Source of the DNA: Massalongia carnosa
Taxonomy: Eukaryota
Length of the DNA stretch: 64,000 nt
Assembly: GCA_965645245.1 (NCBI GenBank)
Contig: OZ287073.1
Location: forward strand, 434,001-498,000
Reading direction: 5' to 3'
Shown piece after piece: positions 1-64,000 of the stretch. The position numbers and the translations under genes are program-made. Within the stretch, counting starts at the first letter, position 1; every line of letters begins with the position of its first letter. The notes beneath the pieces are model-generated. The model was given only the letters and a program-made list of their open reading frames with translations, ran no database searches and was not told the origin of the DNA.

Positions 1-42
1 TAACCAAAACATCAAAAACTCTAAAGATATTAACTGCTTGGC

Positions 43-537
43 TACGCCGCGCAACGGGTTGGGTTTTCGCAACCGGGTTTTTCTTTCAAAACTCAACCCG
101 GACACCAAAAATCATAGGGTTCGCCACAAATGGGTTGGGTTTTCAGTAGAGAAACCCGACCAGTCGGGTTTAGGTCGGGTATTCGGGTCGGGTTTTTTAT
201 ATGGGTTTCCGGGTTAAACCGTTCAACACGGTCAGTTTTTTCTGCAAATTTCAATATGAAAATTCGACGAAAATATGACGTTTAAAGTGATAACTTTTTG
301 CTTACTAATCATTATTTCTTGATAACTAATTTTCAGAACCTTCAAATGTGTTTAAAACGTCTAAAAAAACGGGTTTAAAATTTATATATAAAATCGACCG
401 GGTCGAACGGGTCAAACGGGTTAACCCGAGAATAGTTCCCCAACCTATCGGGTTGAGCCCTACAGGTTCCCCAACCCGGTAGCGGGTCGGGCTCGACTAG
501 ACAAAACCCGACCCCACCCGACCCGTTGCGTGGCGTA
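43..537. mobile_element. Non-autonomous TIR element (hAT-type MITE), copy 1
   Basis: TIR TACGCCGCGCAACGGGT (43) / ACCCGTTGCGTGGCGTA (537); many subterminal CGGGT/ACCCG motifs; AT-rich core homologous to copy 2. No TSD found; a stray TIR tip GCGCGGCGTA follows at 538-547. Confidence 0.75.
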
Positions 538-953
538 GCGCGGCGTACCTATATATAGTATAGTAAGCGGTAGTATCTCCATAGGAGAACTACCATAGTA
601 GCCTTTTGGCTCAGTGGCTTAGGTGACTTATTACAATCCCTATTACAATTTGCTCGACAAAAAATATTTCGATAATTTTAATATATATATTTACGCCGCG
701 CAACGGGTTGGGTCGGGTTTTCGGGTTAGGTTTGGGTTTTTTATGCGGATTTCCGGGTTAAACCCTTCAACCCGGTTAGTTTTCTCTGCAAATTAAATTT
801 GAAAATTCGACGAAAATATAACGTTTAAATTGATATAAAAATTGCTTACTAATCATTATTTCTTGATGACTAATATTCAGAATTTTTAGAATTTTCAAAT
901 GTGTTTAAAACGTTTAAAAAACACGTTTAAAATTGACATATAAAATCTACCGG

Positions 954-2815
954 TGTCACGATTCTACACGGCACGACCTCGGCAATCGGCACCGCCTAGG
1001 GTAATATTAGATGGAACATGCAGGTACTTTCTATTTCGTTCCCGCAGCTACTAGAAGATTCCATGACGACTATACCATATGGGTACTAGCGCAGTAGAGC
1101 ATATATAGGAGCAGGTTCTGGTTGTCGATAGTCTTTTTCCTTCTTCATCTTTATTGTATTCGTTTCTAGTGTTCCTATGACTAGTCTCTAGATAGATCAT
1201 AACATTACAATAAAGATCGTCTTCATCTATTATCCTACGTGAGGGATGTAAAAGAACTCACCGAATCGAGGACTGAAGAAAGAACGACCCTTTCACTAGG
1301 CAAGTCGTACGAAACAGAACCAGAACCAGAACCAGAAGGCCGCCACCCCTACAGCGTGGCACCCAGACCCAGAACCCGAACCCAGAAGAACCATCCTCGG
1401 TGGCGGATGTAAAAGAAACCCACGTCGGAACGATAACGAGCGACCCTTTTACAAGGCCAGTCACCCAGAACCAGAACCAGAAGGCCGCCACCCCTACAGC
1501 GTGACACCCAGACCCAGAACCACTAGAACCAGAAGGCCGCCACCCCTACAGCGTGGCACCCGAACCCAGAAGAACCATCCTCGGTGGCGGATATAAAAGA
1601 AACCCACATCGGAACGACAACGAGCGACCCTTGCACTAGGCCAGTCACCCAGAACCAGAACCAGAAGGCCGCCACCCCTACAGCGTGGCACCCGAACCCA
1701 GAAGAACCATCCTCGGTGGCGGATGTAAAAGAAACCCATATCGGAACGACAACGAGCGACCCTTGCACTAGGCCAGTCACCCAGAACCAGAACCAGAAGG
1801 CCGCCACCCCTACAGCGTGGCACCCAGACCCAGAACCACTAGAACCAGAAGGCCGCCACCCCTACAGCGTGGCACCCGAACCCAGAAGAACCATCCTCGG
1901 TGGCGGATGTAAAAGAAACCCATATCGGAACGACAACGAGCGACCCTTGCACTAGGCCAGTCACCCAGAACCAGAACCAGAAGGCCGCCACCCCTACAGC
2001 GTGGCACCCAGACCCAGAACCACTAGAACCAGAAGGCCGCCACCCCTACAGCGTGGCACCCGAACCCAGAAGAACCATCCTCGGTGGCGGATGTAAAAGA
2101 AAACCACATCGGAACGACAACGAGCGACCCTTGTACTAGGCCAGTCACCCAGAACCCGAACCAGAAGGCCGCCACCCCTACAGCATGGCACCCAGACCCA
2201 AAACCCGAACCCAGAAGAACCATCCTCGGTGGCGGATGTAAAAGAAACCCACATCGGAATGACAACGAGCGACCCTTTCACTAGGCCAGTCAATCAGAAC
2301 CAGAACCACCAGAACCACCAGAACCACCAGAACCACCAGAACCACCAGAACCACCAGACACCAGACACCCAGATACCAGATACCAGATACCAGATACCAG
2401 ATACTAGAAATAAGATACCAGACACCTGACACTAGATACCAGAGACCAGGTCACCGATTATCAGTCCTCTAGACCACCCGTCACCAAAGTACTGCCTGCA
2501 CCGCCTGCACCGCCTGCACCGCCTAGTTCGCGCTCAGGTGATCGCGATTTAAAGCGAAGGGTAGTGTCACGATTCTACACGGCACGACCTCGGTACTCGG
2601 CACCGCCTAGGGTAATATTAGATGGAACATGCAGGCACTTTCGATTTCGTTCCCGCAGCTACTAGAAGATTCCATGACGACTATACCATATGGGTACTAG
2701 CGCAGTAGAGGATATATAGGAGTAGGTTCTGGTTGTCGATAGTGTTTTTCCTTCTTCATCTTTATTGTATTCGTTTCTAGTGTCCCTATGACTAGTCTCT
2801 AGGTAGATCATAACA
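954..2815 (+). mobile_element. Non-autonomous LTR element (TRIM-like) related to the Gypsy at 53847-59802
   Basis: 251-bp LTRs at 954-1204 and 2565-2815 (TG...CA); 5-bp TSD ACCGG; purine tract before the 3' LTR; no coding domains; LTR 3' half, leader and pre-PPT segment match Gypsy-2. Confidence 0.92.
1315..2445 (+). repeat. Composite tandem array inside the TRIM
   Basis: Six copies of a module containing GAACCATCCTCGGTGGCGGAT(G/A)TAAAAGAAA with periods of about 132-184 bp and CCAGAA spacers, then CCAGAACCA and CCAGATA microrepeats at about 2300-2440. Confidence 0.95.
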
Positions 2816-3103
2816 ACCGGGTCGAACGGGTCAAACGAGTTAACCCGAGAACGGCTCCCCAACCCAGTAGTCAAGCCCTACAGATTCCCTAACCCGGTAG
2901 CGGGTTGGGTTCGACTAGTCAAAACCCGACCCAGCCCGACCCGTTGCGCGGCGTATATATATTTCGGATCAAATCATCGTATTTTTCTATGATATTGCAA
3001 TTTTTATAATTGATTCATTTAATAGATTGAAGAAATTTCATTCAACATTTCAATTTTCTCAATATAACGAGTCTTTAAATGCTTTCAAAAATTCTTGAGT
3101 TTC

Positions 3104-3402
3104 TGTGAGGCGAAGTACGAACAGCGTGACTATATGGCTCTACAGTAGTGGTAGGACAATAGAATAGGAGTCGCTATGGAATAGCCGTAGGTGGAGTGTA
3201 ATCAATAGTTTGATCAGTGGCCCTCCGAAAGAGGTAGGCGAAGGGCTCTTTATCCTATAGCCCCACCTCGATCAGGCCACGTTCGTCAAACTAATTACTA
3301 TTACATGATTGGACCGGTTGAGACTATCACATAGGTGTCTTCCCGCGTACCCCCTGCAGAAGTGTGCGAACACTTTATGTCTTGTAGGAAGCTGTCCTGA
3401 CA
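3104..3402. mobile_element. Solo LTR
   Basis: TGT...ACA ends; 5-bp TSD GTTTC at 3099-3103 and 3403-3407. Confidence 0.8.
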
Positions 3403-3706
3403 GTTTCAGATTTTATTGTTGATTAAATTCTTTATCGATAAGAATTCTTCGTTCGTGTGCATTAGGTTTATTATTTTAAATCGTTTTTTTTTCACGAATT
3501 TCAGTCGTTTAAGATTTCGTTGATTTCGTTTAACAAATTAATTCGATGTTAATTTCAAAAAATATTTGTTATATCACGATTCTACACGGCACGACTTCGA
3601 CACCGCCTAGGGCAATCGTAGATGGAGTACGTAGTCACTTTCGATCTCGTTCCTGCAGCTACTAGAAGGTTCTATAACGACTATGCCACATGGGTACTAG
3701 TGCAGT

Positions 3707-6700
3707 TGTAAAGGTAATCATCATAATAAGGGTGTGTAAAAGGATGTCCATTGAGCAAGCTCGTCTATATACAGCTAATCTAGACTAGTCCCAATCTGGA
3801 CCTGCTCCTATCATAAGCCGGGCTTATCACGGAGATAAGCAAGTGTTAGAGTACGAAAGCATGCTATATTATATTATCGTGACAACTTCCCCCGAGCAAA
3901 TAAAGCTGCTACGACCCCGTAGCAATATTATTACTTACTAACTCTGCCATCTTTCCTGGGTCTTCCACGACCCCTCTTTACCGGCACGACTGCTTTTGTA
4001 GCGGGTACCATAGCTCCCGTAGTAGGTGTTAGTGAGGCGGATTGTGGAGTAGGTGTGACCTTTGTAGGACCAATCGTGGACGTTTCAGCGGGAGCCACCT
4101 TTGACATTTGTACTGCCTCACCAGCTGGTGCTGTGATAGCAGGTGTTTCCTTGGTAACTACCGCAGTACTGGAGGGTGTTGACGCAGGTGGACTGCCAAA
4201 GGACAGTGTGGACCCTATGCTCTTTTCGTAGTCATAGACTAATTCCTTGGCATTGTCAAGATCCTTGATGCTATACCATTGATCGAACTCGGGTCCGTAG
4301 CCCTTCCATTTTACCAAGTACTGTATGGACTGTCCGCGGCCTTTCCGGACGACACGTTTATTTAATATCCTTTCTATCTCGTAAGACTTGAGGTAGTCCG
4401 TGTCTCCTTCCACGAAGACGGTGGGTGGATGATCAGGCCTGGGACGGTCAAACGGGTCCGTCGCTGGTGGCGGACAGGGCTCTAGCTGTGCTACCGAGAA
4501 GACAGGATGAACCTTCCAGTGGGGAGGGACGTCAAGGCGGTAAGCCAAGCGGCCGACCTTCTGTAAGACCTTGAAAGGCCCTACGTACTGTTGAGTGAGC
4601 TTCTTGGTTACTCCAGTGGTCGAGGGGATGGAATATCCCTTATGAAGCTTGAGCAGGGCCCATTCTCCCTCCTTCATGAACAAAGGTTGATGTAAGCGGT
4701 CATAGTGCCGTTTATAATTCATACTGGCAAAGGAGATAGCGTCCCTAGCTTGATTTCTAACTGCGGATATTTGTATTTCGGCATCATCCCTGAGAAGATC
4801 CAGGGCCGTGTTTGGAGTAAATCCAAATGCTAGCTCATTAGGAGTCTTTCCGGTGGTGGAAGATGAAGAGTTGTTCAGAGATGACTGAATAGAAACTAGG
4901 ACTTTTGGCCAGTCAGTTGGAGCCTCCAGGGTGCTTATGTGAAAACGTAAGGCAATTTCCGCCGTTTGATTTGTTCGTTCCGAACTTCCATCCGTCTGAG
5001 GATGATAAGCTGTGGAATAGAGTAGGGAAGTACCCAGTCTATGAAAGATCGCCTTCCATAGCTCAGATAGGAACTTTGGATCCCGATCGGTAATAATCAC
5101 CTTGGGCAGACCCCAGTTCATAAGAGAAAGACGTTCGTAGAGAAGGTCTGCCCAATTTACTGCACCGAACGTGGACTTTCCAGGAATCATGGTTATTTGC
5201 TTGGTAAATTTATCCGTTACAGACATTATCGAGTCCCATGCTTCCTTAGTGATGGGAAGTGCTAGGATAAAATCCAAAGTAATAGTATGAAATGGAACCG
5301 GTGGGCTGTCGATGGGCTGAAGACTTCCCCAGGGTTTATGTCTTCTGGTCTGAAGTACTAGACATTCTGGACAGTGTCGTATGTACTCTCGTAATGTCCG
5401 TACCAGGTTCCTAACGTACCATGAACGAGTAACTATCTCATAGCACCTGGCAAATCCAGGATGACCATTTCCATGCGCTATAGCAAATATGTCTTTGACA
5501 CAACTGGCTGGTATACAGAGACGTCTGATACCTGAGAATCTATCTATGTGATAGATGAGATCCTTGTCTGTTTTGCCAATTGGCAAAATGTCCTGAGTTG
5601 ATTTTTCAGTTGAGTTCATCTCAGCTGGATTGACTGGAATTTCCATAGTGTTTCCCCGGGCAAAAGGAATTTTAGCGGCGCCGTCGTCGAGTTTATCGTT
5701 AGTGTCTATCATTTGGATTATATTGATCCATAATTTATCTGTAGAATAACCGGCGATGAGACGTTTTCTGAAGTCATTGCTCATTTCTACGACCGTAGTG
5801 TTATAGACGTATAAGACATCCAACTCCGAGTGATCATCGGCTAAGATAGGCCTCACGTTGGCGCTGGCTAGTCGGGAAAGAGCATCAGGAATGATGTGCT
5901 CTTTGCCTGGTTTATGCCTGATGTCGAGTCGGAATTGACTCAGAAACTGAGAAGCTCTGATCAATCGGACGTTCATTCTCATGGTCGATGTAGTGGCCGT
6001 TATTAGCTTTTGCTTACTGATTTCGATTATAGCGGAGTGATCTGTCTGAACGATCGTTGGATGCTCCGATGATTGGACAAGGTGTCTGACTTTTTTGATG
6101 GTCCATACTAGACCTGCCATCTCTAGTTCAGTAGGCCAGTAGTTCTTTTCAGCCGCCGTAAGGAGACGGCTAAGGAACATGATGGGTTCTATTTGATTTC
6201 TTGAAGGCCATTTTCCGATTGGTACTATAACACCGACTTTGACATGGAAGACTATAACACCATACCCAAAATCTTTGGAGGCGTCTAGGTCTATCCAGAG
6301 AATGCGGTGTGGACTAAAATGAATGAGGATGGAGGGTTTGCTAAGCAGCTTCTGAAGGGTTATAAACGCTGAATTCTCTTTTTCGGTAGGGATTATCTTA
6401 GTACGAGACGTATAATTTCGTCGTTGTTGACCTCCTTTCGGAGATGCCCTTAGAAGGTGCGTTTTTAGGTCTTGTAGAGGGCGGGCTATGCCTGCATAGT
6501 AGTAGATGAAAGAACGTAGATAGCCGGTAAGGCCGAGGTAATGTTCTAAGTCTATCAGTGCCTTGGGGAACTTCAACAGAGATATGGCGCGAAGTTTCTC
6601 CTCGGAGGTGGACATGCCGAGGGAGTTTACCCTCTGCCCGAGAAGATCAACGTCTGCATAGCCTAAAAAAGCCTTCGTGGGCTTGATGGATATTCCAAGC

Positions 6701-9700
6701 TTCTCGAATAAGGAGAAGATTTTCCGAAGATGCATTAAATGCTCATCTAGGGACGTTGATCTTACTACCACGTCATCTATGTAAGCTTTGACAAAGTCAC
6801 GGAAGTCCCGAAGAATGGTGTCCATTTGTCTTTGAACATAAGCAATGGAGTTGCGATTGCCCATCACTGGTACCAAAAAGGTCTCCTGGCCTCGGTGAGT
6901 GACTATTGTTTGCTTATATGTGTCTTCCGGATGAACGCGCCATTGATAGAAGAAAGAATTCGCGTCTAGGACAGAAATGTGAGTACATCCACGAAGGTCT
7001 GCTATGACATCACTTTGTAGATGGACCGGGTAGGCATCAGGGACCAGAAGATCATTCAGGCCTCTGATGTCTACGACGGCACGGCCTTTCCGGACGTCAC
7101 CGATTTTCTTCCAAACGACAAAAACAGGGTAGCTGAGTGGAGTATGCGTATTGGTCCATATTAATCGTCCTTGTCGATGCATTTCGTCAAAGGTTTTATC
7201 TACTATTTCCCTGTCTTCTATTCCCAGGGGATAGACCTTGGATTTTCCAGAGACCTTCGACTGCCAATCCTCGCGAAGGGGTAGCTTCATCCACTGGTTC
7301 ATAGGAACATCAATGAAGCCTTCGTCCAGGTCTGAATAGGCCCTGGTGGCTATCGTGTCGCCATAGGTCATGACACCGTTGGCTAGCTTGGTCTCATACT
7401 TGTTGCAAGATGCTGTGGTAGCTACCTTAATGGAATTTTCTGGGGGAAATGATGAAAGACTTGGAGTAGGTAGATCCATAGTAACAGCAGTCAGAAATGC
7501 TGCTGCTTTAAATGCTTTTTTGAACCAACTTGCCTTTGGTGGTTTGGTGGCAAGGTCTTTGTCAGCTATGTGAAAACATTCGTTATAGTGGACCTCGGAG
7601 ACCTGTCCGAGGCGGAATTTTCTTGGAAGTTCCACTGGTATAGGCGAGTCGTTTCGGACTACGATTTCTGCAGTAAGTGCATCTACGAGGTGATAGTACA
7701 AAGTTACATTTGCTTTATCGGTAGGTTTAAAAAGAAAGTCTCTGTCTGCTGGTAAGATCATGTTGACAGGGACTTTTAACTCAGCACCTGGGGTGACGGT
7801 AACAGCGGACTTTGTGCGAACGGTCTTTCTGATGAACGTTCCACGAGGTCTGACCTGAAGGCTGATGTTTACATCACAGCTACCGATGTAAGCCTTTTTC
7901 TTGTTTATATCAATAACAAATTCTTCTGGTCCAAGTACGTCGTTTCCGATCAGCATATTGGCCTTGAGACCATCCACTATGTGGATTTCACGGGTGATAC
8001 AGGCCAGAACCGACGTTCCATCGGACGCCTTTGAGGCCGGCATGTAGAATGGAACCAAAATGTACTCCTTTGTTTCATGCGTATTGGAACCAATACCTCG
8101 AACTCGTAGCGGATTTGCCATAAGATGAACCTTAGCGTTAGGAATGTCTCTGCTAATCCACTCTCGATCTCCCAAAGTGGAACCACAACCAGTGTCCAGA
8201 CAGCAATCGGTGGATGGACCTTCCGGGGTAAACTTTACCGCTCCCTCGATGAAGTTCCAGTTACGAAAGCCTAGTCCAAAACCGAGGTTTTCTGTAGAAG
8301 CCTTGGATGTGACTATGATAGGAGTAGTGGTAGTGGTGTCTGCTACGGAAGTAGCATAGACGTTCGATCCGTGTTCATTCTCTTTGTCAACTGACAGTTT
8401 GTTAGAAGTGAAATTTGCAAATTTTTTCAAGGTTTTTGAGGCAGGCGATGTCCTGGAACATCCAGACCGTAGGTGTTTGTGTAGTTTGTTCTTCGATGGA
8501 AAGGATTCCTGACAGTTGGTGCAGGAAGAGTCTATGCCGACAAACCAAGCGAAGTCCTCGGATTCCTCTGGTGCATCCTGCTCTGCATAGAACATCTCGT
8601 TCCCATGCTCATCATACCCAGCGAAATTTACCGGCATGTCCTCTGGCTCGACTGAGGATGTTCCGGGGCTCTCCTGCAGATCTTCGTCGTCTTCAACTGA
8701 AGCCTGATACGCCCTCCTATAGCCACCTTGATTTTGTTTGTTTCCTCCTCTTTGATTGCGGTAGTTTGACCTTGGATATCCCTGTGCAGGACGGTCTGGT
8801 TTTGATGAGGAAGCTGATGCGTTTGACGCGTTGGGTGTAGCCGTTATGGCGAGAGGGGTTCGACCGGTGACTTGTAAGGCAGGACCTTGCTGGAACTGCT
8901 GTTGATTGTTAGGACCATTCCATTGTTTGTAGGAGGGACTATTCTGCCAGTTGGCGGATCGGGGCTGGTAGTTCCAACTTTCTGATGAACTACTAAAGAA
9001 AGGCCTTTGTTGACCGATGTTGAACTTACTAGTTGACTTGTTGATTCGGTTGTTAGGCCTGATGTCGTAAGTACGATCAGGTTTGGAGAATCCAGGCGTC
9101 TTCTGCTGGCGAGAGGCTAGTTGCCACCAGATGTGTTTATGATCATCTAGGGAGCGAAGGAAAATATCTAGATCAGTGGCTACGTTAGGTAATGGAAGAT
9201 CTCTCTGGAATTCCACATCCAAGCCGTTGTAGATGAGGAAGATGTGATTAGCGGTGGAGCCAAGTTCGGCCGATTTAGCTGCACGAAGCATGGTGGCAGC
9301 GTACTCTCTGGGCTCTCGATGTTGACGAGCATCTTCCATAGTGTACTTACCTTTGATTACAGCCGCCATGGCGACGTTGGGTGCCTCTTTGAACCGCTTG
9401 TGAAGCTGGGTTGTCCAATGATCAACCCCAGGACCATATCTTACCAAAAGCTTAGCTTCGTCAGATAGCTCGGCTGTGTACCATTGTAGAGCTACGCCTC
9501 TAAGGCATGTGAACAGGTTTTCTCTGATCAACTGGTCACCCTTGATGGCGGAAATATCTTTTACCCTTTCTATGAATAGATGAACATCTCTAAAGTATGT
9601 GTCTTTTCCAACATGCTCAATGGAACTTCCAGTATTGGAAGACTTATCATCGTACATAGGGTCAAAGAAACCTACGTCTGCTGCATTCCACCTTGGTTGC

Positions 9701-10698
9701 CCTGGTGCAGGTCCATCGACCTCTGGCTGGGGGCCTTGGGGACCAGGTGGACCAGGCGGTCCACGCACTGGTGGGTTTTGCCGGTAGTAATCTGCTACGG
9801 CAGCGGCTATCATAGCTTGGAGGGCAGCGTTATCCATGATAACGGCGGGCTGATTGATATGACTTCTGGAACTTTCTGGTCTTCCGAACTCCACGTCGGC
9901 CGAGGTCTGTCTTGTGTTTGGGGCAGTGAGAAGACCAAGTAGATGATCTCGGATTTCCGGGGTAGGTTCCTCCACTGGTGTATTGGCTCTGACCGGGGTG
10001 CCACCTACGGAAGGAGAAAGGTCAAGGTCGAGGTAGTGTAGCAACTGAGGTGTCTCTCGGAAACTCCTTGTTCGGTCAGAAAAGTTTAGAACTACCCTTC
10101 GAAGGGCCGCAGAGTCTGACTTCCAACGAAACGGGTAGTTAGCGGGGACCTGAGATCTAGCACGACCTGATCGGAGGGCAAGGCCTGATGATGATTCCTC
10201 CGGACTTCTGTAGCTGTGGACTATATACTGAATGGTTCGTTCAATGGGAAGGATGTCCGAGCTAAAGCCGTATTCCTTACGGTAATGAAAGAATTGATAG
10301 GCTAACAGAATAAGGTCTTCTGAAAGAGGTGGAGGTGAACCTTGTGGAGGGGAAACAGAGGAGAATTGGGAAGCCAGGTTGGGCCTCGCCACGGTGAATT
10401 CAACCGAGGTGAGCTTTGGCAGGAAGACTGGTTGAAGTGCTACTTCTGGTGGAGGACTCCTCCTGGTGATCTATACAGTAATCAATGGTACTGCGAGACA
10501 GTGCTACCATTTGTAAAGGTAATCATCATAATAAGGGTGTGTAAAAGGATGTCCATTGAGATGTGCGAGCAAGCTCGTCTATATACAGCTAATCTAGACT
10601 AGTCCCAATCTGGACCTGCTCCTATCATAAGCCGGGCTTATCACGGAGATAAGCAAGTGTTAGAGTACGAAAGCATGCTATATTATATTATCGTGACA
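3707..10698 (-). mobile_element. Gypsy/chromovirus LTR retrotransposon (Gypsy-1), apparently full length
   Basis: LTRs at 10512-10698 and 3707-3884, differing by a 9-bp indel; TSD GCAGT; PPT at about 3885-3895; single gag-pol ORF. Confidence 0.97.
3931..10392 (-). CDS. Gag-Pol polyprotein (Gag, Zn finger, protease, RT, RNase H, integrase, chromodomain, AT-hook)
   Basis: Motifs LDTGCG, YIDD, LDAS/TELE/TDH/DALSR, HHCC, DFI/TDRD/SER, GPF, YLVKWKGY and C-terminal KRGRGRPRK. First in-frame ATG is at 9837. Confidence 0.95.
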   Translation of the reverse strand: MARPNLASQFSSVSPPQGSPPPLSEDLILLAYQFFHYRKEYGFSSDILPIERTIQYIVHSYRSPEESSSGLALRSGRARSQVPANYPFRWKSDSAALRRVVLNFSDRTRSFRETPQLLHYLDLDLSPSVGGTPVRANTPVEEPTPEIRDHLLGLLTAPNTRQTSADVEFGRPESSRSHINQPAVIMDNAALQAMIAAAVADYYRQNPPVRGPPGPPGPQGPQPEVDGPAPGQPRWNAADVGFFDPMYDDKSSNTGSSIEHVGKDTYFRDVHLFIERVKDISAIKGDQLIRENLFTCLRGVALQWYTAELSDEAKLLVRYGPGVDHWTTQLHKRFKEAPNVAMAAVIKGKYTMEDARQHREPREYAATMLRAAKSAELGSTANHIFLIYNGLDVEFQRDLPLPNVATDLDIFLRSLDDHKHIWWQLASRQQKTPGFSKPDRTYDIRPNNRINKSTSKFNIGQQRPFFSSSSESWNYQPRSANWQNSPSYKQWNGPNNQQQFQQGPALQVTGRTPLAITATPNASNASASSSKPDRPAQGYPRSNYRNQRGGNKQNQGGYRRAYQASVEDDEDLQESPGTSSVEPEDMPVNFAGYDEHGNEMFYAEQDAPEESEDFAWFVGIDSSCTNCQESFPSKNKLHKHLRSGCSRTSPASKTLKKFANFTSNKLSVDKENEHGSNVYATSVADTTTTTPIIVTSKASTENLGFGLGFRNWNFIEGAVKFTPEGPSTDCCLDTGCGSTLGDREWISRDIPNAKVHLMANPLRVRGIGSNTHETKEYILVPFYMPASKASDGTSVLACITREIHIVDGLKANMLIGNDVLGPEEFVIDINKKKAYIGSCDVNISLQVRPRGTFIRKTVRTKSAVTVTPGAELKVPVNMILPADRDFLFKPTDKANVTLYYHLVDALTAEIVVRNDSPIPVELPRKFRLGQVSEVHYNECFHIADKDLATKPPKASWFKKAFKAAAFLTAVTMDLPTPSLSSFPPENSIKVATTASCNKYETKLANGVMTYGDTIATRAYSDLDEGFIDVPMNQWMKLPLREDWQSKVSGKSKVYPLGIEDREIVDKTFDEMHRQGRLIWTNTHTPLSYPVFVVWKKIGDVRKGRAVVDIRGLNDLLVPDAYPVHLQSDVIADLRGCTHISVLDANSFFYQWRVHPEDTYKQTIVTHRGQETFLVPVMGNRNSIAYVQRQMDTILRDFRDFVKAYIDDVVVRSTSLDEHLMHLRKIFSLFEKLGISIKPTKAFLGYADVDLLGQRVNSLGMSTSEEKLRAISLLKFPKALIDLEHYLGLTGYLRSFIYYYAGIARPLQDLKTHLLRASPKGGQQRRNYTSRTKIIPTEKENSAFITLQKLLSKPSILIHFSPHRILWIDLDASKDFGYGVIVFHVKVGVIVPIGKWPSRNQIEPIMFLSRLLTAAEKNYWPTELEMAGLVWTIKKVRHLVQSSEHPTIVQTDHSAIIEISKQKLITATTSTMRMNVRLIRASQFLSQFRLDIRHKPGKEHIIPDALSRLASANVRPILADDHSELDVLYVYNTTVVEMSNDFRKRLIAGYSTDKLWINIIQMIDTNDKLDDGAAKIPFARGNTMEIPVNPAEMNSTEKSTQDILPIGKTDKDLIYHIDRFSGIRRLCIPASCVKDIFAIAHGNGHPGFARCYEIVTRSWYVRNLVRTLREYIRHCPECLVLQTRRHKPWGSLQPIDSPPVPFHTITLDFILALPITKEAWDSIMSVTDKFTKQITMIPGKSTFGAVNWADLLYERLSLMNWGLPKVIITDRDPKFLSELWKAIFHRLGTSLLYSTAYHPQTDGSSERTNQTAEIALRFHISTLEAPTDWPKVLVSIQSSLNNSSSSTTGKTPNELAFGFTPNTALDLLRDDAEIQISAVRNQARDAISFASMNYKRHYDRLHQPLFMKEGEWALLKLHKGYSIPSTTGVTKKLTQQYVGPFKVLQKVGRLAYRLDVPPHWKVHPVFSVAQLEPCPPPATDPFDRPRPDHPPTVFVEGDTDYLKSYEIERILNKRVVRKGRGQSIQYLVKWKGYGPEFDQWYSIKDLDNAKELVYDYEKSIGSTLSFGSPPASTPSSTAVVTKETPAITAPAGEAVQMSKVAPAETSTIGPTKVTPTPQSASLTPTTGAMVPATKAVVPVKRGRGRPRKDGRVSK

Positions 10699-10993
10699 GC
10701 AGTAGAGGATATATAAGGGCAGGTTTTGGTTATCGATTGTCTTTTCTCTTCTTCATCTTTATTATATTCGTTTATAGTGTCCCTATGATTTGTCTCTACT
10801 CGTGGGACCCAGAAGTCTGTCGTTTCCTTTTTGGGTAAGCGTTCTACAAAGGGGTTTGACCAATAGAATCGCTTTATTATTCCCGCATTTCGCACCTAAA
10901 TGATTAAATCGAACATTCTTTTGTCAACTAATTATGATCATGACTACAACTTTTGATTTTGTGTGTCAGTATTATACTCACTTACTTAGGTGC

Positions 10994-11370
10994 TGTAAGA
11001 CGTATGCTTCTACTCAGAGGGCGTGTTGGTCACGTGAATGGGGTGTCTCAATAATGTATGTTATTGATCTATGCCCTTAGAATAAGGTGGGCATCGACCT
11101 CTTTATCCTACAGACGTGTCTCCCCCTAAGACTCCCTTATCGGATAGCCCCCAGCTATCTGATTAGTCCATATGGCTCCCGGCCCCTTTGGGCGGTTAGT
11201 GCCATCCGACATGGGTTTCCAGCCGTCCCCCTCGCCAGCCGTCCCCCTGAGACGTCATGTGGCCGACAGCGGAATCAGCCCATTAGGGTCGGGCCGGGTT
11301 CGGCGGCCGAGTCCATGCTGATGCCCCTTTTCCGTATCCTTCTCCGTAGTCTCTATGGCAGGTCCTGACA
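10994..11370. mobile_element. Solo LTR
   Basis: TGT...ACA ends; TSD GGTGC at 10989-10993 and 11371-11375. Confidence 0.8.
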
Positions 11371-12020
11371 GGTGCCCGAACAACTTTCCGACCTCTCATT
11401 GCCGCCCGCAATGCGACGATTGAGTCGTGTTTTCACTTCGTTTAAGCGACAGCGTCCCCGAGATAGAAAATTTCAATGATAGATTAAGTGTTGAATATCC
11501 AATTCCTACCAGCACAATGAACACCTATCAATTCAATGAACATAGCACCTACGGCTGCCCTAGATTGACAGATGATCTACGGAAACCGGTAGATGCCGCA
11601 TTAGGCTTAGTCCCAAGATAAGATAAGATCACCTCGCTTAGAAGGGTGACCAGTAATAGGAAAAGATTGCTGCATAGCAACTCTTCATCCTTAACATCAC
11701 GGTCATACATACCTTTATTATTACATAGCCATATAGCCATAGTCATATACCTATTTCAACAGGTTATGAGCCCGGAAGGGTGCTATCGATTTAAAACGAA
11801 TCGAAGCTTTTAATCCGCAGCATCGCAGTGCAATCAGCTAAGCATCGTTCCTATTCAATGAATCGTAGACACATGACTAAAATCTTTCTGTGTCTTTAGA
11901 AACGATCCCTCAAATCACATCAATCAGTTCTCTCTTCTGTACACAGCGATTTCTTGTCAGAAGCACAAAAATTGCGTGTTAGAAAGAGCATGAACACATT
12001 GATCGTACTACACCGAAGCC

Positions 12021-12463
12021 CTCGGACACCAAAGAGCTTGCTAAGCTCGATGGTCGAAGGCACCCAAGTCCTCGGACACCAAAGAGCTTGCTAAGCTCGA
12101 TGGTCGAAGGCACCCAAGTCCTCGGACACCAAAGAGCTTGCTAAGCTCGATGGTCGAAGGCAATCAAGTCCTCGGACACCAAAGAGCTTGCTAAGCTCGA
12201 TGGTCGAAGGCAATCAAGTCCTCGGACACCAAAGAGCTTGCTAAGCTCGATGGTCGAAGGCAATCAGGTCCTCGGACACCAAAGACCTTGCTAAGCTCGA
12301 TGGTCCAAGGCAACCAAGTCCTCGGACACCAAAGAGCTTGCTAAGCTCGATGGTCGAAGGCAATCAAGTCCTCGGACACCATCGAGCTTGCTAAGCTCGA
12401 TGGTCGAAGGCACCCAAGTCCTCGGACACCAAAAGAGCTCGCTAAGCTCGATGGTCGATGGCA
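12021..12463 (+). repeat. 50-bp tandem array (9 units) in the Copia-1 leader
   Basis: Unit CTCGGACACCAAAGAGCTTGCTAAGCTCGATGGTCGAAGGCA(CC/AT)CAAGTC with exact period 50; a degenerate extra unit at about 12566-12610. Confidence 0.97.
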
Positions 12464-12957
12464 AAAAAGTATATTGCTGGGCCTGAGCGCCCCATTGGTA
12501 CAAATATCATCAAAGCGTCGGTTTCAACCGCGATTGAATTCTGGACACGCAAAATACAAAATCCATCGGACATCAAAGAGCTTAGTAAACTCATTGATCG
12601 AAGGCACAAAGACCTTTCTTTTTGGCAATTATGCCTCATTAAGGCACTAGGTGAGATTGTGCGGCAGTTGCTTCTTATTATTTAATCGGCCCAAGGCCGG
12701 TTAAATCAAATTGGAAGAACCCTGCGCTCAATTTCATTTTGGTCAATTGGACCCTTGAAAAAGCCTAAGTTGAAATTCTCATCATGGCAAACAAGCATGT
12801 TAAGCAAACAGGTTTCTCTGTTGAGACATTAGAGTGGACACTGGCTAAGGAGGGACAGTCTTTTCCTTGTCTATAAGAAAGGTCACAGATCCACATTCTT
12901 TCAGTCACTACTTATACAAGTTTCTCGCCTTGTTCAATTGCTCCCCATTCTCCCATT

Positions 12958-13874
12958 ATGTCTATCATAGATATGTCACATCTTTTGGAGAAGGCCGAAA
13001 GATATTCGGCATGGGCAAGCTATACGAAGGGCAATCTGCTCAAGAATAACTGCGAAGGAGCCCTTCTAGAGAATCAATCAGAAATCACCGCTGAAACCAT
13101 CAAGGAAGGTTTAATACAAGCAGGCTTCGACGCCAAAGGTCTTTCTGTCAGCATCTTGGTAAAAGAGCTGCGTGACGAGAAGAATAGACAGAAGGCCGAG
13201 ATGACCAAGGCTATAGGAATCATTCACGGATTAGTTGCGGAGTGCCATTACAGCCTCATCGACAACAAGAATGCGGCAGAAATGTGGAAAATCCTGAAGG
13301 ATAGATTCCAAGATATAGCACCAATGAGCATCAGCGACATCATTCTGAAGGTTAGTTCTAAGAAGATGACTGACTTCGAGACCACCAGCCTATACTGTGC
13401 AGAGTACGAGAGCGCTTTAAACAAAATTAAAGGAATGCTGGACGACAAGGCCAAAGTGGATGTGCATACCGTGGAGTTCATGCTTCAGGGAATGATGCTG
13501 GGTAACACCACAGACGTCTATTCCCCATTGATAGCCCAACTTCGACGAGATTGGACACACGAAACCACAAACCTGTCGGAAGCAATGAAGACCATTGTTG
13601 CTTATTCTGTCAACATGAAAACACCAAGGCATTTCATATCAGCACACCTGACTCGAGAGGTCGAGCCCCATTTGGGACCTGCACCTTCTCTGAATGTGTC
13701 GAGAGAAAGAACACTCGTCATTGGCCAGATAACTGTTGGCAGAAGTTTCCACAGCTAAAAAGACATAGAAGTTCGCTCGAATCCGGAAGAGCAAAGAAAC
13801 AAAAGACTACCTCGTCAGAAACGAAGGCGGACTTACCTCATACATCACCCAACATTCCAACGGTGAGTAGTTGA
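12958..13874 (+). pseudogene. Copia-1 gag (frameshift near 13625)
   Basis: Copia gag-like AAEMWKILKDRF; the Zn knuckle CTFSECVERKNTRHWPDNC lies in a second frame that ends at TGA 13872-13874. Confidence 0.75.
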
Positions 13875-13937
13875 CTCACAGGTCATGGCCACAAGACTGC
13901 AAAAAGTCATGACCATGACGAATCTGAACAAGAACTC

Positions 13938-16900
13938 GTGGTTATTGGCAGCGCTGCAGATATGCACGTATGCAACCACAGATACTCGTTCACTGACTAT
14001 ACGAGCTACTCCACTGATCTAGCAGGGTCAACGTCCACAGGAACGTCGCCAGGAAGAGGAACCATTCATAAGACATTGATCATGGAGGACGGCTTACCCT
14101 CGTCGATACTGATTCTTAACAATGTTCTCTACATTCCTCAATGTCCGGTGAACCTTGTGAGTTTGGGAATGCTGATTCAACACGATATCTTCTATGACAA
14201 TTCAAACTGGAGACTGTTCATGGGATCCACTGCAAAAGTCATAGGGCACGTACCGAGAGTTGACAACAACTTCATGCTACAGACCGTTGACACCCCAGAT
14301 ATGAGGATGCATTTGAGCAAAGTGGACGAGGACACCTATCAAGGACTGGACGTCACTATCTGTCAAATATCTGTCAAATCAAAACTCACTACATGGCATG
14401 CAAGGCTTGGTCATCTCAACATTCCGACGTGTCGAAAATATTTGAAAACGCTAGACATAACGTACGATGACGATATCAACCAAGGTTGGTTTTGCCATGC
14501 ATGCGAAATGGGAAAAGCCAAAAAGATATACAACCGAACACAGCGAGAGAGGGCCACAGAGCTCTTTCAAAAGATAAACTCTGACCTAGTGGGACCAATC
14601 AAGCCAGCAGGACTTCTTGAAGAACTTTACTTCTTCACTTTCACCTGTGATGCTAGCAGATACACTCATGTCTATACCGGACACAAGAAGAGTGAATGGT
14701 TTGATCACTTGTTGACGTACTACAGCATGGCCCAAAACAAATCTGGAAAGGCTAAACCCATAAGTAGTTTTCGCACTGACTTCGGTACGGAGCTTCGCAG
14801 TCACAAGTCAGACGTTTGGTTCCTGGAACAAGGCATAACGTTTGAACCAGCTGCTCCATACTCTCAAGAAGAAAACGGAGTCGCGGAACGAATGGGCAGA
14901 ACCATCATGGACATGACAAGATGCAGTGTCATTGCCGGAGACATTCCCGATTACTTGTTGGCAGAAGTAGTTCTAGCCATGGTTCACACCAAGAACGTCA
15001 GACCAACCAACGCCTTGGCAGGTAAAACCCCGTATGAGATCTTCGAGAAGAAGTCACCTAAGCTGGATCACCTGAGAATTCTCGGATCCACAGTCTATGC
15101 GTTGATTCACGAAGAAGAGCGAAAAGGACTAAACAGCAAGGCTGCTAAATTTTCTCCGAGGGCTCAGAAAGGAATCCTGTGTGGATATGACGGAAGCACC
15201 ATCTATCGCGTCTTTATGGAAAAAGACTACAAGGTCATCAGGGTCAAGGACTTACGGATTCATGAAGACGCCACATTCAAAGATGGGACCGATCTACCCA
15301 CGTACGATTCCATAATGATTCAAAACGAGAAAGATACCACACTCGAAATCAGTCCCACTCCTTCAAAAGACCAACCAGAGTTGAATTCCAAGATAAGTGA
15401 AATCCCCAAACGTGGACGAGGTAGACCCAGAAAACACGCCCATGTCGCACAAGTGCTTAGTCTCCTGTCAAATGAGGCATTAAGTGAACCAGAACACATC
15501 CCCACACTGGCAGATAGAGACGAAGAAGACCCACTCATACTTCTGGCCAAAGAACTGGAAATAGAGGGAGCAGCATACCTGAACGACTACGATGCGTTCA
15601 TTCAGTCAGACACAGCTGAGCCACAAACATATCATCAAGCAATGAACTCCAAATACGCAAACGAATGGAGTCTGGCAATGGATGAGGAGATCAAAAGTCT
15701 GCTGGAGAACAACACCTGGGATACATTATCCACCGAGTCCATGGAACCCGGACATATAGTCTTGAGTGGCAAATGGGTATTCAAGCTGAAACGGGACGTA
15801 AATGGAAAGATCGTTCGCTTTAAAGCCAGATGGGTTGTCAAAGGATATCTACAACAATACGGAGTAGATTTCGATCAAACCTTTGCATCTGTGGTCAAAC
15901 CAATGGCTTTTCGCTTGCTATTCGCGCTAGCTGCCCATCATGATCTGGACATCGAGCAACTGGATATAGTGACAGCTTTTCTGAACGGTCTCATCGATCA
16001 ACTCATCTGTGTCCACATGCCGAAAGGATATGACACAGCTGGCATGGTGTGCAGGCTGAATAAAGCCCTGTACGGTTTGAAACAGTCTCCGCGTCTCTGG
16101 TATGAACGACTATCAGCTTTTCTATTGAGCAAATTAGGACTGGAGAAACTCCACGCAGATCATAGCATCTTCGTCACATCTCAAGGGATAAAAGGGCCCA
16201 TTGTTACCTCTTTCGTTGACGATTTGAACATCATAGGCCCAAAGGGTTCCCCGATGATCACCGAAGTCAAGAAACAGCTCAAGCTAGCTTTCAAGATGGT
16301 AGACATGGGACCAATCAGCTACTATTTAGGCCTCAAAGTCGAACGAGATCGAGTCAACAAAACCATAAAGCTATCTCAACCAGCCTATATCGAGAAGGTA
16401 TTGGAAAGATTCCATATGCAAACCGCAAAGACAACAAACACTCCCATGCGAGAAGGCTGTCTCTTCATCAATGAATCTCAGGCCTCCGACAAGGACATAA
16501 AGCAATATCAAACCATGGTTGGATCCATCATGTTCGCAATGATAGAAACCAGGCCAGACATAGCTTTCGCAACGTCCGTAGTCAGTCGCCATGCAAAGAA
16601 TCCAGGGAAAACACATATGGAAGCGGCCAAACACATTCTCAGATACCTTAGCGGTACCAAGAATAGAGGCATCACCTTCGGTGGGGGAGATTTATGTATA
16701 CAAGGATATTCTGACTCTGACTGGGCCGGAGACAAAGAGCAGCGAAAATCCACCTCGGGTTATGTGTTCATGCTGAACAATGGACCAATAAGCTGGTGTT
16801 CCAAAAGACAAACGACCGTCGCATTGTCATCAACCGAAGCAGAGTATATGGCACTCGCCTTAGCAGCAAAGGAGGCTACATGGCTACGTTTACTGATGAC

Positions 16901-17207
16901 TGAACTCGGATTGATGACTTCTGATGACGGATCCCCGACAATAAACATGTTAAGAGGAGAAGGCACAATTGCATTGAAAGGCGACAACCAAAGCGCCATA
17001 GCACTGGCCAATAATCCCGTATTACACTCCAGGACCAAGCATATCGACATTCAGCACCACTTCATACGAAACGAGGTGCTAGAAGGAAGAATCGACCTCA
17101 CCTATGTTCCGACCGAAGACATGTTTGCAGATGGACTGACAAAACCCCTTACGCACGTCAAGTTCTTCTCCTTTATCAGACAGCTCAACATGGACAAACA
17201 GACATGA
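13938..17207 (+). CDS. Copia-1 Pol (protease remnant, GAG-pre-integrase, integrase, AT-hook, RT, RNase H)
   Basis: WHARLGH, CHAC, SDLVGP/RTDFG/ENGVAER, KARWV, LYGLKQ, FVDD, YSDSDW, STEAEY, RTKHID, ADGLTK. Confidence 0.93.
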   Translation: MVIGSAADMHVCNHRYSFTDYTSYSTDLAGSTSTGTSPGRGTIHKTLIMEDGLPSSILILNNVLYIPQCPVNLVSLGMLIQHDIFYDNSNWRLFMGSTAKVIGHVPRVDNNFMLQTVDTPDMRMHLSKVDEDTYQGLDVTICQISVKSKLTTWHARLGHLNIPTCRKYLKTLDITYDDDINQGWFCHACEMGKAKKIYNRTQRERATELFQKINSDLVGPIKPAGLLEELYFFTFTCDASRYTHVYTGHKKSEWFDHLLTYYSMAQNKSGKAKPISSFRTDFGTELRSHKSDVWFLEQGITFEPAAPYSQEENGVAERMGRTIMDMTRCSVIAGDIPDYLLAEVVLAMVHTKNVRPTNALAGKTPYEIFEKKSPKLDHLRILGSTVYALIHEEERKGLNSKAAKFSPRAQKGILCGYDGSTIYRVFMEKDYKVIRVKDLRIHEDATFKDGTDLPTYDSIMIQNEKDTTLEISPTPSKDQPELNSKISEIPKRGRGRPRKHAHVAQVLSLLSNEALSEPEHIPTLADRDEEDPLILLAKELEIEGAAYLNDYDAFIQSDTAEPQTYHQAMNSKYANEWSLAMDEEIKSLLENNTWDTLSTESMEPGHIVLSGKWVFKLKRDVNGKIVRFKARWVVKGYLQQYGVDFDQTFASVVKPMAFRLLFALAAHHDLDIEQLDIVTAFLNGLIDQLICVHMPKGYDTAGMVCRLNKALYGLKQSPRLWYERLSAFLLSKLGLEKLHADHSIFVTSQGIKGPIVTSFVDDLNIIGPKGSPMITEVKKQLKLAFKMVDMGPISYYLGLKVERDRVNKTIKLSQPAYIEKVLERFHMQTAKTTNTPMREGCLFINESQASDKDIKQYQTMVGSIMFAMIETRPDIAFATSVVSRHAKNPGKTHMEAAKHILRYLSGTKNRGITFGGGDLCIQGYSDSDWAGDKEQRKSTSGYVFMLNNGPISWCSKRQTTVALSSTEAEYMALALAAKEATWLRLLMTELGLMTSDDGSPTINMLRGEGTIALKGDNQSAIALANNPVLHSRTKHIDIQHHFIRNEVLEGRIDLTYVPTEDMFADGLTKPLTHVKFFSFIRQLNMDKQT

Positions 17208-18176
17208 GAGGTTAAGAAGTTCAATCACGGTTGAATCTACGATGGAAACAAGTACTGGTAGGACTTGAGGGGGGGTGTTGAATATCCAATTCCTACCAGC
17301 ACAATGAACACCTATCAGTTCAATGAACATAGCACCTACGGCTGCCCTAGATTGACAGATGATCTACGGAAACCGGTAGATGCCGCATTAGGCTTAGTCC
17401 CAAGATAAGATAAGATCACCTCGCTTAGAAGGGTGACCAGTAATAGGAAAAGATTGCTGCATAGCAACTCTTCATCCTTAACATCACGGTCATACATACC
17501 TTTATTATTACATAGCCATATAGCCATAGTCATATACCTATTTCAACACATAGGCCATGTACAGTTCTGCACATAAACTCTCCATTCGGCAGTTTCTATC
17601 GTCATATTTGGGTAAACTAAGATAGGTCTTGCAATGGGAGCTTGAGCGCCCCGAATGCCTTATGCGGAATTTCGGCTGATATGACATTTTCAATAGGTTT
17701 GAAGGAATATCATGGATGTCCAAATGATAGCTTACATATAAATATATACTTGAGTCGCACTAAAGCGTTAAGATGGCTGTTCATAAACCTAATCAAATAA
17801 ATGAGTCTCTCTAAGGCTTGCGTAATCCTCTCAACTTATTCTTTCTTAAGCGCGGTACTATCGCTCGTTGTCGTTGACATTCGATTGACTTTCGTTGCCT
17901 ACTTCAATAGAGTCAACGACTGTTCTGATATTGAACATATACCAATTAATCAATACATGAAGTAGAAACGACACCGCCTCCAGCCGTACTCGCATCTGCA
18001 CTTGCATCCGTACGGGATTCATTTACTGTGAGATCAAATCTATTAACGCCGGTTTCACTATTTCGGATTTCTTTCATAGTGATATGAAGTTGACCAATGA
18101 TTCGCGTTTAAGTGAGTAAATAGCACTCGTGACTGCTTAGCGAATTGTGCATGGATATTAACGATCGTGCTATGAA

Positions 18177-20007
18177 TCAATGTTTAATTCTCCCACGTTG
18201 AGTGGGAGAGAGCGGGAACCTATTGAGATCAAGCGATTTTCGGGGCCTATGTGAAGCGGACGGTGAGGAAGGACCTGTGAGCTTGGCGGGAGAGAGCGAA
18301 CGCAATCGATTTTTTACACTTGTGTACCATACTCCTGTCTTGTTTAAAAAACTTCTCGTTGTGCTAAGGCCATCCACACAGTCCATTACGGTAACGTCAA
18401 CAACTATATCATAGCTCAGCATGATAACAGTATGAATGGACGACGAAAGACTTACTTTTACTTGCATTGAACAGTCTCGTCTGGACCTCGGCCTTGGGCA
18501 AGCCACTTTCGGCACACATGGCCGCTATGTACCAAAGGGCTTTGTCGTACCTATTATGTGAGTTGGGTGCGGCTGGGATTAGGCCTGCATCAAGGACAGC
18601 TCTATGAAAGATTGAAGCCGTTTCGCCAACATCCGACTTCCTATTTTTTTCTAGCCATTCATCTTTATCCCACCTACAGGCCCTGGGAGCCAGTATCCCT
18701 AATCGTCGAACAAACTTTTCAGCTAAATTCAGAGAACCGATGCGGTAATGAAGTATCTCCCAAATCGTTTCCCAGGTTCCTTCCTTTAGCAGATGGGGGG
18801 TATGGATGCATTGATTGATCAACATATGTGGTCTATGATTTGGTGCTAGACTATCACGCCCCGGAAAACCTTTCATATAGGCCTTGGCTTGATTTGATAT
18901 TGCTTTGCGCACTGCTCGTAAGCTTCCACCATAGTTTGATGCTGCCATAACGACATGTGCTGCTCCAGGGTGTGCCGCTTCCCAGGCATTCACCTCTTCC
19001 GTTGTGCAACTTCTGTCGAGCCGTATATCAATTACATTTCTTGGAGGAATCTCACGAAGTAGTTTGAGGCGGGCTGCGTAATGACTAAGGGGAATACCTG
19101 TACGGCAGGTATAAAGGTCCTCCCAACGATCATTATGAACATTGAATGCATGACCATGTGTATGACCGAAACGGGGATCGATAATATCTAGCAATTCTGA
19201 AGTGATGGCCTCGGAGAATTCTTTCGTATTCATGGGCTGCTCGAGAAGCTCCTCTCTAGTCTGGGCCGCACGTGTACTTAAGACGTTGATGACCGCGGAT
19301 AGATACATAGAACCATCGGTGCGGCCTAGTGTGTTCGTTTTTGGCCACGACTCCGATACCTGGTCACTGCCCGCTGCGGTCATAACCGTTATGCGACTTC
19401 GACCGGTTTCATCGCGCAAGTCGGGAGTTATGGCCCACCCACCCGAGTAGCAGCTGGTCATAAGCATGGTTACCTGAACCCCATCCAACTCCGATAATAT
19501 CTCTGAAACTGCCTTTACTGTGAGCAAGGGACCATTTTCATCAATTCCGCCGATTTCCACACCAAATTCCATCTCTTCTCCATGAGCAAACACACACAAC
19601 AAGATCGGCTCTCCCTGAGCCAGTGCGCTAACACATTCCGATCGAAAATACTCCAGGAACTTTGGTAGAAGATCAGCCGGTGTCTCGATACGTAGAGTGG
19701 CAGGGTCTGGTTGTTGGTGGGCGTCCAAGACGACACGGCGGGATCGGTAACAGTTTCCATGAGCATACTCTCCATATCGCTTTGTGATGTGTGCAATATT
19801 TAGACATGTAAACCACCGCTGGGTTTTTCCAAGATCGTGAAATAAGTAATTGAGCATAGAAAAATCAGAGACCATCCACCCATCAATGCAAGGATCGCAA
19901 GAGAACTTATCCACATCTTTGTGATAGTAGTCATTTGCCCCTAGTAGACCTATGATGTGTGTGGTGGGTTCTATGTCTGGAATACTCGTTGTGTGAAATT
20001 TAGACAT
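18177..20007 (-). CDS. Putative clan CD (caspase/legumain-like fold) cysteine peptidase, 2 exons
   Basis: 532-aa ORF with VFAHG and MLMTSCYSGGW, a His-Gly/Cys dyad pattern after hydrophobic strands. Predicted 52-nt intron 18404-18455 (GTAAGT...GCTGAG...TAG) joins in phase to the 18177 frame. Confidence 0.6.
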
Positions 20008-20332
20008 GTTAAGACCTGTGAGATGAACAATTGAATAGGTTCAAGTTATATCGTGCTTTACCTCGAAGAAAAGAAGGGATAAAAACGGGCTACTTATAAC
20101 AGTAGCGAATGCCGGGTAGACCTTTCACAATGATTCTTTTCATACAAAAACAAGGGGCAAATCGGGAACTGGCCCTGGATGCAAGCAGTTGCGAGTAGCT
20201 CCCAGGGCAACTAGCTCGGGGCTCGCTGAGCTGCGGTGGGATTGGTCTAATGATGGATGGATAACAGGTTGCTCGACGAAGTATTATGAATGTGATTTAA
20301 CTCTCCAACAGGGATTTGTTTTAAACTTTGTA

Positions 20333-22498
20333 TCCCTCTCGCTGTCATTCTAGCACCCCCCCCCAAGCTAAACCATTGTTGGTTAGAAAGCGCTAAACCT
20401 TAAACTTTTGACCAATCAATGTTATTCCTATTCACAAGAAGTTGTACGGAGTATCAGATACCTATTTACTCGTCCCCTATCATATGAATAGCTTCCCAAC
20501 AGCTGGCTTTCTTACAGCAGGGCCTGATTGGATTACATCCTCCACAAGCCCATATAGTCTGAGCACCCCTTCGCCTTCTTTTACGCCCATCGACACTTAT
20601 TTCAGCCAGTGGCTCTCCCTTCCGCTTTGAAGGTCGTTTTTTCTCGGCGTTACATTGCACACATCTTTTTCTGCCTTCAAGACGAACGTAATGATGAATG
20701 GGAGATGGTACTAAAGCATCAATCGTGGTATTGATGCTTATCTTTGATGAGCCGGGCCTGATGCCCGCTTGATTTGATATCAGTTCAAGAGCAATCCGAC
20801 GAAGAAATTCAGAACGAGTAAATTTTATCTCCTCGGAATCGAAAGAGTTCAGCGAGTAAAGTTTATAGGCATTCAATCCGGCTGCATCTAAAATAAAAAT
20901 GAACAAAGGCCACCAGTAACGATCCGTTCGACGATTGTATGAGTAAATCGCTCGTTGCTGAGCGTTTCCATCCGATCCCCCCATATGAAGATTATATTCT
21001 TTGATTGGGGCTGGTATCGGTAATCCTAAGGGCCGTTGAACCTCTTGATTGAGCAAGGGAATGGAGTGAGCCAGAGTTGATGGGAAATACGATACAATAG
21101 GTTGAAGAGAGGTCTCGGGAATTCCATATCTCTTGTGCGGATTTATAGTGCATTTCGTACAAGTCCTGAGGAGAATGACCGGTGGTCATGTACTGCACAC
21201 CATTATTATCCACCCAGCCCATACAAAGCACCTTATCGTCGACCACCATATGGGCCTGAAGACCCCAGTCTTTTCCTTTTGAAGTGACGTCCCGTATGGC
21301 CAACAATTCTTCTGGAAAGCCCGAGCCCTTTTTAGCAGTTCCACTGGCAGCTATTCCGATTGATCGAAGTGCCTTGAATAATTTCGTACTAGTAAAGAAA
21401 TTATCACAGAAAAGATGATAATTCAGTGAGGATGGAAGTTCTTTACATAACTGAATCACTAGCAAAGCACTAGGAGTTAGTTTATCTTTTGGCAAAAATC
21501 CCAATTGTCTGACTGTTTTCAATTCACTTATTCTGCTACTCTTCGAGGCAAACATAAATGACAACAGATAATTATCCTGACAGAGACTGTAGATTTTAAA
21601 TCCTTTATGGGCACTTTTTGTAGTAATCTGCAAGGTATGTCGAGAACGGCCCTTGAATAACACCAGCTGTTCATCTATAGATATCATACTTCCTGGTCTG
21701 CAATGTTTCAATGAAGTCTTTCGGAAATCAGTAGCCAACGGTTCCAGTTTCTTCCACCAATCAGGTCCTTGACCAAGTCCGATAGGCTCAGTCTGTCCAT
21801 TATTGATTTTCAAAAATCGTTTGATTTGTTGAAATCGACCAAGCGACATCGCGGACAGAATAGGCATGATAACTGGTTTGTCAGGACGTTGATTCCAATA
21901 ATCCTCTGTAGCAGGTAGATGATCGAGTCCCATAAGAATTAATATGCCCAAAAAAACCTCAATTTCCGAGTCAGTAGTGTCAGTCCAAACCCGATGATTG
22001 TTCTCCTTCTCCTTTTCCATGTAGTTATTTGCCTTGATATTGGTATGATTTGCGATGATACGACAATGCTGCCTTGTTATAAATAACCGAAATAATCCCA
22101 AAGGATTTCGAGAATCGTTTTCAACGAGCGGAACAAAAGGCCTGTTTTCAACCCGAATGGGGATATATTTTGAGGAAATAGGGGGAAGGTCGATTAAAAT
22201 ATCCCGAACACTTCTTTTGCGATTTATTTTATGTTGATTCGCTGAAATGGGAGATTTGTCTGATACACTCGGGATTTCTTCTTCATTGAGCGTCATACTT
22301 ATAATATCAATTCCGAAGCTAGAAGAATAGTAATTTATGTGATTTATTTTGATTGAATGACCGAATAGTATTCTTTGAAAAGTAAACAAACGCGCAAACA
22401 CTCTAGAGAAAACTAATGTTCTGATGACTCATCGGTGCGGAAGCTAGTCCAATATAGATTAGCTTGGGGGGGGGGTGCTAGAATGACAGCGAGAGGGA
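20333..22498 (-). mobile_element. piggyBac-like DNA transposon 1
   Basis: About 40-bp TIRs TCCCTCTCGCTGTCATTCTAGCACCCCCCCCCAAGCTAA and reverse complement; DDD transposase inside; flanks TGTA / TACA. Confidence 0.9.
20466..22296 (-). pseudogene. piggyBac-type transposase (frameshift near 21100)
   Basis: SIDEQL, FCDNFFTS, YNLHMGGSD and a C-terminal Cys-rich domain (CVQC...CGGC..CC..CW..H), split over ORFs 20992-22401 and 20466-21056. Confidence 0.85.
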
Positions 22499-22719
22499 TA
22501 CATTAACCTCAGCCGCAAAAGTCTTCCCTGTTATCTGATAAGAAATAACATGTGTAAGCCCAATACAGTTTGACACATGCTTCAACACTTCTCGTTCAAC
22601 CATTTTACTCTTTTTATTTCTGTTTATCATGTGGAGTTGATCCATTTACACACCACTCGAGTAAATCATCTTTTCAAATGATTCTGATAAAAAGATGAAT
22701 CGTCTCTCACGCATGGGAA

Positions 22720-25700
22720 CAGTGTTCGCAATGGAGTGATTCTTAATGGATATCCACTCCATTTAATCCACTCCAATCCACTCCAAAGGTTTTTTTTTTA
22801 AATGGAGTCCATCCAATAAGGTTTTAGGCTTAATGGAGTCACTCCAATAAGGATTTATCTAATGGAGTGGACTCCATGGAGTCCAATGGATTAGGGCCTA
22901 AAAATAGGTGGTGTTTTAGGTATAGCTCCAGGGGCCTTAAAGCTATGGTAATTCCCACATTTTAAGTGATATTTCACTTGTTTTACTGCTTTTATTCGTG
23001 TCAACCTACAAATATCACTTGCTATGGACTGAATTTGCTTCTATTTAAACTAGAAACCACCAAAATCCGTCCCGAACCGTACTTGCAGTGATGTCTGATA
23101 TTAGTGACGATACAACTACAACCCGCCCCGACCCTGGCGAGACAGAGTCAGTATTTGAGCTTCCTGGAGCATGTGATATCGACGTTCCTGAACGTATTAC
23201 GCGTGGCAGAAAGCGTACGGTTGGTTCAGCAGAGCTTGGGAATGAAGCTTCAAGAGTATTGATCCATATCCTTTATTTAATCAAGCTTATATATTAATAT
23301 ATGGCAGAGGTCTCCATCCCAGTCAGCCCTGAGCTTTTCTCGACGTTCCCCTGCACCCTCCACGACTTCCCAAGCTACGGAGCGTCCCCATATCATCCTG
23401 AGCGGCACTATATACTCTGAGAACGACAGGAACGCTCCTGGTAACCATTCCAGCAGCCCTTCTAGGCCGTCACCTATAACCTCTATTGAAGGCAGGGTTA
23501 TTGGTGGCCAGTTTTCGTCTCCTACAAGTGCAATAGCTTCAAAGAGAGCTAGAGCGAGCCGTAGTTGGATATGGGATTGGGGCACCAAGGCAGAGAGGGA
23601 GGGCAAGGCCTATTGGGTGTGTAACAAATGTAAAGTACCAGATTTATACTTATTTGCCATGTTTGCTATGAAAATTTGTATAGAACTCAGTGTAATTCCG
23701 CCCATTTTATATGTACCGAACCATCGAGTTGTCATTTTGACATGTACTATACATTTGTCCAATATCTATTTAATTTATATTAACGATTATTAAAGCTAAT
23801 TAACTACAGGTGTTGCAGACGGTTCTAATACTGAGTATATGATCACAAACGGCACTGCTTCATGTGGAGAGCACTTACGAAAGGACCATAATCTTGTTCC
23901 ACCTAAGGAAGCAGCTGCTAGGGCATCTATCTCTGTTGTTGAACATCTTCAACAAGGGGTAGTAGTTGCTCCTTTTAGTCCAGAAGTCTTTCGACAAAAG
24001 CTCTTACGATTTCTTTGTATTTGTCATATTCCTTTTGCCATTGTAGAGCAGCGTGCTTTTCGAGACCTGCTTTTATATTCAAGTCCGTATTTACGAGGCA
24101 ATGATACACTCCCCAAGTCGGGCAATTCCATTAAAGCTGCACTATTAGAGATATTTCTAGCTTGTCAACTTGTATTGATTCAGTTATTAGTGGAAAGCAA
24201 CTGCCAAGTCCATATATCCTTTGACTTATGGTCGTCTCCTAATAATTTCTCTATGCTAGGTCTTTGCTGTCACTTTATTGATCGTTCCTGGCAAGCACGT
24301 ACAGTGATTCTTGGCATGAAGCGTCTTATTGGACCCCATAGTGGAGAGAATATGTCAAAATTAATAGTCAAGGCCCTTGAAGCTTATAAACTAGGGGGTA
24401 GGCTCGGCTACTGTGTTTTGGATAATGCCGGTGATAATGACACTTGCTTGAGAGCAGTCGAGGAACATCTCCTTTTGCAGGGAGTTAGGTGGGACGCTGA
24501 TACTCACCGACTACGTTGTTTCGGCCATATCGTTAATCTCGTGGCAACTGCATTCTTAGAGAACAAACCTACGAAGCAAGCGCGTCAACGACTCCCAGGG
24601 GAGCCCAAGGCAGTCTGGAAACGTCCAATAGATGCTATTACGAAGCTTCATGTGATTATTGTCTTTATAATGGCCACCGCTCAAAGGATCGAGCAGTTTG
24701 AAGGGATTAATAAGACGATTCAAGACCCTCTCTTGCATCCAATTAAAGAGCAAATCACTAGATGGTTTTCAACTCTTAATATGCTTCGACGGGCCATTCA
24801 AATCAAAGACTCTCTTGATCTATTCGTCCATCGTAACTCTGAGCAATCATTTACTGAGAAGACTCTTTTTGATTCGCAAATGACGATTGACGATTGGAAC
24901 TACGCCAAGGAAGTGATTGCTTTTATGGAACCACTCGAAGAGCTTATGATGAGTTTACAAGGAAGAGAGATGTCTGGTATATTATATAAGCTTTAAATAA
25001 CTCGATAATCACTAAGCTTTTAATAGGAAATAATGGTTACGCTCACCAAGTGCTCCCTTCATATGATTTAATAAAAAAGGGGATGGAAGAGCAGCTATTT
25101 GGCTTTGAGCTTGATGAAGTCGATCAGTCAAACCCACAGGAACTAGCTAGTAAACGACTGGAACTGAACATTATTAACGCCATGCAAAAGCTAGAGAAAT
25201 ACCGTCAACTACTCACTTCCCCTATTTATTTAGTGGCCGTCGTCCTGATGCCCTGGTATAAGTGGACTTATTTTGAGGATAGTATGAGTGCTAGTGACCT
25301 TGCTCAAGCTCGTACGAAGGTCCAAAAACTTTGGCAAGACTTATATGCAAATATAGAGGTTGCTGAAGATGATACACCGTCACCTGGAAGTCAAAATAAT
25401 AAGGTATATTAACACTTATTAATATAAAAACACGGCTAACTATATTTGTAGCACGCTAAGCCCTCCCTTTTGAAGGAACACCTTAAAAAGGAGTACAAAC
25501 AAAGCTAAATCCACTGTCAGAGATGAATATAGACGGTACTGTAATACAGAACCAGTTGATGAAGATGGTTGCGGGTTCTCTGGCCACTTAGAATGGTGGA
25601 AAGCTCACGAGCCTCACTATCCTAGACTAGCTCAAATGGCCAGGGATATATTCTCTGTGCCTGGCATGAGTGCAGAGGTCGAACGCTTGTTCTCTTCGTC

Positions 25701-26529
25701 CAAATTGATGATTCCAGATCATAGGAATCGTCTAAAACCCGACTTTATTGAGGCAGGAGAGTGTATTAGAAGCTGGGCCATGGGTGGGCTAGTTCTAGGA
25801 GACTATTTCGAGTACTTACCAGCGTACCAGAAGGCAGGAGAGAAGTTCGGGGATCAAGGGAACCCATAGGAGGTGGGATGAGTGCATGGTTGCCAAGGGG
25901 ACTAGAAGTTGCTATTTGCTATGTTTGATGGCAAATTTGGCATTGCTGGAAAGGTTCTTTTAGGTATCTTTTGAATTTTTCCTAGTTAATTTTAGTTGAA
26001 AGGTTCAAAAACTACTTTGAGTTCGTGGAGAACAAATGCAAAAACACTCCTTCCTCATCACTTCAACATCGCAACCTCAATCTACCACCTATATTTCAGA
26101 CTCTACCCCCTAGCCGAGGTTTACCGGGCCATGGAAGGTGCGAAAATCCAGCCAAAATCATCAAAACACAAAGGTCGTCGTCCTCGCTTAGCTGGGTCGT
26201 CGTCTCGATTAGGCAATTTATATCTACTACAAAGTGGTTTTACGCTCGAGGGAGGTTCCGGAAAGGTTTGTACGCACTGCACTTCAGTGGAGTCCATGGA
26301 GTCCATGGATTAAATGGATTAAATGGATTTAATCCAGTGGAGTCCACTGGATTTACTCCACTGGAGATCCATGGACTCCGATCCACTCCATCCATTAAAT
26401 ATATTCCTTAATGGAGTCCAATCCATTAAGGTTTAATCTTAATGGACTCCAATCCATATAGGTCTAGACTTAATGGATTGGATTGGAGCGCCACTCCAAT
26501 CCAATCCAGTCACTCCATTGCGAACACTG
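22720..26529 (+). mobile_element. hAT DNA transposon
   Basis: 20-bp TIR CAGTGTTCGCAATGGAGTGA; 8-bp TSD CATGGGAA at 22712-22719 and 26530-26537; dense subterminal ATGGA/TCCAT repeats at both ends. Confidence 0.97.
23091..25869 (+). CDS. hAT transposase, intron-containing; intactness uncertain
   Basis: BED finger (WVCNKC...HLRKDH), SFDLW, LDNA, CFGH, TRWFS and dimerisation domain AEVERLFSS; likely introns at about 23630-23809, 24977-25026 and 25403-25451; possible frameshift near 25500. Confidence 0.8.
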
Positions 26530-27202
26530 CATGGGAACGATTATGTGCAGTTATATAATAATGCGGTTCGATATCGCTTTTTGCGTCTGCTGGTGGTTGA
26601 AACCAGCTCGTCTCGGTGTGGACAATCTCAAACCCAGCTTGCCTCAACAGAGTATCCCAGCCACCCCTGGTATAGAGATGATTTCCTATACTGCTCCCCA
26701 TAAAGGTATGCTCGATCCCCCGTGCGCAAAGTCCATCAGAATCGAACATGTGAGGCTCGGTCGGAAAGTCTTCGGCCACCATGGTACCAATAAAGATCGA
26801 TCCATTTGGTTTAATCCACTCGGACCACTTGACTGCCATGGCATACATCTCGTCTCGAGTAAGCTGGAAGGTAGAGAAGATCGAAAAGGCGGCGTCAAAG
26901 GCAATGCTTGGGTTGTAGTCGAGCATGTTGACAGTCTCGAAAGTGCCCTCCGGAACCTGCTTTCGACTTAGGTCAATCATGACCGGGGAGAAGTCAATGC
27001 CATGTAGCTGACGCCCGCTGGTAGCAACCATGCTGGATGTAGGCTTCCCCGTACCACAACCAATGTCTAGTACTTTCGCGTTTTGGGGGAGTGTATCAAG
27101 CGCGCCTTGAACAAAGTTTCGCAATCCCACATCGTGTCCAAAAGCTTTCTCATAACGAATACCCAAGTTATCAAAGAAGTTTACTTCCGGGTTGAGAGCC
27201 AT
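26510..27202 (-). CDS. Class I SAM-dependent methyltransferase
   Basis: Motif I VLDIGCGTG, GIDFS, FDAAFS, IKPNG; ATG at 27202; the last codons come from the hAT TIR. Confidence 0.88.
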   Translation of the reverse strand: MALNPEVNFFDNLGIRYEKAFGHDVGLRNFVQGALDTLPQNAKVLDIGCGTGKPTSSMVATSGRQLHGIDFSPVMIDLSRKQVPEGTFETVNMLDYNPSIAFDAAFSIFSTFQLTRDEMYAMAVKWSEWIKPNGSIFIGTMVAEDFPTEPHMFDSDGLCARGIEHTFMGSSIGNHLYTRGGWDTLLRQAGFEIVHTETSWFQPPADAKSDIEPHYYITAHNRSHAVFAME

Positions 27203-28678
27203 CAAGCTAAGAAGCGATAAAACCGACAACTAAAGTAGAAGCGAGTAGAACCGAAAGATATCGGCGGCAGGATTGAAAGATAATGAGCGCGAGATTAGAA
27301 AGCAAAGATTGCAAAAAGATGGTCTTTGGGGCCGGAATAAAATATCATAAATGGGAGAGAAGGGCAAAGTCGAGGAAGAAATAGGAAAGACCGTTTTGCG
27401 GGTAGCGAGACGAGATATTTGAGGTCAGACAAGGTCTAAATATTTGTCAAAGAGCAGCGGGGTCACTGTAGTGTAGAGATCGTGTAAGTGTAATCGTTGT
27501 TCATGCATGCGTCGATCATGCAACATGTTTACGTTGTAAGACTAAACCAGCAAAAGGAGCAACTTGCAGCTGTTAGAACAGTGACTTGCATCAGGCGGAA
27601 TGGTAGTTCTGGGCAATTGATTTTACTAGTTCGACAAACGAGTTCTTGCATATGCACAAACGAAACGATTGACTTTCTAACCGTGCGACCGAGGACTTCC
27701 ATGACGCTATCATCTCCTTGACGCATTTCTCAAACTATTTACGAAGGATGACGCCGAAAGTCCTTGCTAACGCTAAATATGCAGCTAAAAAGGCCACTTT
27801 ACATGGGTATATTTGCATTGATAGGTAGATAGTTATTAAATATCAATCCATCGAATAATCGCATGAAGCTATTCAGAATTATCACCATCATTATCTTTAT
27901 CACTTATACTCATCGCTGTCAGTGCTTTCTCGTTTGAGATGAGCGCGATGATATCGAACACGGCGATCTTCTTTATTATACGGTCGTACGACTCCGATCT
28001 CTCTACCTTCTCTATACTCGTTACCTCCGTCCAACAATATCACCTCGTCAACATGTCGCTTTATACGTTCAATCCAGGACTGAATTCTTTTCTGCGTCAA
28101 CTCCTCCGTCCAGCACTTTGTCCAGGCCTTTTCAGCCTCAATACGAGTCCTCGGAGCACCTAATCGAGTTGTTCTTCGCTTCATCCAGAACCAGCAAGGC
28201 TCGATCATGTTCAGATCAGGAGAATTTCCAGGCCATAACAGACGCATGACGTTGAAATCCATAAAGATCAGATTTTGATGTTTGGATGCGTGACTGGGGG
28301 CCTTGTCTTCCTGTACGATAGTGTTTGGTCGATCTATCATACATTCTTTTGCAAACGGAAGAAGCTTAGGAATTAAGACGAGTTTTTCATAACGATATCA
28401 GTCTACTCCTCCCTTGCCATCTCGAACGACTTTACCGTGTGTTTTATCCCATTTCCAGATAGGTTTTCGACCTCCTGGATTACGTAGCTTCATTCGTCTC
28501 ATGCTTGTTTCTAACTCCCAATCCTCTTTAGCTTCTGATTCTAAAGTCTTATTGAGTTTATCTAACTCAATTTGAGCCTCTCTTTTCTCTTTTGCGGTCT
28601 CTGTTTTTCAGATATGAAAAGGTTCTTTCTTATCGTACGAAAAACAGCCCCAAAACAAAAACTCGGAGCATCCTTTCC

Positions 28679-30457
28679 GAGATGCTTAGGGACAGTCTCC
28701 CCCCGACCGTCCCCCTGTGTAGATCTTTACTAGTAAACAGCCACTTTAATACTCATCCAGGATGCGTACAAGCTAGTATGCAACTGCCAACAGCACATTA
28801 AACTCTTTTCGGTTTAAATCGTATGACGTGTTATTGCTACTAATAAAGCATACCCTCACCCTCACCCTCACTTACCATTTGCCCTTGCCTATAAGAAAAT
28901 CGGTGCAGAAAATATGTGATGAGGTGCGGAAAAAACAATTAGATCAGGAGATTTTGTGCAATCAACAGCGAATACGCAATCCTAGATTGATCGATAGAAA
29001 TGCTTTTACGCTACTCATTGGGAAAATTACGCATCATGCCATTGGCCTCGTTTCAAGAGAACTCGATGCCGCCAAATCATTAGCTGAGAATCCTTTCTAT
29101 TGTCCCTGATGGTGGAAGCTGTGTTTATGATTGTGAATTGCCTTTAAGGTACGGTCTCCTATGCAAATGCTGGTTGTATAAATGCATCATCGACTCGGTC
29201 CCTATTCCCGTTTCCCTCATCCACCCCCGCTAGTTTTTTGATGGCCCACCTTATGCGGTCTCTTGGCAAATGACCTTCGATTTCGCTCGCGGCTCGGAGC
29301 CCGAGGTCGAAAAGATCGTCGATGAGGTCGAAGGCACGGGAGAGATTGAGGCGGATAAGGATGAGGTCGAGCTCGAAGAAGGCGTGTAGAGTGAGGATAG
29401 ATTTGATTTCGCCGCGGGGGCCTTGATTTGCTACATTCTGTGGCATATCAATCTATTGACCTGCATCAATCAATAGAAGATTCTCATCGAAGGGAGGAGT
29501 ACGCTCGCGAGCATTCTCACATCGTTGAAAAGTTCAATAAGAAATGGGCAAAAGAAGGAACTGGTAAGACCTCTCATCCCCACCACATTCCCCGACGAGA
29601 TTCGGCCCAAAGAAAACCTCATGTATAAGAAAGGAGGGAGTCGTCGACGTGCCTACACTGGTCGCGAGGCAGCTGAGGCTAGAGAAACTGAACAGCGACG
29701 TACTAGGCGAAGGGACTCTATTGAACAAGGGAGGAGGCTTAGATATAATAGATTGCGTGCTAGGGGCGACGACGAGGTTGAAGGTGAAACAGAAGGTAAA
29801 ATTCACGATGTTGCAAAGTTATTGCGCTCGGGTCGGCTAATATTGGGTACAATAGGTTTAGGAGATAACTTAGTTATGGAGAGAATCGAAAACGCGTCTA
29901 TCGTCTCCGACGACGATGACGAGGTGCAGTATATAAGCACTCGGCCCATTCTCGGTCGTTCTATGGATCCTATGCTTCCTTCGGATGACGATAATGATTT
30001 TATTCTTACATCAGAAGCCTCGTCGGATTCGCTCGAAGATATTGACGATGTGCTTGCCAAGCATAGTCAAAAAGCCCTACCTGAGGCTGCGCCGCCTCCA
30101 TCTCTTTATAGTCTTAGCCAAAACGTGCGCGCCAGTTAAATTCTCCCTACTTCCTCTGCAACAATGCGAAGGTCTCGGGGTGTGACGAAGAAATCAAACG
30201 GCGATGAGAAAGACGGTTGAAATCATGAAGCCTTGAAAAGATGATGTATCGCAATTGATTGACGAGTTTTTGGAGTTGAAGTCATCGCAATAGGTAGATT
30301 TGTAGGTGTTGAATACACTTAGTCAGTAACAGCAACATTATTAATACGTAGTGTAACTGTTAGCTTGTACGCACCCTGGATGAGTATTAAAGTGGCTGTT
30401 TACTGGTAAAGATCTACACAGGGGGACGGTCGGGGGGGGACTGTCCCTAAGCATCTC
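28679..30457 (+). mobile_element. Internally deleted Mutator (MULE) element, copy 1
   Basis: About 100-bp TIRs starting GAGATGCTTAGGGACAG; TSD GCATCCTTTCC (or its 9-bp core); SWIM-like CVYDCELPLRYGLPC remnant; no DDE core. Confidence 0.85.
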
Positions 30458-30786
30458 GCATCCTTTCCATCTACGTCGAATACACGTTTCACCATACATT
30501 TCTTTCGAGGTACGCCACTGAAGTCTTCTTCCACGTCTAGAACCCAATATAATACCTACTTGTTTTGTCAGTCCATATAACGTTCTTCCAATTATCAATA
30601 GTCCAGTGCTGATATTGCAAACAAAATTGCAGACGAGCCTCTTTCATGATCGAATCTAGACCTGGCTTTTTCGTGCTTTTACAGGGGCGAAACCCATTCT
30701 GTTTAAGCGTACGAAGTATAGTAGTGGAGGAGAGTTTATGATCAAAGCCAATCATAGCTGATGATTTTTCTCCGCTATTTCGATCT

Positions 30787-30957
30787 TGTAACGGTTCGAC
30801 CAAGCGTGGTGCGGACGGCAGGACCTACAGCGAACATAGCAGGAGTCCCAGTTATAGTAGAATAGAGCTTGGTCTGCGGACTAAGTATTGTGCCTTTTGG
30901 TCGGGAAGGACAGGTGGCGCAATGGTAGAAATCTATTCACTATCTCGCTTCGTCACA
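30787..30957. mobile_element. Solo LTR (171 bp)
   Basis: TGT...ACA ends; TSD GATCT. Confidence 0.8.
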
Positions 30958-31439
30958 GATCTTACACTACATTATTCAATATAGCTTGCTCTACCTCTGG
31001 TGTAACCTTTTTAAGTCGTCCTGAACGAGGTGCATCTTCTATATATTTCTACTTTTAAAATACGAGATACAGCTGGATCATATCCACGCTGTCGTGCTTT
31101 GATTTTGAGAGCTGAAATCGATCTTGTGGAGACTCAAGTCACTGCTTGGACGATTTTCGCCGCAATTCCGTGTTCTACAAGCGCTAAAGCCTGTATTCTA
31201 TGACCCTTATCGGTGCCGTTACCTTCGCTTGCGCTGGGGGGGGCTTTTAATTGGATGAATTGATTTGAATGCTTGAATTTGATTGGGCATGGGAACGACA
31301 CAGGTCAGCCCGGGCAGGCCTAGGCACGTGACTCGGGGTCGGTGCTGAGGTGAGAACCTCATCTTCTAGACCCGAGGCGTCTGCTGACGCTCAACGATCC
31401 GATAGATGATGCCCGACGGCAGTGCCCGACGGCGATGAT

Positions 31440-32603
31440 CTAGATGGAGGTGCCCGGCGGCGCTCCGGATCGATGCCCTGGTTGACCTGTACGCCCAATG
31501 GAATGCCCAATTGAGTAGGGGTAGGAGTTTGTAGGATTCGTCTCGGCGACGACAGCACGTGGGACTGCCAGAGGGATGCCTTTTTGAAAACTGAGGTTCA
31601 AATTGAATAGTGAGGCCTGGGACGTCTGAAAGTATAGCTGAAACGCGTTTGATGACCATCTTCCGACTCTCTGAATACTCTCATCCAGCATCCCGTGGTC
31701 GGCGGCGTGTTGTGCTGCTCCTTTTCTGAAGCTGTGTCCCGAGTATGCCGAGTCGTTGATGCCGGCGGCTATCAGTCTCTTTTTCAGGGATGCTATGACG
31801 GAGGCTCTGGTGAATGCGGTGCCGAGACGAAAAAGCGGGGATGTAGATGGCTGAGGATCATTTCTGAAAAGACGCCGTAGTGCTGTCACGGGGCAAGTGC
31901 TCTCATTGGTCGCTGCTAGCACTATCTGAACTCCTGAGTGATTTGTGTCTGTTTTGCTTCTTTTGAGACGTAATGTCGCGTATTGATCGTTCTCGGCGAA
32001 TGAGATGTCACCTCGTGTAGGTTTCAATCTCTGAAAAGATGTCTTCTTACGATCGGCGACAGTGTAGGTGATTTCCCCGAGTCTGAGGAACCCTGCCCAT
32101 GCAACTTTGAATGTCGCGTCGATGTTGAGGTCTTCGGCCGAATGAGCGGGAATACTGGTGATTTTTGTCAGTAATTCTTTTGAAATGGGTAGGCGTCTTC
32201 TTTTTGTCTGAGAAAAGATCCTTTTTCCCCCTTTCAGCATCAATTGAAGTCTCGGCCCCTCGAATGGGGTGAGGCCGTATCCTCGGTCTACATGGTATGA
32301 TCTGAGGCCGGCGAGGTAGCTCGCTGCCGTCTCTGGTTTTATCTTTCCCTGCTTGGGTGTGCCGCCCCGGTATAGTCGACCGGCTAGCCATTCCTCGAGG
32401 GACTCGGTTGTTGCAGGCCACGACGTGCGTCCCGTCGTCGCACAGAATGCCTCGTATGAGTCGATCGCCGTCCCGTACCCTTTTCTCGTGTCCGCCGAGT
32501 GTCCGTGCCAGACGAGGCGTTTTACCAGGGCTGACCCTGGTGTGGAGGATAGGTAGGTGGAGGGAGGTTCATCGAATTGTATGGGTTCTGCCAATGAGGG
32601 CAA
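31440..32603 (-). CDS. Tyrosine recombinase of the YR element
   Basis: Catalytic residues FLRLGE (R), SKTD (K), HSFR (H,R), GRWSS (W), QLY (Y); overlaps the end of RNase H. Confidence 0.92.
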   Translation of the reverse strand: MPSLAEPIQFDEPPSTYLSSTPGSALVKRLVWHGHSADTRKGYGTAIDSYEAFCATTGRTSWPATTESLEEWLAGRLYRGGTPKQGKIKPETAASYLAGLRSYHVDRGYGLTPFEGPRLQLMLKGGKRIFSQTKRRRLPISKELLTKITSIPAHSAEDLNIDATFKVAWAGFLRLGEITYTVADRKKTSFQRLKPTRGDISFAENDQYATLRLKRSKTDTNHSGVQIVLAATNESTCPVTALRRLFRNDPQPSTSPLFRLGTAFTRASVIASLKKRLIAAGINDSAYSGHSFRKGAAQHAADHGMLDESIQRVGRWSSNAFQLYFQTSQASLFNLNLSFQKGIPLAVPRAVVAETNPTNSYPYSIGHSIGRTGQPGHRSGAPPGTSI

Positions 32604-34220
32604 AAGTTAGCCAATCTTTCATCATCAAAACGTGACAGGGCATCTGCTAGTCCATTGGAAGTGCCACTGATCCATTGACAACGTAGTACGATGTCCCACT
32701 TTGCAGCTATGGACAGTATTTCTCGTAGAGGCGCGTTGGCCGGTCCCTTGAGGGTTAGATTCGTGAATCCTGTGTATGCTGTGTTGCTGTCGGTAAAGAC
32801 AAGGATCTGTCGATGTCGCCATGTCGGCGCCCATTTCTGAAGGATTAGAAGGATAGCCTCGACTTCTCGGACGTTTATGCTCGGTGATTCTTCCTGATTG
32901 ACTAGGACTCGGGCCCTACATGCGTTTTTTTGATTCACGAGCTCGTTGTCTTGTTGAAAATAGCCTCCGAGACCCGTGAGGCATGCATCCGTATGCACCT
33001 TGATCGTGTCTCGTGTTGACGTCTCGAAGAAGACAATACCGTTGAAGTCCACTAAAAGTTTGTTCCACTAGATGAGATCCTGTCTGACCCATGTGGGAAT
33101 TCTTCTTTTGACCCGACGATGACTGCCCGAGGGAAATGAGGCTATAAAAATTCCAGAATAATCGTAAGAAGACTCGGCCCAATTTGACTGCCTGTGCGCA
33201 GAAGCTTAGGAAGCCCGCTATTGACTGCATGTCGCCGAGGCTGATTGTCGTCTCGTTTAGTGCCTTTGTAGTGATGATTCTCGCTTTTTCCAGCTTGTCC
33301 GCTGGCAGACGAATAAGACTGTTGATGGTGTCGACCTCGAGTCCGAAGACTGTCGCTGTCGTTCCCTCGGCGTCTTTTGAGTCGTTTCTCGGGATGCCGA
33401 GAATGTCGGTGAGAATGTTGTAGGCTTTTGTTTCTTGGTGCAATCGTTCTGACGATGTCTCGGATGGGAAGATTGCAACGAAGTCGTCTAGATAGTGATG
33501 TAATCTCCATTGTAGAAAGGATTCCAAAATCCAATGAAAGCCTTCCGCAAAAAGATTGAAGATGAACGGGGCCGTCGACAGTCCGAACGAAAGGCATGTC
33601 TCGGTGTAGAATTCGTCATTCCATCCGAAACCCAGAAGCCATTGATGATGAGGTGCGACGGGAACGTTTCGAAAGGCGTCTTTGACGTCTCTTTTCACTA
33701 TGACAGCACCTTTGCCCTCTGACAGAATCAATTGAATAATGTCGTCGAGTCTGGCGTATTGTAATTTGGCCTCTTCTGGAATGTTGTCGTTGACTGATGT
33801 TTGATTGGGATGAGACAGATGATGAATGCGTCGCCATCCTCCGTCATGTTTCGGGACCAAGCCGAGGGGGGAGGCTACAAATGGCTGACTCGGGGCGGCT
33901 ATTCGTCTGACTCGGCCCTTCCTGAGGTCCTCTTGAAGCTTATTCTCGATCGTTTCCGGGTCCTCATTCGCTGATGTCAGATTTTTTTCGATCCGAAGGA
34001 TGTCTGTGGGGCCTTCGTATCCGATTTGTACTCCGAAACGAAGGATCATGGGCAGATGGACTCGGAGGGGGCCCGGATACTCTTGAAGTAGGGTTGCCCA
34101 TGCGGACGGTACGAGGGGAGATGGGCTGTCTTTCAAACGCTGACGAGATGCGTCTACGAGTTGAAACGAAGGGATTGTATTTGGTCTGATTGGTGCAGGT
34201 AAGCAGGGATGGGACGTCAT
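32522..34220 (-). pseudogene. RT/RNase H of the YR element
   Basis: SPLGLVPK, DVKDAF, LSFGL, YLDD; RNase H TDAC/REVE/TDS/ADALSR. An extra base in a T-run near 33148 and a TAG at 33068-33070 disrupt the fusion. Confidence 0.9.
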
Positions 34221-34265
34221 GAATTCAGCTATTGAAGCTATTCTACTGCCTCCTGCACCAACCCC

Positions 34266-35252
34266 CTATTTCTTCGTTGGGCATGTCTTCTGGCCATGCC
34301 CAGCCGCGCCGCACGATTTGCATTTGTGCTGTCGGTAGCACGACGGCCAGGTGCAGGTGCCGCTGTTGTACTTGTCGCAGATTTCTCCCGCTGCCTTCTC
34401 GGCCCTCTCGGCCCTGTCTCCTCTCGGGGTCGGTCGTCGGGACGGCGGGGATCGTGAGCGGCGACGGCGTAGGACTGTGAGGGGGGTGCAGAATCGAGCT
34501 TGGAATTCGTCGGGCATTTTCCATTGGGATGCGTCGGATGGCTGAGACGCGATGATGTGGGTGTGGGTTTCGATGGCGAGGGGGAGGACTGCTTCCTGCC
34601 ACTCGTACACCTTGGCCAGCGTGAGGATTTTTCCGTGGAATGCCGACATGGTGGCGTGAAGCTGTTGACTCGATTTCCCGAAAAGACTGACCATGATCGA
34701 GGTGCAGTTGATGAAGCTCTCGGTCCAGACGTCATGAACTGTCTTTCCGAAATCTTTGTAGGTCCCGGATGCCTTTCTCAACCTCAAGGCGCCGTCTTCG
34801 ATGCCGATGCGGTCTTGATCCTTGTATGACTCGTATTGCATGCCGTGCATGTGTCGGAGGCGGGAGAGGTTGATGGCTTTGAATTTATTTGAAAAGATCT
34901 TGATGATCTTGTCCTGTGGTAGGCCCGCGAAACGGGGTGCTATGCTTCTTACTTCGAGAAGGATCTCACCTAGGTCCTCGTCGTCATCGCCGACGACACG
35001 ACTCGGCTTGCCAGCAGGAATGACGGCCGCTATTCGGGCGTCAGATTCTCGGCGCATGCAGTCGATTTCTAGCTGCATTTTTTCCACCTCCTTCTCGGCG
35101 ACCAATGCCTTGGACTCGGCAATTCTAGCCTCAGCCTCGGCCGCCTTCGCTTCCGCCTCGGCTTTCTTCTTTTGTAGGGCGAAGATTTGATTGGACTGGG
35201 CCTGCGTCAATCCGACAATCTCCTGGGGGTCGGGGACTATGTCGTCCATCAA
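34266..35252 (-). CDS. ORF1 (gag-like) of the YR element
   Basis: Coiled-coil N-terminus; C-terminal CDKYNSGTCTWPSCYRQH plus CKSCGAAGHGQKTC zinc fingers. Confidence 0.8.
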   Translation of the reverse strand: MMDDIVPDPQEIVGLTQAQSNQIFALQKKKAEAEAKAAEAEARIAESKALVAEKEVEKMQLEIDCMRRESDARIAAVIPAGKPSRVVGDDDEDLGEILLEVRSIAPRFAGLPQDKIIKIFSNKFKAINLSRLRHMHGMQYESYKDQDRIGIEDGALRLRKASGTYKDFGKTVHDVWTESFINCTSIMVSLFGKSSQQLHATMSAFHGKILTLAKVYEWQEAVLPLAIETHTHIIASQPSDASQWKMPDEFQARFCTPLTVLRRRRSRSPPSRRPTPRGDRAERAEKAAGEICDKYNSGTCTWPSCYRQHKCKSCGAAGHGQKTCPTKK

Positions 35253-35879
35253 GGTGCTTTAGGAACGGGTGTTCGTCATTGGGAGGTAGGGGCACCGAGA
35301 CAACGTGAGGTCGACGACGAGTCAGTGAGATTGGAAAAGCAGCAAGCACTGACAGCGAGGTAGGGGCACCGAGACAACGTGGGGTCGACGACGAGTCAGT
35401 GAGATGGATGAGGCCGAGTGAGAAGAAGTGAATGAGGAAAGAATTTTCAGAGGGTGATTCTTAATTTACTTTGACTCAGGGGCCTCACGTGACATAGAAC
35501 CATCTCATCTTTGTGCAATCGTGAGACTATTGCTCTGTACATTGGGCATGATAATGATGATGATTAAAACCTTCTACTGCATATCAGATGTAGTATTGCT
35601 GTCTTTTTGACGACGAGAACAGAAGCAATTCGAGATTTTCTCGACTATTTTAGTACTATATTCCCCTTGTAAGCTAATAAACACTAATGCACGTCTCATG
35701 TACGCTAGCAAGGACTTTCAGCGTCATCCTTCGTACATTATATCCATTGATTGACCCTTTTAAAATGAAGCTATTCAAAATCAAATGCTGACGTTCATCT
35801 ATTCAGCTTTCGGCCTTTTTACCCACCAAGCCAAACCGTTTAGCTATCGCTTTTTCATAGAGAAATATTTTCTTTTGTC

Positions 35880-36470
35880 TAGCTGTCTCAGCACGCTTTT
35901 GATGACCCTTCTTGAATACGATGTAGATAATTGTGCCTCACATCTCGAACGATAACGATTCCTCCCTTCTGAACAACGATGCCAGCAAGCTTTTGTCGGG
36001 CCCTTTTAGCTAATGCAGCTGTATGTATGGCTTGCAAGTCGCGTTGCGTCAATTCTAGTAAATTAGCGTTTGCAATCGACCCTTTGATAAAACATCGCAT
36101 TCTTTCTGAAGTAATTTCTTCATTATTATTCATTCGTTGAATAAAGTTTTTCCCTTCCTTAACAACGTCTTTGAGCTTTTTAAGGATATAAGGTAGGATT
36201 ATTCTCTACGAAGAGGATATTGATAATGATGATAATGCCGGATTTAAAGCACGAATTTTGGTCAAGAATACCTTCGGATTGTGAGATATCAACCTAGTTT
36301 CTTCCCAGATTGATTTGATAGTAGATGATTTGAATGCCTTTGTACGAAATTGATTGAATGCGTCCAGAAAATCCAGACGATTGAAGTCAACGTCACCCAA
36401 CCGAATGACGTTCTTAACCGCTTCAGCATGATAATGTTCCATTGACTGAAAAATAGCAACGTCTAATGAT
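35880..36470 (-). pseudogene. Fot1/pogo transposase C-terminal remnant
   Basis: LDVAIFQ motif upstream of ORF 36206-36442, FKSSTIKS.W, and VQKGG in ORF 35888-36133. Confidence 0.65.
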
Positions 36471-37443
36471 GATAATTCTTATTTCGATGTGGTACAGGCC
36501 GAAGGCCGGCCATGCGGGCAAGTGAAAAACCAAGTAATCCGATACTTCTACGAATACTCTCCGAGTCTCCGTCGAGAGATCTTCCTAAAGAACAGTTGAC
36601 CGATGACAAGTTAAAGAAAAGAATCGACGTATTTAATCGCCAATTGTCAATGATATAAATGCTGTGCTGCCAGTGAGAACTGGGTTAGTAAGCCGGTCTT
36701 CATTAACCAAGCGGAAACTAGTTTCATCGCTCTGGATGAGTCAGTAATGAGTCGATAATTATTGTTCCTATGGAGCGTAACATTAAATGTCTGTTACTGT
36801 TGAGTTTGCAAAACATGATTACATGTTTCGCGGTTTGTTTTGGCCAGCCACATGGACACTTCGGTGTCAAGACGTCGGGAACGCGACGTCTAAATAGGAA
36901 GTCGGCTGGACCTATCTTTTCTGAGCGTATCTGAATTGTTAGAGCGCTTTCTGCTTTGGCTAGAGTTTCGTGTAATTTGATGCGTGTTTTTGTGAGTGGG
37001 GCTACTTGTGCTGGAGTAGGCGTAGATGTGAGGTTCTGATATGATTTCCAAGAGGTCTGCCATGCGTCTGTGTATCGTTGTTTTATTTTTGCGATTATTT
37101 TGCCTTGAACGGCACGCGCTTCTTGGATGTCTCGAGCTGTATTTGGGGGGGTTTCGGCCCATGGTGGGTTCGCTACCGGCATCAGGCTTTTTTGGGTATC
37201 CGATGTTATTTTCTTGGCCTATGCATATTTCAGCGTTCCCGGAGTACTCGTAGGAGCTCGCTTTCGTCCAGCCCGTCCTCTGAGTTTGTTTGCAATGGAG
37301 TTGCATGTATTGATGATAAATTTCTTTTGACCTCCCTGACACAAGCGATGTCTAGCCTGAGCCTGAAGTTGATCTAGATGTATATCAATTGGGGCTATGT
37401 ACATTTCCGCTTCCAGTACCGGTATGGGAGTTGCCCTAAATGC

Positions 37444-39252
37444 GAGGTGCTTAGGGACAGTCCCCCCCCGACCGTCCCCCCCCTCCCCCCCCCTGTGTAA
37501 ATCTTTGCTAGTAAACAGCCATTTCACTGCTTATCCAGGGTGCGTACAAGCTAGTAATGCAACTGCCAACAGCACATTAAACTCTTTTCGGTTTAAATCG
37601 TATGACGTGTTATTGCTACTTATAATTATCCTACTCGGCCTGATAAAGCATACCCTCACCCTCATCCTCACCCTCACTTACCATTAGCCCTTGCCTATAA
37701 GACAATTCAGTGCAGAAAATATGTGATGAGGTGCGGAAAAAACAACAGCGAATACGCAATCCTAGATTGATCGATAGAAATGCCTTTACGCTACTCATTG
37801 GGAAAATTACGCATCATGCCATTGGCCTCGTTTCCAGAGAACTCGATGCCGCCAAATCATTAGCTGAACGAATCCTTTCTATTGTCCCTGATGGTGGAAG
37901 CTGTGTTTATGATTGTGAATTGCCTTTAAGGTACGGTCTCCCATGCAAATACTGGTTGTATAAATGCATCATCGACTCGGTCTCTATTCCCGTTTCCCTC
38001 ATCCACCCCCGCTAGTTTTTTGATGGCCCACCTTATGTGGTCTCTTGGCAAATGACCTTCTATTTCGCTCGCGGCTCGGAGCCCGAGGTCGAAAAGATCG
38101 TCGATGAGATCGAAGGGACGGCAGAGATTGAGGCTGATAAGGATGAGGTCGAGCTCGAAGAAGGCGTGTTGAGTGAGGATAGATTTGATTTCGCCGCGGG
38201 GGCCTTGATTTGCTACATTCTGTGGCATATCAATCTATTGACCTGCATCAATCAATAGAAGATTCTCATCGAAGGGAGGAGTACGCTCGCGAGCATTCTC
38301 ACATCGTTGAAAAGTTCAATAAGAAATGGGCAAAAGAAGGAACTGGTAAGACCTCTCATCCCCACCACATTCCCTGACGAGATTCGGCCCAAAGAAAACC
38401 TCATGTATAAGAAAGGAGGGAGTCGTCGACGTGCCTACACTGGTCGCGAGGCAGCTGAGGCTAGAGAAACTGAACAGCGACGTACTAGGCGAAGGGACTC
38501 TATTGAACAAGGGAGGAGGCTTAGATATAATAGATTGCGTGCTGGGGGCGACGATGAGGTTGAAGGTGAAACAGAAGGTAAAATTCACGATGTTGCAAAG
38601 TTATTGCGCTCGGGTCGGCTAATATTGGGTACAATAGGTTTAGGAGAAAACTTAGTTATGGAGAGAATCGAAAACGCATCTATCGTCTCCGATGACGATG
38701 ACGAGGTGCAGTATATAAGCATTCAGCCCATTCTCGGTCGTTCTATGGATCCTATGCTTCCTTCGGATGACGATAATGATGTTATTCTTACATCAGAAGC
38801 CTCGTCGGATTCGCTCGAAGATATTGACGATGTGCTTGCCAAGCATAGTCAAAAAGCCCTACCTGAGGCTGCGCCGCCTCCATCTCTTTATAGTCTTAGC
38901 CAAAACGTGCGCGCCAGTTAAATTCTCCCTACTTCCTCTGCAACAACGCGAAGGTCTCGGGGTGTGACGAAGAAACCAAACGGCGATGAGAAAGACGGTT
39001 GAAATCATGAAGCCTTGAAAAGATGATGTATCGCAATTGATTGACGAGTTTTTGGAGTTGAAGTCATCGCAATAGGTAGATTTGTAGGTGTTGAATACAC
39101 TTAGTCAGTAACAGCAACATTATTAATACGTAGTGTAACTGCTAGCTTGTACGCACCCTGGATGAGTAGTAAAATGGCTGTTTACTAGTAAAGATTTACA
39201 CAGAGGGGGGGGGGTGGGGGACGGTCGGGGGGGGACTGTCCCTAAGCATCTC
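37444..39252 (+). mobile_element. Internally deleted MULE, copy 2
   Basis: Near-identical to 28679-30457; TSD GCCCTAAATGC (or its 9-bp core). Confidence 0.85.
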
Positions 39253-39964
39253 GCCCTAAATGCCCCAGCTATAGTTCGTAAGCATTTATTCTGTATGACG
39301 GCTAGCTTGTTTGAGATGCCGTTCGATTTTTTTTATGTCCTTTGGCGTGTGCCATATGGTAGAACCATACGTCATGGCCGGACGGACTACGGCGGTGTAT
39401 ACTTGGCGGGCTTTTGGAAAGGTGGCGCCCCATGTGGAGATAGAAATTTTTGTCAGTGCCTTGGATTGTTTTGTCAATTTTTCCTGGATCTTTCTGACGT
39501 GCGGACCCCATTTCAATTCTGTGTCGATTCGAAGTCCCAAGATTCTAATGTCCGTTTTTGGTTCTATGTTGCTGTTTTCTATTCTAACGACAGTAGACAT
39601 GTTGAATTTCTTCGGATTTCTTGACAAGTGTATCAGTTCGTACTTTTTCGGTGCAAAAACTGCTCCGTGTCGAATAGCCCATTTTTCGCATTTCTTGTGA
39701 ATTTCCTCCAGCGTTTTGCAGTTTTCTTCCGTGCTTTTCCCATATGCTAGTACGTTTATGTCGTCTACGAAACCTAAGGCGCTCGTGTTTGTTCCGGGTC
39801 TTTCACATATGTCTAACAGGTCTACGTTATAGAATAGATAAAGGATATGAGAAATAGGAGAGCCTTGTGGTATTCCAGTTCGTACTTCGAATATGCCGGT
39901 GGCTCGGCTATGTATTGCTAGCGTGGTGCTTCTTAAAAACTGTCTACCCAGGTGCCAGTCAGTA

Positions 39965-41692
39965 CAGTCAGATCGGGTTATAAGAAACTGCTGATTAAGA
40001 AACCTCGGCTAGTAAGAAACTCGGACGAAAAGGCCGGTTTTTTTCTGGTGAGGGATAAGAAACCTCGCTCTATTAGAAAGTTTTTTAACTTTCTCTAAAA
40101 AATTTGCGGTGGTTTCTTATAGTAAATATGACTTCTCCTTCGACTTCTTTGAGATATAATAGTCAAAATCCGGAGACTCCATCTCGAAATCCTTGAAAAC
40201 GTCCTACATCCCCGCTTTCTCCCAGAGAGAGAAGCAGAAAAAAGCGTGACGCCTTTACCGACGACCAACGACGAGCATTATGACAGCGTTACCAAGATCC
40301 TGCTGTATCTGGAGATGACAAGAAATACGAAAAACTGGCTGTTTGGTTTGACAATCTTTACCGTCATAAAATTGACAAAGGACAAGTTTCCAAAATCCTC
40401 TCACATAAATGGGCTCATCTGGATACATCTCACGCATTGCTACGCCCGAATCTGAAGAAAACTCGAACTGCACATTGGCCTGAATTAGAAACGGCCTAAT
40501 TTGAGTGGCAACAGCGCATGCAACGCAAAAAGAGCGCCTTTGTCGGGCGATTTGTTAAGAGAAATGGCCTTGAAATTTTGGAAACGATTACCTCTATATC
40601 GTAATCAACCATCTCCCAGGTTCTCTATTGGATGGCTGAATTCTTTCAAAAGAAGATACAAGATTACAAAACATAAACAACACGGCGAGCTCTATTCCGT
40701 CAAGCGTATGGAGGTTGAAGAAGAGCTAGAAGTAATACGGGTACAGCTATTATCATACGATCAGGATGATATCTATAACATGGATGAAACTGCGTTATTT
40801 TGGAAGGCTACACTCAGTACTACATTGGCTACGGAAAAGCCCTCAGGCGGCAAGGTGGAAAAAGCGAGAATTACTGCAAATTTCTGTTGCAATGCTATTG
40901 GAACTCACAAGCTTCTCATATGGTTCATTGGGACGGCCAAAAATCCGCGTGCTTTTGGTTCACAGGGTGTTCACGCTTGTAACCTGCATATGGTATGACG
41001 CAGTAACAGCAGAGCTTGGATGTCGGACGATACATTTCAGGAGTATTTACGCTGGTTTAATGGTAACGTAAGTCGTAAGGTTGACTGAAATCTCGTGTAA
41101 TCGGGGCAAAATATGGGCCAATGACTCGAGAAAAGGCAGAGAAATATGGCTATCTCAATGAGGCTCGGGCACAAGAGCAAGAAACGGAGCAACGACTACA
41201 GATACAAGCTACAATACGGCGTTTGGAAGACCGTGGTCATATACAAAGCGCCATGCATATTGGCGAATTTCTGAACCCTGTTGAAGAGGTGGTAGAGGAT
41301 AACGAAGAGGATAACGAAGAGGATTTGAAGGATCACATCGTTGCTATATATGGTGACCATGAAATGGAATACGAGACGGGGGAGAAGGAGGTCATTGTAT
41401 CACGTGTTCAAAACAAGGACGCTCTACGAGCTCTTGAAACGTTACGGTTATATGAGGAGCAACGAGAGGTCGGTGACGATGATTTGATACGTCGTCTGAA
41501 TCGTAAAGAGTGAGATATCAAGACCTCAATGGCGATTAGCTCTAGGCAAGCTGTAATGACGGATTTCTTTGTCATTAGGTAGTCGATAGGTATAGTCTTG
41601 AAAATATGCCAAGAATTTTGATATTAGAAACCTCGCCTAATAAGAAACCTAGATGCTACGATTTTGGAGTTTCTTATAACCCGATCTGACTG
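39965..41692 (+). mobile_element. CENP-B/Tigger-type pogo transposon, deleted
   Basis: TIR CAGTCAGATCGGGTTATAAGAAACT; TA TSD; FSIGWLNSFKRR, HGE, YNMDETAL; rest of the DDE domain missing after about 41085. Confidence 0.88.
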
Positions 41693-42190
41693 TAATCCAT
41701 TTTGGGATTTTCGTTTGCGCAGGTTATGAATTAAACATCGATGTGACACTGTATCATACGCTCCTGCTACGTCCATGCTTAACAGAGTAGTTATTTTGTC
41801 GTTGCCTTGTCCCCATACTGTGTGAATTTGTTCAGTTAACAATTCCAGAACAGTTTCGGTTGATCTTCCTCTTCTGGCCCCCATCTGTGTGTCCGGTAGG
41901 AGTCTGTGGGTTTCCGCTAGGTGAGTAATTTTCTTGGACATGATAGATTCCATAACCTTGCCGAGCGTGTTCAGAAGTGCTATGGGGCTGTTTAAAATAG
42001 GAGGGATGGATGGAGAATGATAGACCCAATGCACAGAAAATAGGTGGCAGAGTGCCAGAAGTCTCTGGATAGTACAGAACTTCTTTGAATGAAATAATTC
42101 AGATTATTGCGACTGATCTCTAAGCTATGCGTAGGAGTGATGTTATATACACATGATCACAGAACATTCGAGATTCTCCTCGAACGTCTA

Positions 42191-44771
42191 ATCGTCGGCT
42201 CGCTTACCTCCGGGATCCGACTTGAAAAATTGTCGACCGCATTTTAGTCGGGGAAAGCGGTTGCATCCCGGAAAGCGGTTGCATCCCGGAAAGCGGTTGC
42301 ATCCCCCCAAATTCAAATTTCTTCATCTTTTTGATCATTGACCAACAACCACATTGATTAAAAATCAGCCGATACCGTATATAGCTTGAAAATCATTTCT
42401 CCGACCCAACTGATTATCAATTCAAATCCTTTCCTTTCGAATCAATCCCCCGAACCAATCTCCCCTTTCGAATCATGGATAACGACGCCTCCCTTGTCTC
42501 CACTCTCAACCCCATGGAAAGATTGAAAAAGGCGAAGGAATTTCTGACAAATCATCCCAAAGAAAGTAAAACGACTGCAGCTAGAATCTACAATATCAAC
42601 GTTAAAACTTTGACGTCTTCCATTCGTCGACCATAAGGGAGGAAAATTGGAGGACAAAATTAGATACTGAGGGAGCATGAGGCAAGGTCAATTACTGGCT
42701 TTATTAAGTCCTTATTGATTCATGGAATTCTTCCTACACATCAGATGGTTTTCAAGGCTATTGTAAGTCTGAAAAAGGCCTATAACCCCCTCGAGGTAGG
42801 CCCGTCAAGAAGATGGTTTCGGAGCTGGTGGAAATGTAACAAACTTCATAAAATAAAGACAAAACCACTAGCAATGATTCGTTATAAAGCTGCCCAAGAA
42901 TCAGATGTGATGGAATGGTTTGAAATGTATAGAGAGGTGTTGAAAGAGTTGAAAATTCGAAAAAGTCGGAACATTTTGAACTTTGATGAAGCTGGTTTTC
43001 GGGTTGGATGCATGAGGGGTCAGGAAATCATTGTTCCTGAGGAAATCAAACAATTCTACGCCGTCAGCCCGGAAAATCGCAGATCTGCGACAGTTATTGA
43101 GACTATCAATGCTGCCGGCGACTATCCCCCCCTCCAATGATCATCGTACAGGGTCATGACATCATGGCCACATGGTTTTCGGAAGGTGTGCGCTCGAACA
43201 GTGATTTTACATCTGATAAGATAGCAATTAAATATTTGAAGCATCTTATCAAACATACAAATGCAGGACCTGATGCGGAATGGCAATTATTGCTGATGGA
43301 TAATCATGGCAGTCATACAACCCCTGAATTTTCACTTTTGGCCAATGAGAATCGCATTCGACCCTTTCCCTTTATACCACATTTAACTCATTGCATGCAA
43401 CCATTGGATGTGGGCGTATTTCAGCCTTATAAGCATTGGCATTGCAAACCTATTGAGGAAGTCGTTGCGTCGTCATTTGTCGAGTATTCTGTCTCAATTT
43501 ATACAGGACTTGACCAAAAGCAGAAATCATACATTCAAGACTTCTACGATTCGGCATAAATTTGAAAAGTCGGGAATGTGGCCGATTGATCCAAAGGCAT
43601 GCATTCGTCAGCTGAAAAATTTCAATCCCAATGATCCCAATGATTCATTAAACAGTCTGAATACGAATAATGAGCCCTCATTACCCCTACCCCCACCTCG
43701 TCAAATCCAACCGACAAAATTAGCTGACATTGAGTATGGTTTGAGTCAATAGGGACCGAAATCAGAAAATCCATGCAATGGAGTGATCCCGCTCGGGCTG
43801 AGGAATGGGACTCATTTGTAGACAATACAAATGAAGTTGTTTCGAATACGATTATCGATGGCATGGAGTTGGAAATGCATCGAGAATCAAGAAGAAGTCA
43901 GTTAAATAACAGACGAATGTCTCGTAAACGTCTGAGACCAGAAACCGGAAGATTGGGAATCACAGCGGAAGATGCAAAGCAGGCTATAGCCATCAGACTA
44001 CAACAGGATCAAGAGGCTGAGGAGAAACGAGCGAATAATAGCTTCATGAAGCTATGGCGAATAGTAAGATATGAAATGCATGTCAAGGGATTGGCTGCTC
44101 GAAAAACAGAAAGAGATCGAGTCAAACAGCTGAAAGAAATGCAGAAAATGCTCGGTCCCATTCCAATTGAGATGTATGAGAAGATTCCTGACCCCGAGGC
44201 ATTATGGAAGGCCACGAATGAGGTATGGATAGCTGAGGAAGCGAAGAAGGAAATTAGAAAGAATCCGCGTGACAATGTCAATGAGGAAGATGTCACGTTT
44301 ATCGTAGATAACACCGGTCATGGAGATAATTCAATCCTTCCAGATCTTCTAGAAGGAGAAACATGGCTACGATATGATTTCGTATCTTTCGATTTGGAAG
44401 AATCATTGAAAGAATTCGATTTAGAAGCATCTTTTCAACCAGGAGATGCGAATAATTGGTAGAATGCGGGGTATGCGGGGTATGCGGAGTAAGCGGAGAA
44501 TCACGAGGGTCAGGGGGTCAGGGGGGTCAAGGGAAATGATTTTGACGACGATGATGATGACGGCGATGATTTTCAAGCTATGTACGGTAGCGACTGATTT
44601 TTAATCAATGTGGTTGTTGGTCAATGATCAAAAAGATGAAGAAATTTGAATTTGAGGGGATGCAACCGCTTTCCGGGATGCAACCGCTTTCCGGGATGCA
44701 ACCGCTTTCCCCGACTGAAATGCGGTCGACATTTTTTCAAGTCGGATCCCGGAGGTAAGCGAGCCGACGAT
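42191..44771 (+). mobile_element. Fot1/pogo transposon with long TIRs, copy 1
   Basis: About 200-bp TIRs starting ATCGTCGGCTCGC, each holding three 18-bp repeats GGAAAGCGGTTGCATCCC; TA TSD. Confidence 0.92.
42476..44462 (+). pseudogene. Fot1/pogo transposase
   Basis: NFDEAGF, LMDNHGSH, QPLDVG; multiple stops and frameshifts. Confidence 0.88.
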
Positions 44772-44821
44772 TATAGACCTGAATTTCTAAGCATCGAAGA
44801 TACCAGAAATTCCCAGATGTT

Positions 44822-46495
44822 CAGTCCCGTGTCAAAAGTTTACGACTCTACCCGCGATCTTCGTGATTTCGCGTTTTAACCTACCAACCCATCAACTTTG
44901 ACCTCATCATTTCACCATGCCACGCACTCCGTTGACTTCAATTTCTGGTAATAAGCCTCCTAATACCGAATTGAATCAATGTCAAAGAGGTATGATTGTT
45001 GGAGCCCAGGCATTGAGGCATGCACCGGCCGAAATTGCAAAGACATTAAATGTGCCTCGAACTACCGTCATTTACACTCTTCAAAAGCACCCAGAACGCA
45101 ACAACGAAAAGTCCAAATCGCGATCGGGTCGGCCTGGAATATGTTCGAACCGCGATCGAAGACGTATCATCAAACTTGCACGAATCAATCCACGCATCAC
45201 CTGCGCGCAGCTGCGTACGGAGGTTGAGGTGCAATGTAGTCGATCCACTCTCTATCGGACGCTCAAAGACTATGGTCTAACAAACTGGCTGGCAAAAAAG
45301 CGAGCTTTATTGACGCCCGAAGTGGCAAAGAAGAGACTAGACTAGTGCTTGCTTCGGCGTGAGTGGACTTTTGAGCAGTGGTCAAAAATAATATGGTCAG
45401 ACAAGTGCTCGGTGGAAAAGGGGTCGGGAAAACAGCGTCAATGGGTGTTCAGGTTTCCGGACGAAAAATGGAAAAACATATGATACAACCGTACGGCAAA
45501 GGAAAAGAGGTTAAGGTCATGGTATGGGGGGCTTTTTGGGGGGGGGGGGTCGGATCTTTACAAATTGGCCCGCGATTTCGAGGCAAAGAAGATGGGGTAC
45601 TCCGCGAATTCATATTTGGAATTATTGAACGATAATCTGCTTTGAATTTGGGAACCAGGTCTCATTTTCATGCAGGATAATGCCCCCATTCACACTGCCA
45701 AAAAGGTGAAGAAATGGTTCGATGAAAACGGTATAACAGTCATCGATTGGCCCCCTTATTCCCCTAATTTGAATCCCATCGAGCACGTTTGGTACGTGCT
45801 CAAGAAGCTCGTCTACCAGGTCAATCCGGACATCGACTCAGTGACTGGTAGTGATGATAGGGTCCGCGAGGTACTTTGGAAAGCTTTGGAAGACACATGG
45901 GCCTTGATAGATGAGGAAATACTGAAGAGTTTAGTAGACAGCATGGAAAGGAGGATTGAAGCTTGCATCCAGTCAAAAGGATGGTATACGAAATATTAAA
46001 AATATATTTCTCAGCCCAATGTGCTTGCTATAATGTATGTAATCGTCGTACGAAGTTTCAAGATATCAAAATAACAACTTGATAGTTGTCGATATTAATA
46101 GACCGTGGTTCAAGCCAATTCCCGAAGTAAGATCCTCTTGAAGGAAAAGCACGTGATTTCGGACTAATAACCGAGGCCTCGATCTTTCAGATGCTATTTC
46201 TTTCTATGCCATATATCTAATTTCTAATACTCAATGATTTCAAAGCATTGTACCTCGCATGGGTTCCGGATCACTAATGATTTATTAGTAAATAGAAGTG
46301 GCTGGAAGATATCTAGATTATGAAAGAATGTGGCGAAATGGTCTATATAACTAGCTAGAATTTCCAGTTTAGATAGACAAGGAGAACATCATTTTCCAGA
46401 TCAATAAGAACGGTCCGACAATAGTTGATAATTCAAAGCAGAAGTAGGGTAAAAAGTTGATGGTGGGGCTGTCGGAAACTTTTGACCTAGTACTG
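44822..46495 (+). mobile_element. Tc1 element B
   Basis: Imperfect TIRs CAGTCCCGTGTCAAAAGTTTACGAC / CAGTACTAGGTCAAAAGTTTCCGAC; TA on the right side only; disrupted transposase 44917-45999 with WSD, QDNA, SPNLNPIE. Confidence 0.82.
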
Positions 46496-46868
46496 TAACC
46501 ATTCCCATATCAGTAAAATACGCGAGGGCATTCGCATATTACGTCAGATATGATCTAGCTGGCTTGGCATTCGCAACAGGGGCGATAGGTGTTCGGAGCC
46601 GTATCCCTCTCGCTGGTGAATTGGCACCCCCTTCCCGCCCTAGCTATAACTAGATGGTTTAGAGCTCCCGAAACCTTAAATATCTACCAATCAAATAAGC
46701 GGCTTGCTACCCCTTTCTGACCCTTTTTAAGAATTGCCCAATCAATTACTATCTACCTGAACTCCATCTACTACTTTCAGTTCAAATGTATTGCCGCCCA
46801 GCAGGCCTGATTTTTACAACAAGGTCTGATTGGATGACATCCTCCACACGCCCATCTTGTTTGAGAAC

Positions 46869-49800
46869 TATTGGAATTTGCCGAGATACCTGAATATTTG
46901 CGACCGAGGTTCTTTTGCCTCCTGCTTACTAATTTCCAGTTTAGGCAATCATATGCTATATGCGAAAAGCTTCAGATATCGGCACGACTTCGGCAACTAC
47001 GAGGAGGCAAAAGTATGCAGCAAGAATGCTACATTTCGGAGGCAATTCAGCTGTTCATGATCACTGAGTGTCTCGGTGTCTCCGGTCAGCAACGAGGTGT
47101 ATTTTGCCCAGCTGAAAAGGTTCAAAGGAAGCAGGTTCATGCATTTGATATAGGCCGAGATGGAGGCCCTCAAGCAGTATAAAGAGACGATGATTCCTCA
47201 AGTAATTTAGCTATTCAGTCGTTCAGAATTCAGTTCAGCAGATAGCTAAATTTGGAGTATCTTTACTGGAAATACGGAGTACCTGCATCACGTTTGCCAA
47301 GCACTTCTCTTTGCCTATCCTTGATAGCCCTAGACCCTCTTCTCCTGCATCCCGCTGCCGTATGCCTGGTTGATTTTTTGTTCAACAGGTTATGAGCCCG
47401 GATAGCACTCTATTCAAATCCAGGAGTATTTATCACTAGATCTTTTATCTTAGGGGATATAGCCCGTGTGCTTGTTTGAACTCCTAGCTATCCATTTCGG
47501 CACTCGAATAGGACGACTCCTTCACCACCAAAATGTCCGCCTCAGAAGACAGCCAAGATACCGGAGGTGCCATGAGGGCATCCACCACCCCCGAGGCAAG
47601 CAAGGCCTCCTCATCAAAGGACAAGGGCCTAGCGGCTATGACAGCCATTGATGGGGGATATAAAAGGGGTGCCGGTGTGAAAGGTGAAGTAAAACTGCCA
47701 AAACTTACTAGCGACAACTACAGGCTCTGGTCCCACCTTTTGAAGGTGCACTTAATTGCCAAAGGGCTCTGGAAAGTAGTCAGTGGAGAGATACTCGAAC
47801 CACCAGGAAGCATGCCTTTGGATAGACTCGTGGATCTTTGATGACGCCACAGCAATCACCATCCTCATGGGAGCCATGGATGAAAGGCAGCAGAAGCATG
47901 TGCAACTGCAGCAATCTGCCAAAGGGGTATGGGATGCCCAAAAGGAAATTCACGGCAAAGACTCTAGGGCACGCTTGGTCCCCATGCTCCGCCGATTTCA
48001 TACGTATAAGGCCAAGTGGGATGCCCAAAAGGAAATTCACGGCAAAGACTCTAGGACACGCTTGGTCCCCATGCTCCGCCGATTTCATACGTATAAGGCC
48101 AAGGCAGAGGAAGGAGTGGATGAGACTGCAGCAGAGCTAGAAGATATGAGGGATATCATCGCAAACATCAACCCAGAGGTGAAGCCATCCGATATCATGA
48201 TGGCCCTAGTCCTAATGGATTCGGTGGATCACGAGCGGTATAATGCGGTGAAATTGCAATTAAACGACTTGGAAAACCTCACGTTTCGGAAGGTGATTGA
48301 AAAATATAAGGAAATCGAGCAGATGGCCAGAGATAACGCGGGGACCCCCTATGAAATCGCTAATAAGGTCTCCGCCAAGCCCTATAAGTTTAAAGGAAAA
48401 TGTTACCACTGCAAGAAACCTGGTCACGTGAAAACCAAGTGTTTTGAATGGCTTGCCAGTGACGAAGGCAAGGCCTACAATGAAGATACCGCCAGCACGG
48501 CCCAATCAAAGGGCAAGAAAGCCAAGGACGGAGGTAAGGGAGAGGAAAAGTTAAGGGATGGCAAACGTGGCAAGGGCCGAGGAGGTCACCTTGCACGCAA
48601 AGCATCCGGCACAAGGGACAGCGACAGTGAGGATAGCGACGACGAGTCAGTATACGGTCGCATGGCCATTGACCACGTGGACCAGAGCGACCATGAGGAT
48701 TACACCGACTACGTCAACAATGGGGCGCGCTATCGCACTTCCCAGAAGTGCTCCTCCCCTAAGAGTTTTGCTAGAGTGGCAAAACTCACTTCCAAAGTAA
48801 TACCCCCGAATGAGTGGATTATTGACTCAGGGGCCAGTCGCCATATGACGGCCAACCGGAAGCTATTCACAAACTTTACACTGCAGGTAAGTTGGGTGAC
48901 GATAGCTAATGGGGTAAAGATTAAATCACCTAGTAAAGGTGATGTGGCTGTGGAGCTGGAGGATAAGAAGTTCAAACTCACAGAAGTGTTATACGTACCT
49001 GAGCTGGATGCGAATTTGTTGTCAATTTCGGCATTACAAGCTAGAGGAATGATTGTGAGGTTTGGATTGAGTTGCGTCGAAATTTCGAGGAGAGGTACCT
49101 GCCTCGCCACCGGGGTTTTGGTGGGAAAAACGTACCTGCTCCGATCCGCAGGAAGCGGAGTGGCCCTGATAGCCACTGAGGATCCCGAGGAAGAAATCCC
49201 TATTACTTCTGATCCAAATATCAGCGAAAGATCGTCCGGAAATCAGAATTTGCCAAGAATGCCAGAAAATGTAAAAGACAACAAAAAAGCAATTAGCACT
49301 CGGTCCCAATTAGAAAGAGACCGATACCTACTATGGCATGGCCGCATGGGGCACGTGGGAGCATACAGACTCACTGTCCTCCATGAAGCCACTAATGGAG
49401 TGGGAGCCAAGTCACATGACCATGAGAAGGAATGCAAATGCATCACATGTACTCAGACGAAAATGACTCGAATAATCAACCGAAACCCACCAGAACGGGC
49501 TACCCGCCGTCTGGAACGAGTCTATTCGGACTTTTGGGGTCCATATCGGGTGCCCAATAACCAGGGGACCAAGTATTTTGTGTCCTTCACCGACGAAGCC
49601 ACCGGCTACTCGGATGTTTACCTCGGGGCCAGGAGCGAGCTAGAAAAGCTCTTTCGGATGTTCAAAAATCGTGCCGAGATCGAGACAGGGGAGCGAATCA
49701 GGACCTTGCGATGTGATAACGCTTTGGAGTATGAAAAACTGGCTAGAACGATATTGCCGGAAGGAATAGTGGTGGAGTTTACCACGGCCTATACCCCTGA

Positions 49801-52378
49801 GCAGAATGGGGTTGCAGAAAGACTCAATAGAACGCTGATGCAGATGGTATCAGCGATGCAGATGTGGTCTGGGTTGCCTAGGTCATTTTGGGGGGACGCA
49901 GTACTGACTGCCAATTATCTGAAGAATCGGCTTCCGTCGAAGCGGTTTGATATGAAGACCCCATATGAGATGTGGCACCAGAAGAAGCCAGGAGGTAGGC
50001 CATATAAGGACCTATGGATGCCTCGTACACGTGCACGTTCCTAGCGAAACTCGTGCGAAGATGGATAAGGTATCCCATCAGGGAATTCTCGTTGGATTCC
50101 GGTCATCCAGACAGTATAAGGTGCATAATCCTGATACGAAAACAGTGGGAGTACATACCTCAGTGAAGTTTTTCGAGGATCGGCCAGGAGGCCCTTTACT
50201 GAACGAACCAGTGGAACCGGGTGAGTGGGAGTTAGATGTTGCAGATTCGGACTACGAACCGGATGAGGAACAAGGAGTTCCTACGCACAAACTTACCAAC
50301 CCTGAGACAGCCTTAGAGTTTCAGGGAACATCAAACCTAGAAAATGACGACGCAATAGTTCTAGGCGATAATGTTCCCGGAGAAAGTATTGAGGGTGCAG
50401 AGAATCCCTCACTGAATGAAGGCGATATTCCCGGAAATCGCGAAACTCCGGGAAATCAAGAAGAAGGAAACGAGATCTCGGAAACTGAAATCCGAGGGCC
50501 AGAATTCGAAGGTCTGCCGACTACTGGGCGAAATTCGCCAGAGCCAGCACAGAATTCAAAAAGGGGGCAGAAAGCCACGCTCCCACCGAAAAATCAACAG
50601 CTTGTTTCCGCAGCATCTTCCCGGTCAAGACGCACGAAAAAGCCGTATGACTCCAAGGCATTTGATAAGTCAAAAGCACCGATGGCTATCGTTTATATAG
50701 CTCGATTGCCTGAACCGGCTACCTATAAGGAAGCCATGACTAGACCAAATCGCCGTGAATGGAAGGGGGCAACGGAAGAAGAGCTAGAAGCGCTGCGGTG
50801 GAAACGCACGTTTATCATCGTGCAGAGGCCGAAAAACCGTAAGCTAATAACTTCGAAATGGGTGTTCAAAATCAAATACACATCCGCCGCAGTTATTGAG
50901 CGGTTCAAGGCCAGACTTTGTGCTAGAGGTTTCAGTCAGAAATATGGCATTGATTACGAAGAGACATTTGCACCCACATTGAGGTTCGAATCTCTGAGAA
51001 TGTTAATGGCAATTACTGCGTTACTGAACCTGGAAGCACATCAAATGGACGTTTCAAATGCCTATTTAGAAGGTGAGTTGGAAGAAGAAATCTACATGGA
51101 AATACCAGAGGGAATGGATGTTCCGAACGAAAAGAATAAGGCCCTTCTACTGCAAAAAGGCCTTTATGGTCTCAAGCAATCCGGCCGAATCTGGAGCAGA
51201 AAGTTCAGAAGGTATCTGAGATCCATTGGATTCGAACCAATCTCAGCCGACAATTGTGTGTTCATAAACCTCCAAGCCGGCGTCATTATCTCAGTATACG
51301 TCGATGATCTTCTCATTTTTGCCGCCAAAATATCCCGCATCAATGCAGTCAAGGCACAGCTAAAACGGGAGTATAAGATGAAGGATTTGGGAGAGGTGGA
51401 CCACATCCTGGGAATGCGAGTGCGGAGGAACCGAAAACCTAGAAATCTAACACTAGATCAGTCAGTATACATCAACAACTTCATTTCGAAATATGGGATG
51501 GAAAATGCACACCCAGTTTCAACTCCGATTGATGGATATGCAGCACTGACTGCCACCACCCCCACGGAACCTAGGACCGACCAACTGGAGTATCAGAAAA
51601 AGCTATGATCCCACCAACGAGGTGGCAGCTGATATTCTGACAAAGCCTTTGACCAAGGCGGCTTTTGAACGCGGACGTGCTCTACTAGGTATGAAGGAAA
51701 CCTAGAGAGTTAGCGATAGTTTATCGCAACCACATCGGCCCACGAGGGCCCATGGCCTACCTGAGCATCGTGTTCAGATGGGCAGAACGCGGAGGATTTC
51801 TTTTAATTTGTTTTTGGGCATGCGAGGGTATGAAGCCATTCAGATACTCGGAGTGGGAGTATTGGAATTTGCCGAGATACCTGAATATTTGCGACCGAGG
51901 TTCTTTTGCCTCCTGCTTACTAATTTCCAGTTTAGGCAATCATATGCTATATGCGAAAAGCTTCAGATATCGGCACGACTTCGGCAACTACGAGGAGGCA
52001 AAAGTATGCAGCAAGAATGCTACATTTCGGAGGCAATTCAGCTGTTCATGATCACTGAGTGTCTCGGTGTCTCCGGTCAGCAACGAGGTGTATTTTGCCC
52101 AGCTGAAAAGGGTCAAAGGAAGCAGGTTCATGCATTTGATATAGGCCGAGATGGAGGCCCTCAAGCAGTATAAAGAGACGATGATTCCTCAAGTAATTTA
52201 GCTATTCAGTCGTTCAGAATTCAGTTCAGCAGATAGCTAAATTTGGAGTATCTTCACTGGAAATACGGAGTACCTGCATCACGTTTGCCAAGCACTTCTC
52301 TTTGCCTATCCTCGATAGCCCTAGACCCTCTTCTCCTGCATCCCGCTGCCGTATGCCTGGTTGATTTTTTGTTCAACA
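46869..52378 (+). mobile_element. Copia LTR retrotransposon (Copia-2), defective
   Basis: 519-bp LTRs at 46869-47387 and 51860-52378, three differences seen; TSD AGAAC; PBS GGTTATGAGCCC; both LTRs have TA...CA ends. Confidence 0.96.
47533..51705 (+). pseudogene. Copia-2 gag-pol
   Basis: CYHCKKPGHVKTKC, WIIDSGAS, WHGRMGH, QNGVAER, YVDD; frameshifts near 47820 and 49990; 87-bp tandem duplication; most of RNase H deleted near 51600. Confidence 0.9.
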
Positions 52379-53309
52379 AGAACCTCGCTGCTTTCTTTTC
52401 CTGCCATTAGCGTCTCTTTCAGCCAAAGGCTCCCCTTTTCTTTTGGAGGGCCTTGTTTTATTGACATTGCAGGGCTCGCATTTCCGCTTCTTCTCCAGAT
52501 GAATATAATGGTGCTCGGGGGTAGAAACTAAAGGCTCAGAGTTGGTCTGAATCCTTATCTTTGACTCATGTCGTCGGGTTTGTCCAGCGGGATTCTTCAT
52601 CAGACTTAGGGCAAGATGATGAGTAAAAACCGTACGAGTGAGTTTTTTTCCTTCTGTTCTGAAGTCATCAATTAGATAAAGCTTGTATGCATTGAGCGCA
52701 GCAGCATCTAACAAAAAAATAAACAGTGGCCACCAATATCGATCGCTTCGGCGTTGATAAGAATAAACCGCTCTCTGCTGAGTATTTCCATCTGACCCAC
52801 CCAATGTGAAGATTATATTCTCTGACTGGTGCGGGAATCGGTAGGCCTAAAGGCCATGAAGGTGTTTGATCAGGCAGCAAAATGATGTGAGCGTACATTG
52901 AGGGATACCTTTTAAGCGGATGTAAATAGTATGAGTCATCAAGCTCCCGAGGATGATGACGAGTAGTCATCAACTGAACGGTGTTATTGTCCACCCATCC
53001 CAAACAGAGCACCTCATCCACAGTCGTACTGGCCCGAAGTCCCCAATGTTTGGATTTAATGGCCACATCACGCAGAGCCAACAACTTCGCGGAAAATCCA
53101 GAGCCCTTTTTAGCTGTTCCACATGCAGCAATTCCTAGTGATCGAAGAGCTTTGAATAGCTTTGTACTGGTAAAGAAGTTATCACAGAAAAGAGTGTAAT
53201 TCAATGGTTCAGGAAGTGTTTTACAAAGCTGAATTACCAGCAAAGCACTATCCGAAAGGCCATCCTTTGCTAAAAAGCTCAGTTGTCTAGCGGTTTTCAA
53301 CTGACTGAT

Positions 53310-53680
53310 TATCAGCCGGAATAATCTCACTCTTTCACATGCTCGATCACATGTACTCGACATGTCCCCTTTCACATGTCCTCTGTATGTCCCCTTTCAC
53401 ATGTGTACTTAGTTATCATTTGAGCTATATATTCTGCTCTATCGAGCTCAGTAGTTCAATAAACTCAGTCTCTACTTCAACCCATCCTATGATCTCTCAG
53501 ATCTCCATACTGATTTTTGTGACCTGATACGTGTTAATCATTGCAGTTTATGTTGGGAAAAGCGACAGAAAACAGAGGGTTTTTACAGCAAAAACACAAG
53601 GTTTCATGGAATTTTTGTCCGAAAGAGATCACAATTCAGAGATCAAAAAGGGAAAATGAGGTTTAATTTTTTAGAAAGAT
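53310..53680. other. Unclassified insertion in piggyBac-like 2
   Basis: Absent from the homologous part of element 1; the first 220 bp has TATCAG...CTGATA ends, CACATGT repeats, a TATA box and AATAAA, resembling an LTR. Confidence 0.45.
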
Positions 53681-54223
53681 ACTAACTTTGGAGGCAAACA
53701 AAAAAGATATCAAGTAGTTATTCTGACAAAGACTATATATTTTAAATCCCTTTCCAGCCTGCTTTGAGGTTATTTGTAGAGTATGACGTGATCGACCTTC
53801 GAATTTAATAAGCTGCTCATCAATTGATATGATGCTTCCTGGTTGATGTTATGATCTACCTAGAGACTAGTCATAGGGACACTAGAAACGAATACAATCA
53901 AGATGAAGAAGAAAAGATCAATTGAAAGACAAATCTCGCTCCTATATAGTCCAGCGGCCCCTAGCCCTCGACCGACTCGTGGAAGGATCTAGAAGGTTCG
54001 AGCATTGACCAGCTATGGAAACCGTGAATGCCGCGATGAGTCTAGCGCGCACACGCGATCCCGTGACTTCGGCTTGTGGCTTGTTCCGCTCCAGTCTACC
54101 GAAGTAGTGCCGAGTAGAACCGTGACACTACCCCCCGATTTAGATCGCGAGTCACCTGACCGCGATAATGTCCGCGTTATCTCCGCTTAATCTGAGACTA
54201 AGTGACCGATGCGATTAGTGCGA

Positions 54224-57200
54224 TCATCGCGGTTTATTTGGGTTTCGTTGATGGAAGTCCTCCACCACTTCTTTTGCATTTTCGAAACCTTCGGCATCAT
54301 ACCATGTCAGGTCCTCGTCAATTCCCTTCCATTTGACCTTGTATTGTACCTTTCGGTACCGCTTTCGTGAGTCCAGAATGTCATCAAGTTCCCATTCTTC
54401 GCTACCTTCTACTACTATGGGTGGCGGTGGCTCGTTTATCTGACCTGGGAGTGGGTCGTCTGAGGCCTTTCGAAGCAAGCTGGTATGGAAGACATCGTGA
54501 ATTTTCATTGATGGTGGCAATTCTAGTTGACAGGATGACCCTACTAACTTCTTGACTCGATAGGGTCCAATCATCTTATGGTCCAATTTCTTGGACGTTC
54601 GTTCTGTCTTGATATTTCGAGTAGATAACCATACCATGTCGCCTACTTCATATGAGACGTCTCTTCGGTGTCGGTCAGCTGCTGTTATTTGCCTTTCTTG
54701 GGCCTTTCCCATATTTTGTTTGACGAAATCCCAGATTTTCTTCATGTCCTCGGTAATCGCTCGGGCTTTTCCATTGGCTAGCCTTTCCCTTGTTGATTCT
54801 GACGACAGTTCGATTGGGTCGAAACTCATCCTTGGTTCATAACCTTTCGTGGCCATGAATGGTGACAGTCCGGTAGTGGCCGATGGTGCGCTGTTTGCGG
54901 CAAATTCCGCTATTGGAAGAAGGTCCGCCCAGTCGTCCTGATTATAGTTCACGAAACTCCGAAGGTGACGTTCCATTTCCTGATTCGCGATTTCACTTTG
55001 TCCATCTGTTTCTGGATGATAGGCTGTGGACAATTTCGCTTTGATTCCAAGGATTTTACACCAGGCTTTCCAAACTGTTGATGTGAATTGGGGGCCCCGG
55101 TCCGATACTATGCTGCTTGGGAGTCCATGATAGCGCCATACGTTGTCCACTAGGAGTTTTGCTGTGGCCTCGGACGTAGTTCCTTCTTCATCACATGTGC
55201 ATGGGATATAGTGTCTCTCTTTGGACAGTCGGTCTACTACCATCAGGATGGCGTCATTTCCATTGCTCTTCGGGAGGCCGGTAACGTAGTCTAGGGTGAT
55301 GTCCATCCATGGTCTTTCTGGTATGGGTAGCGGTTTCAGCAGTCCATTATACTTGTCCCTTGGGGCCTTGGCTCGTCGACACACATGGCAATTTCGCACA
55401 TAGCGGCGTATGTCCTTGTTCATGCCTGGCCACTAGTAGTTCCGGCCGATTACATTCACCGTTCTGGCCATTCCGGGGTGCCCTACCGCCACTTGGTCGT
55501 GTATTTGCCGAATAACCTCTAGGATGGTCTCTTTCTTGTCCGGCACCCATAAGCCCTTTCGTTTGTATAGCAGTCCGTTCTTCTCGGTGCAGTTCTTTAT
55601 GTCCGGTAGAGAGTCGTCATCAGAGTTTCCTTCCTTTATCGCGTTTCGTATTCGGGTGCAGAGTTCGTCTTCGAGGTTTTCCTGTTTGATTCTTTCGTCG
55701 AGGGTCGGGAGTTCGGGGTCGGGTTCATCGTTCCGTGTCGTTTCTTCTGGTTCCGTCGCTTCTTCAATGGGCTGAAGTTCCAATCTTTCCGGGGGCAGTA
55801 GCGTCTGCAATTGGTGCTGCTGCCTTTCATCATCATCGTCGTGGGGCTTATCGTTTGGCCTTCGGGTTAGCGCGTCTGCTTTTTCATTTTTCTTTCCAGG
55901 CCGGTAGGTGATGACGAAATTGAACTCCGAAAGGAACTCCGCCCATCGGGCTTGCCGTCTAGTTAGTTTCTTCGTGGTCATAAAATACTCCAGGCTACGA
56001 TGGTCGGTGAAGATTTTCACTGGTAACTCCGTGCTTTCGAGTTCCGGCTTCCATTGTTCAAAGCATCGAATGATTGCTAGCAGTTCCTTGTCATAGATTT
56101 GGTAGTTGCATTCCGCTGGGCTCATGTTCTTTGAAAAGAAGGCTACCGGGTGAAGTTCTCCGTCGTCTCCTATCTGGGACAACACACCTCCATTGACATG
56201 GTCCGAAGAGTCCGTTTCCAAGTAGCACTGCTTGTTCCGGTCGAAATGTATGAGGATTGGGGCTTCACCGATCCGTTTCTGTAACGTCCTGAAAGCCTTT
56301 TCACATGCTGGGGTCCACTCGAATATCCGTTCTTTCTTTGTAAGGGCGTTCAATGGTTTGGCAATTTTTGAAAAACCCCTGATGAACCGACGATAGAAAT
56401 TGCAAAAACCAATGAGCGACCGAACTTCACGTAGGCAGGTGGGGGTTTCCCATTCCTGAATAGCTTTGATTTTGGCCGGGTCCATGCGAATGCCATCAAC
56501 TCCTATGATCAGTCCCAGATATTTCGTTTCCGTCACATGGAATTCACATTTGTCTACGTCAGCCTGAAGTCCGGCCTCTCGAAGCTTTGTCAAAACGGCC
56601 CGCACATGTTCCCGATGCTCTTTCAGGTTCTTGCTATAAATCAGAATGTCATCCAGGTAAGCCGTGCAGAATTTGTCCAGATAATCGAACAACACATCAT
56701 TGATGAAGTGCTGCCAGGTCGACGGTCCTCCGGAAAGTCCAAACGGTAATACCTTGTATTTATAAGCGCCAAAACGGGAGTTGAACGTGGTCAGGTCTTC
56801 AGATTCCATGGCCATTCGGAGCTTGTGGAACGCCTGTCGGATGTCAATTTTTGAAAAGATCTTAGCTTCCTTCAGCTGGGCCAGTGTTTCCTCGATCAGC
56901 GGGATTGGATAGCGGTCTTTCTTTGACAGCTGGTTCAGCCTTCTATAGTCGACACAAAAGCGAAGTCCTCCATTGGGCTTTCTGGCCAAAAGAATTGGGG
57001 ACGAACAAGCTGCGTGGCTAGCCTCAATGAACCCTTTTCGGAGGTTCTCTTCCAGGTATTTCTTGACGAATTCCAGCTCTTTTTGGGACATGCTTCTGAG
57101 AGGGCTATGTCCGTGATCTTTTCCGCCTTCCAGAATGATTCGATGATCATAGGGGCGGTGAGGTGCCAGCGTGTCGGATGCAGCCTTTGAAAAGACATCC

Positions 57201-58054
57201 AGGAATTCATGGTAATCTGGGGGAACTACGGTCTTCGGGTCAGTAGGGGGACGGTCTTCTTTATTCAGCTGGTACTCGATGTCTTTCAATGAGATGGAAA
57301 ATAATTCAACGTCCTTTTGTTTGGACAATAATCGGTACGCAGCGGTCCCTATCATCGCCATCTCTAGCGGCTTTTCCTCGGTAGTCGGTTTAACCTTGAT
57401 TCCGGAGTCTGATAGTCCTTCTGATAGTCCCTTGTTCGACGTCGTCTTGGTTGAAATTGCCGGTTCTGGCCTGGGTTTTCCAGGTTCGTTTTGATTCATT
57501 CTGGTCAGGATTTTCATGGCCTTCTTCGGTTCAGCGGGTTCTTTTGTCGTCTTCGTTATCTTCTTTTCTGATGGTGGCTTCGATATACCCGAATGCGTGC
57601 AGTGTCCGGGCCGAAAGACTATCTGGTCGGTGGCCATGTCTATGATCACCCCGTGCTTCCTCATCCATGGTTTTCCGAGAATCATCTTGTGTTGTCCGAG
57701 TTTGGTGATCAACAGGGGGGCGACCGTTTCCATATGGTCTTGCACGGTAAGAGTAGGATAGATGGCATGAGTAATGTCTTTACCTCTTTTACCATCGAAC
57801 CCTTTCACCGGTTTCGGTCGTGTTAGTCTCTGAGGGGAAATCTGAAGCTTTTCGCAAACTTCACGCGCAGTCGTTTCATCAATGAAAGCGTGTCCTGTTG
57901 CACCCGTGTCCAACAGTCCCATTACTTTTATTTCTTCGCTGTTACCTAGCCTACATTGTATGACTAGAGGTTCATCCGTAAACAAATCGCCTGGTAAACA
58001 GCTAGATGAAATCAACAAAGGTTCACCTCCATCCGCGCCTTCGGTGGAGGTCAT
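54224..58054 (-). pseudogene. Gypsy-2 Pol (PR, RT, RH, IN, chromodomain) with one in-frame stop
   Basis: LDTGA, YLDD, TDSS/DKEL, integrase and YKVKWKG; TAG at 55433-55435. Confidence 0.93.
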
Positions 58055-58063
58055 TCTTTTCCC
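58024..58063 (-). promoter_or_regulatory. Putative -1 ribosomal frameshift signal
   Basis: Slippery heptamer GGGAAAA (58057-58063) at the end of gag, followed by stem ACCTCCA...TGGAGGT; pol is in the -1 frame. Confidence 0.7.
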
Positions 58064-59295
58064 GAATTGGCTTCCTCAGCGATCTCCTGTATTCTCGCTG
58101 GCCGATTCTTCTTCTTTTCGCAGTCCCTAGATAAATGTCCCGTTTCCTTGCAAAAGAAACAACGACCTTCCCTTGTCAGTCGCTCCTTTTCCTCGTCTGA
58201 CATGTAGTAAGTGGTCCTTGGTGTAGATGGGTTGGAGGTCGGGCGGGGCGGCACGTAGGTCTTGGTGGTGGCCGTCGTGGTTGTCCTTGTAGCGGAGGTG
58301 CTCGGGATGCTCTGAGCCATGCTAGCACGTTTCTCGGCGAACCGTTCCATGCTGGCCTTACTTCGGTCCGACTCCTTGAGGCTCTGGTAAAGGCGTTGAC
58401 ACTTCTGCGCGAATTCGTATAGGTCGGTCGGTTCCAGGTCGCCGGTAGCCAATTGTCTGCTCATTTCCCAAGAGAGCTTATACTTCAATTCACCGATTAG
58501 CGTTTCCTCGTTATGGTCCAACTCAGCTGCTAGACGTTGGAACTCGGCCCAAAAGGTGTTGAAGTCCTTGCTTCCTTGTTTGAGCGATCGGAAATTGTTC
58601 ATGGCGGTCCGCTTGCGGTTAGGGTCGCCGTATATGCGTTCTAATTGGTCGAACATTTCCTCGGCCGTCGTAAAGGGTCTGATGGCACCTTTCCGAAGTC
58701 GAGGTTCAAGGTGACCCATAGCTTCGCCACCGACCCGGTTCTCCACGTATGCCTTCTTTAGGACTTCTGTCGGCATGTGGTCATCATTGGCCGCTAGTTT
58801 GCTCCGCATCTTCGTTAGCCAATGGTCAATGGAAATCTCTTTTCCATCGGTAAAGATGGGTGGGTCAGGGAGTTTCATGGACTTCTTCTTGTCCGTTCCA
58901 TCGGTCACCTGGGTGCTGGGTGTGTGAGAAGGAGAGCGAGGGCGTGGTGGTTCTCGGGTTGGTTCCTTGGTGGCCTGACGCCGTGCCTCCCTGAGTTCCT
59001 CCTTCTGGTACTCCACAATTCCCTCTAGCTGGTTTATCCTATCTCGAAAACATTCCATCTTTCCGACCGCGTTACCATGGCGGATGAGATTGTCGAGGTA
59101 GGTGGCCTTCAGATCCTGGAACATGTCGGATACCGCTTGTGGGTCATGCTCCATCCATGCCTTCAATTGTCGCACGTTCTCCACCATCATAGGTTCAGCT
59201 ACTTCTAGTTCGTCGTCAGTTTCTCGGGTTTCTGGAATGATGGACTCCCGTCTAGTTGGGAGGTCATCTTCGATTATCATGGGTCGCGCCATCAC
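58051..59295 (-). CDS. Gypsy-2 Gag
   Basis: LPDPPIF, LKQG and the CFFCKETGHLSRDC knuckle. Confidence 0.92.
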   Translation of the reverse strand: MMARPMIIEDDLPTRRESIIPETRETDDELEVAEPMMVENVRQLKAWMEHDPQAVSDMFQDLKATYLDNLIRHGNAVGKMECFRDRINQLEGIVEYQKEELREARRQATKEPTREPPRPRSPSHTPSTQVTDGTDKKKSMKLPDPPIFTDGKEISIDHWLTKMRSKLAANDDHMPTEVLKKAYVENRVGGEAMGHLEPRLRKGAIRPFTTAEEMFDQLERIYGDPNRKRTAMNNFRSLKQGSKDFNTFWAEFQRLAAELDHNEETLIGELKYKLSWEMSRQLATGDLEPTDLYEFAQKCQRLYQSLKESDRSKASMERFAEKRASMAQSIPSTSATRTTTTATTKTYVPPRPTSNPSTPRTTYYMSDEEKERLTREGRCFFCKETGHLSRDCEKKKNRPARIQEIAEEANSGKE

Positions 59296-60466
59296 TGTAG
59301 GGGAGGCTTCCTTCGGTTCTTCTAGGTTCGTTTTCTAGGTTTGGTTCGGTTCGGTTCGGTTCGGTTCGGTGCCAACGCAGTGGCGGTCTCTGGTTCTTCT
59401 GGTTTCGTTTCGGTTCGTCGTTTTGGTTCAGGTTCGGTTTCTTTTCAGTGTCTTCGTGGTTCAGGTGAGTTCTTTTATATCCCTCACGAAGGATAGCGAA
59501 GGTAAATGATCTTGATTGTAATGTTATGATCTACCTAGAGACTAGTCATAGGGACACTAGAAACGAATACAATCAAGATGAAGAAGAAAAGATCAATTGA
59601 AAGACAAATCTCGCTCCTATATAGTCCAGCGGCCCCTAGCCCTCGACCGACTCGTGGAAGGATCTAGAAGGTTCGAGCATTGACCAGCTATGGAAACCGT
59701 GAATGCCGCGATGAGTCTAGCGCGCACACGCGATCCCGTGACTTCGGCTTGTGGCTTGTTCCGCTCCAGTCTACCGAAGTAGTGCCGAGTAGAACCGTGA
59801 CAGTTGATAGTACTTCAACGAGGCCTGACGAAAATCAGTAGCAAGAGGTTCCAACTTCTTCCACCAATCGACTCCTTTACCCATGCGCGGAGGTTCTGTA
59901 CGTCCATTATTAAGCTTTTAGAATCTCTTGATTTGTTGCAATCGTACGAGGGACATGGCTTGTAAAATAGATAGGAAAATGGGCTTGTCGAGGCATTGAT
60001 TCCAGTAATCTTCCGTGGCAGGCGCATGATCCATGCCAATAAACAAAAGAATGCCCAAAAAAACCTCAATTTCTGGTCCAATGGTGTTATACCATGGGCG
60101 ATGATTATTCTCCTTTTCTTTCTCTGTATGATCGTGGGCCTTGATGTTCGTGTGATATGTGATGGTCCGACAGAGCTGAGTCGTAATAAGGAGCTGAAAA
60201 AATCCAAGAGGAGTATCAACAAGACCATTCACCAGCGCTCTTAGAGGTCTATCATCAATTGAAATGGTTTTGTAACTCGAAAGAGGAGGAGGAATGTCAG
60301 CCAAGATGCTTTTAACAGTGCCTTTGCTATTTATTCTATGTTGCTTTGCTGAAACGGGGGATTTGTCTGAAACACTCGGAATTTCTTCTTCATTTAGTCC
60401 CATGACGCTGGATAAAATATAATATGATGGCAATTGATGGTAAGGAGATTAACTTTTCTAATGATA

Positions 60467-62164
60467 ATCGTCGGCTCGCTTACCTCCGGGATCCGACTTG
60501 AAAAAATGTCGACCGCATTTTAGTCGGGGAAAGCGGTTGCATCCCGGAAAGCGGTTGCATCCCGGAAAGCGGTTGCATCCCGGAAAGCGGTTGCATCCCG
60601 GAAAGCGGTTGCATCCCCCCAAATTCAAATTTCTTTATCTTTTTGATCATTGACCAACAACCACATTGATTAAAAATCAGCCGATACCGTACATAGCTTG
60701 AAAATCATCGCCGTTATCATCACCGTCGTCAAAATCATTTCCCTTGACTCCCCTGACCCCCTGACCCTCGTGATTCTCCGCTTACTCCGCATACCCCGCA
60801 TACCCCGCATTCTAACAATCATTCGCATCTCCTGGTTGAAAAGATGCTTCCGAATCGAATTCTTTCAATGATTCTTCCAAATCGAAAGATACGAAATCAT
60901 CTCGTAGCCATGTTTCTCCTTCTGGAAGATCTGGAAGGATTGAATTATCTCCATGACCAGTGCTATCTACGATAAACGTGACATCTTCCTCATTGACATT
61001 GGCACGCGGATTCTTTCTAATTTCCTTCTTCGCTTCCTCAGCTATCCATACCTCATTCGTGGCCTTCCAGAATGCCTCGGGGTCAGGAATCTTCTCATAC
61101 ATCTTAATTGGAATGGGACCGAGCATTTTCTGCATTTCTTTCAGCTGTTTAACTCGATCTCTTTCTGCTTTTCGAGCAGCCAATCCCTTGACATGCATTT
61201 CGTCTCTTTTTATTCGCCATAGCTTCATGAAGCTATTACTCGCTCGTTTCTCCTCAGCCTCTTGATCCTGTTGTAGTCTGATGGCTATAGCCTGCTTTGA
61301 ATCTTCCGCTGTGATTCCCAATCTTCCGGTTTCTGGTCTCAGACGTTTACGAGACATTCGTCTGTTATTTAACTGACTTCTTGATTCTCGATGCATTTCC
61401 AGCTCCGTGCCATCGATAATTGCATTCGAAACAACTTCATTTGTATTGTCTACAAATGAGTCTCATTCCTCAGCCCGAGCGGGATCACTCCATTGCATGG
61501 ATTTTCTGATTTTCGGTCCCCATTGACTCAAACCATACTCAATGTCAGCTACTTTTGTCGGTTGGATTTGACGAGGTAGGGGTAGAGGTAATGAGGGCTC
61601 ATTATTCAGACTGTTTAATGAATCATTGGGATCATTGGGATTGAAATTTTTCAGCTGACGAATGCATGCCTTTGGATCAATCGGCCACTTTCCCGACTTT
61701 TCAAATGCATGCCGAATCGTAGAAGTCTTGAATGTATGATTTCTGATTTTGGTCAAGTCCTGTATAAATTGAGACAGAGAATACTCGACAAATGACGACG
61801 CAACGACTTCCTCAATAGCTTTGCAATGCCAATGCTCATAAGGCTGAAATACGCCCACATCCAATGGTTGCATGCAATGAGTTAAATGCGGTATAAAGGG
61901 AAAGGGTCCAATGCGATTCTCATTGGCCAAAAGTGAAAATTCAGGGGTTGTATGACTGCCATGATTATCCATCAGCAATAATTGCCATTCCGCATCAGGT
62001 CTTGCATTTTTATGTTTGATAAGATGCTTCAAATATTCAATTGCTATCTTATCAGATGTAAAACCACTGTTCGAGGGCACGACATACGTGCCCTCGGGCA
62101 CACCTTCTAAAAACCATGTGGCCATGATGTCATGACCCTGTACGATGATCATTGGAGGGGGGGG
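60467..62164 (-). mobile_element. Fot1/pogo transposon, copy 2 (3' half)
   Basis: Same TIR with five 18-bp repeats; near-identical to 43130-44771; interrupted by Copia-3. Confidence 0.9.
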
Positions 62165-64000
62165 TATGAAATATAAATTCACTTTGTAGGTATAGTAGCA
62201 TGATTATCATTGGAGGTGATTATCTATGTTGCGGAGGCTACGGATTATAGGGGTGGAAGTAGGAAACAACAGCAAAAAGTACGTGCGATGATCAAGCTGA
62301 TCCAATGGCAGGCTACTAATGATTGATTGAAAATGACTGAGGCTATCTATGGGGGCATATAGCCCATTATATACCGCTGCCTGCCTTGAGCACGATTCTC
62401 CCACTTTCTATGTGATCGGTCAGTCAAATGCTGATATGTAAGCTCGTCTTTGTCGGAGTTCCAAAGCTGACATATTTGCCTCATTATCAATCCACTGTAG
62501 AATGTTCGAATGTCTCCTAGAATATCAGACGCGGGATGTTGATGATAAATCCCAAGGTGGCCAATCCAAATACTTCCAATAGCTAGTGCGCATTGGGGTT
62601 AGTGCCATTTTCTATAAGCAGACATCTCGGCTATCCTCAACACTCCCACTCCGAGAATGTCTGAATAACTTCATGCCCTCGCATATCCTCGACTATCCGT
62701 GTCGTCTCCGGGGCCCGTCCCCAGGACCATGGGCCAAATGACCGATGTATGTTCCCCCCTCATTTCTAACCAATAATCTCTAGTCCCAGCCCGGCTCGGA
62801 GCATTCAATAACGGCCCTCCGGGCCAGTCCTCGAAGAATTCGGGGGCCGCATGCCAGCCGATTTTCTTCGTAACGGGGTTATAGACTCGATACTGTTTCG
62901 ACGAATGATAACCAACAAAAATTCCCTGAAATGACACGACATCCATTTTATCCCTTTTTTCACTGGGGATACGGGCATGCACCAAGCATCCGTAGGTTCG
63001 TATGTGATTCAGGTCCGGTTTTCGGCCATACCAGGCCTCATACGGGGTCATTTTTCCCCCGTGAGTATTCGTTGGTAGCCGATTTCTTAAATAATTGGCT
63101 ACCATCAGGGCCTCCCCCCAAAATTCTCTGGGTAATCCGGCCCATAATTGCATGGCCCTAACCATTTGCATTAGTGTCCGATTCATCCGCTCAGCGACCC
63201 CGTTTTGCTCGGGAGTGTACGGATCAGTAAATTCCATCAGAATGCCTTCATTCAAAAGGTCTTTTTTCAGAGCATGATATTCCTTGGCATTGTCGCTCCT
63301 AATCAGGGCCAGTTTTTCCCCTGTCTCGGCTTCGAATTTCGCTTTGTATCGATAGAAATTCTCCCTCAGGCTTGATCTGGGCCCGAAATACACCTCTGAC
63401 CGACGCGTGTAGTCGTCAATGAATGATAAAAAATACTGGGACCCCTGTAAATTCATTACTTTGTACGGGCCCCAATAGTCCGAGTATGTACGTTCCCCCC
63501 GGCGTGTGGCTTTTAATGGGGGCATTCGACTGATTATTTTCGTCATTTTGGTGTATTTGCAGGTGACGCATTTTTCGCCATCATGCTGATGCTTTATTGA
63601 ATTTCCGACTCCGGTGGTCAGAAATGGGAGCTTTTCAAGCCTCCCTGGTCCGACATGACCCATTCGGGCATGCCACAAAAGATATCCGTCCCGATTCGGA
63701 TTCGGAATATGCTTTTTCTTCGTCGTTATCATGTCGGTGACTAGGGCCACATCTTCTCTGGCAGGCCTCAATAAGTACGACGATCCAATCAGGACTCCCG
63801 TGGCCAGTAAGGCATCCCCTCGGGTTATTTCGACTCTATTCAGACCAAAGCGGACAGAAATTCCCTTTGTCTGAAGAGCTCGTATGGACAGAAGATTGGT
63901 GTCGAGCTCGGGGACGTATAACACCTCGGTTAATCGTATTTTCTCCCCGTTTCTCATCCGAATGAGAATATCTCCTCGACCAATTGACGAGATGACCGTT
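62165..64000 (-). mobile_element. Copia-3 (partial), related to Copia-2, lacking RT/RH
   Basis: Integrase ORF 62671-63957 (WHARMGH, SDYWGP, QNGVAER) runs straight into a Copia-2-like 3' UTR/PPT; 3' LTR at about 62165-62642. Confidence 0.85.

Follow-up and report, generated by a model that had tools for sequence, protein, structure and literature searches.

A Tc1/mariner copy in the 64,000-nucleotide stretch of DNA analysed here (the window) is interrupted by a retrotransposon encoding a tyrosine recombinase (YR), which raises the question of where this element begins and ends, and how it came to have so little in the way of terminal repeats. The initial annotation described the element as a YR retrotransposon of Ngaro-like type, hosted by an ascomycete and without a classical target-site duplication (TSD), and this description holds. 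It also proposed a ten-base core as the boundary on either side, and on this point the evidence leads elsewhere.

Insertion site and ends

The host Tc1/mariner copy (27737..35738, minus strand) is delimited by a terminal inverted match between 27737-27772 and 35703-35738, has Pfam matches to HTH_Tnp_Tc3_2 and DDE_3, and is broken up by the YR element, a solo LTR and a 1.8-kb TIR element. The repeats in the window are without a strong RIP signal (transitions to transversions 30:12 and 36:16); the corresponding ratio in family F1 is 400:1. The host was accordingly placed by means of the neighbouring gene, not by RIP.

An empty version of the Tc1 site, with the joint 31196->35508, is found in public contigs of three of the four runs (X1, X2 and X3, from two studies), and the complete element copy is therefore placed at 31200..35507 on the minus strand (4308 bp). 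Contigs of the fourth run, X5, cover only 31213-35510 of the element and adjoining Tc1. Three letters at the joint fit either side and read AGA on the element strand. The 3' end carries the arm ATAGA (31197..31201, minus strand), within which 31197-31199 form the 3-base core common to both sides, while the 5' end (35494..35510, minus strand) consists of the core (35510-35508), a 9-nt spacer (35507-35499) and the arm TCTAT (35498-35494). Target bases were neither gained nor lost upon insertion into Tc1; the joint thus has the hallmarks of the YR order, no classical TSD and a few bases common to element end and target. The contig join continues in frame into a conserved Tc1 helix and yields an N-terminus that agrees with homologues, three of which have exactly 13 residues ahead of this helix and start with MPN-x-QS, as does the piece in the right flank. 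Judging from this homologue comparison, it is unlikely that the empty-site contigs derive from some other Tc1 subfamily whose 5' end differs.

Coding capacity and internal features

The gag-RT/RH-YR element is real. A Pfam scan of its four frames, together with the catalytic residues, recovers the gene set of the order DIRS (a gag-like ORF, reverse transcriptase, RNase H and YR) and neither a protease nor a DDE integrase, and the four genes named in the initial annotation are all present as open frames on the minus strand. The Gag-like ORF1 (34266..35249, 327 aa) has homologues in related loci and a Cys/His-rich, knuckle-like C-terminus with a weak Pfam match to zf-CCHC_6 (E 0.02). It is followed by the reverse transcriptase frame (32916..34265; RVT_1, E 2.6e-12) with an intact YLDD, the RNase H frame (32522..33067; RT_RNaseH, E 2.2e-07) and the 388-aa open frame of the recombinase (31440..32606), with R175, K218, H291-x-x-R294, W317 and Y325. 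The presence of reverse transcriptase and RNase H in the Pfam scan sets the element apart from Cryptons, which have a YR without reverse transcriptase. No methyltransferase domain was matched in Pfam at E 0.1, and there is no room for one since the RNase H frame overlaps the YR frame. A one-base frame shift (frame offset 1) near 33146 precedes RNase H, with one base missing at 33146 in the contigs of all four runs. Given this RT/RH frameshift and the lack of an internal template, the copy is, on sequence grounds, probably non-autonomous.

When 31200-35650 was compared with itself, no terminal repeats of any great length, direct or inverted, were detected. The one exception is in the 5' leader (35283..35405, plus strand), where a 49-nt unit occurs twice in tandem at a distance of 74 nt, with a unit number that differs between contigs; the earlier observation that long split direct repeats and inverted terminal repeats (ITRs) are missing is hence confirmed. 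Within 31200-35507 itself neither split direct repeats of the form A1..B1A2B2 nor the DIRS-like combination of ITRs with an internal complementary region (ICR) was found, and the window has a single A and a single B. The internal segment at about 31347-31372 resembles the end junction, with a local score that is attained in 0.45% of shuffles confined to the 3' region but does not stand out when the whole element is considered; as the segment forms a hairpin when folded, it was rejected as a miniature B1A2 or ICR.

A junction motif shared with relatives

The two ends agree with the halves of a motif found in relatives, ATARA, a spacer of 8 or 9 nt, and TYTAT, in other words two inverted 5-mers around a spacer, with the crossover at the spacer's left edge. 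The same motif occurs at the internal B1|A2 junction of relatives with ordinary Ngaro split direct repeats. It was counted in 25 of the 50 related loci that extend 450 nt or more beyond the catalytic Tyr codon, the very loci from which the pattern was derived and with L075 as a chance match, against a background of four matches in 151 kb of coding DNA. The entire spacer is always left at the element's 5' end, and none of the 11 relatives with both flanks has a target duplication. The target preference is loose, TANA, three of its positions being matched in 17 of 20 targets each, rather than the previously suggested targeting to a 10-bp site. A crossover at sequence shared by element and target was rightly anticipated, but judging from these alignments the shared core spans about 3-5 bases, not ten.

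Split repeats in relatives

Among the diverged relatives, 13 have a 3' flank that could be resolved, and 9 of these carry full split repeats. In the remaining four (L041, L043, L065 and L076) the element stops at the end of B1; 6-7 kb of flanking sequence is present, and no A repeat follows B1 within the 1.5 kb tested. Two further loci, L006 and L013, show a B end but lack the internal junction; they may be collapsed assemblies. In a quick-search YR tree of the relatives and three bacterial YRs, without reference Ngaro sequences, the loci with split repeats are spread over several separate clades, and one of them, L074, is a member of the 41-row clade that contains the studied element. Copies ending after B1 are found within families that carry the canonical A1..B1A2B2. 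The longer copies with split repeats that were to count against the initial annotation do exist among relatives, at 34-50% YR identity; the DNA comparison was confined to this range for relatives with known ends, and those at 55-91% lay outside it. A distinct minimal-end lineage is so far unsupported, as relatives across the YR tree combine canonical repeats with the same motif.

Possible origins of the copy

Our best explanation, and a fairly probable one, is that the locus holds a single-junction copy (A-ORF1-RT/RH-YR-B, without an A2B2 tail) of a Ngaro-type YR family whose full form is A1-ORFs-B1-A2-B2. The putative B unit (31197..31497, minus strand, 301 bp) would begin 135 nt past the catalytic Tyr codon; in relatives B1 starts 126-281 nt past this codon in 11 of 12 cases and at 586 nt in one. 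The putative A unit (35333..35507, minus strand, 175 bp) owes its inner boundary to one contig joint only, 31497->35333. This A-to-B joint, from a single contig of run X3 (one of four runs; side 28), is like an A2-B2 tail link and lies where B1 begins in relatives, which supports the single-junction reading; it also has a 5-base look-alike stretch and may be an internal deletion. At this link, relatives have 56-94 nt between A and B. Following the published Ngaro model, the RNA would span A1 to B2, the internal B1|A2 copy would be used in reverse transcription to rebuild the ends, and the cDNA would circularise to a B|A junction. The YR would then bind the inverted arms and exchange strands just past the left arm, with a target matching only 3-4 bases. 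That the whole spacer ends up on the 5' end is consistent with a single strand exchange completed through replication or repair, or with two exchanges followed by biased repair. The copy's A2B2 tail could have been lost via recombination between B1 and B2, whether homologous or YR-made; alternatively, the copy may be derived from a circle with one junction. Ngaro copies that have lost 5' or 3' repeats, as well as solo AB units, are already published. No second full copy of the family was readable.

A less likely account is that the family itself gave up split repeats, such that nearly all copies are A-ORFs-B. They would spread as DNA circles through YR excision and reinsertion, or else by reverse transcription of RNA that reads through the B|A junction in circles or in tandems arranged head to tail, and the X3 link would be a small non-autonomous derivative. 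Besides the repeat-free copy itself, this account is favoured by tens of near-identical YR proteins, by the B ends of L006 and L013, and by the assemblies: contigs of X2 and X5 are continuous through 31497 and 35333, X5 has no contig joining the element's two ends, and the depth is not doubled in the two runs compared (the bins of X1 and X3 were too noisy), with X2 reaching 281 at 31370 against an interior of about 170-300. No B-to-A joint was seen among the 15 of 37 joints listed. However, the X3 link is at the expected position, split repeats are the rule among relatives, contigs lose minor branches, the two B-end loci may be collapsed, and the intact RT/RH of other copies fits continuing retrotransposition. 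The fuller version, a high-copy family of a filamentous ascomycete that has largely dropped its split repeats, which are regarded as required for end rebuilding, and spreads as single-junction units by means of an excisable, lox-like ATARA-spacer-TYTAT site, is doubtful; if true, it would stand between Ngaro retrotransposons and DNA transposons resembling Cryptons, and should most copies really be without repeats, the standard model of Ngaro end rebuilding would need an exception.

It is improbable that the locus has an A2B2 tail which assembly collapsed. In favour of this reading, B1 and B2 would have the same 300-bp sequence and be separated by about 0.5 kb, but the near-identical proteins reside on contigs of 0.58-3.8 Mb, which suggests long reads, and a 74-nt-period tandem and longer tandem arrays were kept uncollapsed in the window.

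The ten-base core of the initial annotation, ATTGGGCATG, can be dismissed with near certainty as the true ends or target site. Its two copies match exactly, the window has no others (31282 and 35541), and they are no more than 85 bp away from the true ends, yet the empty-site joint of three runs lies elsewhere. The left copy (31282..31291, plus strand) is inside the element, on one arm of an imperfect inverted repeat of the 3' region (31282-31316 pairs with 31474-31511), and hence has an internal pairing partner. The right copy (35541..35550, plus strand) does include the transposase ATG as claimed and belongs to the region around the Tc1 start codon, some 30 bp beyond the element. Excising 31282-35540 was said to restore a continuous Tc1; instead the join is out of frame and meets a stop after 23 codons, and the contig join outscores it in 15 of 22 scorable Tc1 homologues (mean 4.2 versus -4.4). 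No relative has a 10-bp flanking match. Two windows of about 250 nt share a 10-mer in 241 of 4000 random draws from the window (about 6%), a rate that keeps skipped draws less than 1 kb apart in the denominator and is raised by the window's repeats; chance therefore suffices to explain the pair.

Abundance and distribution

The recombinase has 303 homologues, and its own cluster comprises 54 members. The nearest Atlas cluster is eukaryotic and commonest in Basidiomycota, which serves as a lead only. Viral contigs gave no relatives from 35 pattern matches, and prokaryote genomes gave five loci, of which four are distant YRs of bacteria and the fifth is an element on a bacterial MAG contig of 3 kb, probably mis-binned. 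In a survey of 177 fungal genomes (Muszewska et al. 2013; PMC3783388), Ascomycota yielded a single Ngaro remnant, and according to a 2026 paper Ngaro-like elements are still mostly known from Mucoromycota and Basidiomycota. On the best reading of the present data, a Ngaro-type family has multiplied to tens of copies in its filamentous ascomycete host; these near-identical copies and the hundreds of relatives point to an overlooked radiation.

Comparison with known systems

The value of the element lies in its host range and in a testable recombinase site. The junction motif is kept across families with YRs less than 50% identical, and the defined crossover position and target bias offer a concrete substrate for testing YR specificity; a 2020 paper noted that the specificity of DIRS YRs had no experimental test. 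The order gag, RT/RH, YR is that of Ngaro-like elements (fungal clades 1-4, PMC3783388; Cafeteria and Xenopus Ngaro), which are also alike in having no methyltransferase and no TSD, and the relatives have A1..B1A2B2; the present copy differs in its missing A2B2 tail and its filamentous ascomycete host. It is filed under YR retrotransposons, its family being a putative member of Ngaro in the strict sense. DIRS-like elements (DIRS-1; PMC7192593, PMC3266345) likewise have a shared trinucleotide on both sides, of which one copy stems from the circle junction and the other from the target, but unlike them the element has no ITRs, ICR or methyltransferase, and its core is AGA instead of NTT. PAT-like elements have split direct repeats in common with the relatives, whereas a methyltransferase domain is absent here. 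Cryptons and Starships (PMC13465315) share the YR crossover at short microhomology without a TSD. Those elements lack a reverse transcriptase, however, and their YRs belong partly to other Pfam families. In YR sites of the lox/att type, a short spacer lies between binding arms in inverted orientation, and some integrases, among them Tn916 Int and integron IntI, require little target homology. The putative arms and spacer of the element, and its low target homology, are reminiscent of both, by resemblance only.

Gene content and host

The element at 31200-35507, on the minus strand and inserted in a Tc1 copy, is a genuine Ngaro-like retrotransposon of the tyrosine recombinase (YR) type. Its minus-strand frames comprise an ORF1 of 327 aa, a reverse transcriptase matching Pfam RVT_1 (E 2.6e-12), an RNase H matching RT_RNaseH (E 2.2e-07) and a recombinase of 388 aa with a weak Phage_integrase match and all of R, K, HxxR, W and Y present; no methyltransferase was found in the element. 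Open frames and Pfam matches thus bear out the ORF1-RT/RH-YR gene set of the initial annotation, and self-comparison found no long terminal repeats, in keeping with its remark that this copy has no long repeats. A one-base frameshift in the RT/RH frame of the window copy is absent from the contigs of all four public sequencing runs compared (X1, X2, X3 and X5). A methyltransferase gene 4 kb from the element has 46 homologues, the best at 62-65%, and every named one belongs to a filamentous ascomycete; Atlas concurs. The classes represented are Lecanoromycetes, Leotiomycetes, Dothideomycetes and Sordariomycetes.

Ends of the element

Contigs of 4 of the 22 listed runs were compared with window positions 30700-36100. 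Three of the four contain a joint from 31196 to 35508, at which three letters fit either side; in X2 a single 315-nt contig spans it with 191 nt of right and 124 nt of left flank, and X1 has a variant joint, 31197 to 35510. The initial annotation had placed the ends at a 10-mer, ATTGGGCATG, present twice in the window (31282 and 35541); 15 joints are listed and 22 further ones are not, and none of the 15 lies there. The left copy forms one arm of an inverted repeat inside the 3' region of the element, and a 10-mer is common to two stretches of about 250 nt in 241 of 4000 draws. X5 contigs cover 31213-35510 and nothing of the Tc1 flank on the right, hence 31213-31281 moves with the element. Divergence between the runs and the window is a few percent, and the joints in these runs reflect other Tc1 copies, not the pre-insertion state of the window locus.

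Two independent checks at the sequence level, on the reading frame and on Tc1 homologues, agree with the contig-derived ends. Removal of the element and one 10-mer, said to restore a continuous Tc1, yields a stop after 23 codons; the contig join stays open through into the Tc1 helix. Among 104 longer Tc1 homologues, 42 could be aligned to the segment that the two joins share, and 22 of these were scorable, having 13 residues upstream; the contig join won in 15 of the 22. Three homologues (P0170, P0175 and P0177) have a 13-residue leader of identical length starting MPN-x-QS, as in the contig join.

Relatives and copy number

YR homologues number 303 among 6016 candidates, and the 90% cluster of the YR itself holds 54 sequences (15 listed members lie on contigs of 0.58-3.8 Mb), a size that tens of young copies would fit. 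A 40-sequence YR alignment used as query retrieved 167 related metagenome stretches, the best 80 of which, at 34-50% identity, were kept. Family F1 is represented by seven full-length copies, each about 4.74 kb long, which have an A1 of about 105 bp and the 3' layout B1-A2-spacer-B2 (B about 150 bp), a layout also seen in other families. In a fast IQ-TREE analysis of 102 YR sequences (the window element, 20 of 120 listed homologues, and loci with 200 or more aligned residues; all relatives unnamed), the element falls inside a 41-row clade (SH-aLRT 95) together with L074, a locus with split repeats; several other clades also hold repeat-bearing loci.

At L039, an F3 element is nested in an F1 element in opposite orientation (the two spans being 1-3489 and 3490-8274). 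Tandem arrays stand right behind the YR gene in L004, L014, L016, L023 and L051, from several related families, and the related element L081 lies on a contig of 3 kb assigned to a bacterial MAG, probably fungal and mis-binned.

The missing A2B2 tail

The reported lack of split repeats holds for the window copy, where A and B occur once each, and fails among most of its diverged relatives: of 13 with a resolved 3' flank, 9 carry the complete tail and the other 4 stop after B1. This count leaves out copies cut by contig ends, L042, L075 and the possibly collapsed L006 and L013. A single X3 contig joins 31497 to 35333, giving A then B when read along the element strand; 31497 is 135 nt beyond the Tyr codon, and in 11 of 12 relatives the distance from that codon to the start of B1 is 126-281 nt. 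This link is not among the joints listed for X1, X2 and X5, X2 and X5 contigs are continuous through both positions, depth is not doubled in X2, and X5 lacks an end-joining contig. A mixture with a minority of full copies or solo AB units fits all of these observations. Assembly collapse as the source of the tail-less relatives is unlikely, because exact B1/B2 runs in F1 measure only 19-42 nt.

In L007, L011, L012, L030 and L062 the B end continues via the junction into A and ORF1, as in collapsed repeats, tandems or circles. RIP-like changes in L035, L036, L048, L054, L055, L057 and L080 number 11-21 per 140 in internal B1 versus 4-11 in terminal B2, in every copy.

Junction motif and target preference

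The internal B1|A2 junction of relatives reads ATAGA/ATAAA, a T-initial spacer, then TCTAT/TTTAT. Of 50 loci with 450 nt or more past the catalytic Tyr, 25 contain it (1 of the 25 by chance; background 4 matches per 151 kb of coding DNA), an enrichment that is descriptive only, since the pattern was drawn from the loci in which it was counted. Spacers measure 8 nt (15), 9 nt (11) or 7 nt (1). The window element ends in exact motif halves, ATAGA at 31201-31197 and a 9-nt spacer plus TCTAT from 35507. The ATARA-type junction is a newly defined candidate recombination site, of which we found no description in the main texts of the articles searched.

The spacer of the element opens every left junction. 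At 20 left junctions, from the window and 19 relatives (11 of them one family), T at -4, A at -3 and A at -1 each occur in 17 (binomial p about 1e-6 each) and G at -2 in only 4, some target letters possibly being altered by RIP-like mutation; 10 of 18 right junctions have T immediately after the element. Spacer plus arm occurs in no right junction, and the 11 copies with both flanks readable have no target duplication. From these base counts and flanks, the target preference is a loose TANA bias in place of the 10-bp sequence targeting proposed before. The genes, the ends, the shared core and the bias in targets are directly observed; beyond them, the proposed mechanism would have reverse transcription run through B1|A2, a circle form, and the YR bind the inverted arms, with the number of strand exchanges likewise conjectural.

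Neighbouring elements

The same Tc1 holds a 171-bp solo LTR (30787-30957; TG...CA, 5-bp duplication GATCT), with depth far above its surroundings in X1-X3 and many distinct flanks, and a 1.8-kb element with 98-nt terminal inverted repeats (28678-30458; second copy 37443-39254, 93% identical), whose 220-aa frame has no Pfam match. Two pogo/Fot1-type DDE_1 copies (43123-44774 and 60464-62166) are 93% identical. Long frames at 3931-10470, 12877-17207, 47780-51608, 54224-59334, 20992-22428, 23800-24996 and 39286-40008 form a dense transposon field with scant RIP signal; they read as two Ty3/gypsy, two copia, piggyBac-type, hAT-like and LINE-like, Pfam having been run for those at 20992 and 39286. 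A 543-aa open frame at 18409-20040 has no Pfam match at E 0.001.

Comparison with known systems

Ngaro presence in Ascomycota has partly been reported already, since a preprint (bioRxiv 10.1101/2023.01.10.523206) and PMC7601665 carry automatic LTR/Ngaro labels for a lichen fungus and a black yeast. The main texts of the articles searched describe no intact Ngaro family from an ascomycete, and the element is a Ngaro-like YR retrotransposon in a host group with few described. Ngaro is placed in Basidiomycota, with a single truncated repeat-less element in Neosartorya fischeri (PMC3783388); solo AB units (PMC8547959) and copies with repeats lost (PMC9210276) are on record, as are DIRS-like elements (PMC3266345). 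Other sources offer a trinucleotide junction model, in a paper stating that YR specificity had yet to be put to an experimental test (PMC7192593), and describe Cryptons and Starships, in which YR crossover takes place at short microhomology with no target site duplication (PMC13465315).
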